The position numbers and the translations under genes are program-made. A stretch of 64,000 nt of DNA from Burkholderiales bacterium (lineage in GTDB: Bacteria; Pseudomonadota; Gammaproteobacteria; Burkholderiales; Usitatibacteraceae). The notes under the pieces were generated by a model. The model made no database searches. It had not been told where the DNA came from and was given only the letters and a program-made list of their open reading frames with translations. The DNA is taken from positions 7,843 through 71,842 of the forward strand of contig JAYTVA010000062.1 in the NCBI GenBank assembly GCA_043744255.1, in the 5' to 3' direction. Positions 1 to 64,000 of this stretch are shown here, one piece after another. Within the stretch, counting starts at the first letter, position 1. Each line of letters opens with the position of its first letter.

Positions 1-337
1 ATGCGGCGTCGGGCAATACGGCATGCGTTGCCTTGGCTTCTTCGATGGCCCGATCCAAGGCGCGTCCAACGAAGCGGCCAAAACTTTCGCCGGAAGCCTG
101 GCGGGCATCGTTGATCGCGGCGAACCGGGTCGATATGGCAGTCACGAGCGCGGGCAGAAACAGCCTGGCAAAGGCCGAGCGCGAAAGTCCAGCCACTTGG
201 CTTGCTGCGTCAAGGCACTTGGCATCGCCACGGTCGAGTCTCAGCAAGACTTGGTCATGGCATGCCTTCGACTTTGCATAAGCGCTCCTGTTGGCGACGC
301 TCTTTCGTTCTCGCGCCGAGTCTTCTTCGCCGGACAT
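1..337 (-). CDS. Ribbon-helix-helix-like DNA-binding protein, N-terminal part only (the gene runs off the left edge)
   Basis: Absent from the ORF track because there is no stop in the window. My translation from ATG 337 (aaagggggttatcc upstream) reads MSGEEDSARERKSVANRSAYAKSKACHDQVLLRLDRGDAKCLDAASQVAGLSRSAFARLFL... The segment VLLRLD..AGLSRSAFARLFL resembles a CopG/RHH strand-helix-helix. Confidence 0.35.
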   Translation of the reverse strand, partial: MSGEEDSARERKSVANRSAYAKSKACHDQVLLRLDRGDAKCLDAASQVAGLSRSAFARLFLPALVTAISTRFAAINDARQASGESFGRFVGRALDRAIEEAKATHAVLPDAA

Positions 338-425
338 GGATAACCCCCTTTGCCACTAAGGCTGGCGGGGGCCTTGATGCCCAGAAATTTATATCGTCAT
401 CTTGACCAGCGGCACTTTATGGGCG

Positions 426-848
426 CTACCGGAGGGGTGAAATGCCGCGCCTTTCACACATCTGCACGAACGCGTCGTGAGCGTCTGCATGCTTGAAGAC
501 CACTGCTGACTTGCTGGATTTTCTGGCTGGTCGCTCATGCGGGGTCTCGTCGTTGCAGCCGTGCGGCCAATCGCGTCCGAGCATCCAGGCAACCAAGTCG
601 TCAATCAAGAAAAGCGGCTTGCGGTCGGCAAGCCTGTGGGGGATGACGAAGCGATTCGATCTGATTTGATCGTGAACAGTGGTGCGGCCCAAGCCTAGGA
701 TGAGAGCGATGGTGGGAGCGCCGGCATACTCACCGGTCAAGCCATAGCGGTTGCAAAGCTGCGCCCGGAGACACCCATGTTCGGATGGATCAATCTTGGA
801 ATCGTTATCTGAATTGTTTGGCTCCACGCCCACATAGGCTGGCGTCAT
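426..848 (-). CDS. AlpA/excisionase-like helix-turn-helix protein
   Basis: The segment APTIALILGLGRTTVHDQIRSNRFVIPHRLADRKPLFLIDDLVAWM matches the AlpA/MerR-type HTH pattern (HTH ... W at the end). Start taken at the internal ATG (MTPAYVG); the longer 1025 start is an arginine-rich extension. Confidence 0.55.
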   Translation of the reverse strand: MTPAYVGVEPNNSDNDSKIDPSEHGCLRAQLCNRYGLTGEYAGAPTIALILGLGRTTVHDQIRSNRFVIPHRLADRKPLFLIDDLVAWMLGRDWPHGCNDETPHERPARKSSKSAVVFKHADAHDAFVQMCERRGISPLR

Positions 849-1342
849 AGGCGATTGCCATGTCGTTATGACCGGCGGCATTCGCTTAATTTCTGCGACC
901 GTTGGTCGGAACTGCGAAGCGCAGTGACGGGCGGTTCGCCCTGTTCGATGGGTGCGATGAAGCCAAATCGTTAACCGATTTGGACGTTGACTGCGCCTAA
1001 GGTTTGGCGCAAGCGGTCGAGTCAATGTGTCTGATCAATAGTGTTTGTAAGGAAGCTCGTGCCAAGTCAAGGTTAAGAGAGAACCGGGTGATTCTTGTCG
1101 GAACTTCCATTTTGGTAATACAGGGCAATCGACTCTGCTGCGGGGGTTGTGTTCACGATGCGTTTCTCCCTATGAAGATAAGTGTGTTGGGCTTCATTCA
1201 ATTTACCAAACTAAGACGCCCAATACCAGGACCACTGCGCTGCCACTGCATTTTTAAACAAGTCAAGGCGTCCTCCTGTCGGAAAACCAATAACAAAGAG
1301 CCGCTCGCCAGCCTAGGAAAAGCGGACAAACAAGGAGGAGAC

Positions 1343-2686
1343 ATGGCCATTCAAGTCATCAAGGACAAAGCCGGGAAGCCTGTTAAATTTCAGGTCCAAA
1401 TCAGAGTCCCGAACGAAAAGTCAGTGTCGAAGACCTTCACGAGCTTCGAGGCTGCGGAGGAGTATGAGCGGCACGCCATGGACGCGATCCGGGCGCTGCG
1501 CTCCGCGCCCGAGACGCGCCGCGTGTATTCCAGGCAGATGAAGCCGGTGGGAGTGGCGTCGCTGGCGTCCATGCGGGTCGCGTTCCTCGCCGCTGAGTTT
1601 GCCAAGGAAGAGCCCGAGCACGGCTACTCGAGATATGCAAAGAGGATCGGCGAGTTGGTTGGCGACGCGCGCGTGTGCGAGCTCGATAAGAAGTGGACCA
1701 AGCAGTTCTGCGAGTCGATGCGTGCGAGTAAGGCCCATAACAAGGAAACGTGCTTCGCCGAGGGCACCATTGGGCAATACATCGCGATGATCCGGCGCAT
1801 GTGCAACTGGAGGGCGGAGAGCCTTGGGATCGACAGGCCGCGCCTCGGTTTGACCACCGACTTCCTCAAGCCTGGCTGGGACGACGGGCGCGAGCGCCGC
1901 CTGCGGGGCAACGAGGAGGCCCGCATCCGCGAAGAGCTGGGGTTCGTGGGCGCCAAGAAGCTATGGGGGAAGGGCCGCTCGCCAGGGCAGCGGGGAAAAC
2001 CTTGGGCGTGCGCGCGCCACTACCAATTGATCTTCGATTTCGCGATAGAGACCTGCGCCCGAGAGGCGGAAATGGTGGAGCTGCCATGGAGCGAGGTGGA
2101 CTTGGAGCGCCGGGTCTGGGTCTTGCCTGCGGATAGGTCGAAGACCGAGAGGCGGCGCAAAATCTACTTGACGCCCAAGGCCGTGGAGATTCTCAAAGAG
2201 TTGTCGCGCGACATGGAGCCAAGCAGCCCGTTGGTGTTTCACCGGCTCCCCACCACGAAAGGATTCAGCAACACGTTCCACCAGGTTATCGAAAGGCTCG
2301 ACATCGAGGATCTTGTGTTTCATGACTTGCGCCACGAGGGCATCAGCCGCCATCGCCTAGCGAAGAATTTTGAACCCGAGGTGTTGATGAAGATGGTGGG
2401 GCATTCAAGTGTGAAGATGACTATGGTTTACTTTAATCCCGAAGATGAGGAGGTGCTGGCTCACATGGAGGCCGCGAAGCTCAGAAGTCACGTCCCTGAC
2501 CTGCCGCCAGCGCATTTGATGGAGGCCGTCGAAGCGATGCTGGCCCAAAAATTTGCGAGTCTTATGTCGTCGCTGGCCAGCGCTCAAACCGCGCTTCAAA
2601 GCTCGAATGCAATGGAGCGAGAGCAGTTCGCCAAACAACTGCAAGCCTTTGTGGCTATCGCGCCCCAAGGCCCGCTCAGGCTGTAG
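1343..2686 (+). CDS. Tyrosine recombinase / phage-type integrase
   Basis: C-terminal catalytic signatures HDLRHEGISR and VGHSSVKMTMVY (H-x-x-R ... H ... Y). Strong RBS caaggaggagac precedes ATG 1343. The track start at 1004 is an upstream extension. Confidence 0.85.
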   Translation: MAIQVIKDKAGKPVKFQVQIRVPNEKSVSKTFTSFEAAEEYERHAMDAIRALRSAPETRRVYSRQMKPVGVASLASMRVAFLAAEFAKEEPEHGYSRYAKRIGELVGDARVCELDKKWTKQFCESMRASKAHNKETCFAEGTIGQYIAMIRRMCNWRAESLGIDRPRLGLTTDFLKPGWDDGRERRLRGNEEARIREELGFVGAKKLWGKGRSPGQRGKPWACARHYQLIFDFAIETCAREAEMVELPWSEVDLERRVWVLPADRSKTERRRKIYLTPKAVEILKELSRDMEPSSPLVFHRLPTTKGFSNTFHQVIERLDIEDLVFHDLRHEGISRHRLAKNFEPEVLMKMVGHSSVKMTMVYFNPEDEEVLAHMEAAKLRSHVPDLPPAHLMEAVEAMLAQKFASLMSSLASAQTALQSSNAMEREQFAKQLQAFVAIAPQGPLRL

Positions 2687-2873
2687 TTCCGATTCTCAGT
2701 CGTCTCATGGTCATCCGTTTCGAAGCGGCCGCCGCGCGCCTGCCAGCGGAACCACGTCATAAGCCATTGCGTCCCCAGGGCGAATCGAACGACAAAGGCG
2801 TGCGGAGTTCAAGGCGCCCATCCACCGTGAGGTGATGGCTGACACGCGACGCAAGGGCTTTGATGTGGAATGA

Positions 2874-2902
2874 GAAACGCCGGGTTGATAGCCCGGCGTT
2901 TC
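2874..2902. terminator. Perfect 11-bp stem hairpin downstream of the integrase gene
   Basis: gaaacgccggg-ttgatag-cccggcgtttc. There is no clean U-run on either strand, so its function is uncertain. Confidence 0.3.
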
Positions 2903-3081
2903 CGCCAATTCTTTTAGTGTGTAAGCAAAAAAAATAATTTAAATTATGGCGCAACGATATAAAGCGCGAACGTTTTATAGTGTTTTAAAGGAGAGCGAGC
3001 TACACGCATCAAACGCGAGGCTCACGATACTCTCAGGCGCAGAGCTTTGATCCTCTAAGAATTTGATACCTTCGATGCAGC

Positions 3082-3111
3082 AAAAAGGCGCCAGGGGAGA
3101 CCAGGCGCCTT
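3082..3111 (-). terminator. Rho-independent terminator of the sigma-like/S24 operon
   Basis: On the minus strand: aaggcgcc-loop-ggcgcctt followed by ttttt, 20 nt after the S24 stop (3131). Confidence 0.6.
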
Positions 3112-3130
3112 CGTCATTCATTCGGCATCA

Positions 3131-3775
3131 TCAAATTTTGCCGGCCCGCCCCTTGACCACGCCACGGATGGTCACGCGCGAGGGATCGTCAATCACGATC
3201 GACTTGAAGTCAGGATTTGCCGACTCCAAGACGAGCTGGTCGCGGTCGATGATGCGCAGCCGCTTGACCACTTGACCCTCGCCCACGATGTAGGCTAGGA
3301 CGATATCGCCGTCCTTTGGCCTGGCCTTCGAGTCGACTAGCACCACGTCTCCATCGGTGATGTGGTCCTCGCACATGGACCAGCCCGACACCTTGGCGAC
3401 GAACATCGATGTCCAATCTTGGTGGCCAAAGAAGTCGCTACCCCGCGCCTTTCGGTAAGGCACTTCGCCGCCCTCATCCATGGGGATGCCCGCCGCGACG
3501 CTCTCTTCGTAAAAGCGCAGCGACTCCAAGCTGTCTTCAAAAAGCTGAATCTCGTCGTGCTCGGAAGGCCCGGGGAGGCGTTGGGCGCGAAGCGCCGCGA
3601 TCAAGCCGTCGAACTCGGCGAGAGCTTGCCCGGGCGTTTTTCCTTGCGCGTGAAGCTCGGCCTCGACCTCCTGGGGAGTGATGGACAAAATCTCATGGAG
3701 CCGGCTGGGATATGCGCGCAAACTGTGCTGCGCCTCGATGCTTCTGCTGCTGTGGTTGTTGTGTTGGTGCGCCAT
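3131..3775 (-). CDS. S24 (LexA/UmuD-like) self-cleaving serine peptidase, N-terminal domain without a recognisable HTH
   Basis: LexA-type motifs are present: Ala-Gly site in SVAAGIPM, Ser nucleophile in VSGWSM, and Lys in QVVKRL. RBS aaggagga precedes ATG 3775. The 363-aa track ORF is an Arg-rich upstream extension. Confidence 0.75.
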   Translation of the reverse strand: MAHQHNNHSSRSIEAQHSLRAYPSRLHEILSITPQEVEAELHAQGKTPGQALAEFDGLIAALRAQRLPGPSEHDEIQLFEDSLESLRFYEESVAAGIPMDEGGEVPYRKARGSDFFGHQDWTSMFVAKVSGWSMCEDHITDGDVVLVDSKARPKDGDIVLAYIVGEGQVVKRLRIIDRDQLVLESANPDFKSIVIDDPSRVTIRGVVKGRAGKI

Positions 3776-3825
3776 GGCGTCCTCCTTATCGGGATGGTGG
3801 GTTGGGTTCGGTCGGGCATCGCGGC

Positions 3826-4392
3826 TCATAGAGGGTTTCTCCGGCCAAAGATTTTCAAGCGGTTGACCACCCGTTGCCGGGCGGCCTTCACAGCGAGCGC
3901 GTCCATGCCGAATGCCCCGCACATGTCTTGGGGGCCAAGTCCGGCGACCATGCCCTCGAGCACCTGCAAGCCTTGCTCGTCTTTGCCCAGCGTGGCTTTG
4001 GCAAATCGGACTGCCTTGCGCGTGAGCGCCGTCCGCTCGTTGAGCAACGCGGCGTCCTCGGCAGACATCACCGGCTCGTATTGGGGCGGCGTGCTGCGGT
4101 GATCGTTTTCGCCTAGCGAGTCGATCGAAACGTTCGACCTCTCTGCGCGATGGCGCGAGTTGCTTGCAACGCTTCGAACGCATCCAGCGATGAAAACCGC
4201 AAGCTCGATGTCGCGTGGCCAATGTCGGTCGCCATCGAGGACTTTGACGATGACCTCATTGATGATGTCCATCGCGCTGGTGAAGGGTGTTCCGCCGATG
4301 CATCGGTGGGCGTAGGCGTCCAGCAGCAGCTTCTCCTGAGGGGTGAGCCGCGCGAGGGCATCGAAGAAATCTTGGTGTGTTCTGTCATTCAT
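3826..4392 (-). CDS. ECF-type sigma-70 family-like protein
   Basis: Region-2-like AMDIINEVIVKVLDG..WPRDIELAVFIAGCVRSVASNSRHR and region-4-like HTH LGPQDMCGAFGMDALAVKAARQRVVNRLK. Lies 50 nt upstream of, and co-directional with, the S24 gene. Confidence 0.5.
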   Translation of the reverse strand: MNDRTHQDFFDALARLTPQEKLLLDAYAHRCIGGTPFTSAMDIINEVIVKVLDGDRHWPRDIELAVFIAGCVRSVASNSRHRAERSNVSIDSLGENDHRSTPPQYEPVMSAEDAALLNERTALTRKAVRFAKATLGKDEQGLQVLEGMVAGLGPQDMCGAFGMDALAVKAARQRVVNRLKIFGRRNPL

Positions 4393-4615
4393 AGCGCTCC
4401 TTATCGTTTTGCTTTTGTGCGAACTGCGTTGTGTGGCTCATCAAGCCGGAGCGCCGCGCAGCCATGCAGCGCTCCTGTCTTACTTGCTGGCTGGGTGGCA
4501 TGCAAGCGCGCTGGGTTCAGACTGAGCCGATAAGAGGCGCGCGCGACCGTTGGTCGATCAGGCGCGCGAGGCGGCGTGTAGCCCGGCATTCCCATCGGAA
4601 TGACAGGGAGACGGC

Positions 4616-6949
4616 ATGGATGACAAAACAATTTACGACTGGGGGCAGTCGCCGCCGATGGCTCCTTCGATCAAGCGGGTGGACCCGCTGAACTGGATCG
4701 TGGCGAGCGTTGTCTTAGGCGTTGCGGCAGCCGTGGTGGCGCTGCTGTTGGCGTGGCGGCCCATCCCCGGTCTTTCGATGCCGCCCGGGCCGCTGTCAGA
4801 GCATGCGAGCTACTGGCTGAAAATGACGGCGCACGCGGTCGCGCGCTCGCTATTTGCCGATGAGGCGCGGTTCTACCGGGGCTTTTTTATGGGCCTGCCA
4901 GCAGATCAGCGAAACGGGTTGATTTGGCGCGTTGCCTTCGCGGCTTGGGCCTTCCTCATGCCTGCGGTATTTCTGGCCAAGTCATCGCTTCGCGCGCGCG
5001 ATGGGCTGATTCATCTAAGAGGTTCGAGCCGCCATCACGGGCCGGCGGCGGCCAAGCATTTAGTCGCTGCGCTGCGGAGTCGGTTCGAGCGCAGGCCTGA
5101 CCACGAAATCGCGCCCGGCGTTGGCTATCCCGCCGACATGTTCACCAGGCACGTGCTGGTGGTGGCGGGTGTCGGCGCTGGCAAGTCGACCGCGCTCAAA
5201 GGCCTGATCGACAAGATCGTGGCGTCCGGCGAACAGATGCTTCTATTCGACCCGAAAAGCGAGTTCACCATCGGCTTTGCCAAACCTGCCCTGATGGCGC
5301 CGTGGGACCAGCGCAGCCTGTCATGGGACATTGCCCGCGACATGCGCAACCTCTTGGACATGCGCCGCTTTGCCGCGACGATGATCCGCGAGAGCCAAGA
5401 CCCGATGTGGTCGAACGCCTCGCGCCAGCTCCTCGTGGGTTTGATGCTCTATCTGCGGGCGACACGGGGGACCGATTGGGGTTGGTTGGAGTTGCGCGAG
5501 CTCATCGCCGTGCCGCAGGCTCAACTTCTCTCCATCATGAAGCAGTGGCATCCGGAGGCGGTGCGCGCCGTGGAAAAGGCCTCCGTCACCACCGCCGGCA
5601 TCCTGATCAATTTGTCATCGTTCTGTTCGGCCATATTCGACTTGGCCGAGGCATGGGGGGACGTTCCAGCCGATCGCCGCATTAGCTTCGTCGAGTGGAC
5701 GCAGGGCCGCTCCAAGTTCCCGCAAATCATCTTGCAGGGGCATGGCGCGTATGCCGAGCTCACCAAGAGCTATGTGGAGGGCATCGTCGGCATCGTGTCG
5801 GCCATCGTCAACAGTGTCGAGATGGAGGACGACCCGAGCCGCAAGATATGGTTCATCGCCGACGAGTTCGCGCAGATGGGCAAGATTCCGGTGCGTCCGC
5901 TCTTCGAGGTCGGCCGTTCGCGCGGGGTGCGTTGTGTGGTTGCGTGCCAAGACTTCGCGCAGCTTGAAGAAATTTACGGCGCGGCGATGGTGAAGGCGTT
6001 GATCGGTATGTGCGGCACGCTGTTGGTGGGCCAGATCATGCAAGGCGAGACGGCCGAGCAGCTTTGCAAGGCCTTCGGCTCCCGCGATGTCGAGCGCGCG
6101 AACATGTCCGCATCCTATGGCGGCGCCGGGAGCGGCCCGAATCGATCAACCACGCTCTCATTTAATCGCGACGAGGTGGCGCTCTATAAGCCCTCCGAGT
6201 TGTCCTCCCGTCTGGGACTGACCGAAGACGGCAGCGGTGTCGTGCTGATCCTATTCACGGGCGGACAGGCCTACGAGCTTTTCTGGCCGCATTACCAACT
6301 TCGGCGCGAGCGCGTCGCGCACTGCCCCGCGCCATGGACATTGGGACCCGTTGGAGTCTCCAACCGTGGCGATGCTCCCCATGCGTCGGATGGATATGCG
6401 CATGAGCATGAGCATGAGCTGCCCATCAGAGTCGAGTCAGAGTCGGTGGGTGCGGTGGGTGCGGTGGGTGCGGTGGGTGCAGTGGGTGCAGTGGAGGCGG
6501 TGGAGGCGGTGGAGGCGGGGCAGATGCGGGAGGGGAGCGAGCCGATCTTCTCTGAATTGTCCGGCCGCGAAGGTGAGGGGACGGCACTAACGACCCGGCC
6601 CACACTGACGGTCGCCGTGCCGGCCTCCGTTCTGTCCGCGCCATTGGAGGTGAGGGCAGCGCACACCCAACCCGACCGCGCTGACAACGGCACAGAAGCA
6701 GAGCCTAGTCCGCTTGCCGAAGCGGTTGTCGAGGCTGCCTTGCATGGAGCCGGGTTAGACACTGTGTCGATCGCGACAGTCGCGTTGAGCGTCGCAGACG
6801 CAGTCGTCGATGGCCGCAGTAGTCCGCGCGAAGAAGTGATCCTCAGACAACCCGCGCCAACACCGCCAGTGCCTCAGGATCACCAGTCAATGACTGGCAA
6901 CCAAGGTAATCGCAAGCCTCGCAATCCGCGCCGAATCTTCCCAAGCTAA
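4616..6949 (+). CDS. Type IV secretion coupling protein (TraD/VirD4 family) with a long disordered, repeat-bearing C-terminus
   Basis: N-terminal TM segments, Walker A VVAGVGAGKST, Walker B WFIADEFAQMGK, and VVACQDFAQLEEIYG. RBS agggagacggc precedes the ATG. Confidence 0.8.
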   Translation: MDDKTIYDWGQSPPMAPSIKRVDPLNWIVASVVLGVAAAVVALLLAWRPIPGLSMPPGPLSEHASYWLKMTAHAVARSLFADEARFYRGFFMGLPADQRNGLIWRVAFAAWAFLMPAVFLAKSSLRARDGLIHLRGSSRHHGPAAAKHLVAALRSRFERRPDHEIAPGVGYPADMFTRHVLVVAGVGAGKSTALKGLIDKIVASGEQMLLFDPKSEFTIGFAKPALMAPWDQRSLSWDIARDMRNLLDMRRFAATMIRESQDPMWSNASRQLLVGLMLYLRATRGTDWGWLELRELIAVPQAQLLSIMKQWHPEAVRAVEKASVTTAGILINLSSFCSAIFDLAEAWGDVPADRRISFVEWTQGRSKFPQIILQGHGAYAELTKSYVEGIVGIVSAIVNSVEMEDDPSRKIWFIADEFAQMGKIPVRPLFEVGRSRGVRCVVACQDFAQLEEIYGAAMVKALIGMCGTLLVGQIMQGETAEQLCKAFGSRDVERANMSASYGGAGSGPNRSTTLSFNRDEVALYKPSELSSRLGLTEDGSGVVLILFTGGQAYELFWPHYQLRRERVAHCPAPWTLGPVGVSNRGDAPHASDGYAHEHEHELPIRVESESVGAVGAVGAVGAVGAVEAVEAVEAGQMREGSEPIFSELSGREGEGTALTTRPTLTVAVPASVLSAPLEVRAAHTQPDRADNGTEAEPSPLAEAVVEAALHGAGLDTVSIATVALSVADAVVDGRSSPREEVILRQPAPTPPVPQDHQSMTGNQGNRKPRNPRRIFPS
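6401..6517 (+). repeat. In-frame microsatellites inside the coupling-protein gene: (catgag)x3, then eight 9-bp units
   Basis: catgagcatgagcatgag (HEHEHE) at 6401-6418. gtgggtgcg/a x5 plus gtggaggcg x3 at 6446-6517 encode (VGA)5(VEA)3. Confidence 0.9.
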
Positions 6950-7078
6950 CTGCCAAAGCGGGGTGGCCGCTTGGCACTCGCATATCCGTTCGAGCGCGAT
7001 CAATCGTGGCGATTGAACGTGTGGCGAGCCTACGTGGATGAAGGCCGGAGCGTCCGGCTAATCGACGAGGAGCGAGAA

Positions 7079-7573
7079 ATGCGTAAGAGCGAAATGCAAG
7101 AAGGCGGCCAATCGCGGGACGAAGCCAAAACTTCGGAGGTGCCACTAACGGTAGAGCCGTCCGAAGACGAGACGACTTTGTTGAGTGGGGACGAGCTTGA
7201 AATCATCGGCGACCTCGGCAGCGAGTTCGATGACCCTGAGGGCGCGATGTCCGAGCGCCCGGACTATTGGATGCAACAGCCCGCCCCACCGCTTCCGACG
7301 CGTGCCGCATTCATGCGCCACCGGATCAACGAGCTTTTCGATATCGCGCGCTCATGGAAGTCGGGCTCGGAGCCGGCGTGGCCGGCAACCGCATTTTCCG
7401 ACGCGCAATGGCGTGGCTTGGCCGATTCAGTCTTCGATCTCGGAGGCCTTGCCGAAGTTGCTGACGGCAGTTCGTCAAAAGAGAAGCAGCCAGAGGGCAC
7501 CCACACCCAGTTGGGAGGAGGCGGGCTTCGAGATACCCGGCGGCGCCGGCGCGAAGACAGCCCAAGCGGCTGA
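7079..7573 (+). CDS. Hypothetical acidic protein (3' end and frame uncertain)
   Basis: RBS gaggag precedes ATG 7079. Acidic N-terminus (SEDETTLLSGDELEIIGDLGSEFDDPEG). The overlapping frame 7185..7655 gives an equally protein-like tail. Confidence 0.3.
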   Translation: MRKSEMQEGGQSRDEAKTSEVPLTVEPSEDETTLLSGDELEIIGDLGSEFDDPEGAMSERPDYWMQQPAPPLPTRAAFMRHRINELFDIARSWKSGSEPAWPATAFSDAQWRGLADSVFDLGGLAEVADGSSSKEKQPEGTHTQLGGGGLRDTRRRRREDSPSG

Positions 7574-7720
7574 CTTCGAAGACCCTGCGCGTCGCGCTGC
7601 AAAGGCCAGCGCCACGCCAAGCAATGCGAAGGCTACCGACGAGGCGAACGGGTAGTGGGGCGGGACCGGTAGAGCAAAAACGAGTGCTTCGACAACAACA
7701 AAAACAAAAGGGGGGACGCC

Positions 7721-8749
7721 ATGAATAAAGCCAAGGAACAACAGCCATCAGACGAAACGCGTGTCAACGTGAAGTCGCAAGTGGCGCAAATGCTCATCGA
7801 CGCCATGGAGCGGGGCGACACGCCATGGCAGCGTCCATGGGATGCGGAGCAAGGCTCGCCGATGAACGCCATGAACCCCACCACAGGCAATGCCTACAAG
7901 GGCGTGAATCGCATCCTGCTTGCCATCGCAGGCGCTGGCTTCGGCTCGAACCATTGGATGACCTACCAACAGGCCGCCGCCAAGGGCTGGAATGTCAGGA
8001 AGGGCGAGAAGGGCAGCATGATCGTCAAAGTGGTGGAGCTGGGGCGCAGCAGTGACGGTGGCGAAGGTGCCACGCGCGCCGATGGCGCATCCAGCGGCGA
8101 TGCTGGCAGCCGGGAGTCCGACAGGGAAAGGAACGCAGGCCACGCGCTCAAACGCTACTGGGTCTTCAACGCTGAGCAAATTGAAGGCATGCCGCAGGCG
8201 GAGCCGAAAGTCGTGAGCGATTTCGAGCCTGTTGAGAAGGCCGAGGCGATCATGGAGGCGCTCAAAGAGCGGACAGGGCTGCTTGTGATCCACGGCGGCA
8301 ACAGGGCGTGCTACGTGCCTGCCCTTGACGAAATCAGGCTGCCTCCGAAGCAGGCATTTCATTCGGTCTACGACCTGTGGGCCACCGAGCTTCACGAGGC
8401 CGCTCACTCAACGATGCACGAGAAGCGGCTTGATCGCAGCGAGGCGTATGCGAAACGGTGGGGCGACTCTGCCTATGCACTCGAAGAGCTCACCGCAGAA
8501 ATTGCCTCGGCCATTTTGGCCAGCGAGACCGGTGTGCCCATGTGCCAGGACACGAAGCACATCCAAGCCCACGGCAGTTATCTGCGCAGCTGGATCAAGG
8601 CCATAGAAAACGACCCCATGGCGATCTTCACCGCCGCGAAAAACGCTGACCGAATCTGCGAATACATGCTCGGATTGGAGCGTCAGCGCACCGAGCTAGC
8701 ACCGCACAAGGAGTGGGTCGAAGAGTATGACTGCGCAAGGTCTGCTTGA
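7721..8749 (+). CDS. ardC: ArdC-type antirestriction protein (N-terminal ssDNA-binding domain plus zincin metalloprotease domain)
   Basis: N-terminal TPWQRPW...NAYKGVNRILL...WMTYQQA motif set and a C-terminal HEAAH (HExxH) with a downstream EELTAE. Confidence 0.85.
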   Translation: MNKAKEQQPSDETRVNVKSQVAQMLIDAMERGDTPWQRPWDAEQGSPMNAMNPTTGNAYKGVNRILLAIAGAGFGSNHWMTYQQAAAKGWNVRKGEKGSMIVKVVELGRSSDGGEGATRADGASSGDAGSRESDRERNAGHALKRYWVFNAEQIEGMPQAEPKVVSDFEPVEKAEAIMEALKERTGLLVIHGGNRACYVPALDEIRLPPKQAFHSVYDLWATELHEAAHSTMHEKRLDRSEAYAKRWGDSAYALEELTAEIASAILASETGVPMCQDTKHIQAHGSYLRSWIKAIENDPMAIFTAAKNADRICEYMLGLERQRTELAPHKEWVEEYDCARSA

Positions 8750-8982
8750 TTCAACGCCTGCCCGAAGGGGTCAGTGCGTTGAGTCGATTAATACAGACAG
8801 TCAACGAGATATATAAGTAATCATTGATCGCTTATCAGCGGAGAGCTGTTGAGCTAATCAATGAGATAAAACGCATGGTTATGTAACGGTGATTTTTATT
8901 CTTGTGCACTAAATATTAGTCAATCTATTGACTTGCGCTTCCCCTTTAGAGAAGAAAAAGACTCCACATAAAGGAGTCGAGA

Positions 8983-11376
8983 ATGGCGCAAGAGTTTGAT
9001 GATGAGATTTTCAATAGTTCAGAAGGGCATGATCAATTCAATCGAGCGGTATTCGGCGACAAACTTTCAGACAGTAATAAGACGGGGCAAAACCGGTCGA
9101 CGACTGAACAGATCTCACCAGGAAATGGCTCGTCTGCTTCCCGTCTAACCAAAAGCGTAGTTGCGTCACCTCACATCGCTGCTGCTCTTGCTGAGGTGGA
9201 TGAGAACTCAGCTCAACAAATTGGTGAAGGCGTCCGCCGATATAAATCGCTTATTTGGCGCACCGCCGACACGCTGCGCGGCACGGGAGTTAAGGAGAGT
9301 GATTATCCAAGGTTTATGGCTCCTTTCTTTGCGCTTGCCCTGGTGGAATCACGGATACGCAGGCTACGCAACGAAAAGCTGGTTGAGTTCCAGCAAGAGA
9401 CTGGAGGTGCATTCGACCCAGAGGATCCATCGCATGTTCAGTGGTTGGAAACGAACATCTTCGACGAGGGCTACGGCTACCACCCGGACATCGCGAGATT
9501 GGGCATTGGCCTCTCCGCTCTGGTCAAGGTCAAGGCTGGCAACTTTTTAGTGCAGCTCGACGGGTTTCTCAAACAATTCGATCCAGAAACACGGCGCCTG
9601 TTGGGTGTGGACTACGCCCCCGGACAGCCCAAGTTCTTGGACATCAAGGGAGTCTCCCAAGATTTGGCCAGCAGGCCAAACGACCCGCTCTATACGTTTT
9701 GCGCAGGAGCCGGAGATACGCCGGGTTGGGCAGATGTCGACCTTGTTGATTTCGATAACTCCGAAGTCACGACTCTTGAAGAGCACATCAAGAGGATGTG
9801 GGCAGACATCTCGGCTGAAACCGCAGGTGAGCAATACACCCCTAAGGATTTGATTGAGCTCGCTTGCATGTTGGGCATCGAGGCGCGCCGTGCAAACACT
9901 AATGCCACACAAATCTGCGACGTGTATGACATGGCGTGCGGTGGCGGCAACTTTCTGTTCGCAGCCGAGGCTGCCCTGCGCAAGGAGTTTCCAGGGCTCT
10001 CCGTGCGCGTGCGCGGTCAAGAGCTCAACGATGCTTTGTATGCGTTGGCAGCTTTGGAAGCGCGCTTTCGGCCAGATGCCAAGATCGAGTGGGGAAATAC
10101 GCTGACTCATGACCACTTCATTGGAAATAAGTTTGGACTGATCGTTGCCAACCCGCCATATGGCGTGGACTGGAAAGCATTCGCTGGAACGGTCAAGTCA
10201 AGCAAGTGCGGGCGATTCGACGATAGCCGCATGCCGCCAACTTCGGATGGCCAGCTTCTCTTTTTGCAGCATGCCGCATTTCATTTGGAGGACAACGGCG
10301 TGGCTGCGGTTGTTCATTCTGGATCGACGCTATTTTCGGGCGATGCTGGGGGCGGGGAGTCAGAGACGCGCAGGTGGTTGTTTCAAGACCTCGATGTGGT
10401 CGAAGCCATCGTCCAGCTTCCAAAAAATGAGTTCTTCAATACTGGCATCGCCACTTATCTCTGGATACTTAACAAAAACAAGCCTGACGCCCGCAAAGGC
10501 AAGGTCCTCATGATCAACGCCGAGACCTGCTTCAAGAAGCTCAAGAAGAACTTAAACATGAAGAACTGCGAGATCGACGCAGCAAATCGCGAGCGGCTGT
10601 TGGCCTGCTTCAAGGCTTTCGCTGACTCCGACATTTCCAAAGTTCTCGATATTGACGACATCCTCTACAACAAGGTCACCCTGGAGTTGCATCGCCATGA
10701 CGAACAAGGACGTGCGATCAAGACCAGAGTTGCGATCGATCCTGCGAACGTGCACAGCATCACGCTCAACGAAAGGGATTGGGCGCTCGGCGAAAAGGGT
10801 GCCCGTCCAGGCGTGATTCAGCCGTCCGACAACTCTGTGGGGCTCGCCAAGGATTTTGTTGACGACTTCAATATGGCGGCCAAGGCTGCTGATGTTCTAA
10901 CGGTTCGATTGTCTGATGGTTCGAAGTGGTCGATGGACCGCGAAGAACACCGCATAACGAATACATCTGCTTCTGGCGTGCTTACCGAGCATGGATACGG
11001 TGTGCTCGCTTTAAAAGCTAAGGTGGGAAAAGTAAAAGGCGCGGAGGTCGTGCGCTGGGAATTGTCGGTCGATCCCTTCGTGGAAACTGACACCGAAACG
11101 ATTCCATATTCGTCAAAAAATAATGCGAGCGGCAAATCCATTAATGAGCAGCTCATCGATGAATTCATTGCTAAATGGGTGCGTGATCCATCAATTATCA
11201 AACTATCGAAAAATGGGATCGCAGCGGAAGTTGGGGCCGAGATCAATTTCAACCGAATATTTCCCAAAAAGGTCGAAATTCGGACAATTGGACAGATCAG
11301 CAACGATTTGAAGAATATTGACGCGGCCTTAAAGGCATCCGATGCGCAGTTTGCATCATTGTTGAAAGGGCTGTGA
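8983..11376 (+). CDS. hsdM: Type I restriction-modification methyltransferase subunit (long form, 797 aa)
   Basis: Motif I DMACGGGNFLF and motif IV IVANPPYG (N6-adenine). RBS aaaggag. The stop lies 1 nt before the hsdS ATG. Confidence 0.9.
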   Translation: MAQEFDDEIFNSSEGHDQFNRAVFGDKLSDSNKTGQNRSTTEQISPGNGSSASRLTKSVVASPHIAAALAEVDENSAQQIGEGVRRYKSLIWRTADTLRGTGVKESDYPRFMAPFFALALVESRIRRLRNEKLVEFQQETGGAFDPEDPSHVQWLETNIFDEGYGYHPDIARLGIGLSALVKVKAGNFLVQLDGFLKQFDPETRRLLGVDYAPGQPKFLDIKGVSQDLASRPNDPLYTFCAGAGDTPGWADVDLVDFDNSEVTTLEEHIKRMWADISAETAGEQYTPKDLIELACMLGIEARRANTNATQICDVYDMACGGGNFLFAAEAALRKEFPGLSVRVRGQELNDALYALAALEARFRPDAKIEWGNTLTHDHFIGNKFGLIVANPPYGVDWKAFAGTVKSSKCGRFDDSRMPPTSDGQLLFLQHAAFHLEDNGVAAVVHSGSTLFSGDAGGGESETRRWLFQDLDVVEAIVQLPKNEFFNTGIATYLWILNKNKPDARKGKVLMINAETCFKKLKKNLNMKNCEIDAANRERLLACFKAFADSDISKVLDIDDILYNKVTLELHRHDEQGRAIKTRVAIDPANVHSITLNERDWALGEKGARPGVIQPSDNSVGLAKDFVDDFNMAAKAADVLTVRLSDGSKWSMDREEHRITNTSASGVLTEHGYGVLALKAKVGKVKGAEVVRWELSVDPFVETDTETIPYSSKNNASGKSINEQLIDEFIAKWVRDPSIIKLSKNGIAAEVGAEINFNRIFPKKVEIRTIGQISNDLKNIDAALKASDAQFASLLKGL

Positions 11377-11377
11377 G

Positions 11378-12682
11378 ATGAAAAAAAGTTTAAAACCGAG
11401 CGGTGTGGACTGGATTGGGGATGTGCCGGTGGGGTGGGGTATTCGACGCGTAAAAGATATTGGAAAAGTGTCTGGGGGGGGAGTCGACAAGATTTATAGA
11501 AACGAAGACATTGAAACTTATATGGTGAATTATTTGGATGTATATAAGAGCAGATCAAAGCAAATTATCCCAGCAAAATCTTTAATGTTGACTACCGCAA
11601 CTCGCCATCAATTAAATTCAGCCTCGCTGAAAATAAATGATATTTTACTTACTCCATCTTCTGAAACTTCAGACGATATCGGCCATGCTGCGTGCATTAT
11701 TAAGGGCTACGAATTTAATTTGGTCTTCAGCTATCACTTGACGAGAATAAGGCCGCTCTCTTTTCATGTATTTCCATCTTATTTAGTCTACTTGATAAAT
11801 TCCCATGGCTGCAGAAACGTGTTGGCGAGCGTGTCAGGTGGGACCACTCGAAAAACACTTACACATGGCGATATCGAGCGATTATTGGTGGTTCTGCCCG
11901 AAGTCACCGAACAGATTGCCATCGCCGCCTACCTCGACAAAACCACGGCCGCCATCGACGAGCAAAAAGCCTTGCTCAAACGCAAGAAAGAGTTGCTCTT
12001 AGAACACAAGAAGGCGCTCATTCATAAAGCGGTGACCAAGGGGCTGGACGATAGCGTGCCAATGAAGGAAAGCGGCGTGGACTGGATTGGCGAGGTGCCG
12101 GTGGGGTGGGAGGTGGCCAGGGTTAAAGATTCGACAAAGTTAATCATGGGGCAATCTCCCGATAGTGAATTTGTTACAGATCAAATATTGCTTTTCGGAA
12201 TTCCATTTCTTCAAGGCTGCTCCGACTTTGGGAAATTGCATCCCAATCCAAATATGTTTTGCTCCAAATATGCTAAGTCCTCAAATGACGGAGATATACT
12301 TTTCTCTGTGAGGGCTCCTGTTGGTAAGACGAATATCTCAAATGGACAATATGTAATCGGGCGGGGGCTCTGTGCGTTAAGACCAAAAAGAACAACTACT
12401 AGTTTTCTAAATTGGATAGCTCAAAGTGTGATTGCGCCAAGCATGTCTGAAAAAGTGACTGGTAGCACGTTCGAGGCAGTGTCAATATCGGATATTAAGT
12501 CAGCTTTTATTCCCTTCCCGCTGCTTCCTGAGCAAATAGCAATTGCAGCTTACCTCGACATGGTGACAGCCGTCATTGATCAGCAGTGGGAGTTGATCGA
12601 TCAGAAGATTTATTTGTTGACTGATCTGCGTGCATCAGTCATTCATGAGGCGGTGACCAAAGGTATTCCAGCCGCTGCTTGA
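11378..12682 (+). CDS. hsdS: Type I R-M specificity subunit
   Basis: Two-fold internal architecture: SGVDWIG(D/E)VPVGW opens each half and PE..EQIAIAAYLD closes each half. Two A+T-rich target-recognition domains lie between them. Confidence 0.9.
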   Translation: MKKSLKPSGVDWIGDVPVGWGIRRVKDIGKVSGGGVDKIYRNEDIETYMVNYLDVYKSRSKQIIPAKSLMLTTATRHQLNSASLKINDILLTPSSETSDDIGHAACIIKGYEFNLVFSYHLTRIRPLSFHVFPSYLVYLINSHGCRNVLASVSGGTTRKTLTHGDIERLLVVLPEVTEQIAIAAYLDKTTAAIDEQKALLKRKKELLLEHKKALIHKAVTKGLDDSVPMKESGVDWIGEVPVGWEVARVKDSTKLIMGQSPDSEFVTDQILLFGIPFLQGCSDFGKLHPNPNMFCSKYAKSSNDGDILFSVRAPVGKTNISNGQYVIGRGLCALRPKRTTTSFLNWIAQSVIAPSMSEKVTGSTFEAVSISDIKSAFIPFPLLPEQIAIAAYLDMVTAVIDQQWELIDQKIYLLTDLRASVIHEAVTKGIPAAA

Positions 12683-12745
12683 AGCAGTAAATTTTTAAAC
12701 CATCGGGAAGACACCCGATAGAAAGGTATTGTTGGGAGAACATTG

Positions 12746-15700
12746 ATGGCTGTGAAAGGTGGATTTAGAGAGGCAGATTTTCAAGATGGGATTTTCGTTC
12801 CATTTTTGACATCAACACCCGACAGAGGACTCGTATGGATCAAGGGTGATCCGATGCGGATGTCGCAGAGAGATCGAGAGCGATGGATTTGCTCCGATGA
12901 TTTGTTGTATTTCCTGCGTGAAGGAAACGAAAATAATCGAAGTGCGTTCGAAGATTTGCTGAAGCAATACCCCGGCGAGTCCGATTTACTCGAGGACTTC
13001 GTTGCGCAAGCCTTGCTGCCCAAGCTTTCGTCTTCTACCAATGCCTCACGTGTGCTTCGTGAAACGATCGGATTTAAAGGGTATCAATTCACCCTTTGGA
13101 ATTCAGCGCCCAAGGCCGGTATGGCCCAATCATTGATCGACGATTTTTCGCGCAACCGCGGCCGACTTTTTACTGAGCTTAGCTTTGAGAGAACGTTTCC
13201 CAATGCTGGCAGCCGATTCAATCGGAGGCCTGACGCGACCTTTTTTGTCAACGGGCTCTACCTGGGCGCCGCTGAACTCAAAACGAATCAAACCGGCCAG
13301 TCTGCCGCCGTCAACGGGCGCAAAAAGATTGCCCATGACTTGGTAGAGCTCGCAGCCATGGCGTTGAGGGAGGCTAGATCACTTTGGACAAAATCGAGCG
13401 CGGCTCCATGGCCAGGTTATGCCAGTGACAGGTTGCCGGCTGCGGTTCGCAACAAGATCAACATGGACTGCGCGGTCTACCTCAAAGCCTGCCATGTCGT
13501 CTCTGTCGATATGGGGGCGTTGTTCATTACGGCCGATCTCGAGTGGGTGGTCCAAGAAGTTGACAGGGTGCTATCCGGTAAGAATGAAATTGTCGAGCTT
13601 AATCGTCTGCCTGAGCAAATTATCGGCAAGATCAGTCGAGCACCTGAAATCATGGGTATGACACCGTCAGAAACCATAGCGGAGCACTTGGAGAGCATCT
13701 ATTCACTTCGAGACGGTGTGGACCGCGATGCCTTTTACTTCAACCAAACATGGTCGCCAAATTCGAGCAACAAGCAAGTCGAGCCGTTGAAGCCACGCCC
13801 TGCGCAGCGCATGATGCTTCACCGCACCGTCAAGCGCGTTCGGGAGCTTTATCTTGACGAGAGCAAGCCTAAGATTTGCGAAGCGGACATCAGGCGCGAG
13901 CTTACAGACCTATCTCAGGGGCTCTCTGTCAAAGAAATTAACGAGATCGTCGAAGAAAGCATGAAATTCAAGAATGGAGCCAAGAGCCATTCTGTGTTGC
14001 TTCAAGGCGCGGCGGGTCTCGGCAAGACCTACCTGATCGTTTGGCTAGCACAAGCCCTCTATGAGATGGGCGACCTCAAAGCGCCGACCTACCCGTATCA
14101 GCCGCTGTTCGATTTGATCGTGCTTCTGACTGACCGCACGGAGCTTAGGCACAATATCGCCAAGGATGCAGCCAACCTCGGTTCCACCAGCAAGATCATC
14201 GAAGAGGCCGAGACGTTTGCCGACTTGCGACGCGTCGTCGAAGCAGGACAAAACCGCATCGTCGTGGTGAACATCCAGAAGTTTGCGTCACTGAGCAAGC
14301 TGGCCAATGACGACCCCAAGTTATCTGCTTTGCTAAAAAGCAAGCGCGTGGCGGTCATCATTGACGAGGTTCACCGTAGCCAAGGTGGGGTAATGCACGA
14401 CAACACGCTTGAACTATTTAATGACTGGAATAACCTAACTCCTAATAACAATAGGCGTAATTTAATCATTGGTTTGACGGCCACACCCAAAGGCGAGGCA
14501 CTCGCCAGCTTTGGCGAATGGCGCAGGCCCGTCGCCCCAGGCGACCGCTACCGCTGGGCTCCATTTGCGGCCTACTCGATGGCACAAGCCATCCGCGATG
14601 GGGTAGTTCTCAACCCGATCCAGAGCGTCTTCAAATACACCGATGAACTTGTGTTTGATCTTGGGCGGCTCCAGTCGGAGGTGGACGCGAAGGGTCTGGG
14701 CGCGAGCTCGATAAAAGCACCGAGCGCTGATTCAGTGTATGAAAATCCAACGAGGCAGAAGCTTGTCGCTGAAAAAATAGCGGGAGTGTTCGTGTCGAAG
14801 ACCATGATGGCTATCCGCCGACGCGGACTTCTTGTCGGTGAGGGCAAAGCCATGGTGGCATGTTCTTCGATCAAGGCTGCCATCGGTATGCAGGCCGCCA
14901 TCAAAGAGGCCATGCAGGCATTGGCGCTCGATCCTGGCTACAAGGACCGATCAGCCCACATCGCAGCCTGTCCAGTGCTGATCCTTTACAGCGACAAGCA
15001 AGGTGAGGTTTCCTGTGCTCAGCTCAACGGTGGAAAGGGCCAAACGGCGACCCTCGCTGAGTTTAGACGCGAGGGTGTCGAGGACAAGGACGAGGCAGGA
15101 AAGCTGCGCTGCCGCAACGCCATCATCGTCGTGGTGGACATGCTTCTCACGGGTTTTGACGAAAAGACGCTCCACACTTTGTTCATCGATCGAAGTCTTG
15201 ACGAAGTCGCTCTATTCCAAGCTGCATGCAGAATCAACCGCACGAACAAAAACAAAAGCGACTGCCTGGTCGTCGATTTTTCGCGCAACGGTGTCGTTTC
15301 CAAAGGCTTGCCAGGAGTATTCGCCGAATACGGCGGCCTAACTGTGTCTAATCTTGATGCAATGCATATGAACGAGAAGATGGATGCTGCATGGAGGGCA
15401 TTCTTTGGCGATAAGGACATCGGCGAACATTTCCGCACATGGAAAGCCACCATGTCGGGTGGCAAAGATCATCATGGCGCCGTCAAGCTTTCTGACTGGC
15501 TAGATCAACTCGTCACGGCTGACAAGTCGAGGGCATTGATGCTTAAAAAGGCTGCGTCAGCTTGGATTGGCTGTCGTGACAAGCTCACAGCTCTGCTTGA
15601 CTTTGATCGGCAGGGGCTCGAAAAGCATAAGGACAAGAGGCAAGTTTCGTTTGCCGAACAGGTGGTCAAGCACTTGGCGTCCAAGGGCAAGGCCGAAGGC

Positions 15701-16219
15701 GAGGATGTCGAGGTGTTTTTCGATGTGGTCCAGGTAGAGCAGACCGAGACTTTTGAGCTCGATGTGCACGGGGAATCTGGCAAGGATCAGAATCATCAAG
15801 GAACGCGGGAATCGTCAGCCTTGACTATGGGGCTTGCCATTTCGGACATTGAGTCATCCATCGAGATCATCGATATTCTGAACGTGCTTGGCCTTGAAGA
15901 AGCCAAGAAGGCTATGGCCATTCAGATGTTAAAAGACTTTGTCGATGGGCTCTTCGCCGAGATCGCTGCGTGTGGCGAAAAGAGCGATCGCGTTGGAAAT
16001 TCCGGTTTTTATCGTAAGGCCCTTGCCGCGTGGCTTGCCGGGAAGTCCGATTTCCCATGGGATGAGCGCCTAGCCGAATTCGTAAAGCTATTTAATAAGG
16101 CGAGGTCGAGCGCAAAGTTTGTTGGAAGCGACTTCGCCCGCATTGCGCTCCCAGCACTGTCTAAGCGCCCGGAGATGCTTATGGATGACTACGACCATTT
16201 TATCTCTAAACAAACTTGA
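12746..16219 (+). CDS. hsdR: Type I R-M endonuclease/translocase subunit
   Basis: N-terminal PD-(D/E)xK-like RPDATFFVNGLYLGAAELK. Helicase motif I QGAAGLGKT and motif II VIIDEVHRSQ. Downstream of hsdMS. Confidence 0.85.
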   Translation: MAVKGGFREADFQDGIFVPFLTSTPDRGLVWIKGDPMRMSQRDRERWICSDDLLYFLREGNENNRSAFEDLLKQYPGESDLLEDFVAQALLPKLSSSTNASRVLRETIGFKGYQFTLWNSAPKAGMAQSLIDDFSRNRGRLFTELSFERTFPNAGSRFNRRPDATFFVNGLYLGAAELKTNQTGQSAAVNGRKKIAHDLVELAAMALREARSLWTKSSAAPWPGYASDRLPAAVRNKINMDCAVYLKACHVVSVDMGALFITADLEWVVQEVDRVLSGKNEIVELNRLPEQIIGKISRAPEIMGMTPSETIAEHLESIYSLRDGVDRDAFYFNQTWSPNSSNKQVEPLKPRPAQRMMLHRTVKRVRELYLDESKPKICEADIRRELTDLSQGLSVKEINEIVEESMKFKNGAKSHSVLLQGAAGLGKTYLIVWLAQALYEMGDLKAPTYPYQPLFDLIVLLTDRTELRHNIAKDAANLGSTSKIIEEAETFADLRRVVEAGQNRIVVVNIQKFASLSKLANDDPKLSALLKSKRVAVIIDEVHRSQGGVMHDNTLELFNDWNNLTPNNNRRNLIIGLTATPKGEALASFGEWRRPVAPGDRYRWAPFAAYSMAQAIRDGVVLNPIQSVFKYTDELVFDLGRLQSEVDAKGLGASSIKAPSADSVYENPTRQKLVAEKIAGVFVSKTMMAIRRRGLLVGEGKAMVACSSIKAAIGMQAAIKEAMQALALDPGYKDRSAHIAACPVLILYSDKQGEVSCAQLNGGKGQTATLAEFRREGVEDKDEAGKLRCRNAIIVVVDMLLTGFDEKTLHTLFIDRSLDEVALFQAACRINRTNKNKSDCLVVDFSRNGVVSKGLPGVFAEYGGLTVSNLDAMHMNEKMDAAWRAFFGDKDIGEHFRTWKATMSGGKDHHGAVKLSDWLDQLVTADKSRALMLKKAASAWIGCRDKLTALLDFDRQGLEKHKDKRQVSFAEQVVKHLASKGKAEGEDVEVFFDVVQVEQTETFELDVHGESGKDQNHQGTRESSALTMGLAISDIESSIEIIDILNVLGLEEAKKAMAIQMLKDFVDGLFAEIAACGEKSDRVGNSGFYRKALAAWLAGKSDFPWDERLAEFVKLFNKARSSAKFVGSDFARIALPALSKRPEMLMDDYDHFISKQT

Positions 16220-16300
16220 TATGGGGACCTGTCATATGAGCGAAATGCTGCCGACCAATGGATTTGTTTGATTAAGGTCTTCTTGTTAAATTTTTCTGAA

Positions 16301-16825
16301 ATGGAGAGGATGATGGATAAAAAGCAATTGATACAAGTTATGGCGGCTATGTTGAATCAACTGGCAACGACCGGAGCATTCATTGGGCAGGAACCCTACA
16401 AGTCAGATTTATATCAATTATTTTTAATAGCAGCTAACCAAGATTTTGATATTGATTTTGGCTTGTCTAATATGCACGCCGACAAGTTGCTTGTTGATTT
16501 AATCGCTGAAGGAGTGCCAAATTCAGACGGCAATTTACAACTTGTTTGGGTGATGTGGGAAGAGTGGTCTTTTTGCTACCGCAAGAAGTCGCTGGTTCCA
16601 AGCGACGATGGAAAGGTAGTTGCTCACTTCGTATCATTAAACGATGGTAAGACGTTTGCTTTTGTTAGTGATGGATACCCAGCGACGGTTCGGATGTCCT
16701 TGCTTGGAATGAAGCCGTTAAATAGTAAGCCGGCGGTGCTTGAAGCTCCAAAATATAGTTTCCCACTGAATGGGCCGCTGACCTCTACTTTTTTCTATAA
16801 CGGATTTTTCTTTAAGGCGGACTAA
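16301..16825 (+). CDS. Hypothetical protein (A+T-rich orphan between hsdR and the WYL regulator)
   Basis: Uninterrupted ORF with protein-like composition (MDKKQLIQVMAAMLNQLATTGAFIG...). No motif recognised. Start uncertain (16268/16301/16310). Confidence 0.4.
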   Translation: MERMMDKKQLIQVMAAMLNQLATTGAFIGQEPYKSDLYQLFLIAANQDFDIDFGLSNMHADKLLVDLIAEGVPNSDGNLQLVWVMWEEWSFCYRKKSLVPSDDGKVVAHFVSLNDGKTFAFVSDGYPATVRMSLLGMKPLNSKPAVLEAPKYSFPLNGPLTSTFFYNGFFFKAD

Positions 16826-16900
16826 GGTGCATCTTTCAGTGAGAAATGGTTCCGTATCAAAATGATGAGTGTGGTATCCTCTTTCTGATCGGCGCTTTCC

Positions 16901-17866
16901 TTGCTTCGCCGACGGGCGGGAGGCCCGAGAAAGGGGCTTTTGGCCAGCACATTGGATGTTTCGCAGAACCAGCGCGAGCGACTCGCGTTTTTGGAGCTGC
17001 GCGCGTTCTTCACAGGTGAGCTTCGCAGGGGAGACATCGAGGCGCGGTTCGGCATCAAGCCAGCAGCGGCGTCCCGCGACCTGAGTCTGTATAGGGAAGT
17101 CGCGCCCCACAACCTCGACTACGACCAGGCCTCGCGCTGCTACCGGCCGAGCTCCTCCTTCAAGCCCTTCAATGAATTTCACCCTGAGCGCGTGCTCGCG
17201 TGGTTCTTGCAAGGCTTTGGCGATGGGCTAGACCTTGGTTTGAAGCAAGCGGCACCGTGCGAAGGTCCCGGCCAACTCGTGCGGCCCGACATGGAGGTGC
17301 TAGGCGCCATCACCCGATCCATGTGTGCGAAGAAGGCTCTTCGCGTGAGTTATCTGTCGCTGTCGTCAGGTCCAAAGAATCGTGAGATCGTGCCTGTGGC
17401 GTTAGCCGACAACGGGCTGCGTTGGCATGTGCGCTCTTTTGATCGCGAACGCGGGCGGTTCAATGACTTCGTCTTGACTCGCATTGCGAAGGCTCATGAG
17501 ATAGAGGGAGACGTGGCCGAAACCGAGCTGCTAACTGCCGACGAGCAGTGGGCGCGGATGGTGGACATGGAGCTGGTGGCTCACCCTGGCATCAAGCAGC
17601 CCAAGGCGGTCGAGGCAGATTACGGATTGACCGAGGGCGTCTTGAAGGTCAAAGCGCGCGCGGCTCTTGCGGGTTACGTGCTCCGGCGCTGGTCAGTCGA
17701 TTCAAGCCTGCATCACAGACTTGATCCATCCTCACATCACCTTTGGCTGCGCAACCCTCAGGCGCTCTATGGCGTCGAAAGTGCCGCTTTGGCGCCAGGC
17801 TTTGAGGCCGACATTGCCGCGACTGCCTACGCGGCCGGAAGTAATAAATCAGGGGACAAAAAATGA
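16901..17866 (+). CDS. WYL-domain transcriptional regulator (BrxR/CapW-like)
   Basis: N-terminal wHTH-like [44 protein letters not shown] core [32 protein letters not shown]. The stop overlaps the helicase ATG (ATGA at 17863-17866). The start is TTG, or possibly internal. Confidence 0.75.
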
Positions 17867-20800
17867 AACTCGAATCCATCGCCAAAGGAGCGTTGGTCTC
17901 TGGCATTGAGGAGGGACGAGTCGTCCGAGTGGTGAGTGCCGACCCCTTGGGTGATAACGCTGTCACTGTCGTCTACAAGGCTGATGATGGCCGCTTAGGC
18001 GAGCGTGTGCTCTTTCGCTCCAACGAGTCTGAGCTAAGCATCGCGTCGATTGGGCGTCCTTGGAGCTTTGACGCGGACGGCGCGGACTTCAAGCTCGCTG
18101 CCGAGGCATATCGGATCAACCTCGCCCACTTGTTTGATCCGATGATGGCGGTCCACACGTCCAACGTGGAGCCCCTCCCGCACCAGATCACCGCTGTCTA
18201 TGAGTCCATGCTGCCAAGGCAGCCACTTCGTTATGTGCTGGCCGACGATCCGGGAGCAGGCAAGACCATCATGGCGGGCTTGCTGATTCGCGAGCTGCTA
18301 ATGCGGGCAGACGCCCAGCGCATCTTGATCGTGTCGCCGGGGAGCTTGGTGGAGCAGTGGCAGGATGAAATGTTCGAAAAGTTCGGGCTGTCCTTCTCGC
18401 TGTTCAGCCGCGATCTCATGGATCAAAGCCGCAGCGGAAACGCATTCGACGACCACAACTTGCTCGTGGCCCGGCTCGATCAACTCTCCCGCAGCGAAGA
18501 GCTTCAAGAAAAAATTCGCAATTCGCACTGGGACTTGATCGTGGTTGACGAAGCCCACAAGCTTTCGGCCACTTGGTATGGCACCAAGATCAATGAGACC
18601 AAGCGCTTTAAGCTAGGCCAGTTATTGGGCTCGGTCACGCGCCACTTCCTGCTGATGACGGCTACGCCGCACAACGGCAAGGAAGAAGACTTCCAGCTCT
18701 TCATGTCGCTGCTGGACTCGGACCGCTTCTACGGAAAATTCCGCGATGGCGCTCACAAGGTCGATGTCACGGACCTCATGCGGCGCATGGTCAAGGAAGA
18801 CCTTTTGAAGTTTGACGGCACCCGTCTCTTCCCTGAGCGTAGGGCCTACACCGCGAACTACAAGCTGTCGGAGGCCGAGGCTCAGCTCTACAACGACGTG
18901 ACGACCTACGTCAAAGAAGAGATGAACCGGGCCGACAAACTCGACGGCAAGCGCAAGCGAACCGTCGGCTTTGCGTTGACGGCATTGCAGCGCCGATTGG
19001 CCTCAAGCCCCGAGGCGATCTACCAATCGTTAAAGCGTCGGCGCGAGAAGTTGAAGCGCCGCATCGAGGAAGAGAAGGTCAAGCAGCGTGGCGGTGGCAT
19101 GTCCATGGCAGAAACCTATGCCACAAAAGCATCCGAGGACATTTGGGACTCTGCTGACGACATGGCTCCGGAGGACTACGAGGAATTCGAGGAGGAGGTC
19201 GTCGATCAAGCCACCGCAGCCCAGACCATCGCTGAGCTCGAAGCCGAAGTTTTTACTCTTGGGCACCTCGAAGAGCAGGCCAAGACCTTGGTCCATTCGG
19301 GGCAGGATCGCAAGTGGGAGGAGCTGCGCGAGCTCTTGCAGAACACGCCGGAGATGCGCGGACCCGATGGCTTGCAGCGCAAGCTGATTATTTTCACCGA
19401 GCACCGCGACACGCTCAACTATTTGGCTGACCGCATTCGTGGGCTGATGGGCAAGTTCGAGGCTGTGGTGATGATCCATGGCGGCGTGCACCGCGAGGAC
19501 CGTCGCAAGGTTCAGGAGCTGTTCCGCAACGACAAGGATACCCGCGTCTTGCTGGCCACCGATGCGGCGGGCGAAGGCGTGAATTTGCAGAACGCCCACC
19601 TGATGGTGAACTACGACTTGCCATGGAACCCAAACCGCTTGGAGCAGCGCTTCGGCCGCATCCACCGCATCGGCCAGACCCAGGTTTGCCATTTGTGGAA
19701 CATGGTTGCCGCCGAGACCCGCGAAGGCGACGTGTTCCAAAAGCTTTTCGACAAGATCGAAATCGAGCGCAAGGCGTTGGGTGGACGCGTGTTCGACATC
19801 TTGGGCGAGGTTTTCGATGGCATTAGCTTGCGCGACTTGCTGATCGAGGCGATCCGCTACGGAGAGGACCCTGCGCGCAAAGAACACTTGCGCGAAGTCG
19901 TCGGCACGGCCATGGAAACCGAAAAGTTGCGCGAGATCATCAGCCGCAACGCCTTGGCCGAAGAGGTGATGGACGAGCGCCGTCTCTTCGCGCTCAAGGA
20001 GGAGATGGAGAAGGCAGAAGCCCGCAAGCTCCAACCTTATTTCATTCGGTCTTTTTTCGCCCAGGCCTTCGAGAGACTCGGTGGCGACTTGCGCCCGCGT
20101 GGCTCGGGCCGCTATGAGATCAGCTTTGTGCCCGCCACGATTCGCGAGCGCGACCGCCAGATTTCCGGCCGTGACCGGCGCAGCATGAATCCCGTGGTGA
20201 CGAAATACGAACGTGTCTGTTTTGAAAAGAACAAGGTCCGCGTCGATGAAAAGCCCAACGAGGCCGTCGCGAGCCTGATCCACCCGGCCCATCCCCTGAT
20301 GCAGTCGGTGGTGGATTTGATGACCGAGCAGCACCGCGGCAAGTTGAAGCAGGGCGCCGTCTTGGTGGACCCCAATGACGAGGGAATTGATCCGAAGCTT
20401 TTGTTCCTGATTGACCACTCCGTCAAGGAAGGCGGCGAATCTGGCTTGGTTGTATCGCGCCGCTTGCAGTTCGTCACCATCGACCGGCACGGCCAAATCA
20501 GCAATGCAGGTTGGGCGCCTCACTTGGACCTCAATCCCATAGAGCCTGATCAGCGCGCGGTGGTGGCCGCAGAGATTGATGCCGACTGGATCAACAAGGA
20601 CTTGGAAGAAGCTGCCTTGTGGCACTCGTCGGACAAGCTGGTGCCCGAGCACTTCGAGGAAGTCCGCGAGAGGCGCGAACACCAGATCGACAAGAACCTC
20701 GCAGCGATTCACGAGCGGCTGGTCAAGGAGATCGACTACTGGTCAGACCGTTACGACAAGCTCAAGACCGACCTGTCTGCGGGCAAGGATGTCCGCCTGC

Positions 20801-21384
20801 CGTTGGAAAACGTCAGGCGCACGATTGACGAGCTGACCGTCCGGCTCGAAACGCGCACCAAGAGCCTGCAAGGCATGCGGCATGTGGTCTCTGGCATGCC
20901 GGTGGTGGTTGGCGGCGCATTGGTGATACCCGCAGGTCTGATCGCGATGAAAAGAGGCGAAGCCGAAGGCCCAACGTGGTCTGCCGATGCCCAAGCCCGC
21001 GCCCGTGTCGAGCGGGTCGCCATGGCTGCCGTTCGCAAAGCCGAAGAGGCTAGGGGGCACCAGATCATCGACGTGTCCGCTGAGAAGTGCGGTTGGGACT
21101 TGACTGCCATTGTTCCCGTCGATGAAGGCAAGCTTCCGCAAGCCCGCCACATTGAAGTCAAGGGGCGATCAAAAGGCCAATCGACCATCACCGTCACCCG
21201 CAACGAAATTCTCTACGGACTCAACCAAGCCGATAAGTTCATCTTGGCCATTGTGATCGTCGATGGTGACGACCATGAAGGCCCCCATTACGTTCGCAAC
21301 CCATTCACGCAAGAGCCTGATTGGGCGGTGACCAGTATCAATTTGGACCTCGCGTCCTTGCTCGACAGGGCGGAATCAATATGA
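17863..21384 (+). CDS. SNF2/DEAD-like superfamily 2 helicase with a C-terminal DUF3883-type (restriction-endonuclease-like) domain
   Basis: Motifs [24 protein letters not shown] and [11 protein letters not shown]. The C-terminal CGWDLTA...HIEVKGRS...[22 protein letters not shown] resembles DUF3883. Confidence 0.85.
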
Positions 21385-24236
21385 CACCAATAAAAACACC
21401 GAAGAAACTGATCGAAGTGGCGTTGCCATTGGACGATATAAACGTAGCTGCCGGCCGTGAAAAATCAATAAGATTCGGGCATCCATCGACTCTACATTTA
21501 TGGTGGGCTAGGCGGCCATTAGCCGCAGCAAGAGCAGTGATCTTTGCTCAAATGGTGAACGATCCAGGATATGAGCGAAACCTCGGAAGAGGTGTCAATA
21601 AAGAGAAGGCAAAAGTTGAGCGCGAGCGATTATTCGAGATCATTCGCAAGCTTGTGATTTGGGAAAACACTAACAACGTAGCGTTATTTAAGGAAGCGCA
21701 CGAAGAAATCCGTAAGAGTTGGGTTGAAACTTGCGAATTAAACAAAAATCATCCACTCGCTACTGATCTATTCAATCCAGCAAAAATTCCGGGCCTCCAC
21801 GATCCGTTCGCCGGAGGGGGGTCTATACCTTTGGAAGCCCAGAGGCTTGGGCTGGAAAGCCATGCGTCTGACTTAAACCCTGTTGCAGTTTTGATCAATA
21901 AGGCAATGATTGAAATTCCTCCTAGATTTAACGGGCGAGTGCCAGTAGGTCCGATCCCTAGCGCAGAAAAGCAATCCAAAATAGAACAGGAGTGGTCTGG
22001 AGCTAAAGGGCTAGCAGAAGACGTAGTTCGTTATGGGGCTTGGATGCGAGAAGCAGTCTATGACCGAATTGGTCACTTTTATCCGACCATAAAGTTACCG
22101 AAAAAATATGGCGGAGGCGACGCGACAGTTATCGCGTGGCTATGGGCCAGAACCGTTAAGAGTCCTAACCCTGCTTTTTCTCACGTAGATGTCCCACTCT
22201 CGTCTTCATTTATTTTGTCGAAAAAAGCTGGGAAGGAGATTTATCTTTGTCCAGTAATCAACAATGATAAATATCATTTCGAAGTAATTTCCGGTATCCC
22301 CCCGCTGAGTGCCAGTAGTGGGACGAAGCTGGCGCGCGGCGCGAACTTTCGGTGCCTACTTTCAAATTCACCTATCGAACCGAAATACATCAAGTCGGAA
22401 GGCGTCGCTGGTCGTATGGGTGCCCGACTAATGGCCGTCGTAGCAGAAAGCACCTCTGGCAGGGTTTACGTTGAAGCTAATCAAGAGATGGAGTCGATTG
22501 CCTTAGCCGCAAAGCCCGAATGGAAGCCTGAAACCAAATTGGCAGATGACCCAAGAGCTCTTTGGACGCCAGCATACGGTTTGACTACCTTTGGCGATTT
22601 GTTTACTTCACGTCAGCTTCTGACTCTGACGACCTTCTCGGACATGATCCAAGTCGTGCGGACAAAAGTAAAAGAAGACGCTCTCAGCGCGAGCTGGGTT
22701 GGGGACGATCGAGGCTTAGCGGCAGGAGGTTCCGGTGCGTCGGCATATTCTGACGCTATCGCAGTTTACCTAGGAATTGCTGTCGATAAAACGACTGATT
22801 ACAACAGCAGTCTGGTTGCGTGGAGTCCAACTAGAGATCAATTAAAGACAACTTTCTCACGTCAAGGTTTACCCATGATTTGGGACTATGCAGAGACAAA
22901 TCCGTTTGCCAATGCTGCGGGAGATTTGAATATTTCGGCCCAAGGCATTGCAAGATCAATGCTTGGTCTTCCTGCAACAGGAGTTGCGTTTGTATCTCAG
23001 GTAAACGCCCAAGCTCAAAATATATCAAGTGGGAAAGTAATTTCAACAGACCCACCGTATTACGACAACATTGGCTACGCGGATCTTTCGGATTTTTTTT
23101 ATGTATGGCTTAGGAAGGCGTTACGACCGATTTACCCGGATTTATTTTCAACGATGGCGGTTCCGAAGGTGGAGGAGTTGGTTGCAACTCCTTATCGCCA
23201 CGGAAGTAAGGCCGAAGCTGAAGCTTTCTTTTTGAGCGGTATGACTGAAGCCATGCATCGACTTGCTGAACAGGCTAACCCTTCGTATCCCGCGACAATT
23301 TACTATGCATTCAAGCAGTCGGACACCACGGATGTGGGAACCGGAAATACTGGTTGGGAAACGTTTCTTGAGGCAGTTTTGCGAGCAGGCTTCTCCATTA
23401 CTGGGACGTGGCCGATGAGAACAGAGCGCGACGCTCGCTCAATAGGTATCGGAACAAATGCATTAGCGTCGAGCATTATTCTTGTCTGTCGCCAAAGGTC
23501 TCTGGATGCCCCTACTGCTTCAAGGCGCGACTTTCTCCGTGAGTTAAGAGATGAATTGGCCGATGCTGTGGAAGTAATGATCGGAGGTGCTGAAGGTGTT
23601 TCCCCCGTGGCACCCGTTGATCTCGCTCAAGCGGTTATAGGCCCAGGCATGGCGATTTTCTCGAAGTATTCCTCTGTATTAGAGGCTGATGGCAGTCATA
23701 TGACAGTTCACACGGCCTTGATGCTGATTAATCGAATGTTGACCGACGGCGTCGACGAATTTGATGCGAATACTCAATTTTGTCTAAGCTGGTTCGATGA
23801 GCAAGGTTGGGCTTCTGGTGAGTTTGGTAAAGCGGATGTCCTTGCAAGAGCAAAGGGAACCTCTGTTGACGGAGTAAGGGAGTCGGGCGTAGTTGAGGCA
23901 GGTGCTGGTCGCGTTCGCTTGTTGAAGCCTATCGACTATTCGGATGATTGGTCACCTGGGCGAGACAACACCACGCCTGTCTGGGAGGCCCTGCATCAGT
24001 TAATCCGAGCACTTCGAGACCAAGGAGAGTCGGCATCTGGTTCGTTGTTGGCCGGGATGCCGCAAATTGCTGAGCCCATTCGAAATCTGGCTTACCGCCT
24101 GTATACGCTCTGCGAGCGCAAGGGATGGGCCGACGATGCGCGAGCCTACAACGAGTTGATCACATCATGGACTGGGATCGAGGCTGCTTCGCATGAGAAG
24201 GGCCATCTCGGCTCGCAGGCCAAGTTCGATATTTAG
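21381..24236 (+). CDS. DUF1156-family DNA methyltransferase (COG1743-like)
   Basis: The N-terminal [12 protein letters not shown]...[21 protein letters not shown] is the DUF1156 signature. AdoMet motif DPFAGGGS and catalytic [21 protein letters not shown]. The ATG overlaps the helicase stop (ATGA 21381-21384). Confidence 0.85.
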
Positions 24237-24248
24237 GGAGATATAAAT

Positions 24249-27146
24249 ATGGCACTCAAACCTTGGCGCGAAATCGCCGTTCCCCACGAAGATGTCTTGA
24301 AGGGCACCTTCCAGCAAGCCGAGTTCGCCGCTGACATCTCTAAGGTGCACCAGGGAATCGCGACGCCTGAGTATCAGGATGCGGCTCTGTTTTTCCAACG
24401 GACCTTCATCACCGAAGGCATGCGCCTCTTGCTCGACTCGGTCGTCAAACGGCTCGCGGGCAAGGGAGGTGATCCCGTCGTGCAATTGCAAACAGCCTTC
24501 GGTGGCGGCAAGACCCACACACTTCTTGCTGTCTATCACCTTGCCAAGGGATTGACGCCTGCTAGCAAGATGCAGGGCATCCCGCCGATCTTGGAAGCGG
24601 CGGGCATCACAGAACTTCCGAAGGCTCGCGTGGCGGTGCTTGATGGAGTGGACTTGTTGGACCTTGCGAGCAAGCCCCGTGTTCATGGCAAGACCACCGT
24701 CAAGACGATTTGGGGAGAGTTGGCTTGGCAGTTGGGTGGCGAGGCGGCTTTCGCCAAGCTGATGGAGGCTGACCGTGATGGCACGGCTCCCGGCAAGAGC
24801 GTGATGGCCGACATCATCGGTGGCAGCGCGCCTTGCATCATCTTGATGGACGAGCTTGTTCGCTACGTCTCGCAGTTCGAAGAGGGTAAAACCTTGTCGG
24901 GCGGCACCTACGACACCCAGCTCTCATTCATCCAGTCGCTCACCGAAGCCTTGAAGGCCGTGCCCAACGCGATCCTGCTGGCCTCGCTGCCGTTCTCGGA
25001 CAGGGAAGCTGGCAGCCAGCAAGGCGTGAAGGCTTTAAGGGCCTTAGAGCACTACTTCGGGCGGGTGCAGGCGTTGTGGAAGCCCGTAGCGACCGAAGAA
25101 GCGTTCGAGATCGTCCGCAGGCGGCTGTTTGCCGATGTCACGGACCGACTCGCAGCCGAAGAAGTCTGCCGAGCGTATGCCGACTACTACGCGGCGAATG
25201 CGGGCGACCTACCCCCTGAGGCGCAGGGAAGCGGCTACTTGGATCGGTTGAAGCACGCTTACCCAATCCACCCCGAAGTTTTCGACCGGCTCTATGAGGA
25301 CTGGTCGTCGCTGGACAACTTCCAGCGCACGCGCGGCGTCTTGAAGCTCATGGCCAAAGTTATCCATCGCCTTTGGACCACGGGCAACAACGATTTATTG
25401 ATTCAGCCGGGCAGCCTGCCCTTGTTCGATTCCGACACACGTAACGAGGCGATCTACTACCTGCCTCAGGGTTGGGACCCGGTGCTAGAACGCGACATTG
25501 ATGGCGATCGAGCGGCGACCACTGAGCTCGATAACGCACGCCCACTGTTCGGCTCGATCCACGCATGCCGCCGTATTGCGCGGGCGGTGTTCTTAGGCTC
25601 GGCCCCAGACGCGGGAGCCGTTGGAGGTGCGAAACATCATCGAGGCATCGAGCTGGAACGCGTTCTCTTGGGATGCGTTCAGCCTGGCCAAGTGATTGGG
25701 CACTACAAGGATGGCGTGCGGGCCTTGGTGGACCGACTTCAATACCTCAACAGTGCTAACAACCGCTTTTGGTTTGACACCCGGCCTAACCTACGACGCG
25801 AGATGGAGGACCGTAAGCGCCGCTTTGATCTGCGCGAAGACGTGTATCCCTTCATCAAGGAAAAGCTGCGGTTTGCCAACGGCACCTTTGGTGGTGTGCA
25901 TGTGTTTACGCCATCGTCGGACGTGCCGGATGACTGGCAATTACGCCTCGTGGTGTTGCCGCCCGAGGCCACGTTCAGCAAGGGCGCGCAGTCGCCCGCA
26001 ATTGAGGCGGCCACCGCGATCCTGAAAGGGCGGGGAGATCAGCCTCGCCAGAAGCAAAACCGTTTGATCTTCTTGGCTCCAGACACCGACAGCATCTCGC
26101 GCCTCAAAGACCAAGTGACCTCCTCGCTTGCATGGAAGTCCATCGTCGATGACGTGAAGGAAGGTCGGCTTAACCTCGATGGACACCAGACCAAGCAGGC
26201 ATCGGCCAGCCTCGACCAAGCAAGCGAAGCACTGGGCCGCATGGTGCGCGAGACCTTCAAGTGGCTTTTGGCCCCATTGCAGGAGGCCAAGCCCGGCAAG
26301 GGTATCGGCGAGATTCAGTGGGACCACTTCCAGATCAATCCTGCTTCGGTGAACCGCACCGAAGAAATAGAGAAGGTGCTCAAAGAGCACGAGCTGCTGA
26401 TCACCGAGTGGGCCCCGATCCACTTGACCAAGATGCTGCAAACGTGGTTTTGGAAGGACGACGCGACTGCTGTCAGCGCGTTGGAGACGTGGCAAAAGAC
26501 GTGCTGCTACCTCTACCTGCCGAGGCTTCGCGATGCCGACACACTGCGGGCCACCATCGCGGCGGGCGTATCTTCACGCGACTTCTTCGGCATTGCTTAT
26601 GGCCGCGAAGAGGGCCCATTTCAAGGTTTCAATTTCGCGCAGAGCACTACCCCCATCCTTGACGACTCGCTTCTACTGATCGAGCCCAAGGTTTCGGTAG
26701 CGTTCGCCGCCGAGCTTGCGGCGGAGGCGGCAGAGAGAGAGGCTCAGACCAAGAATAAGGAAACGGGCGGAGCCAGCGCGGGTGGCGGCTCTAACGGCGA
26801 AACCTCAGGCGGGACTTCGACCACTACAACTGGCACCGGCGGCGGCTCCATGGGCTCCACAAGCGGGGGGGCGACGGGCGCTGGATCGAGCCCCGGCACG
26901 GGTAGCGGCGCCACAAAGAAAACGATGTTCTTCGGCTCCGTGGAGTTGAACCCGAATCAGGCCAAGGTGCAGTTTTCCGACGTGGCCGAGGAAGTTCTCA
27001 TGCTTCTCAATAAGCCCGGCGTGAAGCTGCGCATCGCCATCGAGATCGAGGCGGAGCTGCCAAGTGGATTTGACGATGGCATACAGCGCGCTGTGCGCGA
27101 GAACTGCGATCAGTTGAAGTTCAAGAACCGATCGTTCGAAGACTGA
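24249..27146 (+). CDS. DUF499-family P-loop ATPase (BrxC/PglY-like, COG1483-like)
   Basis: Walker [17 protein letters not shown] and Walker [11 protein letters not shown] long helical body is followed by a G/S/T-rich linker and a roughly 75-aa C-terminal domain. RBS gggag lies 12 nt after the MTase stop. Confidence 0.85.
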
Positions 27147-27155
27147 GATGTGGGC

Positions 27156-27503
27156 ATGAGCAAGATCATTGTTCCGGCTCTGCCGACTGCGCGGGAGATG
27201 GAAGAGCTCCTGCAGTCGCTTATCAACGACCAGGAGAGCAATTTTTCGGACGCGCTCGACCACGACGTCTCGCATATCGACCAGCGAGCTCAGGTCGATT
27301 CGGTCCGAATAACCGATGTCGATATCTCTGGTTCACAGATTGCGGTGACTTACGAGCTGGATTACAGCATCTACAACGGCTGTAAGGATATGAATGTCGA
27401 AGATGCTGAGGAACTGCATGTCTTCGGCGAGATGACTGACGAGGGCTGGGCGTTCAATGAACACGTCCCCCCGCCAAAGCGCAGCACTGTGGACGAGTTC
27501 TGA
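27156..27503 (+). CDS. Small acidic hypothetical protein (about 115 aa)
   Basis: Starts 10 nt after the DUF499 stop, on the same strand. Protein-like sequence (..VRITDVDISGSQIAVTYELDYSIYNGCKDMNVEDAEELHVFGEM..). No motif recognised. Confidence 0.5.
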   Translation: MSKIIVPALPTAREMEELLQSLINDQESNFSDALDHDVSHIDQRAQVDSVRITDVDISGSQIAVTYELDYSIYNGCKDMNVEDAEELHVFGEMTDEGWAFNEHVPPPKRSTVDEF

Positions 27504-27562
27504 GAAATTTTGCAGTGATATTAGTTTTTGAATCAAAAGCACATCAATAAGAGGAGGTTGTC

Positions 27563-29530
27563 ATGAAGCTCACAAAAGTCCGCGTCCAGAACTATCGGTC
27601 CGTAGAAGACAGCGAAGAATTTGAGATTGACGGCCTCACTTGCCTAGTTGGCAAGAACGAAGCCGGAAAGACAGCGCTCCTCAGTGCCATACGCGGCCTC
27701 AAGCCAGCCCAGCCGTTCGAATTCGACGAAGTTATCGATTACCCAAGGCGTTTTTCGACACGGTTCGACGACCGACACCCTGGCGGGTCAGCAGAGGTTA
27801 TTCGGACGTGGTGGCGACTTGAAGGTCCGGACAATGATGCGGTTGAAAAGCGCTTTGGCCCAGGGGTTCTCAAAGGCGATACCTTTCAGACCCACTTTGG
27901 ATTTAGGTATGACGACGACCGCCGCATCTGGGAAATTGAAATCGATAGCGGAAAAGTTCTGGAAAATATGCTGAGCAAGCATGCCCTCGACGCAACCGAA
28001 CGCAATGCCCTTCACGGCGTGAGCGATGGGCTTGCTGCGGACAAGGCCCTTTCGGGGCTGACCGCGCGAACGCCCAAGCAGGAACTCCTCTTGCAGGATA
28101 TTAAAAAGTGCAGGGAATCGAGCTTCGTCAAGGCAGTGCTCGACATCCTATCTGCAAGGCAACCCAAGTTCTTTTTCACGTCGCACTTCGAGCGCATGTC
28201 GGGCATGGTCTCGATTGAGAAATTGCAGCTAGATAGACAGCAAAACGCGGTTTCGGTTGGGGACAAAATTTTTCTCGATTTCCTCGAATACGCGGGAACC
28301 ACTCTTGAAGACTTGAAGAACGTGGACCGACGCGAGGAGCTCAAGGCCAAATGCGAGGCGGCAAGTAACGAAATAACTGAGGAAATCTTCCAGTTTTGGA
28401 GCCAGAACAATGCATTAGAAGTAGTTATCGAGATCGATAACGCTAAACCCAAAGACCCCGTTCCTTTCAATACCGGCATGGTGGCCGACATACGGATTAA
28501 GAACACCAATCACAAGGCTACGCTTCCGTTGTCGGAGCGCAGCGCGGGCTTTGTATGGTTCTTCTCGTTTCTTGCTCAGTTCAAGCAGCTAAAGAAAACA
28601 CCCGGAAATACCAACGCGATCATTTTGCTGGATGAGCCTGGCCTAACCTTGCATGGAAAGGCGCAAGGCGATTTGCTGCGCTATATCGTCGAGCGGCTGC
28701 TGCCTGACCATCAAGTGATCTTCACCACGCATTCGCCATTTATGGTGCCTATGGATCGGCTCGCCGATGTCCGCATCGTGGAGGACGTAATTATTGAGAA
28801 GCCTGGCCAGCGCACAGAGGTCAAAGGAACGAAGGTGCGTTCGGACGTTCTTGAGGTTAGCGACGACACGCTTTTCCCTCTCCAAGGCGCGCTAGGCTAT
28901 GAAGTGACACAGTCACTTTTTATCGGCGCGAACACATGGCTTGTCGAAGGACCGTCGGACATTCTTTATTTGAAAGTCGTCTCCCAAGCGCTCACTAAGC
29001 GAAGCCGAGTAGGCATTGATCCGAAATGGACGTTATGCCCATCGGGCGGCATCGATAAGCTCGCGCCATTCGTGAGGCTTTTTGGCGGCAATCGTATCAA
29101 TATGGCGGTGCTCTCAGACATTGCGAACGGTGACAAGAATAAGATTGAAAATTTGAAGAAGGCCGACATATTAAAAGCGGGGCACTTCTATACGTGCGCG
29201 GATTTCACTGCGCAGAGTGAAGCGGATGTCGAAGATCTCTTCGAGGCCGACCTGTTCGTCGAGATGCTCAATGGGGCATACAAGCCGCCTGTTGCCAATG
29301 TCGTGGTCAAGGAAGCTTTGATGGTTGCGGCTCCCACCCCGCGTATCGTCAAGAAGGCGGAGGCATTGTTCAAAATGATGCCTGCGTCTGTCGCTGAGTT
29401 CGATCACTTCGGAGCATCTCGTTGGCTTTTGGAAAATCCGTCACTTTTAGATGCCGACACGCCTGCCGTCAATGCAACTCTGGACCGGTTTGAGCAGATT
29501 TTCAAGGCATTCAATCAACTGTTGGGATAA
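27563..29530 (+). CDS. OLD-family-like ABC-type ATPase fused to a TOPRIM-like C-terminal domain
   Basis: VRVQNYRSVEDSEEFEIDGLTCLVGKNEAGKT (Walker A), LSERSAGFVWFFSF (signature-like), AIILLDEPGLTLH (Walker B) and FTTHSPFM (H-loop). These are followed by WLVEGPSDILYL and AVLSDIANGD, a TOPRIM-like Glu and acidic cluster. Strong RBS aagaggagg. Confidence 0.7.
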   Translation: MKLTKVRVQNYRSVEDSEEFEIDGLTCLVGKNEAGKTALLSAIRGLKPAQPFEFDEVIDYPRRFSTRFDDRHPGGSAEVIRTWWRLEGPDNDAVEKRFGPGVLKGDTFQTHFGFRYDDDRRIWEIEIDSGKVLENMLSKHALDATERNALHGVSDGLAADKALSGLTARTPKQELLLQDIKKCRESSFVKAVLDILSARQPKFFFTSHFERMSGMVSIEKLQLDRQQNAVSVGDKIFLDFLEYAGTTLEDLKNVDRREELKAKCEAASNEITEEIFQFWSQNNALEVVIEIDNAKPKDPVPFNTGMVADIRIKNTNHKATLPLSERSAGFVWFFSFLAQFKQLKKTPGNTNAIILLDEPGLTLHGKAQGDLLRYIVERLLPDHQVIFTTHSPFMVPMDRLADVRIVEDVIIEKPGQRTEVKGTKVRSDVLEVSDDTLFPLQGALGYEVTQSLFIGANTWLVEGPSDILYLKVVSQALTKRSRVGIDPKWTLCPSGGIDKLAPFVRLFGGNRINMAVLSDIANGDKNKIENLKKADILKAGHFYTCADFTAQSEADVEDLFEADLFVEMLNGAYKPPVANVVVKEALMVAAPTPRIVKKAEALFKMMPASVAEFDHFGASRWLLENPSLLDADTPAVNATLDRFEQIFKAFNQLLG

Positions 29531-29538
29531 CGGTTTTC

Positions 29539-30414
29539 ATGAAGAATCCAACAATGATGATGAAGCAGATAGAAGCCTTCCGCATTAGCCTGAGCGACGA
29601 TGAAGTTGTTTCGTCCCAGATGTTTTTGACCGAAGCGAACAAGAGCGAAATCTTTGACGATGACGAAAGGTGGGGCTTGGCTTGCGAGCATGCCGTCGCG
29701 ATGGCCTTGAAGACGGGTTGGGCTCAGGAATACGTTGAACGGCTTGCAAAGCTCAGGGACAAGCCTAGCGAGCTTGAAAAGGTGGCCTGCGCTTACATGC
29801 AAGAACAAGTTTTCGGGGCGGCTATCGCGCTCAAACTGTTGGGTATAAATTTTCTAGACATGCCGTTGCTGGCCGAGGCTGTAAGCTTTGATGGACGGAC
29901 TAGGCACGGCGAGTCCCTCGATTTTGGGTTGATCCGGTTCCTAGTTTGGGGTGGGGCCGACATCAATCGAAGGCATGTGGGCGGTATGACTGCCCTTCAC
30001 CTTCTGGCAGCGACCAAACGAAAACCATATTCCGATCCGACGGGCGTGCGCTGGCTTCTTGAACACGGTGCCGACCCAAGTGCAACAAACTACCGCAGGG
30101 AGACCGCGCTGTCTTACCTGTGTAGAGACAGTGAGACATGGAACGATGAGGAGGGCACCAGTTTCGTCTACCTCGTGCAGGCGGGAGCTGATCCATTCCA
30201 TGTTTCCATGGGTGACACGCCATACAGCATGCTCAAAGCTATCGCGGCGAGGGAGGCCAATGCTCATGCCTTCGCTCTCATCGCCTACATGGAAAAACAC
30301 GAACAAGCGATCCGTGCGGACACGCAAAGACGTGCGGCCGAAAAATCGATTGACAGGCAGCAACACTCATTGCCGATGAAGGCGAAGGCTAAGAGGGGCG
30401 ATTCATCCCATTGA
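29539..30414 (+). CDS. Ankyrin-repeat protein
   Basis: Three ANK-like units: GGADINRRHVGGMTALHLLA, LLEHGADPSATNYRRETALSYL and LVQAGADPFHVSMGDTPYSML. Starts 8 nt after the OLD-like gene. Confidence 0.75.
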   Translation: MKNPTMMMKQIEAFRISLSDDEVVSSQMFLTEANKSEIFDDDERWGLACEHAVAMALKTGWAQEYVERLAKLRDKPSELEKVACAYMQEQVFGAAIALKLLGINFLDMPLLAEAVSFDGRTRHGESLDFGLIRFLVWGGADINRRHVGGMTALHLLAATKRKPYSDPTGVRWLLEHGADPSATNYRRETALSYLCRDSETWNDEEGTSFVYLVQAGADPFHVSMGDTPYSMLKAIAAREANAHAFALIAYMEKHEQAIRADTQRRAAEKSIDRQQHSLPMKAKAKRGDSSH

Positions 30415-30494
30415 TGAGGCTACCAGGCGCAAATCAATGAGATGCAGCGGGCATAAGCCGAGGCGGGGCTTGATCTTCGCCTGCTGACGCCTCG

Positions 30495-31019
30495 TCACGG
30501 TTTGTTGGCTTGCACAGTTTGCGATGCCGGCATGAGCTCTGCGCGGATCGCTGCGGCGTCCGGTTTTGCTTTGGACTGCCAGCGGACCGTCTTGTATCCC
30601 GCGCTGGCCAGCATCGCGTCGCGTTTGGCGTCCTTGTCGGCTTTGTGCGTTCGGTCGTCGAGCTCGATGATGGCGACCACGGCGCCTGTCTTGCGATCCT
30701 GAGCGACAAAGTCCACGAACTTTTGAGCGAACATGCCGCGCAGCCTCATGTAGGCCTTGCCTTCGCTTCTGGGCACATCGGGATCGAGGATCGACCCCAT
30801 GGCGACCTGAGGGCAAATCCGAAACTCGGGGACTGCGGCCTCAAGGCGGCCGAGGAATTCGAGTTCGTTAGGGGTCAGCAGTGGCTTGGCCTTGAACCGA
30901 TCTTTTGAGGTCTCCGAACCTGCGCCCGATGCGGCCAGCTTGGCTTTGAGCACCACCAATCCAACGGCGACAACTCCGACGATCGCCGCGATCAATACTA
31001 GGTTCGAAGTCGCGCTCAT
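30495..31019 (-). CDS. DUF2726-domain protein (membrane-anchored, endonuclease-fold-like)
   Basis: N-terminal TM helix NLVLIAAIVGVVAVGLVVL, then LTPNELEFLGRLEAAVPEFRICPQV...FVDFVAQDRKTGAVVAIIELDDRTH...RDAMLASAGYKTVRW, typical of DUF2726. RBS aaagga precedes ATG 31019. Confidence 0.75.
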   Translation of the reverse strand: MSATSNLVLIAAIVGVVAVGLVVLKAKLAASGAGSETSKDRFKAKPLLTPNELEFLGRLEAAVPEFRICPQVAMGSILDPDVPRSEGKAYMRLRGMFAQKFVDFVAQDRKTGAVVAIIELDDRTHKADKDAKRDAMLASAGYKTVRWQSKAKPDAAAIRAELMPASQTVQANKP

Positions 31020-31180
31020 GAATATCCTTTGTGTTGTTTTGTCCAAGCGCGGCCTGGAATCCGTTCAGGCCAGAGTAATTTACTGATTTTATGTGTCGGT
31101 GTCATCTTTTAGGCGCTCCAACGTAGCTACTGTTGCGAGCTTCATATTGTTTCGCGTGCTGATTTTGAGTTGACGACAGA

Positions 31181-31474
31181 TTAGGGCGGCGTTTTTTTGC
31201 CCAAGCTTGCCATGCGTTCTTTAAGGCATTGGGCTCCAAGCTGATTCTTCTCTTCGAGGTTTCGGGCATTGCGCGCAGATAAATCGTTGCAGTCTCTGCT
31301 AATGGCCGCGATCTCATTGGCGTTTGCGGTGAGAGCGTTCACTCCGGACTTGATCATTGATGTTTCAAGGGGGTAAATTAAAAAGGCGAAGAAAACTCCG
31401 GCGGCCAGCCTCAGTCCGATACTGCGAAATGACGATCGGTTTTTCCCCACTGGCGCCTCCCTATTCAAAGGCAT
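31181..31474 (-). CDS. Hypothetical small membrane-anchored protein
   Basis: One hydrophobic helix (LRLAAGVFFAFLIY) then a helical tail. The evidence is weak: ORF only. Confidence 0.25.
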   Translation of the reverse strand: MPLNREAPVGKNRSSFRSIGLRLAAGVFFAFLIYPLETSMIKSGVNALTANANEIAAISRDCNDLSARNARNLEEKNQLGAQCLKERMASLGKKTPP

Positions 31475-31624
31475 TTCCCTTGATGGAGATGCACAAGTCA
31501 AGCGGATCAAGCCGAGCAATGACAGACGGATCACTCGGCCTTGGAAAATCGGTCAAGTGAGCGCCATCGTTCGCGGTTGTTTGCCTTCGCCGAGGTGGAC
31601 CGGCACACGACAACGAATTCCTCA

Positions 31625-32206
31625 TCAAATGGGGTCGAAGTGCGCGATGGTGTCGATCGCTCCGAGTTTGCCGATGTCGATGGTGAACTCGGATTCGCCC
31701 AGGTAGAGGGTGTGCTTTTAGGGGCCTGCGATGATTGTGGCGGAGGGGGCTGTAACGCGCAGGACCACGCCACCCCTGCCGACAGCATTGAGTCCCCGGG
31801 CGAACATCTCAGCTATCTCTTGCTTGTCGCTCCATGCGATGCCGATGAGGCCGGCCTCAAAGCGGTCGATGTTCTCCCCGCGATAGAGGACCAAGTCTGG
31901 CCCAACGTATCGAGGCAGCCAGACCCGAAGCATGTCGATCAGCAGGTCGTCGTCATCCACGAGCTCGCGCAGAAAGTGATGGCATGCGTGCCACTGCGTG
32001 TGGAAGCGTTCGGCGAGCTGCTTTGACGAGGGCGGCAGGCCTGCCAAGTCGCGGATCAAGTCGCTCCACTCAGCCTCATGTTTCGCCCTGTCGGCGCTGC
32101 CAAGCAGAGGCCCGAATGCCTTGCCCGCCAGGATGTGGCCCAGCAGTGGTGGGTAGGCTCCGAGGGTCGATTCGCCGTAGGCTGTGGAGCCGTCAGGTGC
32201 CGTCAT
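31625..32206 (-). pseudogene. ADP-ribosyltransferase-like ORF interrupted by an in-frame TAA (31718-31720)
   Basis: The 162-aa ORF ends ..VVLRVTAPSATIIAGP*. The same frame continues KHTLYLGESEFTIDIGKLGAIDTIAHFDPI* (my translation). LYRG ... AWSD ... ESE resembles the R-S-ExE order of ART toxins. Confidence 0.35.
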
Positions 32207-32352
32207 TTGTCCACACGCTTTTCGGGGATCAAAGGGGGACTGGGCGCATGACTTACAGCCATATCTTGAGCATTCATGCGCCTTAAAAAGTCATGCGCGT
32301 GTAGTGCGCCATCATGGGGGTGTGTTGCGTTTGTTTGGCGCTATCGGCTTGC

Positions 32353-32565
32353 TTAAGCATAGAACTGGTGTGTGCCGTCAAGCGAGCTTCTGATCTTGCG
32401 TGTGAAATCGGCGACTTGCTGCGTGCGACTCCCCGTCTTGCTATTGGCGTAACCGAAGGCGTTGAGTAGCGGGGTGGACGTCTGAGCAATCGGCTCGACG
32501 ATGAACGGCGTGGGTACGCCATGAATATTTTCTCGAAGCTGCTGAGTACTTTCTGCTGGGGGCAT
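32353..32565 (-). CDS. Hypothetical small protein immediately downstream of vapC
   Basis: The ATG lies 5 nt after the vapC stop. The 70-aa sequence is protein-like (..VPTPFIVEPIAQTSTPLLNAFGYANSK..). No motif recognised. Confidence 0.25.
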   Translation of the reverse strand: MPPAESTQQLRENIHGVPTPFIVEPIAQTSTPLLNAFGYANSKTGSRTQQVADFTRKIRSSLDGTHQFYA

Positions 32566-32569
32566 ATTG

Positions 32570-33004
32570 CTATCGTTTCGGATTCGTCATGTCCGCACCT
32601 GCTTGCCCTTGCCAGTCTTCGATTTGCAAGTTGGGAACGCGCGCGAATTCGTTTGTATTGTGCGTTACCAATGTGAGTTCATTGGTTTGTGCAATTGCTG
32701 CGATGAGCAGATCGTTACCGCCGATCAAGTCGCCCGCGCGTTGGAGATGTGCGCGAATTTCACCGTAGCACTCGGCCGCCGCATCGTCGAATGGCAGGCG
32801 CGGCCATGTACCAAAAGCGGCTTGCAATTTTGCCAACTCCGCCTGGGGATTTTGCGCAAGTTGCGCACCGCATTGCAACTCCGCCCAAACAATGCTGCAC
32901 AGCGCCAAGTCACTTAACTCCCTAGCGGCGAGACTTGCCTTTAGTGCCGTATTTCGCCCGCGCAGAATTTCAATGCAGACGTTGGTATCGAGCAGGTAAC
33001 GCAT
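32570..33004 (-). CDS. vapC: PIN-domain toxin VapC
   Basis: MRYLLDTNVCIEIL (first acidic residue), ..SIVWAELQCG.., ..GGNDLLIAAIA.., ..LVTHNTNEF. The start overlaps the antitoxin stop (TGATG). Confidence 0.85.
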   Translation of the reverse strand: MRYLLDTNVCIEILRGRNTALKASLAARELSDLALCSIVWAELQCGAQLAQNPQAELAKLQAAFGTWPRLPFDDAAAECYGEIRAHLQRAGDLIGGNDLLIAAIAQTNELTLVTHNTNEFARVPNLQIEDWQGQAGADMTNPKR

Positions 33005-33210
33005 CACAATCTTGGCGTATCGCGCAACGGTAGCGCTTGTATTCTTTCCGGAAAATCAGGTGCTGCTCCCCAAGCCCGTTCAAACCACGCAGGGTCGGCT
33101 TGTTGCTTGCTTTTCGCGTGAAGATACCCAATGAAATCGAGTACCTCTCGCTGAAATTCAGGGGGCAGTGCACTCGCCTGCTTGTCAATTGCTGCGATCA
33201 AATTGTTCAT
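33004..33210 (-). CDS. vapB: VapB-type antitoxin (DUF2281-like)
   Basis: 68 aa, directly upstream of and overlapping vapC. LPPEFQREVLDFIGYLHAK resembles DUF2281-type antitoxins. Confidence 0.7.
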   Translation of the reverse strand: MNNLIAAIDKQASALPPEFQREVLDFIGYLHAKSKQQADPAWFERAWGAAPDFPERIQALPLRDTPRL

Positions 33211-33708
33211 TGAGTTGTTCCTTCCGGATGTTGCCGTTTGGTCTTCAAATTGTCGGGCTATATTGCGCGAACCTGATCAGATCTGCTAAATCACGCCGCA
33301 ATCTGTCGATCACGCCGTCAACGTCACGCGCTACCATCGCACGACACTAATTCTACTTTGAACTTTGCAAGCTTCCCTACGGTTTGAGGGCGCTCTCTCG
33401 CGCAGGCGAACAAATTCTCCATCTTGCCGGATTCAGTGATAATTAGCGGTGGTGGCTAGCCGCGCCGTTGCTCGCGGGTTGCGGCGACTGCGTCTTGCCC
33501 GCTACGCCATGATTTGCCAACCTTCGCGGCCAATTCCTCGATTCCACGCTGGAGCGCGTCGGCCTTGGCTCTGCGAGACAGATCGTTGGGCATTTCAGTA
33601 GTGGTAATTTTGCGTCTCTGCATAAATATGGAAATCTATATTTACGTATGCTCACGTTGGTTGTAGATTCAACACCGCGATTCGAGGCGGCCATTCTGGA
33701 ATGTGGAA

Positions 33709-33745
33709 GCGTCCAATCCGGAATTTAGCTGCGTCCAATCCGGAA
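33709..33745. repeat. 15-bp direct repeat x2 (gcgtccaatccggaa) just 3' of suhB
   Basis: Copies at 33709-33723 and 33731-33745 are identical and separated by 7 nt. They sit 16 nt from the suhB stop, at the island/core boundary. Confidence 0.8.
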
Positions 33746-33760
33746 AGTAACGCCCCAAAC

Positions 33761-34549
33761 CTACCGATGCGCTTGCACAATCTGCAACAACTGCGGAAAC
33801 ACCTTCGGCGTGCCGGTGACGATATTGCCCGCATCCAAATAATTGCTATCGCCGTTGAAATCGGTGATGAGCCCACCCGCTTCGAGAATCATCAGCCCGC
33901 CCGCCGCGACGTCCCACGGCTGCAATCCCATTTCCCAGAACGCGTCGTAGTGGCCGCAGGCGACGTAGGCGAGATCGAGTGCGGCGGCTCCGGGGCGGCG
34001 CACGCCAGCGCATTTCATCGTGACTTCTTTGAATTGCGCGAGGTATTGATCGAACTTGGCGCCGTCGCGGAACGGAAAGCCCGTGCCGATCAGGCTGTCT
34101 TTGAGATTGACGGTTTTGGAAACGCGGATACGGCGGTCATTCAAAAATGCACCTGCGCCGCGCGTGGCGGTGAAGAGGTCGTTGCGGGTGGGGTCAAAAA
34201 TCGCGCCGTGGGTGACCACGCCTTTGACCGAGAGCGCAATCGACACGCAAAATTGCGGCAAGCCATGCAAAAAATTGGTGGTGCCATCGAGCGGGTCGAT
34301 GATCCATTTGTATTCGCTGTCGGTGGCCGATTTTGATTCGCCGGACTCTTCGGCGAGGATGCTATGCTGGGGATACGATTCGCGGATCGTCTCAATGATG
34401 GTTTGTTCAGCCGCGCGATCAACTTCAGAGACGAAATCGTTATGCGCCTTGCGCTCAACGGTGAGCTTATCGAGGTCGTGGGATGCGCGGTTGATGATGG
34501 CGCCGGCACGGCGCGCGGCTTTCACCGCGACATTGAGCATGGGATGCAT
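33761..34549 (-). CDS. suhB: Inositol monophosphatase family protein SuhB
   Basis: [16 protein letters not shown]..., [12 protein letters not shown] and the DAAG-type C-terminal motif WDVAAG. Confidence 0.9.
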
Positions 34550-34590
34550 GGGTTCACATTTTCATTAAAGAGCAGAAGCCGAATTTTACT

Positions 34591-35352
34591 ATGAGCACCC
34601 CGCCCACGTCTTCCCCTTTGTTGCCGCGCGTGCGCATCGTCATGTGCGAGACCTCGCATCCCGGTAATGTCGGCAGTGCCGCGCGCGCGATGAAGACTAT
34701 GGGGCTGACGGATCTTGTGTTGGTCGCGCCAAAATTGCCGAACGTCACGCAACATGAAAACGCCATCGCGCTCGCCTCAGGTGCCACCGATGTGCTTGGA
34801 AACGCCCGTGTGGTGCGGACTTTGATGGAGGCGATCAGTGATACGCGCTTTGCGGTGGCGTTCACGGCAAGGCGGCGCGAGCTGTCGCACCCAATTGTGG
34901 ATTTGCGCGAAGCGATTGCGCAATCGTTCACCGAGCTTGCTGGTGATCCCGCCGCCAAAATCGCGTTGGTGTTCGGCAACGAAGCCATGTGCCTATCGAA
35001 CGAAGATGTCGATCAATGCCAACTCGCCGCCACCATCCCCGCGAATTCTGAATACTCATCGCTCAATGTCGCGCAGTCGATTCAGGTCGCGGCCTATGAG
35101 GCGATGATGCAGGCGAGTGTATTTGCCGTTGAAGATCATCCGTCGCGACCCGTCGCAAGTGTCGGTGAAGTGGATCGCATGCTCGCGCATCTGGAAGCGG
35201 CGGCAGTTGAATCCGGCTTTCTCGACCCCGCCGCACCGAAAAAATTTATGACGCGTATGCAACGCTTGTTCACCCGCGCGCGCATGGAGCAGGAAGAGGT
35301 GGCGATTTTTCGTGGACTGCTTGCAGCGTTTCAAAAACAAAAACCGCATTAG
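34591..35352 (+). CDS. trmJ: tRNA (cytidine/uridine-2'-O)-methyltransferase TrmJ (SpoU family)
   Basis: RIVMCETSHPGNVGSAARAMKTMGL, ALVFGNE and SLNVAQS motifs. Divergent from suhB, as in many proteobacteria. Confidence 0.85.
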   Translation: MSTPPTSSPLLPRVRIVMCETSHPGNVGSAARAMKTMGLTDLVLVAPKLPNVTQHENAIALASGATDVLGNARVVRTLMEAISDTRFAVAFTARRRELSHPIVDLREAIAQSFTELAGDPAAKIALVFGNEAMCLSNEDVDQCQLAATIPANSEYSSLNVAQSIQVAAYEAMMQASVFAVEDHPSRPVASVGEVDRMLAHLEAAAVESGFLDPAAPKKFMTRMQRLFTRARMEQEEVAIFRGLLAAFQKQKPH

Positions 35353-35370
35353 AATTCTGAGATGTCCTAG

Positions 35371-35423
35371 CCCTCCCTTGACGGGGGAGGGGTTGGGGAG
35401 AGGGTGACGGTTGCGAGGTCACC
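35371..35423. repeat. REP-like G-rich hairpins after trmJ
   Basis: ccctccc-ttgacgg-gggaggg (35371-35391) and ggtgac-N9-gtcacc (35403-35423). Confidence 0.4.
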
Positions 35424-35448
35424 TAACCTAGCTACGATTGAAATAACA

Positions 35449-36159
35449 ATGTTTACCCACTTGAAAGAAGACATCGCCAGCGTCTACGCCCGCGACCCCG
35501 CCGCCCGCAACGCTTGGGAGGTACTGACCTGTTACCCCGGCATGCACGCCATCTGGTTGCATCGCGGCATCTCGCACCCGCTGTGGAAAATGGGCTTGAA
35601 GTGGCTCGCGCGCTTTGTCGCCAACATTGGTCGCGCCTTCACCGGCGTCGAAATTCATCCCGGTGCCACGCTCGGTCGCCGGGTATTTTTTGACCACGCC
35701 ATCGGCATCGTTATCGGCGAAACCGCCGAGATCGGCGACGACTGCACGCTCTATCACGGCGTCACACTCGGCGGCGTGTCGTGGAACAAAGGCAAGCGCC
35801 ATCCCACGCTCGAGGCTGGCGTCACGGTCGGCGCAGGGGCAAAAATTCTCGGCCCATTCTCGGTCGGCGCTGGTGCCAAGATTGGCTCGAATAGCGTTGT
35901 GGTCAAAGCCGTGCCCGCAGGGGCCACGGTGGTGGGCATTCCCGCGCGGATCGTTGAAGGTGTCAGCGGTGAAGCGGGACACGCGTTTTCGGCCTATGCC
36001 GTGACCACCAACGAAAACGATCCTCTGAATGCGGTGCTCAAAACGTTGGCGGCGCGCTCGGATTCTTCTGACGCGCTGATCGAGGCGTTGTTAAAACGGA
36101 TCGAATCGCTGGAAGCGGAGAAAAAACTACAGCCGACCAACAAGGCGGTCGGTTTCTAA
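35449..36159 (+). CDS. cysE: Serine O-acetyltransferase
   Basis: [21 protein letters not shown]... and hexapeptide repeats ([32 protein letters not shown]). Confidence 0.9.
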
Positions 36160-36357
36160 TTGCGTTTCTTGGCCGCTGTCGCGTTGAATATGTTCGCGGC
36201 AAAATGCGCCGAAACGCCCTTGGATAGTCGGGTTTGAGGGTTCGATCCGCCCGCATGCGCTGTGCGTGCTTGTCCATGAAGCGTTGGTCGTACGGAAGAA
36301 ATCTGCGGCGACGACTGCGCATTCCGCCACTCAATTTTTCTGCAACTTTTACCGCGA

Positions 36358-36405
36358 ATAGTTGACTAATCTACTCAGGATTACTAAAATTGAGTCGCTT
36401 AATCG
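36358..36405 (+). promoter_or_regulatory. iscR promoter with IscR type-1-like operator(s)
   Basis: ATAGTTGACTAATCTACTCAGGATT (36358-36382) fits the type-1 IscR consensus ATASYYGACTRWWWYAGTCRRSTAT. The -35 TTGACT (36362-67) and -10 TAAAAT (36385-90) are 17 nt apart. A second half-site, TTGAGTCGCTTAAT, follows. Confidence 0.6.
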
Positions 36406-36479
36406 AGATTCAGAGTTGAGATTAAGAATCGGGGTTGAGTGGGGCTGAATGGAATTGAAATTATGGACGAAGGTTCCCA

Positions 36480-36953
36480 ATGAGATTGACCACCAAAGGC
36501 CGCTTTGCCGTTACCGCGATGCTTGATTTGGCGATGCACGCCGATCAGGGTCCGGTGACGCTCGCCAACATTAGCGAGCGGCAAAAAATCTCGCTCTCTT
36601 ATTTGGAGCAACTATTTGGCAAGCTTCGTCGCGGCGCGCTCGTGGCCAGCGTGCGCGGTCCGGGCGGCGGGTATCGCCTCGGTAAGCCAGCGCAGCAGCT
36701 CAATGTGGCCGACATTATCGTCGCGGTGGAAGAGCCGATTGATTCGCGCCAGTGTGAAGGCAAGGACAATTGCCTCGGCGAGAAACGCTGTATGACCCAC
36801 GAACTGTGGGAGAGTTTGAATGAGACGGTGTTGAATTACCTCGGTGGCGTCACGCTGGCGAGTTTGATGGAGCAGCAAAAAGTGAAGGCGGTGATTCGCC
36901 CCGCCAATATTGGCCGAGTGCGTCCGCGCGCGAGTGCTGCGGCCACGGTCTGA
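36480..36953 (+). CDS. iscR: Fe-S cluster assembly transcriptional regulator IscR (Rrf2 family)
   Basis: [18 protein letters not shown]... and a cysteine cluster C-x..C-x5-C ([22 protein letters not shown]). Confidence 0.95.
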
Positions 36954-36970
36954 TTTTTGAGAGCAAGCAA

Positions 36971-38179
36971 ATGAAACAACCTATCTACCTCGATTACTCT
37001 GCGACCACGCCGGTTGATCCGCGCGTAGCGGCAAAAATGATTCCGTATCTCACCGAGATGTACGGCAACCCCGCGTCGCGCAGCCACAGCTATGGCTGGA
37101 CGGCTGAAGAAGCGGTGGAAGCGGCGCGCGTGGAAGTCGCGAAGCTGGTCAATTGCGATGAAAAAGAGATCGTTTGGACTTCCGGTGCAACCGAGTCGAT
37201 CAACCTCGCCGTCAAGGGCGCAGCGAATTTCTACCAGACCAAAGGTAAGCATCTCATCACGCTCAAAACCGAGCACAAGGCCACGCTCGATACGTTCCGC
37301 GAATTAGAGCGGCAGGGTTTTGAGGCGACGTATTTGGATGTATTGGAAAACGGCCTCGTTGACCTCGACGTGTTCAAGTCGGCCCTGCGCCCAGATACGA
37401 TTGTGGTGTCGATTCTGTATGTGAATAACGAGATTGGCGTGATTCAACCGATTGCCGAGATCGGCGAAATTTGTCGCGAGCGCGGCATTATTTTTCACGT
37501 CGATGCGGCACAAGCGACCGGCAAAGTGGTGGTCGATTTGCAAACCCTCAAAGTGGATTTGATGAGTTTTTGCGCACACAAAACCTATGGCCCGAAAGGT
37601 GTCGGCGCGTTGTTCGTGCGCCGTAAACCGCGTGTGCGCTTAGAGGCGCAAATGCACGGCGGTGGTCATGAGCGCGGTTTCCGTTCGGGTACGCTGGCCA
37701 CACATCAACTGGTTGGTATGGGTGAATGCTTCCGCTTGGCGCGTCTGGAAATGGCGACCGAGAACGAACGCATCCGCATGTTGCGTGATCGCCTGCTCAA
37801 TGGCATCAAGGATATGGAAGAGGTCTACGTCAACGGCGATCTCGAACAGCGCGTGCCGCATAACCTCAACGTGAGTTTCAATTTCGTCGAGGGCGAATCG
37901 CTCATCATGGGCATCAAGGAGTTGGCGGTGTCATCAGGTTCCGCGTGTACCTCGGCGTCGTTGGAGCCCTCGTATGTGTTGCGCGCGCTGGGTCGTAACG
38001 ATGAGTTGGCGCATTCCTCGATCCGTTTCACAATCGGGCGTTTCACGAACGAAGCCGACATCGACTTCGCCATCAAGTTATTGAAAGAGCGCATTCAAAA
38101 GCTGCGCGATATGTCGCCACTCTGGGAAATGTTCAAGGATGGCGTGGACTTGAATAGCGTGCAGTGGGCGGCACATTAA
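36971..38179 (+). CDS. iscS: Cysteine desulfurase IscS
   Basis: [27 protein letters not shown] (PLP Lys), SSGSACTS (active Cys) and C-terminal VQWAAH. Confidence 0.97.
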
Positions 38180-38184
38180 GTTGA

Positions 38185-38245
38185 ACAGCCAAAAGTAAAA
38201 CAGCCAAAAGTAAAACAGCCAAAAGTAAAAACCTACTTTTGGCTG
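38185..38245 (+). repeat. 15-bp tandem repeat x3 plus a complementary arm in the iscS-iscU spacer
   Basis: acagccaaaagtaaa x3 (38185-38229), then tacttttggctg (38234-38245). The last unit forms a perfect 12-bp hairpin (38216-38245), and each of the other units could pair with the same arm. Confidence 0.85.
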
Positions 38246-38335
38246 GGAAAGTTAGGGCAATTCGCGGGCGGAGCCCGACGAATTGCGGAACGTAAAACCG
38301 GGTGAGGCAGGCAGTCTGACGCAAGGAGTACGAAA

Positions 38336-38740
38336 ATGGCATACAGCACAAAAGTTATCGACCACTATGAGAATCCACGTAACGTGGGCTCGTTCGGCAA
38401 AGATGAAGATGGTGTGGCGACCGGCATGGTCGGCGCACCGGCGTGCGGCGACGTGATGAAATTGCAGATCAAGGTCGGCGCCGACGGCATCATTCAAGAT
38501 GCCAAATTCAAGACCTATGGCTGCGGTTCGGCGATTGCTTCGTCTTCGCTCGTCACGGAGTGGGTCAAAGGCAAATCCCTCGATGAGGCGGGTGAAATCA
38601 AAAATACGCAAATCGCTGAAGAGCTTGCGCTGCCGCCGGTGAAGATTCACTGCTCCATTCTCGCCGAAGATGCGATCAAGGCGGCCATTGCTGATTACAA
38701 GGCGCGGCACGGCGAAGGCTTGAAAGCGGCTGCGGAATAA
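38336..38740 (+). CDS. iscU: Fe-S cluster scaffold IscU
   Basis: [49 protein letters not shown]. Confidence 0.97.
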
Positions 38741-38742
38741 TC

Positions 38743-39066
38743 ATGGCGATCACACTGACTGAGCGCGCGGCGACGCACGTGCAAAATTACTTGACCAAGC
38801 GCGGCAAGGGCGTGGGTTTGCGCTTTGGTGTGCGCACCACCGGCTGTTCGGGCATGGCGTACAAGCTCGAGTTTGTCGATGCGCCGGGCGATGAAGATCA
38901 GTCGTTTGAATCGCATGGCGTGAAGGTATTTGTCGATCCAAAGAGCTTGGTCTACATCGACGGCACCGAACTCGATTTTGCGCGCGAAGGTTTGAATGAA
39001 GGCTTCAAGTTCAATAACCCAAACGAGAAAAATCAGTGCGGCTGCGGGGAAAGTTTTAACGTTTAG
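38743..39066 (+). CDS. iscA: Fe-S cluster insertion protein IscA
   Basis: [16 protein letters not shown] and C-terminal CGCGESF. Confidence 0.95.
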
Positions 39067-39277
39067 CGGTTCTTGGTAGCGTTGGTTTCCAAAAGGATCG
39101 AGTGGAAAATCCCCCAATGACCTCAACGCAAATCACCGCATCCGTTTGCCCCCTTTTCTAAAGGGGGCAGCATCTCGACAGTGTTGGCATTGAGATGGCA
39201 GGGGGATTTTCAGCGTTACAGATCGAGGTGATGCGTGCAATCTGCACCCGCACAAAGCAACCAGTGAAAATATTGAG

Positions 39278-39303
39278 ACGGGGCGATCATCGCCCCGTTT
39301 TTA
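39278..39303 (+). terminator. Intrinsic-terminator-like hairpin abutting the hscB start
   Basis: acggggcga-tca-tcgccccgt followed by ttttat. The hscB ATG is at 39308. Confidence 0.5.
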
Positions 39304-39307
39304 TGTG

Positions 39308-39841
39308 ATGAATATCGACTTCAAAAAAAATCATTTTGAATTGTTCGCGCTGCCGGTGGCTTTCGCCATCGACAGTGCCCTGCTTGATCGCGCTTATCGC
39401 GAGGTGCAGTCCGAAGTGCATCCTGATCGCTTCGCCAATGCGACCGATGCGGAAAAGCGCCTCGCCGCCCAGTGGGCAACGCGTACCAATGAAGCCTATC
39501 GCACGCTGAAATCACCGCTCAATCGCGGGCGCTATTTTTTGCAGGTGCACAGCATCGACACCGAGGAAGAAACTAACACCTCCATGCCGCTGGATTTTTT
39601 GATGCAGCAAATGGAATGGCGCGAAGCGGTGGTGGATGCGAAGGCGGCGAAAGATGAAGCGGCGATCACACAGCTCGCCAAGCAAAAACATACGGAAGAG
39701 AGGTCGCTGTTTTCATTGCTCAGCCAACAACTGGCAGAAAAATCCTCATACACCCGCGCCCGCGAGACCGTGCGTAAGCTCCGCTTTCTCGAAAAATTGG
39801 GCGAAGAAATTGATATTGCGTTCGAGGCGGTTGACCTCTAA
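39308..39841 (+). CDS. hscB: Fe-S co-chaperone HscB (J-domain)
   Basis: NHFELF..., YREVQSEVHPDRF (HPD motif). Confidence 0.9.
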   Translation: MNIDFKKNHFELFALPVAFAIDSALLDRAYREVQSEVHPDRFANATDAEKRLAAQWATRTNEAYRTLKSPLNRGRYFLQVHSIDTEEETNTSMPLDFLMQQMEWREAVVDAKAAKDEAAITQLAKQKHTEERSLFSLLSQQLAEKSSYTRARETVRKLRFLEKLGEEIDIAFEAVDL

Positions 39842-39860
39842 CCCTTGAAAGAAAAAAGTA

Positions 39861-41741
39861 ATGGCTCTCCTGCAAATCGCTGAACCCGGCGAATCGACCG
39901 CCCCGCATCAACACCGGCTCGCCGTCGGCATTGATCTGGGCACGACCAACTCTTTGCTCGCGACGGTGCGCAGCGGTGCCGCCGAAATTTTGACCAATCA
40001 CGAGGGCGAAAAATTGCTGCCCTCGGTGGTGCGCTACTTCGCGGAAGGCCGCGTCGATATTGGCCGCGCAGCCAAAGACAGTCAGGCCGATGATCCTGAA
40101 AACACCATCGTTTCCGTCAAGCGTTTTATGGGGCGTGGCCTCGCCGACGTGGCGCGCTATGGTGCCTTGCCGTACAAATTTGTTGATGCGCCCGGCATGG
40201 TGAAAATCGACACAGTCGCGGGCGTGAAATCTCCGGTCGATGTTTCTGCTGACATCTTGCGGGTATTGCGTGCGCAAGCCGAAGAGGCGCTCGGTGGTGA
40301 GTTGGTGGGAGCGGTGATTACCGTGCCCGCCTATTTTGATGATGCGCAAAGGCAAGCGACGAAGGATGCGGCGCGTCTCGCGGGTCTCGACGTGCTGCGC
40401 TTATTGAACGAACCGACTGCGGCGGCGATTGCCTACGGCCTCGACAATGGTTCCGAAGGCACCTTCGTCGTTTTCGATTTGGGCGGCGGCACGTTCGACG
40501 TGTCGATTCTCAAACTCACGCGCGGCGTGTTTGAAGTGCTGGCGACCAACGGCGATTCAGCGCTAGGCGGCGATGATTTCGATCAGACCATTGCTGCACA
40601 TTGGCGCAAGCAACACGGCCTCGTCGGCGCGAATCACAAGGACATGCGGCGCCTGTTGATGGCGGCGCGGCGCGTAAAAGAAGCGCTCACTGACGTGGTG
40701 ATTGCCGATACCAGTGTCACGCTTTCGTATGGGCAGGAGCCAGTATTCAAGCTCACGCGCGAAGAGTTTCATCACATGACCGCGCAGTTGATTGAGCGCA
40801 CTTTGCAACCGACAAAGAAAGCGATGCGTGATGCCAAGCTCACCCCTGGCGACATTGACGGCGTGGTGATGGTCGGTGGTGCCACCCGCATGCCGCATGT
40901 GCAGGCCTTGGTGTCCGAGTATTTCGGCAAGCCGCTACTGAACAATCTCGACCCTGACAAGGTGGTCGCCCTCGGCGCGGCGATTCAAGCGAACGTACTC
41001 GCGGGCAACAAAACCGGCGAGGACATGCTGCTGCTCGATGTGATTCCGCTCTCGCTGGGTTTGGAAACCATGGGCGGCTTGGTCGAAAAAGTTATTCCGC
41101 GCAATTCCACCATTCCGGTCGCACGCGCGCAGGAATTTACAACTTACAAAGATGGGCAAACCGCGATGGCGATTCACGTCGTGCAGGGTGAGCGTGAGTT
41201 GGTGAAAGACTGCCGATCATTAGCGCGCTTTGTACTGCGCGGTATTCCGCCAATGGTGGCAGGTGCCGCGCGGATTCGCGTGACGTTTCAAGTCGATGCG
41301 GATGGACTTGTCGCGGTCGCCGCACGGGAATTGGTGAGCGGCGTTGAAGCCAACATTGAAGTGAAGCCATCGTACGGACTTACTGACGCGGAAATCGCGG
41401 ACATGCTCAAAGCCAGCTTTAGCCATGCCAAAGAAGACGCTGACGCACGGGTGCTGAGCGAAGCGCGCGTGGATGCGATTCGTTTGATCGACGCCGTAGA
41501 AGCCGCGCTCAAGAAAGATGGCGAGGCGTTGTTGAGCGCGGACGAAAGGGAAAAAATTGAACACGCCATTGCGGCATTGCGTCCCGTTGCTGCGGCCGAC
41601 GATGCGCGCACAATGAAGACTGCGATGGAAACTCTCTCGCAAACCACCGAAGAATTTGCCGCGCGGCGGATGGATCGTAGCGTGGCATCTGCCCTCAAAG
41701 GCAAAACCATTGCCGAAGCCTTAACCGACGACACCAAATGA
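39861..41741 (+). CDS. hscA: Fe-S chaperone HscA (Hsp70 family)
   Basis: [42 protein letters not shown]. Confidence 0.97.
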
Positions 41742-42076
41742 CCACCATTAAAATCCTCCCCCACGAATCGCTCTGCCCCAAGGGTCTCGAATTCGACGCG
41801 CCCAACGGCGAAACGCTCTGCGACGCGCTGCTGCGCAACCACATCGAAATCGAACACGCTTGCGAAAAATCTTGCGCGTGTACGACCTGCCACGTCATCG
41901 TGCGCGAAGGCATTGCTTCACTCGACGAGGCCGCCGAAAAAGAAGAAGACATGCTCGATATGGCGTGGGGTTTGACGCCGTTATCGCGGCTTTCCTGCCA
42001 AGCCAAGGTGCGCGATCAAGCGCTCGTGATTGAAATCCCGAAATACACGATCAATCATGCACGGGAGACCCACTGA
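41738..42076 (+). CDS. fdx: [2Fe-2S] ferredoxin of the ISC system
   Basis: [14 protein letters not shown] ... LSCQ cysteine pattern. The start overlaps the hscA stop. Confidence 0.95.
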
Positions 42077-42276
42077 TGACGCTCAAATGGACGGACACGC
42101 TGGAGATCGCGATGCGGCTTCTGGACGCGCACCCCGAAGTAGATCCGAAAACGATTCGCTTTACCGACTTGCGCGCGTGGGTGATGGCGTTGCCGGAGTT
42201 TGGCGATGACCCCACGCACTCGGGCGAAAAAATTCTCGAAGCCATTCAAATGGCGTGGATTGACGAGGCGGAGTAA
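42076..42276 (+). CDS. iscX: Fe-S assembly protein IscX
   Basis: [30 protein letters not shown], 66 aa, the last gene of the isc operon. Confidence 0.9.
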   Translation: MTLKWTDTLEIAMRLLDAHPEVDPKTIRFTDLRAWVMALPEFGDDPTHSGEKILEAIQMAWIDEAE

Positions 42277-42290
42277 CGGAACAGCGGACG

Positions 42291-42424
42291 AAAAAAAGGG
42301 TGGTCTTTCGACCACCCCTCAAGGCGCACTCTCGAGTATCCACAGAGGAGAACCTTCAGTGATTTGGGGACCTATCCATCACACCGAAGCGCCCAGGGAG
42401 GAGGGGCGTTCCGCGAATACTCGT
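42291..42424 (-). ncRNA. Candidate sigma54-dependent small RNA (about 130 nt) with CU-rich loops
   Basis: Bounded by a sigma54 promoter (42433-42449) and a minus-strand terminator, gggtggtc-gaaa-gaccaccc plus ttttttt (42291-42317). The predicted stem gaacgccc/gggcg(c)ttc presents the loop CUCCUCCCU. No ORF is present. Confidence 0.45.
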
Positions 42425-42432
42425 AGCTATTC

Positions 42433-42449
42433 TAGCAGATGGCGTGCCA
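42433..42449 (-). promoter_or_regulatory. Sigma54 (-24/-12) promoter
   Basis: The minus strand reads TGGCACGccatCTGCT against the consensus TGGCACG-N4-TTGCW. GG-N10-GC spacing is exact. Confidence 0.55.
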
Positions 42450-42479
42450 GAAAAAATATATCTATACAAAACAAAGGCT

Positions 42480-42606
42480 TGTCAACAATTGTCGCAAAAA
42501 TCTAGCGCCTAGGTTACTCACCTACTGTCTGGTTGTGGCGACATAAACGGTAATAATTTTTAACCTATTGATTCGATAGACTAATTGTTGTCTCTGTTCG
42601 GCGACA
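42480..42606. promoter_or_regulatory. Putative enhancer (UAS): two perfect and one degenerate TGTC-N10-GACA boxes
   Basis: TGTCtggttgtggcGACA (42526-42543) and TGTCtctgttcggcGACA (42589-42606) are 63 bp apart. A degenerate TGTCaacaattgtcGCAA lies at 42480-42497. An A/T-rich tract (42450-42477) sits between the boxes and the promoter. Confidence 0.45.
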
Positions 42607-42689
42607 TTCGCATCTAGCATTCCAACACATTTGCGGCACTTTTTGTGTCCGCGCAGTCGCATGCGCCGACCGACACCCCAGTCAGCACC

Positions 42690-44099
42690 TCAATCCTGAT
42701 GCGGTTTGAAATGCGCCGCTTCCAGCCCATGCCGCTGGAGCAATTTGTAGAATTCGGTGCGGTTACGCCGCGCCAGCTTGGCCGCCTGCGTCACGTTGCC
42801 TTGGGTGAGCTTGAGAATACGCGTCAGATAGTCGTATTCAAAGCGGCGCCGCGCATCCTCAAACGAATCGACGGTCTGCATCCCAAGCTGCATTGCCTGC
42901 TCGACAGTTTTCGGCGCGACGATGTCGGTACTGGTGAGCGCGACTGCCTGTTCGGCCACGTTAAAAAGCTGGCGAATATTGCCCGGCCAAGGTGCTGCGA
43001 TCAGCATTTCCAAGGCATCCGGTGAAAACGCGTTCACGTTCTTCTCGTAACGCTTCGCGAGCACTCTTAGAAAGTGGTTGAGCAGTAAAGGAATGTCTTC
43101 GCGGCGGTCGCGCAACGGTGGCAGCAACAGCGTTACGACGTTCAGCCGATAGAACAAATCCTCGCGGAACGCGCCAGTTGCCTTGGCCTCCACCAAATCG
43201 CGATGGCTGGCTGAAATCACGCGCACGTCTACCGGCACGGTCTTGGTTGAGCCGACTGGACGCACCTCGCGCGCTTCCAATACGCGCAACAGTTTTACTT
43301 GAAGTGATAACGGCATGTCGCCAATTTCATCGAGCAGCAACGTGCCACCGTTGGCTTCCATGAATAGACCCGCATGATCGCTGGTCGCGCCAGTGAAGGC
43401 ACCCTTCTTGTGGCCGAACAGCTCAGACTCCAACAGCGCTTCGGGAATGGCACCGCAGTTAATTGCGACGAATGGCTTGTCCGCGCGCCGACTCGCGCGG
43501 TGAATTGCCTGCGCCAGCACCTCTTTGCCGGTGCCGCTTTCACCCTGGATTAACACGCTCGCCTCTCCCTGCGCCACGCGCTCTGCGCGCAGCAACAAGT
43601 CTTCCATCAGCGGGCTCTTGGTGATGATGTCGGAACGCCAGGCGCTGGCCGCATTCTGCGAGTCGCGGGTACGCGAGGCGGTGCCATGCAGCGACAATGC
43701 GCGCTCAATTTGTTGCAGTAGCTGGTGCGCATCGTAGGGCTTGGTGATGTAGCCGAAAACGCCCTGCTGGGTGGCGGCTACGGCGTCCGGAATGGTGCCA
43801 TGGGCGGTGAGCATGATGACCGGCAGGCCGGAGTGGCGACGCTCAATTTCGTGGAATAGCGCCATGCCGTCGAGACCCGCCATACGCAAATCCGTGACCA
43901 CCAGATCGGGTCGCTCGGCGGCGATCATCGACAACGCTTGTTGGCCGCTACTGGCAGTCATCACCGCGTAGCCGCTCGCTTTCAGGCGAATCGCCAACAG
44001 CTTCAACAGATCTGGATCATCGTCTACCAGCAGCAAATTGCCGTTTTGCATGCGTGGCGGCGTAATACTCGGGGGGTGAAGCACTGCGGCCATGTTCAT
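42690..44099 (-). CDS. Sigma54-dependent response regulator (NtrC family; GlrR/QseF-like by context)
   Basis: Receiver LLLVDDDPDLL..VVTDLRMAG. AAA+ GESGTGKE, GAFTGA and ESELFGH. Fis-type HTH GNVTQAAKLARRNRTEFYKLL. RBS ggag precedes ATG 44099. Confidence 0.9.
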   Translation of the reverse strand: MNMAAVLHPPSITPPRMQNGNLLLVDDDPDLLKLLAIRLKASGYAVMTASSGQQALSMIAAERPDLVVTDLRMAGLDGMALFHEIERRHSGLPVIMLTAHGTIPDAVAATQQGVFGYITKPYDAHQLLQQIERALSLHGTASRTRDSQNAASAWRSDIITKSPLMEDLLLRAERVAQGEASVLIQGESGTGKEVLAQAIHRASRRADKPFVAINCGAIPEALLESELFGHKKGAFTGATSDHAGLFMEANGGTLLLDEIGDMPLSLQVKLLRVLEAREVRPVGSTKTVPVDVRVISASHRDLVEAKATGAFREDLFYRLNVVTLLLPPLRDRREDIPLLLNHFLRVLAKRYEKNVNAFSPDALEMLIAAPWPGNIRQLFNVAEQAVALTSTDIVAPKTVEQAMQLGMQTVDSFEDARRRFEYDYLTRILKLTQGNVTQAAKLARRNRTEFYKLLQRHGLEAAHFKPHQD

Positions 44100-44111
44100 A
44101 CACAAACTCCA

Positions 44112-44762
44112 CTATTTGGGCGGCACATCGCTCCGATCATTGGCACGAGGCGGCGCACTACGAAAAATCGATTTATACGCGGCGAGCTGTTTTTCCAGCT
44201 CTTCTATTTTTAACCGCAAGTTCCGTGCCTCTGTTTGTGCCACGGTCAGTTCATCGCGCCGGGCACCTTGGGTTTTCACCTGCGTTTCGCGCGCCAACTC
44301 GGCTTGGCGCTTGCGTACTTGCACCAACGATTGAATTAGCACCGCCAACGCGCGCACCTCAGGGTCTGGCGAGGTCGCGGTGACGGTGCCGTTGAACGCA
44401 ATCGGGTCAACCAACGCGATGATTTCGTCGTCGTTATTCGCTAGGGCGTTGGTCGGCGCGGGCGGAGCGAGTGACAGCCACACTGCCAACCGCACCCGGT
44501 TCATATCGCTGCGATCCTGGGTGTAGTCGGTGCGGGCACGATCACGCTCGGCGATGAATTCGGCTTGCGGAAGTTTGCGCGCTTGCAAAATCAGCGTCAT
44601 CAGTTGATCGACCGTAGACGTGGCCTGCACGGTGATGACCCGTGGCGCTGGCTTGGGCAGGGTCTCGACGCGCTTACTGTCAAGCGCGCAGGCCGACAGC
44701 AGCAGCGCCAGTGTTGTAGCGAGCCAAATTTGTACAAGTTGGAATGGTGAGTGCGCGCGCAT
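44112..44762 (-). CDS. Lipoprotein with a coiled-coil C-terminus (QseG/YfhG-like by position)
   Basis: Signal peptide plus lipobox MRAHSPFQLVQIWLATTLALLLSAC. The C-terminal ELARETQVKTQGARRDELTVAQTEARNLRLKIEELEKQLAAYK is coiled-coil-like. Sits between the kinase and regulator genes. Confidence 0.6.
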   Translation of the reverse strand: MRAHSPFQLVQIWLATTLALLLSACALDSKRVETLPKPAPRVITVQATSTVDQLMTLILQARKLPQAEFIAERDRARTDYTQDRSDMNRVRLAVWLSLAPPAPTNALANNDDEIIALVDPIAFNGTVTATSPDPEVRALAVLIQSLVQVRKRQAELARETQVKTQGARRDELTVAQTEARNLRLKIEELEKQLAAYKSIFRSAPPRANDRSDVPPK

Positions 44763-44805
44763 AACATCCCAATTATTGCGCGAATTGTCGACCAAGAACA
44801 CCACG

Positions 44806-46395
44806 CTACCCTTCCACTTTTGGCTGCTTCGGCACCACCACCCGCATGCGCGCGCCGTCAGCGGCAATCGAGCTCACCGAGCCCTGGTGCATCTCAACGT
44901 AATCACGCACAATCGCGAGCCCAAGCCCGGTGCCCTTGGTGCCGGTAGCGACCGCCGATTGACTGCGATAAAACGGATCAAATATTTTTTCGCGCTCTTC
45001 TGGCGGTATGCCGGGTCCCTCGTCAATTACTTCCATGATCGCCTGATCGTGGCGTTTGCCCAAGCGCACGACGATCGTTCCGCCGACCGGCGAATACTTC
45101 ACGGCATTCGACAGCAAATTATCTATTACCACGCGTAGCTTGCCTGCGTCACCCATGATGCTGGTCTTCTCGCAGTCACGCTGAATCTTCAACGACTTTG
45201 CCGTCACCGCAATTTTCTGCGCATCGATCACTTCATCAATCAAATCTTTGAGCTGCAAAGGCTTTAGTTCTAGTGCCGTCTTTTGCGCGATGCGCGAAGC
45301 CGATTGTGATTGCGAATAGGTGAGCAAATCCTGAATCAGGCGTTCTAGGGTCAGTGAGTTTTGTTTCAGGATGCGGGTGACTTCGCGTTGCTCCTCGGTC
45401 AGCTTGCCGACCACCTCATCGCCCAACAAATCAGAGCCCTCACGCAAGGCGGTAAGCGGCGTTTTGAGTTCGTGCGACACGTGCTGAAAAAATCGCGTTT
45501 TTTGATCCTCAAGTGAAATCAGGCGTTGGCGTAACCAGTCGAGCTGTTCGCCCAGCTGGCGAATATCGCGCGGCCCAGAAATCCGGATAGATCGTGCCAG
45601 CTTGCCTTGACCGAGTCGATTGATCGCATCATCGAGTTCCCGAATCGGTCGCGCCAACGCGTACGCGAAACCGGCGATCAGGAACACCGCCACCGGTACC
45701 ATGCCAACGGTCTGCCAATAAGCCTGATTTTTCGAGGTCTCTGCGTAGGCGCGCAATTCTTCGGTATCACGCTCGATCATCTTGTCGCCAAGTTGCACCA
45801 AGGTCTGCACGCGCTTGCCCAATTGTACGAAATCAACCACCAGTTTTTGTTCCAACGGCTTGTCGATTTGCCGCGAGACCGGGTCACGTGCGCCCAGTGC
45901 GGCATGTACTGACTGCTCGGCTTTACCGATGGCGTCCGTCGTGCTGCGCATTTCTGCGGGCAACGGCAGTTTCGCCATTTGCTGCAACACGCCCTGAAAA
46001 TCTTCGCGCGCGTGGCGATAGCTCTCCAGCATATCAAGCTCAGGAGAAACCGCGTACACGCGAGCGGAGCGCTCCATCGTTTGGATCAGCCCGGCCAGCT
46101 TGCGGGCATTTTCTTTCGCCTGCGAGGCATTGCGAACCGCTCGCTCGCTCTTGTTCAGCAAACGCTCCATCGACAGCGCACTGGAAACCAGACCCGCGAC
46201 CAGCGGCAAGGAAACAATGATGAAGCCGGCCAGCAATAGCGCCAAAAACGTAATCGGAAAGCGCAGATGAATGCGGTGCGAGCCTGCATCGTCGTCACGG
46301 CGCGCGGGCGAATTGGGGACGGCAGCGTCTGCCGGGGTCGACGCGGGAGGCGCGGGGAGGGGTGCAGACACTGGAGCGGATGCGGGCGCGGACAT
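44806..46395 (-). CDS. Sensor histidine kinase (GlrK/QseE-like by context)
   Basis: TM segments and a HAMP-like region. H-box FFQHVSHELKTPLTAL, N-box LLSNAVKYSP, and G-boxes DEGPGIP / GTGLGLAIV. An alternative start lies at 46488. Confidence 0.85.
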   Translation of the reverse strand: MSAPASAPVSAPLPAPPASTPADAAVPNSPARRDDDAGSHRIHLRFPITFLALLLAGFIIVSLPLVAGLVSSALSMERLLNKSERAVRNASQAKENARKLAGLIQTMERSARVYAVSPELDMLESYRHAREDFQGVLQQMAKLPLPAEMRSTTDAIGKAEQSVHAALGARDPVSRQIDKPLEQKLVVDFVQLGKRVQTLVQLGDKMIERDTEELRAYAETSKNQAYWQTVGMVPVAVFLIAGFAYALARPIRELDDAINRLGQGKLARSIRISGPRDIRQLGEQLDWLRQRLISLEDQKTRFFQHVSHELKTPLTALREGSDLLGDEVVGKLTEEQREVTRILKQNSLTLERLIQDLLTYSQSQSASRIAQKTALELKPLQLKDLIDEVIDAQKIAVTAKSLKIQRDCEKTSIMGDAGKLRVVIDNLLSNAVKYSPVGGTIVVRLGKRHDQAIMEVIDEGPGIPPEEREKIFDPFYRSQSAVATGTKGTGLGLAIVRDYVEMHQGSVSSIAADGARMRVVVPKQPKVEG

Positions 46396-46529
46396 CGGAT
46401 CAGCCTTACAAAAGTGACTCAAGCAAATGATACTCGGCAGCGCGGCTTGCGCCGAGTCATCTATCGCATGCGGGGTGCGTGCTACCATTCACGGCTGATT
46501 GAGCAAATACCGTCATAAAAGACAGAATC

Positions 46530-46724
46530 ATGGCCAACTACGAATCCGAACTAACGCAATTTATTCGCGACCTGCTCGACAAGAATCCTGAACTCAAGGA
46601 ATTGCAAAAACAAAATCGCGCCACTTGGTGGGATAAGAAACTCGACGCCGATCAATTAACACGCAACGAACAATCGGAAGCGCCGAAGCAGCCGTATGCT
46701 TATTTTCCGTTGCCAAAGGGCTAG
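46530..46724 (+). CDS. DUF3460-like small protein
   Basis: MANYESELTQFIRDLLDKNPELKELQKQNRATWWDKK, 64 aa. Confidence 0.55.
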   Translation: MANYESELTQFIRDLLDKNPELKELQKQNRATWWDKKLDADQLTRNEQSEAPKQPYAYFPLPKG

Positions 46725-46779
46725 TTGATCTCGCGGCTCAGGCCGTAAGCTGCCTGAAGACGCCCGGTAATAAACGAGT

Positions 46780-48066
46780 TTAGGCCTTCACCACTTCGCC
46801 AGCCAGGGTCTCTCGCTGCTGCTGGGTGCGGCCAAGATACATCCCCAAGCCCATCATCAACAGCGCGAATGGGATGGCCATTAGCGCCATGCCGCCGGTG
46901 AGAAAGCCGAGGCTGCGCACCCCAGCGTGTACCCAGTTGGACACCGCATCGCCGCCTCGCGAGACTACGGTATCAATCACGCTCTTGGTCTTGTAGCGAT
47001 CTTCGCGGCTGACGCCGGTGAACAGTATTTCGCGCGAGGGCTTGCTGATGCCGTATTCCATGGAACGGCGCATCACGGTGCAGACGACGATGACGGTGAG
47101 TGTCGGCAACGCCGCAGTGACGCCGAGTGAGATGGCGGCGAGTGCGGGCAGGATCGCGAGGCAAAATAACAGACCCGCGCGGCGCACCAACGCACTGGTA
47201 ACAAATAGCTGGAGGAACAGCGTGATCGCATTCACCGCGAGGTCAATCTGCGCAAAGAGCTGCGTGCGTTCCGCTGCTGTCGGGATCGTTTCAGCGACCA
47301 GCCGGAGCTGCTCAAGATAGAAGTAAGTACCCAAGGCTTGACCGAGGAAAATGTAACAGGCGATCGCGAACAAATACGGCGATTGAAATACGTGCTTGAT
47401 GCCGTCGAGCACACCGCCACCCAGCGCCTGCTCCTGCGCGGCCTCGGCCACCCGCTCGGCATCTGACATGCCCGCGCGATGCCGCGCCCAGTGGCCGAGG
47501 CCAACGATGCACAACATGGATACACCGAGCAGCGTGGCGGAGATCAGCAACAGATTCGGCACGCCCACTTGCTTGACCAATAGTGCGGTGATTGCGGGAC
47601 CCGCCATCGCGCCAAGGCTGCCACCGGCGGCGATACCGCCGAACAAGCGCTTGGCACGATCACTATTGAACACGTCCGTCATGAAACTCCAGAACACGCT
47701 CACCACGAAATAGTTGAACACCGAAATCCACACGTAGAAGCTCTTCGCCACGACCGATTTGTCGAACGCACTTGACTGGAGCGCGACGTAAAAAAACAAA
47801 ATGTTCGTGATGAAAAACAGATATACGATCGGCAAAAAAATACGCCTTGGCCAACGCGATGAAATCCAGCCGAATAGCGGCGTGATCGCCAACATGCCGA
47901 CGAAGGTCGCCGTCCACAGCCAAGGCAGATTCTTTAGGCCACCCTGAATGCCCATCTCTTCACGCACGGGGCGCAGCACGTAATACGAGCAAAGCAAAAA
48001 GAAAAAATAGGCGAACGCCCACGCGAAGGCGATCCACTCGTCACGTTTGATGTCGATGATTTTCAA
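46780..48066 (-). CDS. MFS-type transporter (nucleotide translocase/Npt-like N-terminus)
   Basis: About 12 predicted TM helices. N-terminal FAWAFAYFFFLLCSYYVLRPVREEMG. Confidence 0.7.
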   Translation of the reverse strand: MKIIDIKRDEWIAFAWAFAYFFFLLCSYYVLRPVREEMGIQGGLKNLPWLWTATFVGMLAITPLFGWISSRWPRRIFLPIVYLFFITNILFFYVALQSSAFDKSVVAKSFYVWISVFNYFVVSVFWSFMTDVFNSDRAKRLFGGIAAGGSLGAMAGPAITALLVKQVGVPNLLLISATLLGVSMLCIVGLGHWARHRAGMSDAERVAEAAQEQALGGGVLDGIKHVFQSPYLFAIACYIFLGQALGTYFYLEQLRLVAETIPTAAERTQLFAQIDLAVNAITLFLQLFVTSALVRRAGLLFCLAILPALAAISLGVTAALPTLTVIVVCTVMRRSMEYGISKPSREILFTGVSREDRYKTKSVIDTVVSRGGDAVSNWVHAGVRSLGFLTGGMALMAIPFALLMMGLGMYLGRTQQQRETLAGEVVKA

Positions 48067-48104
48067 GATGGTGTTTTCATAGGCAATGCGCGAAGTCTAC
48101 GGGC

Positions 48105-48965
48105 TTAATAGGCTGGGAACAATGCCAACACGCCATCGAGGCCAACGTGGTTGAAGGCGACCGTCGCCGCTGCCCGTACCACTGGCTTGGCGCGATACGC
48201 CACTGAGGTGCCCGCGACCGCCATCATCGGTAAATCATTCGCGCCGTCGCCCATGACCATGACTTGTTCGCGGCGCAATCCCAGTGCGGCTGCGGCTTCC
48301 TGTACATGCCGCGCCTTCGCGTCTGCGTCGCACAACACGCCCAGCACCCGCCCGGTGAGTTTGCCGTCGATTACTTCCAGCGTATTTGAAAACGCGAAAT
48401 CAAAACCGAGCCGAGCCTTCAGTCGCTCGGTGAAAAACGTGAAGCCGCCGGACACGAGCAGTAATTTGATGCCGTGTTTTTTTGCCGCGTGGAACAGTAT
48501 TTCTGCGCCGGGGGTTAATCGCAATCGCTGTTCGTACACGCGCGTGAGTACGCTCTCGGGTAGTCCGGCGAGCACGGCCACGCGCTGCCGCAAGCTGGTC
48601 GGCCAATCGAGTTCACCGCGCATGGCGGCTTCGGTGACGGCGGCTACTTCTGATTTCTTGCCCGCGAAATCCGCGATCTCGTCGATGCACTCAATGGTGA
48701 TGAGGGTCGAGTCCATGTCGGTGGCGATTAGGCCAAAGTCGTTTAGGGACGCGGTGTTTAGAGCAAATGCCCAATCGAGTTTGGCGCGCTCGCAGTGGGT
48801 CGTGACGGCGGCGGTAGTGGTTGGATCAGCCGTGAGTAGACGGAACGCCTGGTGCTGAAATGCACCGCTGATTTTTTCGATGCCGTTGGCGTGCGACAAG
48901 GCATGCAGGGTTTTCAAGTCCTGCGTTTCGATGTCGGGGGATTGGATGATGAGGTTGTGGGTCAT
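48105..48965 (-). CDS. serB: Phosphoserine phosphatase SerB (HAD family)
   Basis: HAD motif I ATDMDSTLI, motif II LVSGGF, motif III MGDGANDLPM. Start at MTHNLII; the longer track ORF reads through a REP element. Confidence 0.85.
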   Translation of the reverse strand: MTHNLIIQSPDIETQDLKTLHALSHANGIEKISGAFQHQAFRLLTADPTTTAAVTTHCERAKLDWAFALNTASLNDFGLIATDMDSTLITIECIDEIADFAGKKSEVAAVTEAAMRGELDWPTSLRQRVAVLAGLPESVLTRVYEQRLRLTPGAEILFHAAKKHGIKLLLVSGGFTFFTERLKARLGFDFAFSNTLEVIDGKLTGRVLGVLCDADAKARHVQEAAAALGLRREQVMVMGDGANDLPMMAVAGTSVAYRAKPVVRAAATVAFNHVGLDGVLALFPAY

Positions 48966-49016
48966 AAAAAATCGCTGGCAGCGCAGCTTGCTTGAGAGCG
49001 GTGGCGGGCGCGAGCT

Positions 49017-49099
49017 GTCTTCCCGGCGAAGGCCGGGATCCAATTTCGTCGTTCATCGTGCAGCGACGAAAATTGGGTTCCGGCCTTCGCCGGGAAGAC
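49017..49099. repeat. REP-like imperfect palindrome (about 35-nt arms) between serB and mfd
   Basis: gtcttcccggcgaaggccgggatccaatttcgtcg ... cgacgaaaattgggttccggccttcgccgggaagac. Confidence 0.7.
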
Positions 49100-49125
49100 A
49101 CTGGATACGGCGGGACTGTGCCCGT

Positions 49126-52100
49126 TCACCCCGCCAACTCCCGCAATATCTGCTTAATCTCCGCCACGCGCAATTTCACTTCGGCAATCGGTTTTTCAAT
49201 TCGCAACTTATCCTGTCCCGCCAGCCGATAGTGCTTTTTCTTTTGCACCAGCGCAATCACGCGTTGCGGCTCAATCGTCGTATCGGGGCCGAATTGTACG
49301 GTGATGGCGTTGCTGCTGGCGTCGATTTTGATGAGGTCGAGTGGCCGTCCCAATAAACGTAGCCGATGCGAATCGACCAGTGTTTGCGCGGCTTCCGGGA
49401 TGATGCCGAAGCGATCAACCAGTTCTTCGTGCAATTGATCGAGCCGGTCTTCGTCCTCGCAATTGGCGAGCCGCTTGTAAATCACCAGTCGCTCGTGCGG
49501 GTCACCGCAGTAGCTGTCGGGCAGCAGAGCGGGCGTGTGCAAATTGATTTCCGTGGCGACATTGAGCGGCCTCATGAGGTCGGGCTCTTTGCCGGATTTC
49601 AACGATTTCACCGCAGCGTTGAGCATGTCGGAGTAAAGCGTGAAGCCAATATCTTGAATGCCGCCGGACTGCGAATCGCCGAGCACTTCACCTGCGCCGC
49701 GAATTTCTAAATCGTGCATCGCAAGATAAAAACCAGCACCCAAATCCTCCATCATCTGAATCGCTTCGAGGCGTTTTTTGGAATTCAGCGTGAGCGCTTC
49801 GGGTGGCGGAGTGAGCAGGAAAGCATACGCCTGATGGTGTGAGCGACCGACGCGGCCACGTAACTGATGCAATTGCGCGAGGCCGAATTTATCGGCGCGA
49901 TGAATCACGATGGTGTTGGCAGTCGGGACATCGATGCCCGTTTCGATAATGGTTGAGCATAGCAGCACGTTCGATTTCTGGTGATAGAAATCGCGCATCA
50001 CGCGCTCCAGCTCACGCTCTGGCAACTGTCCATGCGCGACTGCGATGCGCGCTTCGGGCAACAACTTCTCCAGCTTCTCGCGCTGGTTCTGAATGGTCTC
50101 GACTTCGTTGTAGAGATAATAAGCCTGCCCGCCGCGCTTCAGCTCGCGCAACACCGATTCGCGCACGATGCCATCAGAGAGCGTGTGCACAAAGGTTTTG
50201 ATCGACAAGCGTCGCTGCGGGGCGGTGGCGATCACTGAAAAATCGCGCAGGCCTTCGAGCGACATCGCCAACGTGCGCGGAATCGGCGTGGCGGTGAGCG
50301 TCAGTACATCGACTTCCGCCCGCAACGTCTTCAACACTTCTTTTTGTCGCACGCCAAAGCGATGCTCTTCGTCGATGATGACGAGTCCCAAATTCTTGAA
50401 CACCACATCTTTTTGAATCAGCTTGTGGGTACCAATCGCAATGTCGGCGGTCCCGTCTGCCAACGCCTTCAAGGCCACCGTTGTCTCCTTGGCGGTGCGA
50501 AAGCGCGAGAACTCGACAATCTTCACCGGCCACTCAGCGAAGCGATCTGAGAAATTTTGAAAGTGTTGTTCGGCAAGTAGCGTGGTCGGCACCAAGATCG
50601 CCACTTGCTTGCCTGCGTTCACCGCGATGAACGCGGCACGCAATGCGACCTCGGTTTTGCCAAAGCCTACGTCACCACAAACCAAGCGATCCATTGGTTG
50701 CCCACTCGTCATGTCCGCCATCACCGCCTTGATGGCGGTGGCTTGATCGGGCGTTTCTTCAAACGGGAAGGTGGCGGAGAAGGCGTCGAATTCATTTAAT
50801 TTCAACGGGAATGCGAAGCCTTGTCGCGCCGCGCGGCGTGCGTAGAGGTTCAGCAATTCGGCCGCCGTGTCGCGCACCTGTTGCGCCGCACGCCGCTTGG
50901 CGCGTTCCCATTGGCCGGAGCCGAGTTTGTGTAGCGGCGCGTTTTCTGGGTTGGCACCGGTGTAGCGCGAGATCACCGAGAGTTGCGACACCGGCACAAA
51001 TAATTTGTCGCTGCCGTCGTAATGCAGCTCCATGAATTCCATGCTGCCTTCGCCGAGATCCATGTTGACGAGGCCCATGTAGCGGCCGATACCGTGCGCG
51101 GAGTGCACGACTGGATCGCCGAGGTTGACCTCGGCCAAATCGCGCAACATGCCTTCCGCGTTTGGACGCGATTTGTCGCGGCGGCGGGTCTGTTTGACCT
51201 CGCTCGCGTACAACTCGTTTTCGGTGACGATGGCGAGTTGTTCATCGCGCAACACGAAGCCTGCTTGTAGTGGCGAGGCGGTGATGACGAGTGGTTCGCT
51301 AGATAAATGCAAGCCGCCAAAGTCAAGCACTGGCGCGGCTTTCAGGCCATTTTCGGCAAGGAACTGGGCGACCGTTTCACGGCGACCCAAGCTCTCGGTG
51401 TTGACTAAAACGCGACCGGCGAAACCAGCAATGAAGTTGCGAAAACGCGCGACCGGGTCAGTCGCTTTTCGATCCACTTCAATCGCGGGTAGCGCGTCGG
51501 TGTTGGCGAACTGTTGCTCGACTGTGGCGAAGCGTTTTACACCTGCGAACAACTCATTGGTCGGCAGAAAAATATCCGCGGGTGGCAACAGCGGATGATC
51601 TTTGTCGCCGCGCAGCATGTCGTAGCGCGATTTCGCGTCCGACCAAAACGCGTCGGCGGCAGCCTCGATGTCGCCATGCGTGAACACGTGCGCGCTGGCA
51701 GGCAGGTAATCAAATACGGTGGCGGTCGCATCAAAAAAAAGCGGCAAATAATATTCCACACCATTCGGTGCCATGCCGGCCGAAACGTCTTTATACATGC
51801 GGCGTTTGGTCGGATCGCCCTCGAAGCGATCACGAAAATTTTCGCGGAAACGATGCTGACCTTCTTTATCCAACGGGAACTCGCGCGCGGGCAGCAAACG
51901 AATTTCGTTGACTGGATAAATGCTGCGCTGCGTGTCCACATCGAACGTGCGGATCGCCTCGATTTCATCGCCGAATAGATCAATCCGATATGGCACCGGG
52001 CTACCCATCGGGAACAAATCAATCAGCCCACCGCGCACGGCGTATTCACCCGGCGCCATCACCTGCGTGGTGTTCGAGTAACCTGCCGCGACCAAATCGG

Positions 52101-52488
52101 CGCGCATCGCTTCCAGATCGAGCTTGGTTTTGGTGCGCAAATAAAACGAGCGGCCGACCACGTACTCGCGGGGCGCGAGACGTGTCATGGCCGTGGTCAC
52201 CGGCACGATGCCGACATCGAATGCGCCCTGCGAAAACTGATACAACGTCGCCAAGCGCTCGGACACCAAATCGGGATGCGGCGAAAAATGATCGTAAGGC
52301 AGCGTCTCCCAATCGGGCAGACGGTTCACGCGCAGACTCGGTGCAAGCCATGCAATCTCTGCCGTGAGTCGCTCGGCATCCTGCGCGCTTGCGGCGAGGA
52401 TAAAGAGCGGCTTGGTGGTGCTGGCAAATCGCGCGAGGAACAACGCGTCGGCGGAACCGACCGGGGAATTATTGGCGGGCGGGTTCAT
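49126..52488 (-). CDS. mfd: Transcription-repair coupling factor Mfd
   Basis: 1120 aa. Helicase motifs CGDVGFGKTE and IIDEEHRFG. UvrB-homology N-terminus and TRG-type C-terminus. Confidence 0.95.
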   Translation of the reverse strand: MNPPANNSPVGSADALFLARFASTTKPLFILAASAQDAERLTAEIAWLAPSLRVNRLPDWETLPYDHFSPHPDLVSERLATLYQFSQGAFDVGIVPVTTAMTRLAPREYVVGRSFYLRTKTKLDLEAMRADLVAAGYSNTTQVMAPGEYAVRGGLIDLFPMGSPVPYRIDLFGDEIEAIRTFDVDTQRSIYPVNEIRLLPAREFPLDKEGQHRFRENFRDRFEGDPTKRRMYKDVSAGMAPNGVEYYLPLFFDATATVFDYLPASAHVFTHGDIEAAADAFWSDAKSRYDMLRGDKDHPLLPPADIFLPTNELFAGVKRFATVEQQFANTDALPAIEVDRKATDPVARFRNFIAGFAGRVLVNTESLGRRETVAQFLAENGLKAAPVLDFGGLHLSSEPLVITASPLQAGFVLRDEQLAIVTENELYASEVKQTRRRDKSRPNAEGMLRDLAEVNLGDPVVHSAHGIGRYMGLVNMDLGEGSMEFMELHYDGSDKLFVPVSQLSVISRYTGANPENAPLHKLGSGQWERAKRRAAQQVRDTAAELLNLYARRAARQGFAFPLKLNEFDAFSATFPFEETPDQATAIKAVMADMTSGQPMDRLVCGDVGFGKTEVALRAAFIAVNAGKQVAILVPTTLLAEQHFQNFSDRFAEWPVKIVEFSRFRTAKETTVALKALADGTADIAIGTHKLIQKDVVFKNLGLVIIDEEHRFGVRQKEVLKTLRAEVDVLTLTATPIPRTLAMSLEGLRDFSVIATAPQRRLSIKTFVHTLSDGIVRESVLRELKRGGQAYYLYNEVETIQNQREKLEKLLPEARIAVAHGQLPERELERVMRDFYHQKSNVLLCSTIIETGIDVPTANTIVIHRADKFGLAQLHQLRGRVGRSHHQAYAFLLTPPPEALTLNSKKRLEAIQMMEDLGAGFYLAMHDLEIRGAGEVLGDSQSGGIQDIGFTLYSDMLNAAVKSLKSGKEPDLMRPLNVATEINLHTPALLPDSYCGDPHERLVIYKRLANCEDEDRLDQLHEELVDRFGIIPEAAQTLVDSHRLRLLGRPLDLIKIDASSNAITVQFGPDTTIEPQRVIALVQKKKHYRLAGQDKLRIEKPIAEVKLRVAEIKQILRELAG

Positions 52489-52495
52489 CTAGGTT

Positions 52496-52566
52496 GTAGG
52501 GTGGGCAACGCATAGCGTACCCACGCGGACATTCGCGGTAGGCGCGCTGTGCGTTGCCCACCGTAC
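52496..52566. repeat. REP-like inverted repeat between mfd and the fumarase gene
   Basis: gtagggtgggcaacgca ... tgcgttgcccaccgtac (one mismatch). Confidence 0.6.
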
Positions 52567-52642
52567 CGGATTAGTGAGCTGCATCATTCGAAAATATTCG
52601 TGGAAACGCCCGCCTGGCGGGGACTTTCAGCCATTGATCGAA

Positions 52643-54166
52643 TCAAACGACCACGACCGGAATCTTGCCAATCTTCGCGCGCCACTCCGCGGGTCCGGTG
52701 CGATGCACGGCGTTGCCGGTCGAATCAACGGCGACCGTGACCGGCATATCTTTAACCTCGAATTCGTAAATCGCTTCCATGCCAAGATCACCAAACGCCA
52801 CCAAGCGTGAGGCTTTGATCGCTTTCGACACCAGATACGCCGCGCCACCCACCGCTATGAAATAAGTCGCCTTGTGCTTCTTAATTTCTTCAATCGTCGC
52901 CGTGCCACGCTCGGATTTGCCGATCATGCCGATGAGCCCAGTTTTCTCCAGCATGGTCGCCGAGAATTTATCCATACGTGACGAGGTGGTGGGGCCGGCC
53001 GGGCCGACGACTTCATCGCGCACCGGGCTGACCGGGCCGACGTAATAAATCAGGCGACCAGTCAAATCGACCGGCAGCTGTTCGCCGCGCGCGATCATGT
53101 CCACCAAGCGACGGTGTGCGGCATCGCGACCAGTAAGAATTTTTCCCGAGAGCAACACACGATCACCGGAGCGCAGCGAACCCAATTCTTCGCGCGAAAT
53201 ACCGTCGATGTTGACGCGCTTGGAGGTGGCGAAATCGAGTGTGAGCTTCGGCCAGTCTTCGAGCGAAGGCGGCGTCAACACGGCAGGGCCGGAACCATCG
53301 AGCGTGAAATGAATATGGCGGGTCGCAGCGCAGTTTGGCAGCAACGCAACCGGTTTAGAGGCTGCGTGCGTCGGGTAGTCCGTGACCTTCACGTCCAGTA
53401 CGGTGGACAGTCCGCCAAGCCCCTGTGCGCCAATGCCCAGCGCATTCACCTTCTCAAAAATTTCCAAACGCAATTCATCGGCACGATTCGCTGGCCCACG
53501 CGCCTGCAACTCATGAATGTTCATCGGCTCCATCATTGCCCACTTCGCCATCAGCATCGCTTTTTCCGGCGATCCGCCGATGCCGAGTGACAATAATCCC
53601 GGCGGGCACCAGTCGGCACCCATGGTCGGCACCACTGACAGCACCCAATCGACGATGTTGTCGGACGGCAGCAGCATCGCGAATTTTGATTTGTTCTCGC
53701 TACCGCCACCTTTGGCCGCGACGATCACTTCGACTTTATTGCCGGGCACCAGCTCAACGTGGGTCACGCCGGGCGTGTTGTCGCCGGTGTTCTTGCGCGC
53801 ACCATCGGGGTCGGTCAGCATCGAGCCGCGTAGAGGATTGTTGACGTCGGTATAGGCGCGGCGCACGCCCTCGTTGACCATTTGTTCCAAAGATAGCGAT
53901 GCGTCAAAACGAACATCCATGCCCACGCGCACGAACGCGATGCAAATGCCCGTGTCCTGACAAATCGGCCGATGACCTTCAGCCGCCATGCGCGAATTGA
54001 TGAGGATCTGCGCCATCGCATCTTTCGCCGCTGGCGACGCTTCGCGGTTGTACGCCTCCGTCAATACCTTAATGTAGTCGGTGGGGTGGTAGTAGCTGAT
54101 GTACTGAAACGCATCGGCGACTGAAGCGATGAAGTCTTCTTGCTTGATGATGGTTTGTGGGGACAT
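52643..54166 (-). CDS. fumA: Class I (Fe-S) fumarate hydratase
   Basis: 507 aa from MSPQTIIKQEDF. RPICQDTGI, GGGSENK and C-terminal beta-subunit-like GKSERG..AVGGAAYL. The upstream part of the 594-aa track ORF overlaps the next gene. Confidence 0.9.
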   Translation of the reverse strand: MSPQTIIKQEDFIASVADAFQYISYYHPTDYIKVLTEAYNREASPAAKDAMAQILINSRMAAEGHRPICQDTGICIAFVRVGMDVRFDASLSLEQMVNEGVRRAYTDVNNPLRGSMLTDPDGARKNTGDNTPGVTHVELVPGNKVEVIVAAKGGGSENKSKFAMLLPSDNIVDWVLSVVPTMGADWCPPGLLSLGIGGSPEKAMLMAKWAMMEPMNIHELQARGPANRADELRLEIFEKVNALGIGAQGLGGLSTVLDVKVTDYPTHAASKPVALLPNCAATRHIHFTLDGSGPAVLTPPSLEDWPKLTLDFATSKRVNIDGISREELGSLRSGDRVLLSGKILTGRDAAHRRLVDMIARGEQLPVDLTGRLIYYVGPVSPVRDEVVGPAGPTTSSRMDKFSATMLEKTGLIGMIGKSERGTATIEEIKKHKATYFIAVGGAAYLVSKAIKASRLVAFGDLGMEAIYEFEVKDMPVTVAVDSTGNAVHRTGPAEWRAKIGKIPVVVV

Positions 54167-54177
54167 GGTCGTACTCT

Positions 54178-54771
54178 CTAGAAATGGTCGCGGGTAGGTG
54201 TGTCGTGTGCGGGAGCGGTGCGTGGCGCATCCATGATGCGGTCGATCCACGCAATCGAAAGGGCGGAGAGAATGAAGGCGATATGGATGATGGTTTGCCA
54301 CATCAAGGTGTGGGTGGTCATCTCGGATGCGTTGATGAATGACTTCAGCAGGTGAATCGAAGAGATGCCGATGATCGCGGTGGCGAGTTTGACCTTGAGC
54401 ACCGCCGCATTGACATGCGAAAGCCATTCCGGCTGATCGGGGTGACTCTCAAGGTTCATGCGCGAGACGAAGGTTTCATAGCCACCCACGATCACCATGA
54501 TGAGTAGGTTCGAGATCATCACGACGTCGATCAGGCCGAGCACGAGCAACATGATTTGCGCTTCGGTGAACTTTGCGCCCGCGCCGAAAAATACGCCATG
54601 GACAAGGTGCACCAATTCCACGCCGAATTGATAAACATAAATCGCCTGCGCGACGATCAATCCAAGATAGAGCGGCAACTGCAACCACCGGCTCATGAAA
54701 ATAAGGTTGGGCAGGGGCTTCAGGGGGCGGGCGTGCTTTGGTTCGTTCGCAGGGGTCATTGGATTCGCCAA
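54178..54771 (-). CDS. UPF0114 (YqhA-like) membrane protein
   Basis: FMSRWLQLPLYLGLIVAQAIYVYQF... and four hydrophobic helices. Confidence 0.7.
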   Translation of the reverse strand: MANPMTPANEPKHARPLKPLPNLIFMSRWLQLPLYLGLIVAQAIYVYQFGVELVHLVHGVFFGAGAKFTEAQIMLLVLGLIDVVMISNLLIMVIVGGYETFVSRMNLESHPDQPEWLSHVNAAVLKVKLATAIIGISSIHLLKSFINASEMTTHTLMWQTIIHIAFILSALSIAWIDRIMDAPRTAPAHDTPTRDHF

Positions 54772-54822
54772 AAATAGTGAAGCCCGGCAAACGCAGTTTG
54801 CCGGGCAAAAGAAGGGCTGTAC

Positions 54823-56442
54823 TTACGCGGATCGGGAAATCGCCAGGGCAGGCGCGATTTCTCTACGCAAAATTTTACCATTCTTGGTTCGCGGGAAATC
54901 CTTCGCGAGGTACACGCGCTTGGGTGCTTTGTACGCGGCGAGGTGCTGTTGCCCGAACCCCAGCAACTCATCCGCGCTCACGGTTTGCCCCGGTTGCGCG
55001 ATCACGTAGGCCGCGACGATCAGTTTGTCTTTCTCGATCTCCTCGCCCACGCACGCGCAATCAGCGACCCCCGGATGCGATTTCAATACGCGCTCCACCT
55101 CGTAGGGCGAGACGCGATAGCCGAAACTCTTGATGATGTCGTCGCGTCGGCCGAGGAACCAGAGGTAGCCATCCTGGTCGATCTTGGCGTAATCACCGGT
55201 GAAGAAGTAGCCGTGATGCTTGTACTTCGCGGTTTCTTCATCTAGGTTCCAGTAGCGCAGGAACAAGCCCGGGTCGTCCTCGGAAATGGCGATCATGCCC
55301 TCGTCGCCTGCGGCCACTTCGACGCGCGTTTCTGGGTCGAGCAGTTTAACGTCGTGCCCCGGCTGTGGAAACCCTGCGGAACCGGCGCGGATCGGGCGAT
55401 GTACCGATTGCGAGAGGTAGTATGAGAACTCGCTCATGCCAACGGCTTCGTAAATGTCTAGCCCGAATCGCTCGCGCCACGCGTTGAGCATATCGTCGGA
55501 CAAATGCTCGCCCGCGCTCATGCAAAAACGAAGTGAGGGCACATCGACCTTGGTGGTCGTGGTCTTTTGCACAATCTGGCGATAGACGGTGGGCACACCG
55601 ATGAAGATCGTCGCTTGATGTTTTGCGATCAAGCGCGTCCACAGATTCGCATCGTTCTTGCCCTCGTGCACGATCACGGTCTTACCGAGGTACAGCGGGT
55701 CCATCAAGCCCGAACCCAGCACATAGGTCCAATTGAATTTTCCAGAATGCAAGATGCGGTCAACGTTGTTGGGGTCAAAGTTGAACCAGTATTGCGAGGC
55801 TGGCTCGCGGCCGATCAACGCGCGATGCGCATGCAACACACCCTTGGGATACCCGGTGGTACCGCTGGTGTAGACCAGATACGCAGGATCACTCGCGTGC
55901 GTCGCGTGCGGTGCCGACCAGGCCGTGATGGCATCGAGTGCGGGGGTGAGATCGTGGACCGCATGTGCGGCACTTTCAACGATCTCACCTTGTCCGGAAA
56001 GCAGTACCAGCGCGGCGTTTGGGGCATCGGCCATGCGCGGAACCATCTGCGGCCAGAACGATTTGTCCATCACCAATACCTTCGCCCCAGAGTCCTTGGC
56101 GAGATACAACACTTCTTCGGCCGTCAGTAGCGTGGAGGTCGGCACGGCGATGCAACCGGCCTTCATCGCGCCCAAAAATGCGGTTGGGTAGTCGATGCCG
56201 TTGGGCAAACGAATCAACACACGATCACCGGGCACGATGCCGTTTTTGCGTAGCAACTGCGCGAATTGGCTGGTGCGGTCGGCGAGTTGGCCGTAGGTGA
56301 TGGCGGTGGTGCCCAGCACGTCATCCTCAACAATCATCGCTGTGCACTGCTCGATCTCGGTGCCGAGGTGGGCATCGGTGCAGGCGCTGCCGATGTTGAA
56401 AAAGGCGGGGACTTGCCAAGTCCATTTGGGGAAGGAGGTCAT
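54823..56442 (-). CDS. AMP-forming acyl-CoA synthetase/ligase
   Basis: LVYTSGTTGYPKGV (AMP-binding P-loop), YFFTGDYA, and C-terminal PRTKNGKILRRE. Confidence 0.85.
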   Translation of the reverse strand: MTSFPKWTWQVPAFFNIGSACTDAHLGTEIEQCTAMIVEDDVLGTTAITYGQLADRTSQFAQLLRKNGIVPGDRVLIRLPNGIDYPTAFLGAMKAGCIAVPTSTLLTAEEVLYLAKDSGAKVLVMDKSFWPQMVPRMADAPNAALVLLSGQGEIVESAAHAVHDLTPALDAITAWSAPHATHASDPAYLVYTSGTTGYPKGVLHAHRALIGREPASQYWFNFDPNNVDRILHSGKFNWTYVLGSGLMDPLYLGKTVIVHEGKNDANLWTRLIAKHQATIFIGVPTVYRQIVQKTTTTKVDVPSLRFCMSAGEHLSDDMLNAWRERFGLDIYEAVGMSEFSYYLSQSVHRPIRAGSAGFPQPGHDVKLLDPETRVEVAAGDEGMIAISEDDPGLFLRYWNLDEETAKYKHHGYFFTGDYAKIDQDGYLWFLGRRDDIIKSFGYRVSPYEVERVLKSHPGVADCACVGEEIEKDKLIVAAYVIAQPGQTVSADELLGFGQQHLAAYKAPKRVYLAKDFPRTKNGKILRREIAPALAISRSA

Positions 56443-56495
56443 CGGTTTCTGGTTGTTGTTTCGGTATGGGATTTCATGCAGGTGGCAAGTAACGA

Positions 56496-57662
56496 TTACA
56501 AAATCACGCCGTACGGCCAGTTCTCCCGAACTACTTGGGCGGGCAGCTTCTTCAACACTTCAATCGCAAACGCGGAGCCGTCGTCGCTCAACGCATGCAA
56601 GGCATGCGCCCGCAATAGCGTCTGTAACGCTTTACCAAACATCGGCGGATCAAGCATTTCACCGTTGAATTTGATCGCACCGCCGAGCAGCGCGTCCGCT
56701 TCAATGGCTGCGGTCAAAATCGCGATCTTGGTCTTCGTGTCAGTGGGCGAGGGCGTGTAAGCGACCTTGCAGGGGTGAATGTGCGATGGATGAATCACCT
56801 GCTTACCAGTCATGCCCATCGCCGATTCCTCACACGCATGTTTGTAGACCACACGTGATTCTTCGTCGCCGTGCAAATCGAGCCATCTCCGCACATCATC
56901 CGGCTCAACAAAATTTTCCGGCATGGCGGAGTTGCCGATTAGCGTTTCAACGCCGCCGATCACGCCCTTACCGGCGATACGCGCTTCGAACAGCACTTGA
57001 TTCATGAAGTACGCCAATTCAATGGTCCAATTGCGCGGCGTGATTTGAATGCCCATCGCTTTGGAGAAATCGTGAATGCCAAACACGACGTGTTTGACGG
57101 TGTTGTATTGCATCAAGTCGGGTGCGATTTTGAGTGACTTTGGGTGCTCGATAATCGGCTGGATCGTCATGCGGTGGTTGAGGCCGACCAGCACGGCGGA
57201 GAGGTCGCGAATCTCTGGAGAGCCATACGCCTCGCCCGCTTTGGCCAACATCACGACGTCGATGTGGTCAGATAAATCGCGGATGAGTTGCAAATCTTTT
57301 TCGTATTCTTCAGTGCGAAACGGGTTGATCCGCAACGCCACTTGCACCTCTTTACGGCGCGGCATGTGCGGCAGTTCCAGACGCAGCAATTCGCGCGACA
57401 TTTCCTTTTGACGGCAGCCATCTTCCAGATCAAAAATCAGCGTGTGCGAGGGGGTTTTCCACGCGTGCTTTTTGAAACGCAGTGAGGCCTGCGCCAGATC
57501 TTCATACAGCCCCAGCGCGGGTGCGTACTTCACCGGCGGGTAGTAAATTTGGATGCCTGGCCAGTAGTCGCCGAGCAGCGCGGTAGAGGTAGTGGGGTCG
57601 TTCAAGTCGGCGAGGTTGCTCATGGTCGTTTGCGCTTTGGAGATCGGTGAAAATGCGGTCAA
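56496..57662 (-). CDS. HpcH/HpaI aldolase / citrate-lyase beta (CitE)-like protein
   Basis: LIFDLEDGC and the downstream IEHPKS pattern are typical of CitE/malyl-CoA-lyase-like folds. Start uncertain (M1 or M14). Confidence 0.65.
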   Translation of the reverse strand: MTAFSPISKAQTTMSNLADLNDPTTSTALLGDYWPGIQIYYPPVKYAPALGLYEDLAQASLRFKKHAWKTPSHTLIFDLEDGCRQKEMSRELLRLELPHMPRRKEVQVALRINPFRTEEYEKDLQLIRDLSDHIDVVMLAKAGEAYGSPEIRDLSAVLVGLNHRMTIQPIIEHPKSLKIAPDLMQYNTVKHVVFGIHDFSKAMGIQITPRNWTIELAYFMNQVLFEARIAGKGVIGGVETLIGNSAMPENFVEPDDVRRWLDLHGDEESRVVYKHACEESAMGMTGKQVIHPSHIHPCKVAYTPSPTDTKTKIAILTAAIEADALLGGAIKFNGEMLDPPMFGKALQTLLRAHALHALSDDGSAFAIEVLKKLPAQVVRENWPYGVIL

Positions 57663-57907
57663 AACCTACTGCGATGTTGATTCCACGTTACACCGATTGC
57701 TGCGGTGCGTCAATAACTCTTATATAAGACATAAGAGATATGCCGCGTGATACAATTCCCACCTACCGCTGGACGCGCCGCGAACATGCCGGACGGATTG
57801 CTTTCGTAGCGGTGGACACAATGCTTTGTGCTATAAATTGCCGTTCGTTCGCGTAGCCCAACATTTGCGCCATCCTCGGGCAAGCAAGATCAACAAGGAG
57901 AGCACCC

Positions 57908-59899
57908 ATGGCAGCCATTGAATCCGTGAAGCAGGAACTCCGGCTATTTCAGCCCCCTGAGGCGCTAATGAAAGACGCGGCGATCTCCGGCATGGCCGCG
58001 TACCAACGCATGTGTGATGCCGCTGCTGCTGATTACAGCGGCTTTTGGGCCAAGCTCGCGCGTGAGTCGCTGGCGTGGCATAAACCATTTTCGGATAACG
58101 CGATTCTTGATGAAACCAACGCACCTTTTTATCGCTGGTTTCACGATGGCGAACTAAATGCCTCGTACAACTGCCTTGACCGCAATCTGGCCAACGGCAA
58201 CGCCGAAAAAAATGCCATTATTTTTGAAGCTGACGATGGCAAGGTCAGCAAAATCACCTACCGTGAGTTGCACCAGCGTGTATGCAAATTCGCCAATGCC
58301 CTTAAGGAACGCGGCATCAAAAAGGGTGATCGCGTCATCATCTACATCCCCATGACCATCGAGGGCGTGATCGCGATGCAGGCGTGTGCGCGCATCGGCG
58401 CTACGCATTCAGTCGTGTTCGGCGGCTTCTCGGCCAAGAGCGTGCAGGAGCGCATCATCGACGCCGGTGCGATTGCCATCATCACCGCCGACGAGCAAAT
58501 GCGCGGCGGCAAGGCGCTGCCGATCAAGGCCATCGTCGATGAGGCACTTTCGCTCGGTGGCTGCGAACATATGCAGACGGCGATTGTCTTCAAGCGTACC
58601 GGCAATCCCGTCAACATGACCGCTGGCCGCGACGTTTGGTGGCATGACGTGGAAGCAGCGGCGAGCGACGTTTGCGAACCGACATGGGTAAACGCGGAAC
58701 ATCCGTTGTTTATTCTCTACACGTCCGGCTCCACCGGCAAACCCAAAGGGATTCAGCATTCCACCGGCGGCTACCTGCTGTGGACGCACTTGACGATGAA
58801 ATGGACATTCGACCTGAAGCCGAACGATCTGTTCTGGTGCACGGCAGACATCGGCTGGGTGACGGGACACTCGTATGTGGCCTATGGCCCGCTGTCGATG
58901 GGCGGTACGCAGATGGTGTTTGAAGGTGTGCCAACCTATCCGAATGCTGGCCGCTTTTGGAACATGATTCAGAAGCATAAAGTTACCGTTTTCTACACTG
59001 CACCGACGGCGATTCGCTCGCTCATCAAAGCCGGTGAGGTTGACCCGAAAGCGCATCCGCGCAATTACGATTTGACGTCGCTACGCATTTTGGGTTCGGT
59101 CGGCGAGCCGATCAATCCAGAAGCATGGATGTGGTACCACGAGAATATCGGCGGCGGTCGTTGCCCGATTGTCGATACCTTCTGGCAGACCGAAACCGGC
59201 GGCCACATGATTACCCCGTTGCCGGGCGCCACGCCACTTACGCCGGGCTCGTGTACGTTGCCGCTGCCCGGCATTATGACGGCAGTGGTCGATGAAACTG
59301 GCCAAGACGTACCTAACGGGAGTGGCGGCATTTTGGTGGTGAAGCGTCCGTGGCCGTCGATGGCGCGCACGATTTGGGGCGACGCAGAGCGCTACCAGAA
59401 AACTTATTTCCCGGAAGAGCTCGGCGGCAAGTTGTACCTCGCTGGCGATGGCGCAATCCGTGATAAGACCACCGGCTACTTCACCATCATGGGACGCATT
59501 GATGATGTGCTGAATGTCTCCGGCCATCGTCTAGGCACGATGGAAATTGAATCGGCTTTAGTGTCGAATTCCAAATTGGTGGCGGAAGCCGCCGTGGTCG
59601 GCCGCCCGGATGATTTGACCGGTGAGGCCATCGTCGCGTTCGTGGTGCTCAAGGGCGCGCGGCCGACGGGGGACGATGCGAAAACGCTCGCCAAGGAACT
59701 CCGCGACTGGGTCGGCAAGGAGATCGGCCCAATTGCAAAACCCAAAGACATTCGTTTTGGCGACAATTTGCCGAAGACGCGCTCAGGAAAAATCATGCGT
59801 CGGTTGTTGCGCTCGATTGCCAAGGGCGAAGCGATTACGCAGGACATCTCTACGCTGGAAAATCCGGCGATCTTGGATCAACTTAAGCAGAGCATGTAA
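57908..59899 (+). CDS. acs: Acetyl-CoA synthetase
   Basis: [34 protein letters not shown]-type FWQTETGG, and [14 protein letters not shown]. Confidence 0.95.
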
Positions 59900-60069
59900 C
59901 CAGCCATTGGTGCGGTGCACCATTGGCAAGGTAGTTTGGGCGTGAGTTTTTAGCGTGGCAGTTCAGATTTCCGTTACACTTCGTCACGCCCAAATGTGAA
60001 CATCTAATAAGAATCGCGGGCAGCGTTCACGAGAATTTTTTATCGTCAACTTAGTACATCGGAGGGAAC

Positions 60070-61704
60070 ATGGCATCAGTTACAAGTGAAGCAGGCTACG
60101 AAGTTAGCCCAGCAGAGGAACGAAAGGTCATTATCGCGTCGTCACTCGGTACCGTTTTTGAGTGGTACGACTTTTATCTTTTTGCAGTTCTTGCAATATT
60201 TTTTGTCGATAAATTTTATCCGCCAGGCAATCCCACGGTTGCGTTGCTCGCGTCACTAGCGACGTTAGCGGCGGGCTTTTTGGTGCGTCCGTTTGGCGCA
60301 CTGTTTTTCGGCCGTTTGGGTGACATGATTGGCCGCAAGTACACCTTCTTGATCACGATTATCCTGATGGGTTTCTCGACCGCCGCACTGGGTTTCTTGC
60401 CCACATACGCGCAGATCGGTGACGCCGCATGGATCATCTTGCTGCTGTTGCGCCTGATGCAAGGTCTCGCGCTTGGCGGTGAGTACGGCGGTGCCGCGAC
60501 TTATGTTGCTGAGCATGCGCCTCCCGGTAAACGTGGCCTGTCCACCGCTTGGATTCAGACGACGGCAACGGTCGGCCTGTTCCTCGCACTGATGGTTATT
60601 TACCTGTGCCGCGTTTACATGTCGCCCGAAGATTTCAAGCAATGGGGCTGGCGCATTCCGTTCTGGTTGTCGTTGTTGCTGTTGGCGTTTTCGATCTACA
60701 TCCGCCTGAAGCTCAATGAGTCGCCACTGTTTCAAAAGATGAAGGCCGAGGGCAAGGGCTCAAGCTCACCACTCAGAGACAGTTTCCTCAAGTATCCAAA
60801 CAATAAGTACGTGTTGCTAGCTTTGCTTGGCGCAACGGCGGGCCAAGGCGTGGTTTGGTACACAGGGCAGTTTCAGGTGCTGTTTTTTCTGCAAAACGCG
60901 CTGAAAGTTGATTTCCAGATTACTTACATTTTACTGGCGATTGGTCTGGCACTGGCAACACCATTCTTCATTTTCTTTGGCTGGCTTTCCGACAAGATTG
61001 GCCGCAAGTGGATCATGATGGCTGGTTGCCTGTTGGGTGCGCTCACCTACTTCCCGCTGTTCAACATGCTGAGTGAAGCGGCCAATCCTGCGCTGGTCAA
61101 AGCGACCAAAAATTCACCTGTGACGGTGCTGGCGGACAATTCAGGTGGCGCATGCGATTTCAGTTTTGGCGCTTCGTTGTTGCCACAGCACACGGATCAC
61201 GCAAAAGACTGCGTCAAGCTCAAAAAGCAACTAACCGGTGCCGGTGTGAATTTCACCTATGCACCAGCGTTGCCCGATGCGCCTGTTGCGATGAAGGTAA
61301 AGGACACCGTCGTTAAAGGGACCGACCCTAAGGCAATCGCCGAAGCGCTGAAGGGTGCCGGTTACCCAACGAAAGCCAATGAAGCCGAGATGAACAAGCC
61401 AGCGATTGTCGGCATCATCTTCATTTTGATGATCTACGTCACGATGGTTTATGGGCCGATTGCTGCGTTCTTGGTGGAGTTATTCCCGACCAAAATTCGC
61501 TACACATCCATGTCGCTGCCGTATCACATTGGCAACGGTTGGTTTGGCGGTTTTCTGCCGTTCACCGCAACCTTTCTGTCGATCTCCTACGGTAATATTT
61601 TTCAGGGACTCTGGTACCCCATCATCATTGCCTCGATGACGTTTGTGATCGGCGTGCTGTTCATGCGTGAAACCAAGGATCTGGCGTTGGTGCGTGACGA
61701 GTAA
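60070..61704 (+). CDS. MFS transporter, metabolite:H+ symporter (MHS) type
   Basis: GRLGDMIGRKYTF, multiple TM helices, and a large central soluble loop. Confidence 0.8.
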   Translation: MASVTSEAGYEVSPAEERKVIIASSLGTVFEWYDFYLFAVLAIFFVDKFYPPGNPTVALLASLATLAAGFLVRPFGALFFGRLGDMIGRKYTFLITIILMGFSTAALGFLPTYAQIGDAAWIILLLLRLMQGLALGGEYGGAATYVAEHAPPGKRGLSTAWIQTTATVGLFLALMVIYLCRVYMSPEDFKQWGWRIPFWLSLLLLAFSIYIRLKLNESPLFQKMKAEGKGSSSPLRDSFLKYPNNKYVLLALLGATAGQGVVWYTGQFQVLFFLQNALKVDFQITYILLAIGLALATPFFIFFGWLSDKIGRKWIMMAGCLLGALTYFPLFNMLSEAANPALVKATKNSPVTVLADNSGGACDFSFGASLLPQHTDHAKDCVKLKKQLTGAGVNFTYAPALPDAPVAMKVKDTVVKGTDPKAIAEALKGAGYPTKANEAEMNKPAIVGIIFILMIYVTMVYGPIAAFLVELFPTKIRYTSMSLPYHIGNGWFGGFLPFTATFLSISYGNIFQGLWYPIIIASMTFVIGVLFMRETKDLALVRDE

Positions 61705-61747
61705 GCACTTCGCTGCATGTTTGGCGTGAACAAGCGTCAATTCAACG

Positions 61748-61777
61748 AAAAACCCGGCCGTTGGCCGGGTTTTTTTT
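61748..61777 (+). terminator. Rho-independent terminator
   Basis: aaaaacccggcc-gtt-ggccgggtttttttt, 44 nt after the transporter stop. Confidence 0.8.
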
Positions 61778-61852
61778 CGCTCCTGTGTGGCACTTCACAA
61801 CTACGAGTCGCCTGTTCGTGCTAAAACACGTTTCCAAGTGAGGAGAGACGAC

Positions 61853-62392
61853 ATGGCTACAAATAAAAATTATGTAAAAACCGAAAAAGGTCACGCGGAA
61901 GTTAGTACGCGAGGGCTCGCGCTGCCGCCGCGGGTGCGCGCGATTTTGATTCGTACCGATGGGAAGCTCACCGACGAAGTGCTGACGGCGGACGCGATCA
62001 AGGTGGGTGCGCCAGCGGACGTGTTGGCGCAACTTGAAGCGCAAGGATTGATCGAACGTGCGGGTGGTGCGGTACCCGTGAGCGCGGCAGTAACCGCCGC
62101 CGCCATCGCCGCCCCCACCGTCGCCGCCGCGTCTGGCGTGGCGACAGCAGAACCGCAAGACATCCCCGCAGATGATTTCGGCAAATTCCGCGCAGCGAAA
62201 AAATTGATGACCGATGCGGTCGTCAGTGCAGGCGGCATGAAGAGCTTCTTGTTTACGATGAAACTCGAACGGCTATCGAACTTAGATGACGTCCGCAATT
62301 TCCTGCCGACCTTCCGGGAATACATTGCGAAAGCCTCCGGCTTTGACGCAGCGCAATCCATGACGGCCAACCTCGAAGCCTTGCTGAAGTAG
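61853..62392 (+). CDS. Hypothetical protein
   Basis: RBS gaggagag precedes ATG 61853. Alanine-rich linker (AAVTAAAIAAPTVAAASGVATA). No motif recognised. Confidence 0.5.
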   Translation: MATNKNYVKTEKGHAEVSTRGLALPPRVRAILIRTDGKLTDEVLTADAIKVGAPADVLAQLEAQGLIERAGGAVPVSAAVTAAAIAAPTVAAASGVATAEPQDIPADDFGKFRAAKKLMTDAVVSAGGMKSFLFTMKLERLSNLDDVRNFLPTFREYIAKASGFDAAQSMTANLEALLK

Positions 62393-62465
62393 GCAGCCGT
62401 CGCAATCGGGCGTTCCACCCACAGAGCGGCGACGCGCACGCTTGCAGATGCGTTAAGCTGTCGGC

Positions 62466-63581
62466 ATGTCCACGCTGTTTCGCTACCTCGCGCGAGAAAT
62501 ATTCGTCGCTTCCAGCCTATTGCTGCTGGCCTTGCTCGCGCTATTTGCGTTGGTCAATTTGATCGGTGAGCTGGGGGAGCTCGGGCGCGGCAACTACACC
62601 TTGCTGCGCATGATGACCTTTGTCACGCTCGCCCAGCCTGCGAATATTGTCGTGTTGTTTCCACTCGCGGCGATGCTCGGCACGCTCCTCGCCATTTCGC
62701 GCTTGTCGTCACATTCTGAACTCACTGTGATGCGTGCCTCCGGGCTATCTTTGTCTCGGCTGGCGCTATACGCAGCGATGATTGGCCTTGCGTTCTCCGC
62801 GCTGATTTTTTTGGTCGGCGAATTTGTCGCGCCGGTTGCCGAAGAGACGGCCAAACACCTGAAAAATGCGGCGACGAGCAAGATCATTGCCAAGCGATTC
62901 CGTTCCGGCTTCTGGGTGAAAGATGATTTGTCTTTTCTGAACATTCAGTCAGTGACGCGGGAGAGTGAGCTGGTCGATTTGCGAATTTATGAATTCGATG
63001 CGCGTCATCGTATGGTCGCCATCAGGCTCGCCAAACGCGCGGTCTACGATGCCAATTTCGCGCCGGTTGATGGCAAGGGACGGTGGGTGATGACGGGCGT
63101 TGAGACCACCACGCTCGACGGAAGCAAAGCGCGCATCGCCCGCGCTGAAACGGCGTATTGGGACTCCACGATGCGCCCCGAATTGATGACAGCGCTGCGC
63201 GTGAAACCCGACCAAATGTCGATGTCCAATTTATCGTCGTACATCGAACACTTGCGTAACAATAATCAAAACAGCACGCAATACGAATGGGCGTTTTGGT
63301 CGAAGTTGTTTCAGCCCGTCTCGGTCATCATTATGATGCTGCTGGCGATTCCGTTTGCGATTAGTTCACACCGCGCGGGTGGCGTTGGTGCCAAGTTGTT
63401 GATGGGGGTAACTATCGGCTTGATGTTTTATTTCTTGAGTCAACTAACGTCCAATTTGACCGTGCTTTATGACTGGCCCCCGCTGGTGTCTGCCGCGACC
63501 CCGGCCGCCGTATTTTTTGTCGCCGCTGTGATGATGATTTTTTTCAAAGACCACCCCCTGCGGCTGTCGCGCGGCGTTTAG
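62466..63581 (+). CDS. lptG: LPS export ABC permease LptG
   Basis: MSTLFRYLAREIF..., six TM helices with a periplasmic beta-jellyroll-sized insert (YjgP/YjgQ family). Confidence 0.85.
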   Translation: MSTLFRYLAREIFVASSLLLLALLALFALVNLIGELGELGRGNYTLLRMMTFVTLAQPANIVVLFPLAAMLGTLLAISRLSSHSELTVMRASGLSLSRLALYAAMIGLAFSALIFLVGEFVAPVAEETAKHLKNAATSKIIAKRFRSGFWVKDDLSFLNIQSVTRESELVDLRIYEFDARHRMVAIRLAKRAVYDANFAPVDGKGRWVMTGVETTTLDGSKARIARAETAYWDSTMRPELMTALRVKPDQMSMSNLSSYIEHLRNNNQNSTQYEWAFWSKLFQPVSVIIMMLLAIPFAISSHRAGGVGAKLLMGVTIGLMFYFLSQLTSNLTVLYDWPPLVSAATPAAVFFVAAVMMIFFKDHPLRLSRGV

Positions 63582-64000
63582 CCTTTCAACGCCGGAGCGC
63601 CATGCTCTGCGCTGGTGCTGATGAGTCTGGTACCCGCCCAACGGTCATGCAGAAATTGCTGGTCCCGATCAAAGCGCGCCCATAGCAGTGTCGCCAACAT
63701 TGGCAGGAATGCCCACATGGCGATGACTGGGCTTACGCGCGCAGGGAAAAACAATAGCACCAAGCCGACGCAAGCGGGGCCGTAGAACAGCGTTGCGCAG
63801 AGTAGTCGGCGCAATGCCCGCTTGAAGTCGAGGCGGGCGCCGTGCAAATCGACCACGCGAAATCGCCAAGTTTTCATTGGCAAGGTTTGGCCGCTACGCG
63901 TCCAAAACCACAGAAAATAGAGGGCGAGGACGGTCGCGAGATAAATCTGGAATACCGCGTGTGGCGCGCCATTCAGCACCACGCCTTTCATGCCGGCAGC
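63578..64000 (-). CDS. RDD-family membrane protein (the 5' end probably lies outside the window)
   Basis: SGQTLPMKTWRFRVVD and C-terminal FLHDRWAGTRLI are typical of the RDD family. The ORF is open to the window edge. Confidence 0.6.
   Translation of the reverse strand, partial: AAGMKGVVLNGAPHAVFQIYLATVLALYFLWFWTRSGQTLPMKTWRFRVVDLHGARLDFKRALRRLLCATLFYGPACVGLVLLFFPARVSPVIAMWAFLPMLATLLWARFDRDQQFLHDRWAGTRLISTSAEHGAPALKG

Follow-up and report, generated by a model that had tools for sequence, protein, structure and literature searches.

A compact Hma (type-1 BREX-related) locus headed by a BrxR-family regulator gene on a mobile element of a Burkholderiales bacterium

The Hma defence system was named in 2021 (Payne et al. 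2021, PMC8565338), and in 2024 one of its three proteins, HmaA, was shown to block phage T4 alone (Liu et al. 2024, PMC11232893). In that work the HmaA of Halomonas protected E. coli against T4 about 100-fold, without toxicity and without HmaB or HmaC. This defence depended on motif VI of the helicase and on the D/E/K residues of the nuclease, and the NOV_C domain was found to be a Mn2+-dependent nickase acting on supercoiled DNA (PMC11232893). A comparative-genomic study, in which Hma is renamed the 'type-1 BREX-related system' (type-1 BR; Rakesh and Krishnan 2026, PMC12839542), proposes that methylation marks self, that the DUF499 ATPase is the sensor and scaffold, and that the helicase-nuclease is the effector. 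According to the literature, Hma is among the more widespread defence systems, with 26 phyla and about 2400 taxa. Experiments have established the BrxR regulator of pEFER as a repressor, and inverted repeats at its own promoter are the sites it binds (PMC9122601).

The DNA analysed here, referred to as the window, is a stretch of 64,000 nucleotides from a Burkholderiales bacterium (GCA_043744255.1, JAYTVA010000062.1:7843-71842). An ORF scan gave + strand reading frames at 16901..17866, 17863..21384, 21321/21381..24236 and 24249..27146, and the four core genes, all in one direction, occupied the corrected span 16940-27146. The close packing described in an earlier note, with four co-directional genes, ATGA overlaps and a 12-nt gap, was read straight from the sequence. 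The ATGA stop/start overlap of brxR and hmaA lies at 17863-17866 (read 'aaaaATGAaact'), the 4-nt overlap of hmaA and hmaB lies at 21381-21384 (read 'aatATGAcacc'), and the hmaB stop codon TAG (24234-24236) is followed by the 12-nt gap 24237-24248 ('ggagatataaat') and the hmaC ATG at 24249. Homologues were found in the hundreds, at 52-100% identity and in a gene order identical to that of the window, so the four ORFs are real genes and did not arise by chance. The order A-B-C was held in 79 of 80 loci, spread over many phyla. The array had been said to end at 27146, which did not hold: three further co-directional genes (27156-27503, 27563-29530 and 29539-30414), encoding the 115-aa protein orf115, an OLD-family ATPase and an ankyrin protein, extend it to about 30.4 kb. 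A pattern scan gave no convincing terminator between the genes of the array, and a weak terminator-like hairpin 3' of the last co-directional gene (30485..30497, + strand). The region is cargo of a mobile element carrying an integrase, a type IV coupling protein and ArdC. Attachment-site repeats of this element were sought between 1-1100 and 30400-33800, and the candidate was rejected as a 13-nt chance match. Neither tRNA genes nor Rfam families were detected within the 64-kb window, and no near-identical DNA was found in E. coli genomes.

The PADLOC models for HmaA, HmaB and HmaC were all matched over their full length with E = 0. The three genes lie on one strand in one copy each with zero intervening genes, where the PADLOC definition of Hma allows up to three genes between neighbours. 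WYL, SNF2-rel_dom, Helicase_C, NOV_C, DUF1156 and DUF499 were all recovered by Pfam, and every catalytic motif quoted earlier as intact was located in the translated proteins. Judged by these matches, the region is a complete and compact copy of the described Hma system (type-1 BREX-related), as had been proposed. The label of a BREX-like system lacking PglZ also stood. No PglZ was present among the Pfam-scanned proteins, which included all ORFs of at least 400 aa in the window except the antisense ORF 19030-20712, and no DUF3780 or HKD domain was present in the locus proteins or the other scanned window proteins. Type-2-like NCBIfam models scored 113 bits against a cut-off of 1000 and 198 bits against a cut-off of 1200. 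The reading agrees with Rakesh and Krishnan 2026 (PMC12839542), and since the same logic is published there, it is not new. We rather favour the view that the region is a BrxR-controlled Hma operon on a mobile element, with the restriction-modification-like mechanism set out below.

The hmaB gene (21381..24236, + strand) encodes a DUF1156-type DNA methyltransferase of 951 aa, which matched PADLOC PDLC00660 (1584.1 bits) and PDLC00661 (1568.9 bits), both at full length, and Pfam DUF1156 at aa 14-87 (3.8e-29). Motif I, FAGGGS, was located at aa 143 (21807-21824) and motif IV, DPPY, at aa 557 (23049-23060); from the latter HmaB is probably an N6-adenine methyltransferase. Compared to two related loci (L001 and L094), HmaA was 94% and HmaC 91% identical, while HmaB was 66% identical. 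The identity drop was located in an insert at about aa 275-545 (22203..23015, + strand), where identity was 15-65% and mostly below 50% from residue 351. The insert, a putative target-recognition domain, lies after motif I and before motif IV, and over the same stretch the G+C content dips to 0.49-0.50. It changes independently of HmaA and HmaC, and such hypervariability beside HmaA and HmaC proteins of 91-94% identity marks HmaB as the putative specificity determinant. HmaB alone is predicted to set the DNA motif that is both modified and restricted, a role played in BREX by PglX. If true, Hma could be re-targeted by exchanging the hmaB insert.

The hmaC gene (24249..27146, + strand) encodes a DUF499 P-loop ATPase of 965 aa. 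Residues 1-964 aligned with positions 1-940 of the 941-residue PADLOC model PDLC00662 (1429.2 bits), and DUF499 (PF04465) was matched at 7.7e-28. Walker A, GGGKTHT, lies at aa 85 (24501-24521) and Walker B, ILMDEL, at aa 198 (24840-24857). A G/S/T-rich linker at aa 838-889 leads to a small C-terminal domain, and the protein has no N-terminal HEPN domain. DUF499 had been equated with the ATPase family of BrxC/PglY, and this likeness was not reproduced by sequence. Among the PADLOC models HmaC matched only HmaC and DUF499 models and none of BrxC, and an hhalign comparison of a 42-sequence HmaC alignment with Cupriavidus BrxC gave a probability of 0.4% (E = 0.14); the attempt at a sequence-level proof of a BrxC-like HmaC was negative. 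The published relation of HmaC to BrxC is based on structure comparison. By sequence, neither HmaB nor HmaC had relatives in the PDB.

HmaA (17863..21384, + strand; 1173 aa) is a Swi2/Snf2 helicase that carries a PD-(D/E)xK nuclease domain at its C-terminus. Its residues 1-1171 aligned with positions 2-1170 of the 1176-residue PADLOC model PDLC00659 (2044.9 bits), and Pfam detected SNF2-rel_dom (4.5e-17) and Helicase_C (1.6e-23). The motifs DDPGAGKT and DEAH were found at aa 128 (18244-18267) and aa 229 (18547-18558). The claim that the helicase ends in a DUF3883-like, nuclease-fold domain was borne out by NOV_C, the family there called DUF3883, at aa 1049-1140 (21007-21282, + strand; 2.5e-19), in which D1079, E1098 and K1100 were invariant in 18 homologues.

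In the proposed mechanism, HmaB would use its variable insert to read a short DNA motif and would methylate the host copies, with N6-adenine as the product suggested by DPPY. Since HmaA and HmaC have no region that co-varies with the insert, recognition of the unmethylated foreign motif would have to go through HmaB as well, in the manner of PglX (BREX) or Mod (type III restriction-modification). The P-loop ATPase HmaC, which is ORC/Cdc6-like, would serve as scaffold and sensor, and HmaA would translocate along DNA, nick it through the PD-(D/E)xK domain and halt phage replication. The earlier remark that the mechanism of the trio had not been worked out holds only in part, in view of the T4 block by HmaA alone and the nickase activity of its NOV_C domain (PMC11232893).

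The success of Halomonas HmaA without its partners would also fit an autonomous effector of abortive-infection or dormancy-like type, which itself senses phage replication or supercoiled intermediates and has HmaB and HmaC as modulators, for example in epigenetic regulation or anti-defence sensing, instead of as members of a self/non-self restriction complex. Its protection collapsed at high multiplicity of infection, T4 passaged on an HmaB-expressing host did not escape from it, and hmaB or hmaC is missing nearby for about 15-20% of hmaA genes (PMC11232893). The lack of toxicity without HmaB and the lack of escape of HmaB-passaged T4 are unlike the prediction of simple restriction-modification. 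However, the trio is kept in order over many phyla, its genes are joined here by overlaps and a 12-nt gap, and the HmaB insert is hypervariable like the specificity domains of restriction-modification systems. Moreover, the Halomonas protein was tested under multicopy expression in a heterologous host, with one phage of modified DNA (PMC11232893). An effector acting on its own is therefore considered unlikely for this locus.

The range of phages affected is relevant to another explanation, namely that Hma is modification-dependent (type IV-like), with HmaA attacking foreign-modified DNA and HmaB methylation being regulatory. T4, which has glucosyl-hydroxymethylated DNA, is the only phage restricted so far, and T5, T7 and EEP were unaffected by Halomonas HmaA (PMC11232893). 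An N-terminal Tudor-like 'reader' domain is also reported for BR helicases, and a C-terminal RRM-like domain for their ATPases (PMC12839542). The AF2 model of HmaA, with a mean pLDDT of 47.8 and three short strands of low confidence at residues 20-51, was too poor to confirm a Tudor or an inactive-nuclease domain. The combination of a methyltransferase gene in the locus and a hypervariable insert for recognition is a hallmark of modification-protected and not of modification-dependent systems, and type IV enzymes of the GmrSD kind frequently occur inside Hma loci, which they complement (bioRxiv 10.1101/2024.01.29.577857). Both points argue against type IV-like action, which is very improbable, and the restriction-modification-like reading is retained for the core.

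In the favoured BrxR-controlled operon, the first gene, brxR (16940..17866, + strand), encodes a WYL-domain transcriptional regulator of 308 aa. Pfam detected WYL (2.7e-8), residues 6-289 matched PDB 7qfz, the BrxR of E. fergusonii, with E = 4.3e-76, and a 98%-identical homologue (P0001) contained PF26109 (WHD_BrxR), PF13280 (WYL) and PF26107 (BrxR_CTD). These matches place the regulator firmly in the BrxR family of WYL proteins, in line with the earlier description of a BrxR-type WYL regulator heading the locus. In an alignment with nine homologues its start was the TTG at 16940, and the protein begins with MASTLDVSQ. The TTG at 16901, given before as the start, simply happens to be the first start codon in frame after a stop. 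Both this position and the TTG at 16952 were rejected, as the homologues all begin at the position of 16940 and the 98%-identical loci read CTG at 16952. At the junction with hmaA the alignment showed that the protein ends in a tail, about 12 aa long, which is specific to the lineage. The regulator had also been described as translationally locked to the effector genes; the 4-nt overlap, the sole basis of this claim, is present, but gaps of about 6-260 nt were found in other BrxR-Hma loci.

Upstream of brxR a pseudo-palindrome, TATCAAAATGATG (consensus TATCAA-N-TTGATA; 16855..16867, + strand), lies 85 nt 5' of the start codon, and a site of this type was found at the same place in 9 other loci with differing downstream defence genes. 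An extended -10-like element, TGGTATCCT (16872..16880, + strand), is conserved alongside it, the two forming the composite motif TATCAAWWTGATNNGYRTGKTAW. From this conservation we infer a promoter and an operator 5' of brxR, and by analogy with pEFER BrxR, 16855-16867 is a candidate binding site of the regulator. The palindrome is single-copy in the window, with no second BrxR box, and a simple sigma-70 scan flagged neither a promoter nor an operator element in this upstream region. In the leader, 16878-16886 and the Shine-Dalgarno region 16928-16936 were seen as an inverted repeat and paired in RNAalifold. As a hairpin the pair was rejected, because the covariation was unfavourable and the fold was no better than shuffled (z = -0.68). 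Dimers of BrxR on TATCAA-N-TTGATA would repress a single promoter driving brxR and hmaABC, and probably the orf115, OLD and ankyrin genes, and a ligand of the WYL domain appearing at infection would lift this repression. Among the sampled loci, a WYL/BrxR gene stood directly 5' of hmaA in 9 of 69, the commonest family at this position (the next families had 2 each). All nine were among the loci closest to the window, and the named ones were Burkholderiales. Since close relatives of BrxR also stand at the front of BREX and other systems, brxR with its conserved operator-like site is a swappable cassette.

The gene orf115 (27156-27503, + strand) encodes an acidic protein of 115 aa (25 D/E, 7 K/R) with 47 clusters of close relatives at 63% identity or more and no Pfam family. 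It starts 2-10 nt 3' of hmaC in all contexts read except one (L011), where one extra small ORF lies between. A remote relative adjoins a transporter gene. Judged by this distribution, orf115 is a fourth gene that is specific to the present Hma sublineage. As a general Hma component it was rejected, since a broad profile found it in 2 of the 41 sampled Hma loci with downstream DNA. Its AF2 model (pLDDT 87) showed a weak NTF2/SnoaL-like likeness in the PDB (E = 0.014, TM at most 0.4) and no match in the viral library, and a function from the fold was not assigned on such matches. It is quite doubtful that orf115 is a dedicated fourth subunit, an adaptor or gatekeeper at the 3' end of hmaC through which the Hma core would be linked to exchangeable backup nucleases (OLD-Toprim in this locus, Mrr-type in others). 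If it were, the true unit would be an operon of seven genes, gated by BrxR and with two layers of defence, compared to the three genes of current definitions.

The OLD-family ABC ATPase (27563..29530, + strand; 655 aa) was identified by Pfam AAA_15 (6.6e-25) and AAA_21, by the PADLOC models AriA, Old and GajA, and by PDB 6p74, an OLD nuclease (2.3e-7). Its counterpart in Acidovorax pACP3.2, which occupies the same position, shared 87% identity with it. Pfam gave no Toprim match in this protein; the VEGPSD motif at aa 461 and the PADLOC Old and GajA alignments, which extend to residues 519-534, indicate that a C-terminal Toprim nuclease domain is probably present. The appended OLD nuclease would act as a backup effector. 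The ankyrin-repeat gene (29539..30414, + strand; 291 aa, Pfam Ank 4.4e-7) starts 8 nt 3' of the OLD gene. The pair recurs in a metagenomic contig (L099). In Acidovorax no ankyrin gene follows the OLD gene, which makes it uncertain whether the ankyrin gene belongs to the unit.

Co-transcription of the seven genes is proposed. The OLD gene has its own strong Shine-Dalgarno after a 59-nt AT-rich gap, and the gene 3' of orf115 varies between loci, being OLD, Mrr_cat or another gene. Both observations would suit a stack of independent modules in an island hotspot (brxR with hmaABC; orf115; a stand-alone OLD nuclease with the ankyrin gene), whose shared orientation would only reflect a general tendency of genes inserted into defence operons. 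Hma loci as a rule have other defence genes embedded in them or next to them (bioRxiv 10.1101/2024.01.29.577857; PMC12839542). In contrast, orf115 and the OLD gene accompany hmaABC in the window, the Acidovorax plasmid and metagenomic contigs at 80-94% protein identity, and the close spacing of orf115 after hmaC (in all contexts read but L011) and the lack of a convincing intergenic terminator in the pattern scan point the same way. Separate modules are thus somewhat unlikely, and a single BrxR-controlled operon is preferred.

The locus is an ordinary member of the known Hma family, and otherwise nothing unexpected was found beyond the publications of 2021-2026. The new details are the BrxR cassette with its operator-like site, the hypervariable insert of HmaB, and orf115, which follows hmaC in one sublineage before variable nucleases. 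This copy is convenient for testing, being compact and free of embedded genes, with intact motifs, a recognisable repressor and a candidate operator.

Compared to DISARM, HmaA is related to DrmD (NCBIfam 386 bits; PADLOC 5.7e-121) and is likewise encoded beside an adenine methyltransferase, but its 386 bits are below the DrmD cut-off of 610 bits, and the DrmA-DrmB pair, DrmC and DrmE were not detected: the DrmA model was matched by HmaA alone, among many helicase-family matches, and DrmB by no locus protein. The likeness to type 3 BREX consists of a homologous helicase core (residues 76-764 of HmaA match PADLOC BrxHII at 3.4e-103), a methyltransferase with an internal recognition insert, a large P-loop ATPase and BrxR-type regulation. 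Differently, PglZ, BrxA, BrxB and BrxL were not found, HmaC had no BrxC match, and HmaB matched PglXI at only E = 0.008. At the level of sequence matches, neither of the canonical BREX hallmarks was recovered, PglZ among the Pfam-scanned proteins or BrxC/PglY in HmaC. The HmaA nuclease domain has intact catalytic residues, whereas most BREX helicases have no active one.

The locus shares full-length models, gene order and an Snf2 helicase carrying NOV_C with the required D/E/K residues with the Hma of Halomonas meridiana. The Halomonas system embeds Septu and an ATPase pair, while the window copy is compact without embedded genes, is preceded by brxR and is followed by orf115, the OLD-family gene and the ankyrin gene. 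As in the type-1 BR systems of PMC12839542, a DUF499 ATPase with an intact P-loop, a DUF1156 N6-methyltransferase with an internal insert and a Swi2/Snf2 helicase ending in a PD-(D/E)xK nuclease with intact residues are present, PglZ, DUF3780 and HKD are absent, and an OLD-type auxiliary nuclease adjoins the core. By the same source the copy belongs to the BR subset without an N-terminal HEPN domain on the ATPase, and neither a BrxR regulator nor the 115-aa gene is described for BR systems in the part of it consulted. The BrxR proteins of E. fergusonii pEFER (7qfz; PMC9122601) and Acinetobacter (7t8k) belong to the same three-domain family as the regulator described here. All are encoded upstream of and co-directionally with defence genes, with inverted repeats, here a candidate operator, at their own promoter. 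The BrxR of the window differs from them in that it heads Hma instead of BREX, its stop codon overlaps the hmaA start, and it carries the lineage-specific C-terminal tail.

The HmaA, HmaB and HmaC models of PADLOC matched the three core proteins over their full length at 2045, 1584 and 1429 bits, respectively. This bore out the Hma assignment of the earlier note, and there is hardly any doubt that the locus is a textbook Hma system. All the expected Pfam families were recovered, including WYL, SNF2-rel_dom, Helicase_C, NOV_C (recorded in the earlier note as DUF3883), DUF1156 and DUF499. Every catalytic motif that had been quoted as intact was present in the translations, namely DDPGAGKT at residue 128 and DEAH at residue 229 of HmaA, FAGGGS at residue 143 and DPPY at residue 557 of HmaB, and GGGKTHT at residue 85 of HmaC, in which an additional Walker B motif, ILMDEL, was found at residue 198. 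The NCBIfam models of the related PLD-helicase/DUF1156/DUF499 trio gave matches only far under their cut-offs, and in the scanned proteins of the 64-kb window neither DUF3780 nor an HKD domain nor PglZ was detected, so that in the 2026 nomenclature the locus is of the type-1 BREX-related (BR) subtype and of the variant whose ATPase lacks HEPN. The absence of PglZ from the scanned proteins agreed with the description of the locus as BREX-like without PglZ, and the same idea is found in PMC12839542.

The ORF listing gave four plus-strand frames between 16901 and 27146, in accordance with the four co-directional genes described before. As read from the DNA, the regulator TGA and helicase ATG share ATGA at 17863-17866, the helicase TGA and methylase ATG share ATGA at 21381-21384, and the methylase TAG (24234-24236) is followed by 12 bases with GGAG and then the ATG of the ATPase gene at 24249. 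Both ends of the proposed operon, 16901 and 27146, had to be moved. Alignment with nine homologues placed the start of the regulator gene brxR at TTG 16940 (308 aa), which was also the start chosen by the gene caller in two near-identical contigs (L002 and L003), while TTG 16901 was merely the first in-frame start codon downstream of a stop. On the other side, the same-strand array ran on through three more genes to 30414: orf115 (27156-27503, plus strand, 115 aa), starting 9 nt after hmaC; a gene (27563-29530, plus strand) for a 655-aa ABC ATPase of the OLD family, in which a Toprim-like motif, VEGPSD, is present; and a gene for an ankyrin-repeat protein of 291 aa (29539-30414, plus strand), beginning 8 nt after the OLD gene. 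The array was closed by a convergent DUF2726/DUF559 nuclease-like gene on the minus strand (30495-31046), preceded by a terminator-like hairpin. An antisense ORF of 560 aa inside hmaA (19030-20712, minus strand) most likely reflects no more than the high G+C content of the sense gene.

HmaB was compared with its counterparts in L001 and L094, two loci in which HmaA and HmaC keep 91-94% identity to those of the window. The HmaB proteins were only 66% identical, and the divergence was concentrated in residues ~275-545, where identity ranged from 15 to 65% and, from residue 351 on, stayed mostly under 50%. This variable block (nt 22203-23015) sits between methyltransferase motifs I and IV, and the G+C falls there from about 0.59 to 0.49. 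In the same comparison no such block was found in HmaA, and the segments of HmaC that vary (residues 101-200, and a G/S/T-rich linker with the C-terminal domain at residues 800-900) did not change in step with the HmaB insert. The block looks like a target-recognition domain swapped by recombination, and an exchanged-domain pattern present in HmaB and unmatched in HmaA or HmaC speaks for a DNA motif set by HmaB alone. If self is told by methylation, restriction would also depend on HmaB for the motif, in the manner of PglX in BREX or Mod in type III systems.

The regulator had been described as a WYL protein of the BrxR type, and a 98%-identical homologue indeed contains WHD_BrxR, WYL and BrxR_CTD domains; the crystal structure of BrxR from E. 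fergusonii pEFER (7qfz) matched the regulator at 4e-76 over nearly its whole length. BrxR proteins 74-86% identical to it front a type 1 BREX in Cupriavidus (L005-L010), and in another locus (L004) one heads a ResIII/N6_N4-methylase/UvrD/OLD cluster. BrxR is thus a swappable cassette. The final 21 residues (17801-17863), which abut the hmaA overlap, could not be aligned with other homologues, and the last ~12 residues were extra relative to them, being peculiar to the window and the 98%-identical relative. This tail would fit a recombination junction or scar where the cassette joined hmaA. Across these loci, conservation of the upstream DNA sets in precisely 85 nt ahead of the start codon and includes a pseudo-palindrome, TATCAA-N-TTGATA (16855-16867, plus strand), a candidate BrxR operator kept across brxR-headed loci, followed by an extended -10-like element, TGGTATCCT. 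The composite 23-nt pattern of palindrome and -10-like element occurred once in each of nine loci at a constant distance to brxR, and as a single copy in the window. By analogy with the behaviour shown for BrxR of pEFER (PMC9122601), we infer that BrxR may repress its own gene from this candidate site.

To place this arrangement, 185,579 species-representative genomes were scanned with an HmaA alignment, and the best 80 loci (52-90% identity, many phyla) were kept. WYL was the commonest upstream neighbour of hmaA, yet it was found in only 9 of the 69 loci among these that had an upstream ORF of at least 90 aa. All nine were among the loci nearest to the window (HmaA best-segment identity 70-90%), and those named belong to Burkholderiales genera such as Rhodoferax, Massilia, Pandoraea and Ramlibacter. 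The ATGA overlap of brxR and hmaA is particular to the lineage of the window, since the gap between the WYL gene and hmaA is ~6-260 nt in these loci. Picton et al. have shown BrxR homologues at the head of many kinds of defence systems, and Hma, which was not named in the searched passages of that paper, is one more example.

The orf115 protein is acidic (25 D/E versus 7 K/R) and could be assigned to no family in Pfam or NCBIfam. A word-based search across 5.8 billion proteins returned 47 clusters, all of at least 63% identity. In all contexts examined orf115 followed hmaC: in L011 one additional small ORF intervened, and in the window, L001, L091-L098 and L099-L102 the two genes were direct neighbours. 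The next gene varied, being an OLD ATPase, an Mrr_cat nuclease, or unassigned genes with an ankyrin protein. The AF2 model was confident (pLDDT 87) but bore only a faint resemblance to NTF2-like folds. An exhaustive profile search added about 200 more distant 115-aa relatives; the profile matched 2 of 41 sampled Hma loci, and one remote relative lay beside a transporter gene. These distant relatives have no general link to Hma, so orf115 is regarded as a lineage-specific accessory gene; it is also the least understood part of the locus. In a plasmid of Acidovorax carolinensis, hmaABC, orf115 and the OLD gene occur together at 81% DNA identity to the window (protein identities: HmaA 94, HmaB 67, HmaC 91, orf115 80 and OLD 87%), which indicates that the five genes travel as a block. 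In this plasmid brxR was absent and a 400-nt non-coding stretch took its place. The OLD gene of the same slot in Acidovorax pACP3.2, 87% identical, was without its ankyrin partner, which was present in the metagenomic contig L099; the OLD-ankyrin pair matched no named defence system.

The space between hmaA and hmaB also differed among related loci. A 225-aa DUF4145 gene was embedded there in L093, L094 and L096 (about 3535-4224), which are nearest relatives with HmaA 91-94% identical, and was absent from the window, L001, L091 and L013. The two genes overlapped by ATGA in the window, L001 and L091, were separated by a short gap in L013, and lay about 680-790 nt apart in L011, L012, L014 and L016.

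Upstream, window positions 1004-8749 are the backbone of an integrative mobile element, with genes for a tyrosine integrase of 560 aa (1004-2686), a repressor-like protein of the S24-peptidase type encoded on the minus strand (3131-4222), a coupling protein of the TrwB/TraD type (4616-6949) and the anti-restriction protein ArdC (7721-8749). Neither further conjugation genes nor a tRNA gene nor a direct repeat flanking the element could be found in the window. Next, at 8983-16219, lies a complete type I restriction-modification system consisting of hsdM (8983-11376, 797 aa), hsdS (11378-12682, 434 aa) and hsdR (12743-16219, 1158 aa). The near-identical contigs L002 and L003 share the backbone and the brxR-hmaA junction with the window but lack the type I system, which is therefore a separate cargo insertion; the cargo of the island is modular. 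Between hsdR and brxR, an AT-rich ORF at most 185 aa long (16268-16825) had no Pfam, PADLOC or NCBIfam match and bore no relation to the ORF that L003 has in this position. Only short unassigned ORFs were seen in 31-33.7 kb. Housekeeping genes, among them a suhB-like gene, the isc operon and mfd, begin at about 33.7 kb, the first being an inositol monophosphatase gene (33761-34549), and the right end of the island probably lies within 31-33.7 kb.

Hma was proposed as a candidate system in 2021, in 26 phyla (PMC8565338), and in 2024 embedded defence genes were reported in 63% of Hma loci (bioRxiv 10.1101/2024.01.29.577857). Also in 2024, HmaA of Halomonas meridiana alone was shown to lower T4 about 100-fold in E. 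coli, with no reduction of T5, T7 or EEP; protection needed helicase motif VI and the PD-(D/E)xK residues, and the NOV_C domain on its own nicked supercoiled plasmid in the presence of Mn2+ (PMC11232893). Our literature search found no mechanistic study of HmaA, HmaB and HmaC together. The central proposal of the earlier note, a methylation-marked BREX-like system, was supported and is already in print, since PMC12839542 proposes a restriction-modification-like "sense, modify, restrict" model for BR systems. We give such a mechanism only an even chance here, because Halomonas HmaA was active and not toxic without HmaB, and T4 propagated on an HmaB-expressing host gained no protection (PMC11232893).

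In the same paper (PMC12839542), Rakesh and Krishnan (January 2026) rename the loci type-1 BREX-related systems, equate DUF499 with BrxC, the methylase with PglXI of type 3 BREX and the helicase with BrxHII, and catalogue OLD/Toprim and PD-(D/E)xK auxiliary nucleases beside BR cores. Useful details of this copy are its BrxR head, its appended genes and its hypervariable HmaB insert; they do not make a new kind of system, as the family has already been named, partly tested and tied to BREX.

Follow-up and report, generated by a model that had tools for sequence, protein, structure and literature searches.

Three genes behind a BrxR-HmaABC operon, among them a predicted OLD-family nuclease gene, are probably a mosaic rather than a new defence module

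Class 1 OLD proteins are still poorly understood: to our knowledge, phenotypes have been described only for P2 Old, Vc OLD and YbjD. In the first descriptions of this class, its genes were not neighbours of defence genes. That OLD/TOPRIM nucleases can be attached to BREX and DUF499 (Hma) systems is nonetheless already published (PMC12839542, NAR 2026): OLD-ABC/TOPRIM proteins are presented there as auxiliary and backup effectors of BREX and of DUF499-centred (Hma / Type-1 BR) systems, and their dependence on the upstream system is proposed as a hypothesis.

Here we consider a stretch of 64,000 nucleotides from a Burkholderiales bacterium (the window), in which an OLD gene lies behind an operon of the DUF499-centred kind. 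By the definition used – an SNF2 helicase(-nuclease), a DUF1156 methyltransferase and a DUF499 ATPase in one operon, with the small, OLD and ankyrin genes outside the definition – positions 17863-27146 hold an Hma (Type-1 DUF499-centred BREX-related) system, with full-length matches to HmaA, HmaB and HmaC. The features are as follows.

1004..8749, no strand assigned: left arm of the island, whole (Pfam)
1004-2686, plus strand: integrase, left arm (Pfam)
3131-4222, minus strand: S24 repressor-like gene, left arm (Pfam)
4616-6949, plus strand: type IV coupling protein, left arm (Pfam)
7721-8749, plus strand: ArdC, left arm (Pfam)
16901..17866, plus strand: WYL/BrxR-type regulator, head of the Hma operon (PADLOC WYL, 1e-14)
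17863..21384, plus strand: HmaA, SNF2 helicase with C-terminal nuclease domain (PADLOC HmaA, E=0, residues 1-1171)
21381..24236, plus strand: HmaB, DUF1156 N6-adenine methyltransferase, a swapped allele of low GC3 (PADLOC HmaB, E=0)
24249..27146, plus strand: HmaC, DUF499 ATPase (PADLOC HmaC, E=0)
27156..27503, plus strand: small ORF, 115 aa; best start ATG at 27156, 9 nt past the HmaC stop
27563..29530, plus strand: predicted OLD-family nuclease of Class 1 type, ABC ATPase fused to TOPRIM, 655 aa
29539..30414, plus strand: ankyrin-repeat protein, N-terminal helical region and about three Ank repeats, 291 aa, after a gap of 8 nt
30495..31046, minus strand: DUF2726 (PD-(D/E)XK-like) gene, convergent (Pfam DUF2726, 5.1e-16)

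Defence cargo begins directly after ArdC with a type I R-M system (8983-16219), followed by Hma; housekeeping genes (suhB, trmJ-like, iscRS, hscBA) run from 33761 onward. The DUF2726 gene belongs to the right arm of the island, which it has in common with loci L018 (homologue 58% identical) and L082 (95%). Comparison of the left end of the island with 30.4-33.8 kb gave no direct repeat of an attachment site (longest exact match 13 nt). In L082, the sister locus, the regulator has WHD_BrxR, WYL and BrxR_CTD domains, and HmaA has SNF2-rel_dom, Helicase_C and NOV_C domains. HmaB is just 55-69% identical in loci where HmaA and HmaC are at 80-99%, and its GC3 is 0.46, compared with 0.73-0.76 in HmaA and HmaC.

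ORF calls bear out the arrangement that an earlier sequence-only reading had described: three co-directional genes 3' of HmaC, separated from the preceding gene by 9, 59 and 8 nt in turn. The 59-nt gap contains a AAGAGGAGG ribosome-binding site. Relative to L082 the three genes are under purifying selection (dN/dS 0.11 for the small gene, 0.10 for OLD and 0.24 for the ankyrin gene) and are therefore real genes, not chance ORFs; for the same reason the ankyrin gene is taken to do something. Because only 8 nt separate them, the OLD and ankyrin genes are probably co-transcribed. Their GC3 is 0.61 and 0.62 respectively. Promoter and terminator scans over 26.9-31.3 kb yielded no more than shuffled controls, the window contains no Rfam family at threshold and no tRNA, and none of the three proteins reaches an NCBIfam cutoff.

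Domain matches and motifs place the 655-aa protein in the OLD family, with an ABC-ATPase and a TOPRIM domain fused in one chain, and make it a predicted nuclease. Pfam AAA_15 matches at 6.6e-25 (AAA_21 and AAA_23 match too), PADLOC Old matches at 1.1e-23 over residues 336-519, and the PDB entry that matches best is Ts OLD of Thermus scotoductus (6p74), a Class 1 structure. An hhalign comparison with P2 Old (97.4% probability) aligns Walker B, the H-loop and E462/D466. The motifs are located as follows.

27650..27673, plus strand: Walker A GKNEAGKT, OLD residues 30-37 (invariant in the 22-sequence family alignment)
28625..28738, plus strand: Walker B LLDEPG (355-360) to H-loop TTHSP (388-392), aligned to P2 Old and Ts OLD
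28925..29242, plus strand: predicted TOPRIM core, residues ~455-560, with E462, D466, D519, D555, E557 and D558 (Pfam OLD-like_TOPRIM in the family)

Walker B and the H-loop, whose counterparts in P2 Old are FIDEPE and STHS, are likewise invariant among the 22 sequences. In the TOPRIM region (LVEGPSD at 460-466, D519, EADVED at 553-558) the family shows no variation at the acidic positions apart from D466, whose conservation is at least 90%; E462/D466 align to Ts OLD E377/D381 and P2 Old E398/E402, the residue roles in those two proteins being taken from PMC7049728. Of the canonical DxD motif, the first Asp is kept but the second is not (D519-I-A). All 22 diverse family members match Pfam OLD-like_TOPRIM (PF20469) with E<=0.1, the strongest at 5e-8; for the window protein by itself E is 0.012, which falls short of the threshold. 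The C-terminal region alone has no match in a sequence search of the PDB even at E<=10, so that its competence as a nuclease is putative. The OLD-type layout previously proposed – Walker A/B, H-loop and a TOPRIM-like C-terminal domain, the last singled out as a test – is in this way upheld by Pfam, PADLOC, hhalign and the positions of the motifs.

The surroundings of OLD were surveyed in 80 species-level loci besides the window, with homologues 43-90% identical; the clade itself has thousands of homologues, many more than 80% identical across phyla. The sole gene cluster common to more than 11 of the 80 loci is OLD itself. Neighbours include HsdS/HsdM, DUF6079 (BrxC), Mrr_cat, Zorya and Hma, and OLD copies 82-90% identical occupy unrelated contexts with unrelated upstream DNA. 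Of the 74 loci assessed, half (37) show no gene on the same strand in the 150 nt that follow OLD. The 36 co-directional genes scanned within that distance represent 29 Pfam families, each present in at most two genes. Ank domains occur in two of these 36 genes (one being the window's own), and a profile HMM of the ankyrin family finds a match beside OLD in one of the 80 other loci. An ankyrin gene follows OLD in two lineages only – that of the window and Acidovorax soli (L018) – and the OLDs of the two belong to different subclades, most members of which have no ankyrin gene. A recombinant origin of the window OLD, with an L018-type 3' end, was rejected: from end to end the protein groups with the L001/L003/L093 subclade. 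OLD follows the Class 1 (single-gene) pattern and has no conserved partner gene; the suggestion that the ankyrin protein is its conserved partner did not survive the neighbourhood survey.

The 291-aa protein matches Pfam Ank at 4.4e-7 over residues 149-184 (30.3 bits, cutoff 21.1), Ank_2 over residues 130-197, and Ank_4 at 27.2 bits (cutoff 22.7).

29914..30243, plus strand: ankyrin repeats, residues ~126-235 (Pfam Ank, Ank_2; TALH/GADxN motifs readable)

Two full and two partial repeats are visible by eye, and its description as a three-repeat protein is fair as an approximation; the AF2 model (pLDDT 45, from a two-sequence alignment) is too poor for a repeat count. The family comprises about 15 full-length clusters at 25-33% identity, and the C-terminal tails of its members range from 255 to 747 aa. 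Six contexts were inspected across the family, and in four of them the ankyrin gene occurs without OLD. In L083 other cargo (161aa+334aa) precedes it after the small gene; in L105 there is no OLD upstream; in L106/107 the order (L106) is TrwC-ArdC-ANK-TypeISP; and in L108/109 the genes umuDC-SRAP-SNase and ANK are followed in L108 by suhB-trmJ, the chromosomal site of the window. The umuDC-SRAP-SNase backbone adjoins the ankyrin gene in L018, L083 and L108. The two OLD-linked ankyrin proteins (window and L018) share 32% identity and do not pair as nearest relatives: that of L018 is 51-56% identical to members with undescribed or OLD-free contexts. The ankyrin gene looks like a fast-evolving island gene (92% identical vs 97-99% for neighbouring genes) at the edge of a defence-cargo hotspot. 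Its product is presumably a protein binder, and possibly has a role in establishment of the element or in anti-defence.

The 115-aa protein (pI 4.1) has 47 homologues at 63-100% identity, with an almost fully conserved C-terminal tail, VPPPKRxTVDEF; a metagenome scan with its profile gave seven loci. The AF2 model (pLDDT 85) is alpha+beta, and because Foldseek against PDB and BFVD returned weak NTF2-like or miscellaneous matches (E at least 0.008, TM at most 0.46) the fold assignment is tentative. The gene starts 2-15 nt past the stop of the DUF499 gene (window, L001, L082, L083, L085-L099) or of a BrxH-like helicase (L100-102), whatever follows. In the 13 lineages inspected, what follows is OLD in seven, Mrr_cat with or without HATPase_c_3 in four, 161aa+334aa+ANK in one, and nothing in one. 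A role of the small ORF as an antitoxin specific to OLD was rejected because this gene occurs with other cargo and because OLD mostly occurs without it. The small gene is a lineage-specific terminal gene of this Hma clade and not a gene of OLD's. The three genes had been read as one unrecognised module; this does not hold, given that OLD has no conserved partner, that the ankyrin family also occurs free of OLD, and that the small gene tracks DUF499.

Three other explanations were weighed. Were OLD and the ankyrin gene a true two-gene system – in effect a new OLD class, with the ankyrin protein sensing a phage protein or restraining the nuclease – then their 8-nt gap on the same strand, their similar GC3, the second pair behind Zorya in Acidovorax soli, and the divergence of the ankyrin protein (as at an arms-race interface) would all be in keeping. 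However, adjacency in two lineages of about 85 OLD contexts, nearest OLD relatives (84-90% identical) without an ankyrin gene, the OLD-free family members and the distance between the two OLD-linked proteins make this quite unlikely. Moreover, the window and L018 have right-arm genes in common (DUF2726 and a 162-aa ORF), so that OLD cassettes arriving at one and the same edge of the hotspot could account for the adjacency. We look with rather less doubt, although still as unlikely, on the ankyrin gene being an element-borne anti-defence or establishment factor, like ArdC in L106, and unrelated to host protection by OLD. Its position directly after ArdC and the TrwC relaxase in L106, its proximity to the umuDC-SRAP-SNase backbone and its quick evolution with variable tails point this way. 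Against it, no relatives were found in plasmid, phage and viral-contig collections, the protein bears no likeness to known anti-defence proteins, and PADLOC gives it a weak match to the defence candidate PDC-M72A; in the window, moreover, the gene and ArdC stand at opposite ends of the cargo, an arrangement that equally fits a cargo gene.

A different possibility is that the small and OLD genes, with or without the ankyrin gene, form a functionally dependent effector arm of Hma: OLD would not be autonomous here but recruited or licensed by Hma's DUF499/helicase complex, with the small protein as adaptor. The frequency with which OLD follows the small gene, a conserved small-OLD spacer, and remnants of the small gene's 3' end accompanying OLD in L005 and L006 are consistent with this, as is divergence from L082, where small and OLD have dS 0.10-0.13 and HmaA/HmaC 0.27-0.32, like one recombination block. 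The sequence-only reading had offered an accessory effector arm of the upstream system as its fallback, and that fits the published OLD pattern, in which such proteins are proposed as backup effectors of BREX/DUF499 systems (PMC12839542). We judge functional dependence improbable, however: near most OLD homologues, among them some at 82-90% identity, there is no Hma and no small gene, Hma and OLD occur without the small gene in L025, the small gene is without OLD in six lineages (also ending a BREX-like operon with nothing after it), and more distant Hma operons have neither.

The stretch 27.1-30.4 kb is thus best read, with good probability, as a mosaic of three separately inherited genes and not as one new defence module. 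The stretch lies at the 3' end of a BrxR-HmaABC operon, in the defence-cargo region of an integrative, mobilisable island beside suhB. The acidic 115-aa protein would be a fourth, lineage-specific gene product of the beta-proteobacterial Hma clade, probably docking to the Hma/BREX machinery via its conserved C-terminal tail. By analogy with P2 Old, Ts OLD and Vc OLD, the ABC-ATPase of OLD would control activation and the TOPRIM domain would nick or degrade DNA by two-metal catalysis, resulting in protection of the abortive-infection type. OLD appears to be a self-contained cassette that needs no dedicated partner and is dropped behind many R-M-like systems; it may serve as a second-line "backup" effector. 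The ankyrin gene would be a fast-evolving member of an island family that flanks the cargo hotspot, and not a dedicated OLD subunit.

Some observations count against a mosaic. The 8-nt OLD-ankyrin gap suggests one transcript; the adjacency recurs behind two systems, Hma in the window and Zorya in L018; the two genes are alike in GC3 and unlike HmaA/HmaC; the ankyrin gene is under purifying selection; and D519-I-A lacks the second TOPRIM Asp. It is conceivable, albeit distinctly unlikely, that a Class 1-type OLD acquired the ankyrin protein as its regulator (a phage-protein sensor or antitoxin-like brake) in two lineages, the window's and that of Acidovorax soli, and, separately, that the small protein is an adaptor of accessory nucleases (OLD, Mrr-type) to Hma/BREX complexes. 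If true, the former would be a previously undescribed two-gene defence unit and the latter an unrecognised coupling factor of Hma/BREX complexes.

The mosaic reading averts a false lead: in a mobile-island hotspot, genes packed closely behind a defence operon do not thereby amount to a system. A very widespread, highly conserved Class 1-type OLD clade travels as a cassette of one gene and settles in the tails of Hma, BREX, type I R-M and Zorya systems, a spread that supports the published "backup effector" picture (PMC12839542), and the abundance of the clade makes it a reasonable experimental target. The 115-aa acidic protein is documented as a consistent terminal gene product of one Hma clade, and the ankyrin-gene family is a marker of the cargo-region edge in islands inserting at suhB.

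Among described systems, a Class 3 OLD or retron effector was rejected: the flanks are DUF499, small, ankyrin and DUF2726 genes with no RT, there is no Rfam msr/msd, and NCBIfam retron_eff_Eco8 scores 39 bits against the window OLD (cutoff 250). AriA of PARIS (AriA/AriB, Class 4 OLD) resembles the ATPase half and gives the best PADLOC match (4.4e-26, residues 250-395); in PARIS, however, TOPRIM is on a separate DUF4435 protein, AriB, whereas the window has ATPase and TOPRIM together in a single 655-aa ORF. Class 4 was rejected on this fusion and on the lack of an adjacent DUF4435 gene in the window and among the 36 downstream genes. GajA of Gabija (GajA/GajB, Class 2 OLD) shares the ATPase+TOPRIM layout, and its PADLOC models match the window OLD at 2e-16, more weakly than Old. 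Class 2 was rejected in turn, there being no UvrD/PcrA/Rep-like helicase in the window or among those 36 genes; an ankyrin gene follows instead. That the adjoining gene encodes neither a UvrD helicase nor a DUF4435 protein had been recognised from the outset.

Class 1 OLD (P2 Old, Ts OLD 6P74, Vibrio cholerae Vc OLD) is closer. The window OLD has the Glu used for metal binding and, four residues further on, the acidic residue, its clade has no conserved neighbour gene, and Ts OLD is the best match among solved structures. The window protein differs in being longer (655 aa vs 528 in Ts and 586 in P2), in its very low identity outside the ATPase core, and in retaining D519 alone of the DxD motif; its clade lies in defence islands beside R-M-like systems, whereas Class 1 was first described away from defence genes. 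The main text and supplement text of PMC12839542 describe no ankyrin partner, and the 115-aa terminal gene is absent from their Type-1 BR components. The systems described there nevertheless resemble the window in having an OLD ABC ATPase + TOPRIM protein in or beside a DUF499/DUF1156/SNF2 operon, and our survey also places OLD beside DUF6079 (BrxC) and type I R-M.

The three co-directional genes that the sequence-only reading placed behind the DUF499 ATPase gene HmaC are correct in coordinates, spacing and domain description. The stretch that contains them (window positions) is organized as follows:

16901-17866, + strand: WYL/BrxR regulator, preceding HmaA
24249-27146, + strand: HmaC
27156-27503, + strand: small, a 115-aa ORF beginning with ATG, 9 nt after HmaC
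27563-29530, + strand: OLD, a 655-aa ORF (ATPase/TOPRIM), 59 nt after small
29539-30414, + strand: ANK, a 291-aa ORF (ankyrin repeats), 8 nt after OLD

HmaA (SNF2 helicase), HmaB (DUF1156 methyltransferase) and HmaC are full-length, each with a PADLOC match at E=0. A strong ribosome-binding site (AAGAGGAGG) stands ahead of the OLD ORF, and comparison with the near-identical sister locus L082 gives dN/dS values (0.11 for small, 0.10 for OLD, 0.24 for ANK) that indicate purifying selection: small, OLD and ANK are genuine genes.

Within the operon, HmaB (21381-24236) is conserved at only 55-69% identity across loci in which HmaA and HmaC keep 80-99% (compared with L001, L082, L083 and L085-L099), and its GC3 is 0.46 vs 0.73-0.76 for HmaA and HmaC; this specificity/methylase gene appears to have been swapped as a cassette inside an otherwise conserved operon. 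Between the HsdR-like gene and BrxR stands a 185-aa ORF (16268-16825) whose GC is very low (0.41); it gave no matches in Pfam, NCBIfam or PADLOC.

The domain content of the 655-aa protein is that of an OLD nuclease. Pfam matches are to AAA_15 (6.6e-25), AAA_21, AAA_23 and, below threshold, OLD-like_TOPRIM (E=0.012, residues 460-519); this last domain is matched by all 22 relatives in a family alignment (45-78% identity; best match 5e-8). PADLOC returns AriA (4.4e-26, confined to the ATPase part), Old (1.1e-23, residues 336-519) and GajA (2e-16). The closest solved structure is 6p74, the Class 1 OLD of Thermus scotoductus (Ts): LVEGPSD aligns with Ts LLVEGYGD, and therefore E462 and D466 correspond to Ts E377 and D381, which are the metal-A Glu and metal-B Asp, respectively (PMC7049728). 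Profile comparison with phage P2 Old (97.4% probability) aligns the Walker B and H-loop and places E462/D466 at the sites of E398/E402. Conservation of catalytic-type residues extends to D519, D555, E557 and D558, which are invariant across the 22-sequence alignment and whose spacing resembles that of Ts D431 and S478/E480. Because the DxD motif lacks its second Asp (D519-I-A), and because the C-terminal region, searched alone by sequence against the PDB, gave no matches, we infer, rather than assert, that the protein would be competent as a nuclease.

OLD homologues number in the thousands (~8,000 in the clade; more than 120 clusters at ≥83% identity) and occur in hosts as diverse as Sorangium, Nitrotoga, Sulfuritalea and Burkholderiaceae. 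A genome scan returned 501 OLD relatives, from which 80 loci (43-90% identity) were kept. When every ORF up to 6 kb from OLD was clustered, no family other than OLD itself was present in more than 11 of these loci; repeat neighbors were HsdM, HsdS, DUF6079 (BrxC), an Mrr_cat nuclease, KilA-N and a Schlafen/Fic-like protein. An upstream Hma is confined to two of the loci (L001 and L025), and a relative of ANK is found in one (L018, from Acidovorax soli). Co-directional genes within 150 nt downstream are missing from 37 of 74 OLD loci; the 36 co-directional genes that do follow OLD (the window's included) represent 29 Pfam families, with an Ank domain in two (the window and L018) and a UvrD-like helicase or DUF4435 in none. 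Copies 82-90% identical to that of the window sit in unrelated contexts, with upstream DNA that is also unrelated, and no reverse transcriptase or retron RNA was found near the window OLD. OLD is an autonomous cassette without a conserved partner gene and fits the Class 1, single-gene pattern by published definitions; the proposal that the ankyrin protein is its partner finds no conserved linkage across the 80 loci.

The small gene goes with Hma rather than with OLD. Its protein has 47 homologues (63-100% identity), and the gene starts 2-15 nt past the DUF499 stop in every locus inspected except L100-102, where it follows a BrxH-like helicase and ends a BREX-like operon. What comes after small varies: OLD in the window/L082/L103 lineage, L001, L086/87, L088, L089, L090 and L092/93; an Mrr_cat nuclease, with or without a HATPase_c_3 protein, in L085, L095, L096-98 and L099; genes for 161-aa, 334-aa (PDC-M48B/MBL-like), ANK-family and 235-aa proteins in L083/84; and nothing in L100-102. 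Hma is joined to OLD without small in L025, and small is absent from more distant Hma operons on plasmids. A weaker signal points to small and OLD often travelling as a pair: the spacer between them is conserved, dS of both is below that of HmaA and HmaC, and the 3' end of small alone stands directly upstream of OLD in L005 (~3817-3993) and L006 (~4790-4907), with Hma absent nearby, these OLD copies having probably been excised from an Hma-small-OLD arrangement. A small-OLD pair acting as a dependent effector arm of Hma is kept as a rival reading, and an unlikely one. With a pI of 4.1 the protein is strongly acidic; AF2 models it confidently (pLDDT 85) as an alpha+beta fold whose sheet is curved and for which NTF2-like matches are weak only. 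Its almost fully conserved C-terminal tail, VPPPKRxTVDEF, is left disordered in the model and, with its acidic residues and terminal Phe, looks like a docking peptide; we infer that small serves this Hma clade as a lineage-specific terminal component or adaptor.

The Mrr_cat nuclease (~290 aa, in some loci with a ~665-aa HATPase_c_3 protein behind it; L085 10360-13251, L099 10372-13250) repeatedly fills the slot after Hma-small, and an Mrr_cat gene of this size also follows OLD in L021, L025 (11968-12861) and L038. In L083 (10420-13809; also L084) the 334-aa protein matches the defence candidate PDC-M48B (5.5e-39), with weak metallo-beta-lactamase similarity, and the four-gene cargo may be an uncharacterised defence cassette. 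Rhizobium rhizogenes pC6.5e (L112, 3097-5074) carries a PtuA-like AAA ATPase and a retron-type HNH endonuclease between HmaA and HmaB, a further instance of an OLD-ABC-type dyad placed inside an Hma operon.

A word-based search with ANK recovered the sister copy (92% identical) and generic ankyrins only. Exhaustive HMMER comparison against 1.84 billion representatives recovered ~15 clusters with the complete architecture (N-terminal helical region plus repeats; 255-747 aa; 25-33% identical to the window ANK). Six contexts were inspected:

Window lineage: Hma-small-OLD-ANK, then DUF2726
Acidovorax soli (L018): ZorB-ZorC-ZorD-OLD-ANK (700 aa), then SNase, SRAP
L083/84: Hma-small-161aa-334aa-ANK-235aa, then SNase, SRAP, umuDC
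L106/107: TrwC-ArdC-ANK-Type ISP enzyme
L108/109: SNase-SRAP-umuC-umuD, ANK, then Dcm, suhB-trmJ-cysE
L105: ANK, then AAA_13, integrase

The two OLD-linked ANKs (window and L018) are 32% identical, that of L018 being nearer to other members (51-56%), and their OLDs fall in separate subclades in which the majority of members lack ANK. DUF2726 and a 162-aa ORF further right are common to both loci.

The window's entire left half (1-33700) is a genomic island inserted beside suhB/trmJ/isc genes, for which no att repeat was found. Its left arm comprises:

1004-2686: integrase
S24 repressor-like gene
type IV coupling protein
ArdC

Then come a type I R-M system (an unusually long HsdM of 797 aa; an HsdR-like protein of 1158 aa), BrxR-Hma and OLD as cargo, followed by ANK, DUF2726 and a PIN toxin pair. 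The ANK of L108/109 occupies the same chromosomal site as the window's (suhB, trmJ-like, iscRS and hscBA, from 33761), and L082 and L108 hold different islands at this suhB site. In the window (7721-30414), ~21 kb of defence cargo separate ArdC from ANK; in L106 (8803-10861) an ANK-family gene comes immediately after ArdC, an interval resembling an emptied counterpart. The comparison points to a defined hotspot for cargo within these related integrative elements. As far as gene context indicates, ANK belongs to the island, and the most economical explanation has OLD cassettes inserting, on at least two occasions, immediately upstream of a hotspot-flanking gene. The three-gene module is not supported: small follows Hma, ANK goes with the island and OLD has no conserved partner. 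A genuine OLD-ankyrin functional pair, and/or a role for small as adaptor, is quite improbable.

From knowledge of the family, the ABC dimer of OLD would control activity through ATP, the TOPRIM domain would nick or cleave DNA by a two-metal mechanism, and the protein would give abortive or second-line protection alongside Hma. OLD-ABC/TOPRIM nucleases in or adjoining BREX and DUF499-centred (Hma, 'Type-1 BR') systems are reported from at least 1242 taxa and interpreted as suicide effectors in an auxiliary or backup role (PMC12839542), with no mention of an ankyrin partner in the main or supplement text. The OLD call and the fallback view of an accessory arm of Hma are both reasonable, while the module and the ankyrin partnership lack support. 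Among Class 1 OLDs, P2 Old has an abortive, RecBCD-linked phenotype, Vc OLD acts as a nickase, prevents ICP1 from replicating and resembles an abortive-infection system in its behaviour, and a phenotype is also described for E. coli YbjD; judged by its sequence, the window OLD adds to this group a new member that is divergent and very abundant.

Follow-up and report, generated by a model that had tools for sequence, protein, structure and literature searches.

Introduction

QseEF (GlrKR) is a virulence-linked envelope-signalling system, and its best-documented direct outputs, the sRNA GlmY (and GlmZ in some species) and rpoE, were all described in Enterobacteriaceae. In the literature we found no GlrR/QseF-dependent small RNA (sRNA) described outside Enterobacterales. 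The QseEGF cluster itself is widespread in Beta- and Gammaproteobacteria and Acidithiobacillia, and qseE-qseG-qseF clusters have been independently reported from Betaproteobacteria (PMC12691602). The locus described here raises the question of what such a cluster controls in a betaproteobacterial lineage. It lies within a 64-kb stretch of DNA (the window, meaning the whole stretch that was analysed) from the Usitatibacteraceae, a clade for which, to our knowledge, there is almost no RNA biology. A first, sequence-only reading of this DNA had proposed an undescribed sRNA connected to a conserved regulatory architecture, and that proposal is supported by the analysis presented below. The locus very probably specifies a structured sRNA driven by GlrR and sigma54, and so supplies a concrete candidate for the QseEGF output in one betaproteobacterial lineage, in the form of an unrelated sRNA behind a glmY-like cassette.

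Results

The two-component cluster upstream of the RNA

The features of the locus are collected in Table 1. Three genes resembling glrK, qseG and glrR had been recognised upstream of the RNA from the sequence alone; this identification stands for the regulator and the kinase, but the homology of the lipoprotein to QseG is weak. The regulator carries the Pfam domains Response_reg, Sigma54_activat and AAA_lid_14, shares 59% identity with E. coli GlrR along its full length (446 residues), and has a helix-turn-helix sequence, 'RNRTEFYKLL', identical to the recognition helix of E. coli GlrR. GlrR heads its NCBIfam ranking with 635.6 bits, a score below the equivalog cut-off of 763 bits, and the next family is AtoC with 425. 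By full-length sequence comparison, it is a GlrR/QseF orthologue.

Table 1. Features of the sRNA locus and of the adjoining gene cluster, with positions in the 64-kb window.
Feature	Position	Strand	Description
Sensor histidine kinase, GlrK/QseE-like	44806..46395	-	HAMP, HisKA, HATPase_c (Pfam)
Lipoprotein in QseG position	44112..44762	-	Signal peptide with LSAC lipobox, helical, long C-terminal helix
Sigma54-dependent response regulator, GlrR/QseF orthologue	42690..44099	-	Receiver, AAA+ with GAFTGA, HTH
Distal predicted activator-binding site TGTCGCCGAACAGAGACA	42589..42606	-	Perfect TGTC-N10-GACA
IHF-like site 1 AATCAATAGGTTA	42561..42573	-	WATCAR-N4-TTR, between the two boxes
Proximal predicted activator-binding site TGTCGCCACAACCAGACA	42526..42543	-	Perfect TGTC-N10-GACA
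IHF-like site 2 CAAGCCTTTGTTT	42469..42481	-	YAA-N4-TTGWT, between proximal box and promoter
Predicted sigma54 promoter TGGCACGccatCTGCT	42434..42449	-	-24 GG, -12 GC; sole match in window
Predicted sRNA, ~132 nt	42291..42423	-	Three-way junction, linker and terminator
Anti-SD stretch 1, 9-nt loop CUCCUCCCU of hairpin P2	42395..42403	-	Stem CGCCC/GGGCG
Anti-SD stretch 2 UUCUCCUC	42345..42352	-	Junction strand between P3 and P1
Single-stranded linker GAGAGUGCGCCUUGA	42319..42333	-	Invariant
Intrinsic terminator	42291..42318	-	Stem GGGGTGGTC/GACCACCC(T), 11 pairs, loop of 4, U7 tail

The mechanical open reading frame (ORF) of the kinase extends to 46488; translation from the ATG at 46395 gives 529 aa, and relatives have 522–541 aa. 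The product shares 38% identity with E. coli GlrK across HAMP-DHp-CA, and its top match in the PDB, 9m08_C (208 bits, E 1.9e-60, residues 46–513 covered), scores about twice the second-best match, CpxA (108 bits). In entry 9M08 chain 9m08_C is the kinase and the partner chain, 9m08_A, is QseG; because the paper describing the QseG-QseE cryo-EM complex cites 9M06 and 9M07 only (PMC12691602), we infer that 9M08 represents the same complex. These comparisons indicate that the kinase is orthologous to QseE/GlrK, sensor domain included, and that its nearest solved relative is QseE.

The lipoprotein gene lies between those of the kinase and the regulator. The window lipoprotein itself has no Pfam match, and PF13942 (YfhG/QseG) is matched by three of 13 members of its family, with a best E of 3.7e-5. 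With hhalign against a QseG alignment, a probability of 57% (E 1.1e-4) was obtained over the C-terminal 118 columns, and the pairwise BLAST match is weak (E 0.08). Its profile gave no PDB match, the QseG chains present in that database included, and its AlphaFold model (pLDDT 74, pTM 0.50) gave no Foldseek PDB match with E<0.45. We regard its putative likeness to QseG as weak.

The predicted promoter and its upstream elements

The gap that follows the regulator gene contains, on the minus strand, the near-consensus sigma54 element and the two perfect TGTC-N10-GACA boxes that the sequence-only reading had located there (Table 1). A third, degenerate box proposed at 42480–42497 was not kept as a box; the conserved element at that place is the IHF-like sequence at 42481–42469. 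The distal box starts 157 nt, and the proximal box 94 nt, upstream of TGGCA, the two being spaced 63 nt apart.

Conservation of the promoter and boxes had been suggested as a check, and both boxes and the promoter are indeed kept in relatives. Across 15 loci, TGGCA...TGC of the promoter and GTC...GACA of the distal box are invariant. In alignment A7 the columns A..CA.....TT of IHF-like site 1 are likewise invariant and the columns AA....T.TG.TT of site 2 are kept, several relatives carrying a perfect YAANNNNTTGATW; the IHF consensus, WATCAR-N4-TTR, was taken from PMC3045617. Upstream conservation in A7 is limited to the succession of box, IHF-like site, box, IHF-like site and -24/-12 element, and these predicted GlrR-type boxes, IHF-like sites and sigma54 promoter are correctly spaced at all 15 loci. 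Neither motif is unusual by itself, since 64 kb contain one occurrence of the sigma54 pattern (0.46 expected) and two of the box (0.84 expected). All the copies of both that the window has are found together, however, in a 175-nt span of the gap behind the GlrR-type gene, and by our own Poisson estimate such co-location has a chance probability of ~1e-6.

Distribution and linkage of the RNA

The same RNA is present at no fewer than 15 loci in metagenomes and in Usitatibacteraceae/Burkholderiales MAGs, a count that is a lower bound, so that the phyletic range seen so far comprises at least these loci. In all 15 it comes immediately after the response-regulator gene and has the same orientation, and the regulator gene is present on each of the eight contigs that were recovered with the RNA sequence as the sole query. 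Conservation is higher in the RNA than in the proteins encoded next to it: nucleotide identity among the homologues is 82–97%, whereas amino acid identity is as low as 33–45% for the lipoprotein and ~62% for the kinase. A covariance model of the RNA (R1) scores 157.7 bits on the window copy, which is the only one in the 64-kb window, and has no match at 75 other GlrR-like loci from Halomonas, Alteromonas, Woeseiaceae, Hydrogenophilales and others. A 13-bit match to R1 at locus L020, situated 1.4 kb beyond the regulator, without a promoter and comprising the terminator only, was rejected.

Structure of the RNA

The transcript is predicted to start at 42423/42422. The conserved helix opens with an invariant G at 42422, and the 5' limit of conservation in the RNA is no more than 1 nt away from the start expected from the -12 element. 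Helix P1 (nt 1–13/77–89) closes a three-way junction with hairpins P2 and P3; 3' of P1 there is a 15-nt linker and then the terminator, which ends 15 nt from the convergent iscX gene. The stem and seven-T terminator seen on the minus strand in the sequence-only reading are confirmed, and compensatory changes affect five of nine terminator pairs, the stem of one relative (L088) being wholly different.

The window RNA (133 nt) folds with -60.4 kcal/mol (z = -4.57), and five relatives fold alike when taken singly (z -3.2 to -7.35). Covariation, a further check suggested at the outset, is evident: 98.1% of cells are paired and 16 of 36 pairs have compensatory changes on both sides, a count obtained on a model-fitted alignment of sequences that are related to each other. 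Shuffled controls gave 6.2±1.5 such pairs, with 0 of 500 reaching 16, and slid controls gave 0–2. With RNAalifold on a plain MAFFT alignment, 12 of the 36 pairs covary.

Both of the anti-Shine-Dalgarno (anti-SD) stretches picked out beforehand, the hairpin loop and the second stretch (Table 1), are present in the RNA. Within the P2 loop, CCUCCCUGGG is unpaired and invariant in 15 sequences, and the P2 stem beneath it covaries (G-C to A-U, C-G to U-A). In the second stretch, GGUUCUCCUC is kept in 14 of the 15 rows of alignment A3, L088 being out of register and having the motif; neither the consensus nor any of the single-sequence folds has this stretch paired. The linker is invariant in the eight sequences found via protein; its invariance in the seven sequences found by DNA pattern follows from the search pattern, which itself imposed it. 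It is a candidate third seed, or a candidate protein or RNase site. A simple anti-SD model accounts neither for this invariant 15-nt linker nor for the apical loop GGAUAGGUCC of P3, which is conserved as well.

Search for targets

Target scans took in the window together with some 150 kb of related loci; they brought out no target, and no complementarity was conserved other than to ordinary SD sequences. The three conserved stretches that are unpaired were scanned for duplexes with the whole window and with every candidate start region of the 15 loci, and exact 9-mer complements were searched for as well; all of this returned ordinary SD-like matches and scattered GC-rich noise, none of it conserved. 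Autoregulation through pairing of the linker with the lipoprotein mRNA was rejected as a general feature: complementarity of 8–11 nt at the lipoprotein start is present at loci L001, L003 and L092, where it ranks in the top 2–8% of background, and the rank is about the median elsewhere.

Discussion

A proposed mode of action

We consider it probable that the locus is a stand-alone gene for a trans-acting sRNA of ~132 nt that is activated by GlrR and sigma54 and has an anti-SD action. The QseE/GlrK-like kinase would phosphorylate the GlrR/QseF orthologue encoded just upstream of the RNA, probably with the assistance of the lipoprotein in the QseG position. The regulator would bind the two TGTCGC-N6-GCGACA sites 63 nt apart, and IHF-type bending at the two flanking sites would bring it to sigma54-RNA polymerase held at TGGCAC-N5-YTGCT, giving a transcript that starts at ~42422/3 and ends at the U7 terminator, 15 nt before the convergent iscX. 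The three-way junction is predicted to expose the invariant CCUCCCU loop and to keep the UUCUCCUC strand unpaired; loop and strand both mimic the 3' end of 16S rRNA and would most likely pair with the Shine-Dalgarno regions of several mRNAs, perhaps with some involvement of Hfq, and so reduce translation. The sRNA would then be the post-transcriptional arm of the two-component response, which, by analogy, is probably a cell-envelope response. Taken singly, the proposition that the RNA acts through anti-SD base-pairing is one that we hold to be evenly balanced.

Alternative explanations

In GlmZ, the pairing site and the RNase E site occupy the same relative position as the linker does here, and this single-stranded linker directly before the terminator is invariant. 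The regulator family and promoter architecture are also those described for glmY and glmZ (PMC3045617). Even so, it is improbable that the RNA is a functional analogue of GlmY/GlmZ that governs glmS or the synthesis of amino sugars, working as a decoy for a RapZ-like adaptor or through pairing of the linker with the glmS leader, with the CU-rich stretches secondary. No Rfam family matches the region at its gathering score, and the GlmY and GlmZ models give no match on 42150–42750 even at E<=10, with E. coli glmY, as a positive control, scoring 146 bits with the GlmY model; R1, in turn, does not match E. coli glmY. The sequence-only reading had recommended an Rfam search and had itself remarked that the RNA is unlike GlmY/GlmZ, as these results bear out. 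The anti-SD loops are absent from GlmY and GlmZ, and there is no glmS, glmU or rapZ gene within the 64-kb window, so that neither glmS nor rapZ is available there to pair with the RNA.

The Pseudomonas cbrB-crcZ locus has the order sigma54 regulator gene, sigma54 promoter, sRNA, which the gene order here matches, and the conserved P3 apical loop contains GGA. Both points are consistent with a protein-titrating sponge that sequesters Hfq or CsrA/RsmA in the manner of CrcZ or RsmZ, but we judge this very unlikely, given that there is a single GGA loop where Csr/Rsm sponges have many, that CrcZ-type repeated A-rich motifs are lacking, that 132 nt is short for such an RNA, and that the best-conserved unpaired stretches are CU-rich.

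As the RNA invariably comes after the regulator gene and has the same orientation, read-through from the regulator could add to its expression. That there is no independent sRNA, the region being the 3'-UTR or terminator of the regulator operon, the leader of a downstream gene or the mRNA of a small protein, is nevertheless scarcely credible. The stop codon of the regulator is separated from the RNA by a conserved sigma54 promoter with its activator sites, a strong terminator closes the RNA, and a leader is excluded by the gene that follows, which is convergent (iscX) or not the same from locus to locus. The initial statement that no ORF lies in between is not literally correct, as mechanical ORFs overlap the region (42200–42505 on the plus strand; 42055–42315 and 42161–42343 on the minus strand), but it holds in substance: no sense-strand ORF is conserved across the 15 sequences and, although one antisense frame is open in 14 of them, the 2+2-nt indels carried by stem 3 exclude coding on either strand. 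A 21-codon ORF (V/M-K/R-WIGPQ...) found in some members was considered as a small peptide and rejected, being absent from the window copy and six others. Finally, a chance coincidence of functionless motifs, each of which alone is no commoner in the window than expected, is effectively refuted by their clustering, their conservation at 15 loci and the covariation of the RNA.

Possible replacement of the RNA under a conserved circuit

The promoter layout of glmY is shared here but the RNA is completely different, so it appears that the small RNA under the control of the same sensor varies with the lineage. It is a speculative and rather doubtful extension that the link of QseE/QseG/QseF to a neighbouring sigma54 sRNA is ancestral to Beta- and Gammaproteobacteria, the cassette having been kept and the RNA replaced, such that the present RNA is a counterpart of GlmY/GlmZ that represses at ribosome-binding sites. 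Under such a scheme the cassette may drive GlmY/GlmZ in Enterobacterales, the anti-SD RNA in Usitatibacteraceae, a further RNA of ~300 nt in two gammaproteobacterial MAGs and protein genes otherwise, and the counterpart role may be control of envelope-precursor or envelope-protein synthesis. If the preferred reading, a GlrR/sigma54-activated sRNA, is confirmed, the regulatory module would exceed its RNA product in age and portability, the locus would stand as a clear example of one sRNA taking the place of another while the transcription circuit was conserved, and a new sRNA family would be available with its covariance model. The Usitatibacteraceae include a named genus, Usitatibacter, and should a cultivable member prove to have the RNA, it may be open to experiment.

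Comparison with known systems

The system most like the present one is that of GlmY/GlmZ (RF00128 GlmY_tke1 and GlmZ; clan CL00011). The regulator is orthologous, the kinase is nearest to QseE, a lipoprotein gene lies between them, and the sRNA gene adjoins the two-component operon. As in E. coli glmY, the sigma54 promoter is downstream of TGTCGC...GCGACA sites; the 63-nt box spacing equals that of ABS2 and ABS3, and IHF-like sites flank the proximal box (glmY layout: PMC3045617). The differences are that there are two boxes here against three, that the gene is downstream of glrR whereas glmY is upstream of glrK, and that the product is a 132-nt three-way-junction RNA with anti-SD motifs, from Betaproteobacteria, having no detectable similarity to GlmY/GlmZ in sequence or structure.

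In its presumed action, occlusion of the ribosome-binding site, the RNA resembles the Cuckoo RNAs of Alphaproteobacteria (CcsR1-4, alpha-r14/NfeR1), as it does in having a hairpin loop with the anti-SD motif CCUCCUCCC, which is exact in the window copy. Cuckoo RNAs are defined by two to four adjacent hairpins, each with a CCUCCUCCC loop, and no multiloop, and occur in Rhizobiales and Rhodobacterales (PMC4615179). The present RNA falls outside that definition and has no Rfam match to Cuckoo/alpha-r14, having one motif hairpin set inside a three-way junction, a different type of promoter and a motif that varies among relatives (CCCUCCC, UUCCUCCC). The best sub-threshold Rfam match is to Burkholderia RNA 7, 'anti-hemB' (RF02837), at 16.3 bits (E 0.35) against a gathering score of 49.5 bits. 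In both, a terminator comes after a hairpin whose loop is UCUCCUCCCUGA, but 62 nt are inserted here where the model has 20, and the resemblance is limited to an anti-SD loop and a generic terminator.

Other sigma54-dependent sRNAs are encoded beside the gene for their activator, namely CrcZ after cbrB and NrsZ after ntrC in Pseudomonas, and Qrr1 beside luxO in Vibrio. They differ from the present locus in regulator family, in binding site and in RNA: CrcZ is a protein sponge of ~400 nt, and Qrr sRNAs are built of four stem-loops and use another seed. What the locus shares with these systems is the layout, in which the gene of a two-component sigma54 activator is accompanied by an upstream activating sequence, a -24/-12 promoter and an sRNA that has a terminator of its own; with crcZ and nrsZ it also shares the location directly downstream of the regulator gene. 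With its predicted -24/-12 element and activating sequence, its terminator, its non-coding character and its conserved structure, the RNA would thus take its place among the sigma54-dependent sRNAs.

Results

We consider the candidate small RNA (sRNA) 3' of the GlrK-QseG-GlrR-like cluster a real finding, and its sequence-only reading as the product of a sigma54 promoter is supported as far as computation reaches. Motif scanning confirmed the two perfect boxes (TGTC-N10-GACA palindromes, putative GlrR-binding sites), the sigma54 element and the terminator on which that reading was built, all at the minus-strand positions tabulated; a pattern scanner called the terminator with 11 pairs. Taken alone, neither motif count is remarkable (one sigma54 pattern in 64 kb against 0.46 expected, and two boxes against 0.84), and these sole copies of both motifs lie no more than 175 nt apart in the gap 3' of the GlrR-type gene. 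The observation thus holds.

Features of the candidate sRNA locus and of the first half of the window (helices and unpaired stretches from the RNAalifold consensus; islands from the upstream alignment of 15 loci)
Feature	Position	Strand	Detail
Kinase gene	44806-46395	minus	HAMP, HisKA, HATPase_c domains
Lipoprotein gene	44112-44762	minus	LSAC lipobox
Response regulator gene	42690-44099	minus	receiver, sigma54-interaction, lid domains; gene end 42690
Distal perfect box (island 1)	42606-42589	minus	TGTCGCCGAACAGAGACA; GTC...GACA invariant
Island 2	42573-42561	minus	A..CA.....TT, fits IHF consensus WATCAR-N4-TTR
Proximal perfect box (island 3)	42543-42526	minus	TGTCGCCACAACCAGACA
A/T-rich tract		minus	between proximal box and sigma54 element
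Island 4	42481-42469	minus	AA....T.TG.TT, fits reverse IHF consensus
Near-consensus sigma54 element	42449-42434	minus	TGGCACGccatCTGCT
Island 5			TGGCA-N7-TGC
P1	nt 1-13 with 77-89		closes three-way junction
P2 hairpin			CGCCC/GGGCG, 9-nt loop; conserved unpaired YCCUCCCU, CUCCUCCCU in window
P3 hairpin	nt 34-69		apical loop GGAUAGGUCC
Junction strand, 7 nt			conserved unpaired, GGUUCUCCUC
Linker, 15 nt, then terminator			conserved unpaired, GAGAGUGCGCCUUGA
Terminator hairpin	42318-42291	minus	GGGGTGGTC-GAAA-GACCACCC(T) + seven T; closes the ~132 nt that follow sigma54 element
Integrase	1004-2686
TraD/TrwB coupling protein	4616-6949
ArdC	7721-8749
Type I restriction-modification system	8983-16219
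WYL protein	16901-17866
HmaA	17863-21384		complete Hma helicase-methylase-ATPase system
HmaB	21321-24236
HmaC	24249-27146
OLD/AriA-like ATPase	27563-29530		then DUF2726 protein

The region 5' of the RNA is essentially unalignable across the family save for five islands. The promoter and the two perfect boxes are conserved among relatives both in this alignment and in spacing, the boxes beginning 157 and 94 nt ahead of TGGCA in nearly all members; a third, degenerate box that had been proposed is not conserved and overlaps the second IHF-like motif. The conserved RNA starts with a G that never varies, which lies 27 nt past the T of TGGCA and at most one base from the start predicted by the -12 GC. 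Identity to the window copy is 82-97% for RNA nucleotides, and 75-93%, 58-78% and 33-67% for the amino acids of regulator, kinase and lipoprotein respectively.

Just past the -12 GC, at 42428-42434, lies a -10-like A/T-rich hexamer, TAGAAT in the window, with TAAAAT in the same alignment columns of the related locus L005 and CATATA or TATATC in others. E. coli glmY has a sigma70 -10 similarly placed, overlapping its sigma54 promoter (PMC3045617). A promoter scanner found neither a -35 partner nor a sigma70 promoter on the sRNA strand of the window.

Just ten lipoprotein homologues were found among 5.8 billion proteins, and the contigs of three of them (L001-L003) carry a near-identical RNA and the same promoter. 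With the regulator as query against species-representative genomes, the matches listed include at least five loci (L004-L008) with 78-89% identity, from MAGs labelled Usitatibacteraceae, Burkholderiales or Betaproteobacteria, and all five possess the RNA, the L008 copy being cut by a contig end. Regulators at most 62% identical, among the matches listed (Casimicrobiaceae, Hydrogenophilales, Halomonadaceae, Alteromonas, Woeseiaceae and others), lack the RNA by BLAST and by covariance model. Scanning metagenomes with 20 nt of RNA sequence as the sole query retrieved eight contigs, one duplicating L005, and in all eight the RNA lies directly 3' of the regulator gene. A convergent isc operon follows 37-80 nt past the RNA in most loci, the exceptions being L001, with a glycosyltransferase gene inserted, and L002 and L087, which have other contexts. 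In the window this operon (iscR-iscSUA-hscBA-fdx-iscX) converges on the sRNA from its downstream side, and iscX stops at 42276, leaving 15 nt between it and the U-tract end. The RNA has its own terminator in every locus, and we reject a reading of it as a leader to whatever gene comes next.

The regulator and E. coli GlrR share 59% identity end to end and the same DNA-recognition stretch, RNRTEFYKLL; GlrR ranks first by far among the regulator's NCBIfam matches (635.6 bits; next 425), at a score that does not reach the GlrR equivalog cut-off of 763. The cytoplasmic part of the kinase is 38% identical to E. coli GlrK, and its top match among all solved structures is chain 9m08_C (208 bits over residues 46-513, sensor domain included; runner-up 108 bits), annotated merely as "histidine kinase", with QseG as its partner chain 9m08_A. 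Because the paper reporting a QseG-QseE cryo-EM complex cites entries 9M06 and 9M07 only (PMC12691602), we infer, rather than cite, that 9M08 is such a complex. Homology of the lipoprotein to QseG is weakly suggested by pairwise BLAST (E 0.08), by hhalign (probability 57%, E 1.1e-4, C-terminal part) and by Pfam YfhG/QseG, matched by 3 of 13 family members (best E 3.7e-5); the PDB gave no match by sequence profile, nor by Foldseek with a predicted model. The locus fits the range and order of qseE-qseG-qseF clusters described in 2025 from Gamma- and Betaproteobacteria and Acidithiobacillia, in which qseG is always central (PMC12691602).

The predicted fold of the 133-nt RNA has an energy of -60.4 kcal/mol; shuffled sequences reach -42.8±3.8 (z = -4.57; 0/200 as good), and five divergent members, folded singly, adopt the same shape (z -3.2 to -7.35). 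Covariation, which had been put forward as a check on the RNA, is present among the 15 sequences: compensatory change occurs at 12 of 36 pairs in the plain MAFFT alignment from which the RNAalifold consensus was drawn, and in a model-fitted alignment, where 98.1% of cells pair, 16 pairs are altered on both sides, a result somewhat inflated by the fitting and by sequence relatedness. Column shuffles give 6.2±1.5 such pairs (0/500 reach 16) and sliding the partner by 1-3 columns leaves 0-2; both these slid controls and the plain alignment are consistent with the fitted result. Each helix contains at least two covarying pairs, and the terminator stem of L088 is completely different. No sense-strand ORF is conserved across family members, and paired 2-nt deletions in stem 3 of three members are incompatible with coding on either strand. 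An antisense frame (42297-42422, plus strand) is stop-free in 14 of 15 members; in the window it is probably the mechanical ORF 42200-42505, and, since the 2+2-nt indels of stem 3 speak against coding, we take it to be a by-product of strong sequence conservation.

At gathering score no Rfam family matched anywhere in the window (as a positive control, E. coli gives 146 bits with the GlmY model), and R1, a covariance model built from the new family, did not match E. coli glmY. A GlmY/GlmZ homologue is thus rejected, bearing out the initial impression that the RNA does not resemble either. A permissive search of a 600-nt region returned only Burkholderia anti-hemB at 16 bits, a resemblance confined to the CU-rich hairpin loop and terminator, and membership is rejected on that basis.

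Box pairs followed by a sigma54 promoter also occur at other GlrR-like loci with differing outputs, which suggests a portable promoter cassette with changing cargo. Two gammaproteobacterial MAGs (L011 5486-6030; L021 5355-5850) carry, 3' of a GlrR-like gene of 56-57% identity, a pair of perfect boxes (65-66 nt apart) with a consensus sigma54 promoter, then some 300-350 nt, apparently non-coding, and a similar terminator (GCGCCGG...CCGGCGC plus T run); the putative transcript matches no Rfam family, has no likeness to the window RNA, and could be either a small-protein mRNA or a further RNA under GlrR control. Boxes and promoter precede small membrane and secreted-protein genes in a Hydrogenophilales MAG (L016 5420-6000; secreted protein start 5975), where a small membrane protein that begins MFGWAVTFLIVAIIAGIFGF has a second sigma54-like element ahead of it at 5443, and a secreted-protein gene in L008 (1650-1800, minus strand). 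In a Woeseiaceae MAG (L031 7757-8230, minus strand) a GlrR-type box pair and sigma54 promoter (TGGCACGCTAGTTGCC, position 8058) are closely followed by a c-di-GMP-I-GGC riboswitch (RF03167; 7840-7757, 66.8 bits), into which the promoter would feed. In a Halomonas MAG (L018 812-1300) a box pair, with one mismatch and spaced by 65 nt, is joined at 1003 by a weaker sigma54-like element (TGGCACGGCGTTGGCA); both lie some 3 kb upstream of the regulator match (4001), on what is presumably the kinase side, where E. coli has glmY; no equivalent was found in other Halomonadaceae loci. The first half of the window (1004-31046) resembles an integrated island of mobile or defence genes, with Hma proteins scoring 1429-2045 bits against PADLOC.

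Discussion

On sequence evidence, we regard the RNA as an undescribed sRNA family behind a promoter cassette known from glmY and glmZ, restricted so far, among the matches listed, to a small betaproteobacterial clade. The transcription half of its mechanism is drawn from promoter anatomy: a GlrR-type activator is predicted to bind both boxes, IHF to bend the DNA at the IHF-like sites, and sigma54-RNA polymerase to begin transcription at ~42422. The effector half would be anti-Shine-Dalgarno action of the conserved unpaired stretches, among which the P2 loop and junction strand are complementary to Shine-Dalgarno sequences. The glmS gene is absent from the window, and target scans of the window and related loci returned nothing conserved. 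The invariant linker and P3 loop are conserved but unaccounted for by anti-Shine-Dalgarno pairing, and may have a GlmZ-like or protein-binding role. The linker is also complementary over 8-11 nt to the lipoprotein translation start in L001 (~6985-7015), L003 (~6920-6950) and L092 (~6590-6610, with CAAGGCGCACU at the Shine-Dalgarno position), all on the minus strand; hand alignment gives 10/11 with a central mismatch in the window, and other members do not display this complementarity.

Anti-Shine-Dalgarno action would recall the alphaproteobacterial cuckoo RNAs (CcsR, NfeR1), whose exact motif CCUCCUCCC lies within the window P2 loop and whose presumed action is occlusion of ribosome-binding sites (PMC4615179). 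Their definition, 2-4 adjacent motif-bearing hairpins without multiloops (PMC4615179), is one from which the window RNA departs; membership is hence rejected, and the likeness is one of mechanism.

The promoter resembles that of E. coli glmY (L084), which has three boxes to the two of the window; the extended half-sites TGTCGC...GCGACA are common to both, and the 63 nt between ABS2 and ABS3 of glmY is exactly the window spacing. In glmY, IHF-like sites flank ABS3, ABS1 is dispensable and IHF site 1 is essential (Göpel et al., PMC3045617). The window cassette matches the ABS2-IHF-ABS3-IHF-sigma54 core, with the proximal box 13 nt nearer the promoter, and the RNA itself is unrelated to GlmY. Both RNAs belong to a class of sigma54-dependent sRNAs encoded beside activator genes, as are CrcZ after cbrB, NrsZ after ntrC and Qrr1 beside luxO, and the window sRNA offers a testable output of QseEGF outside the enterics.
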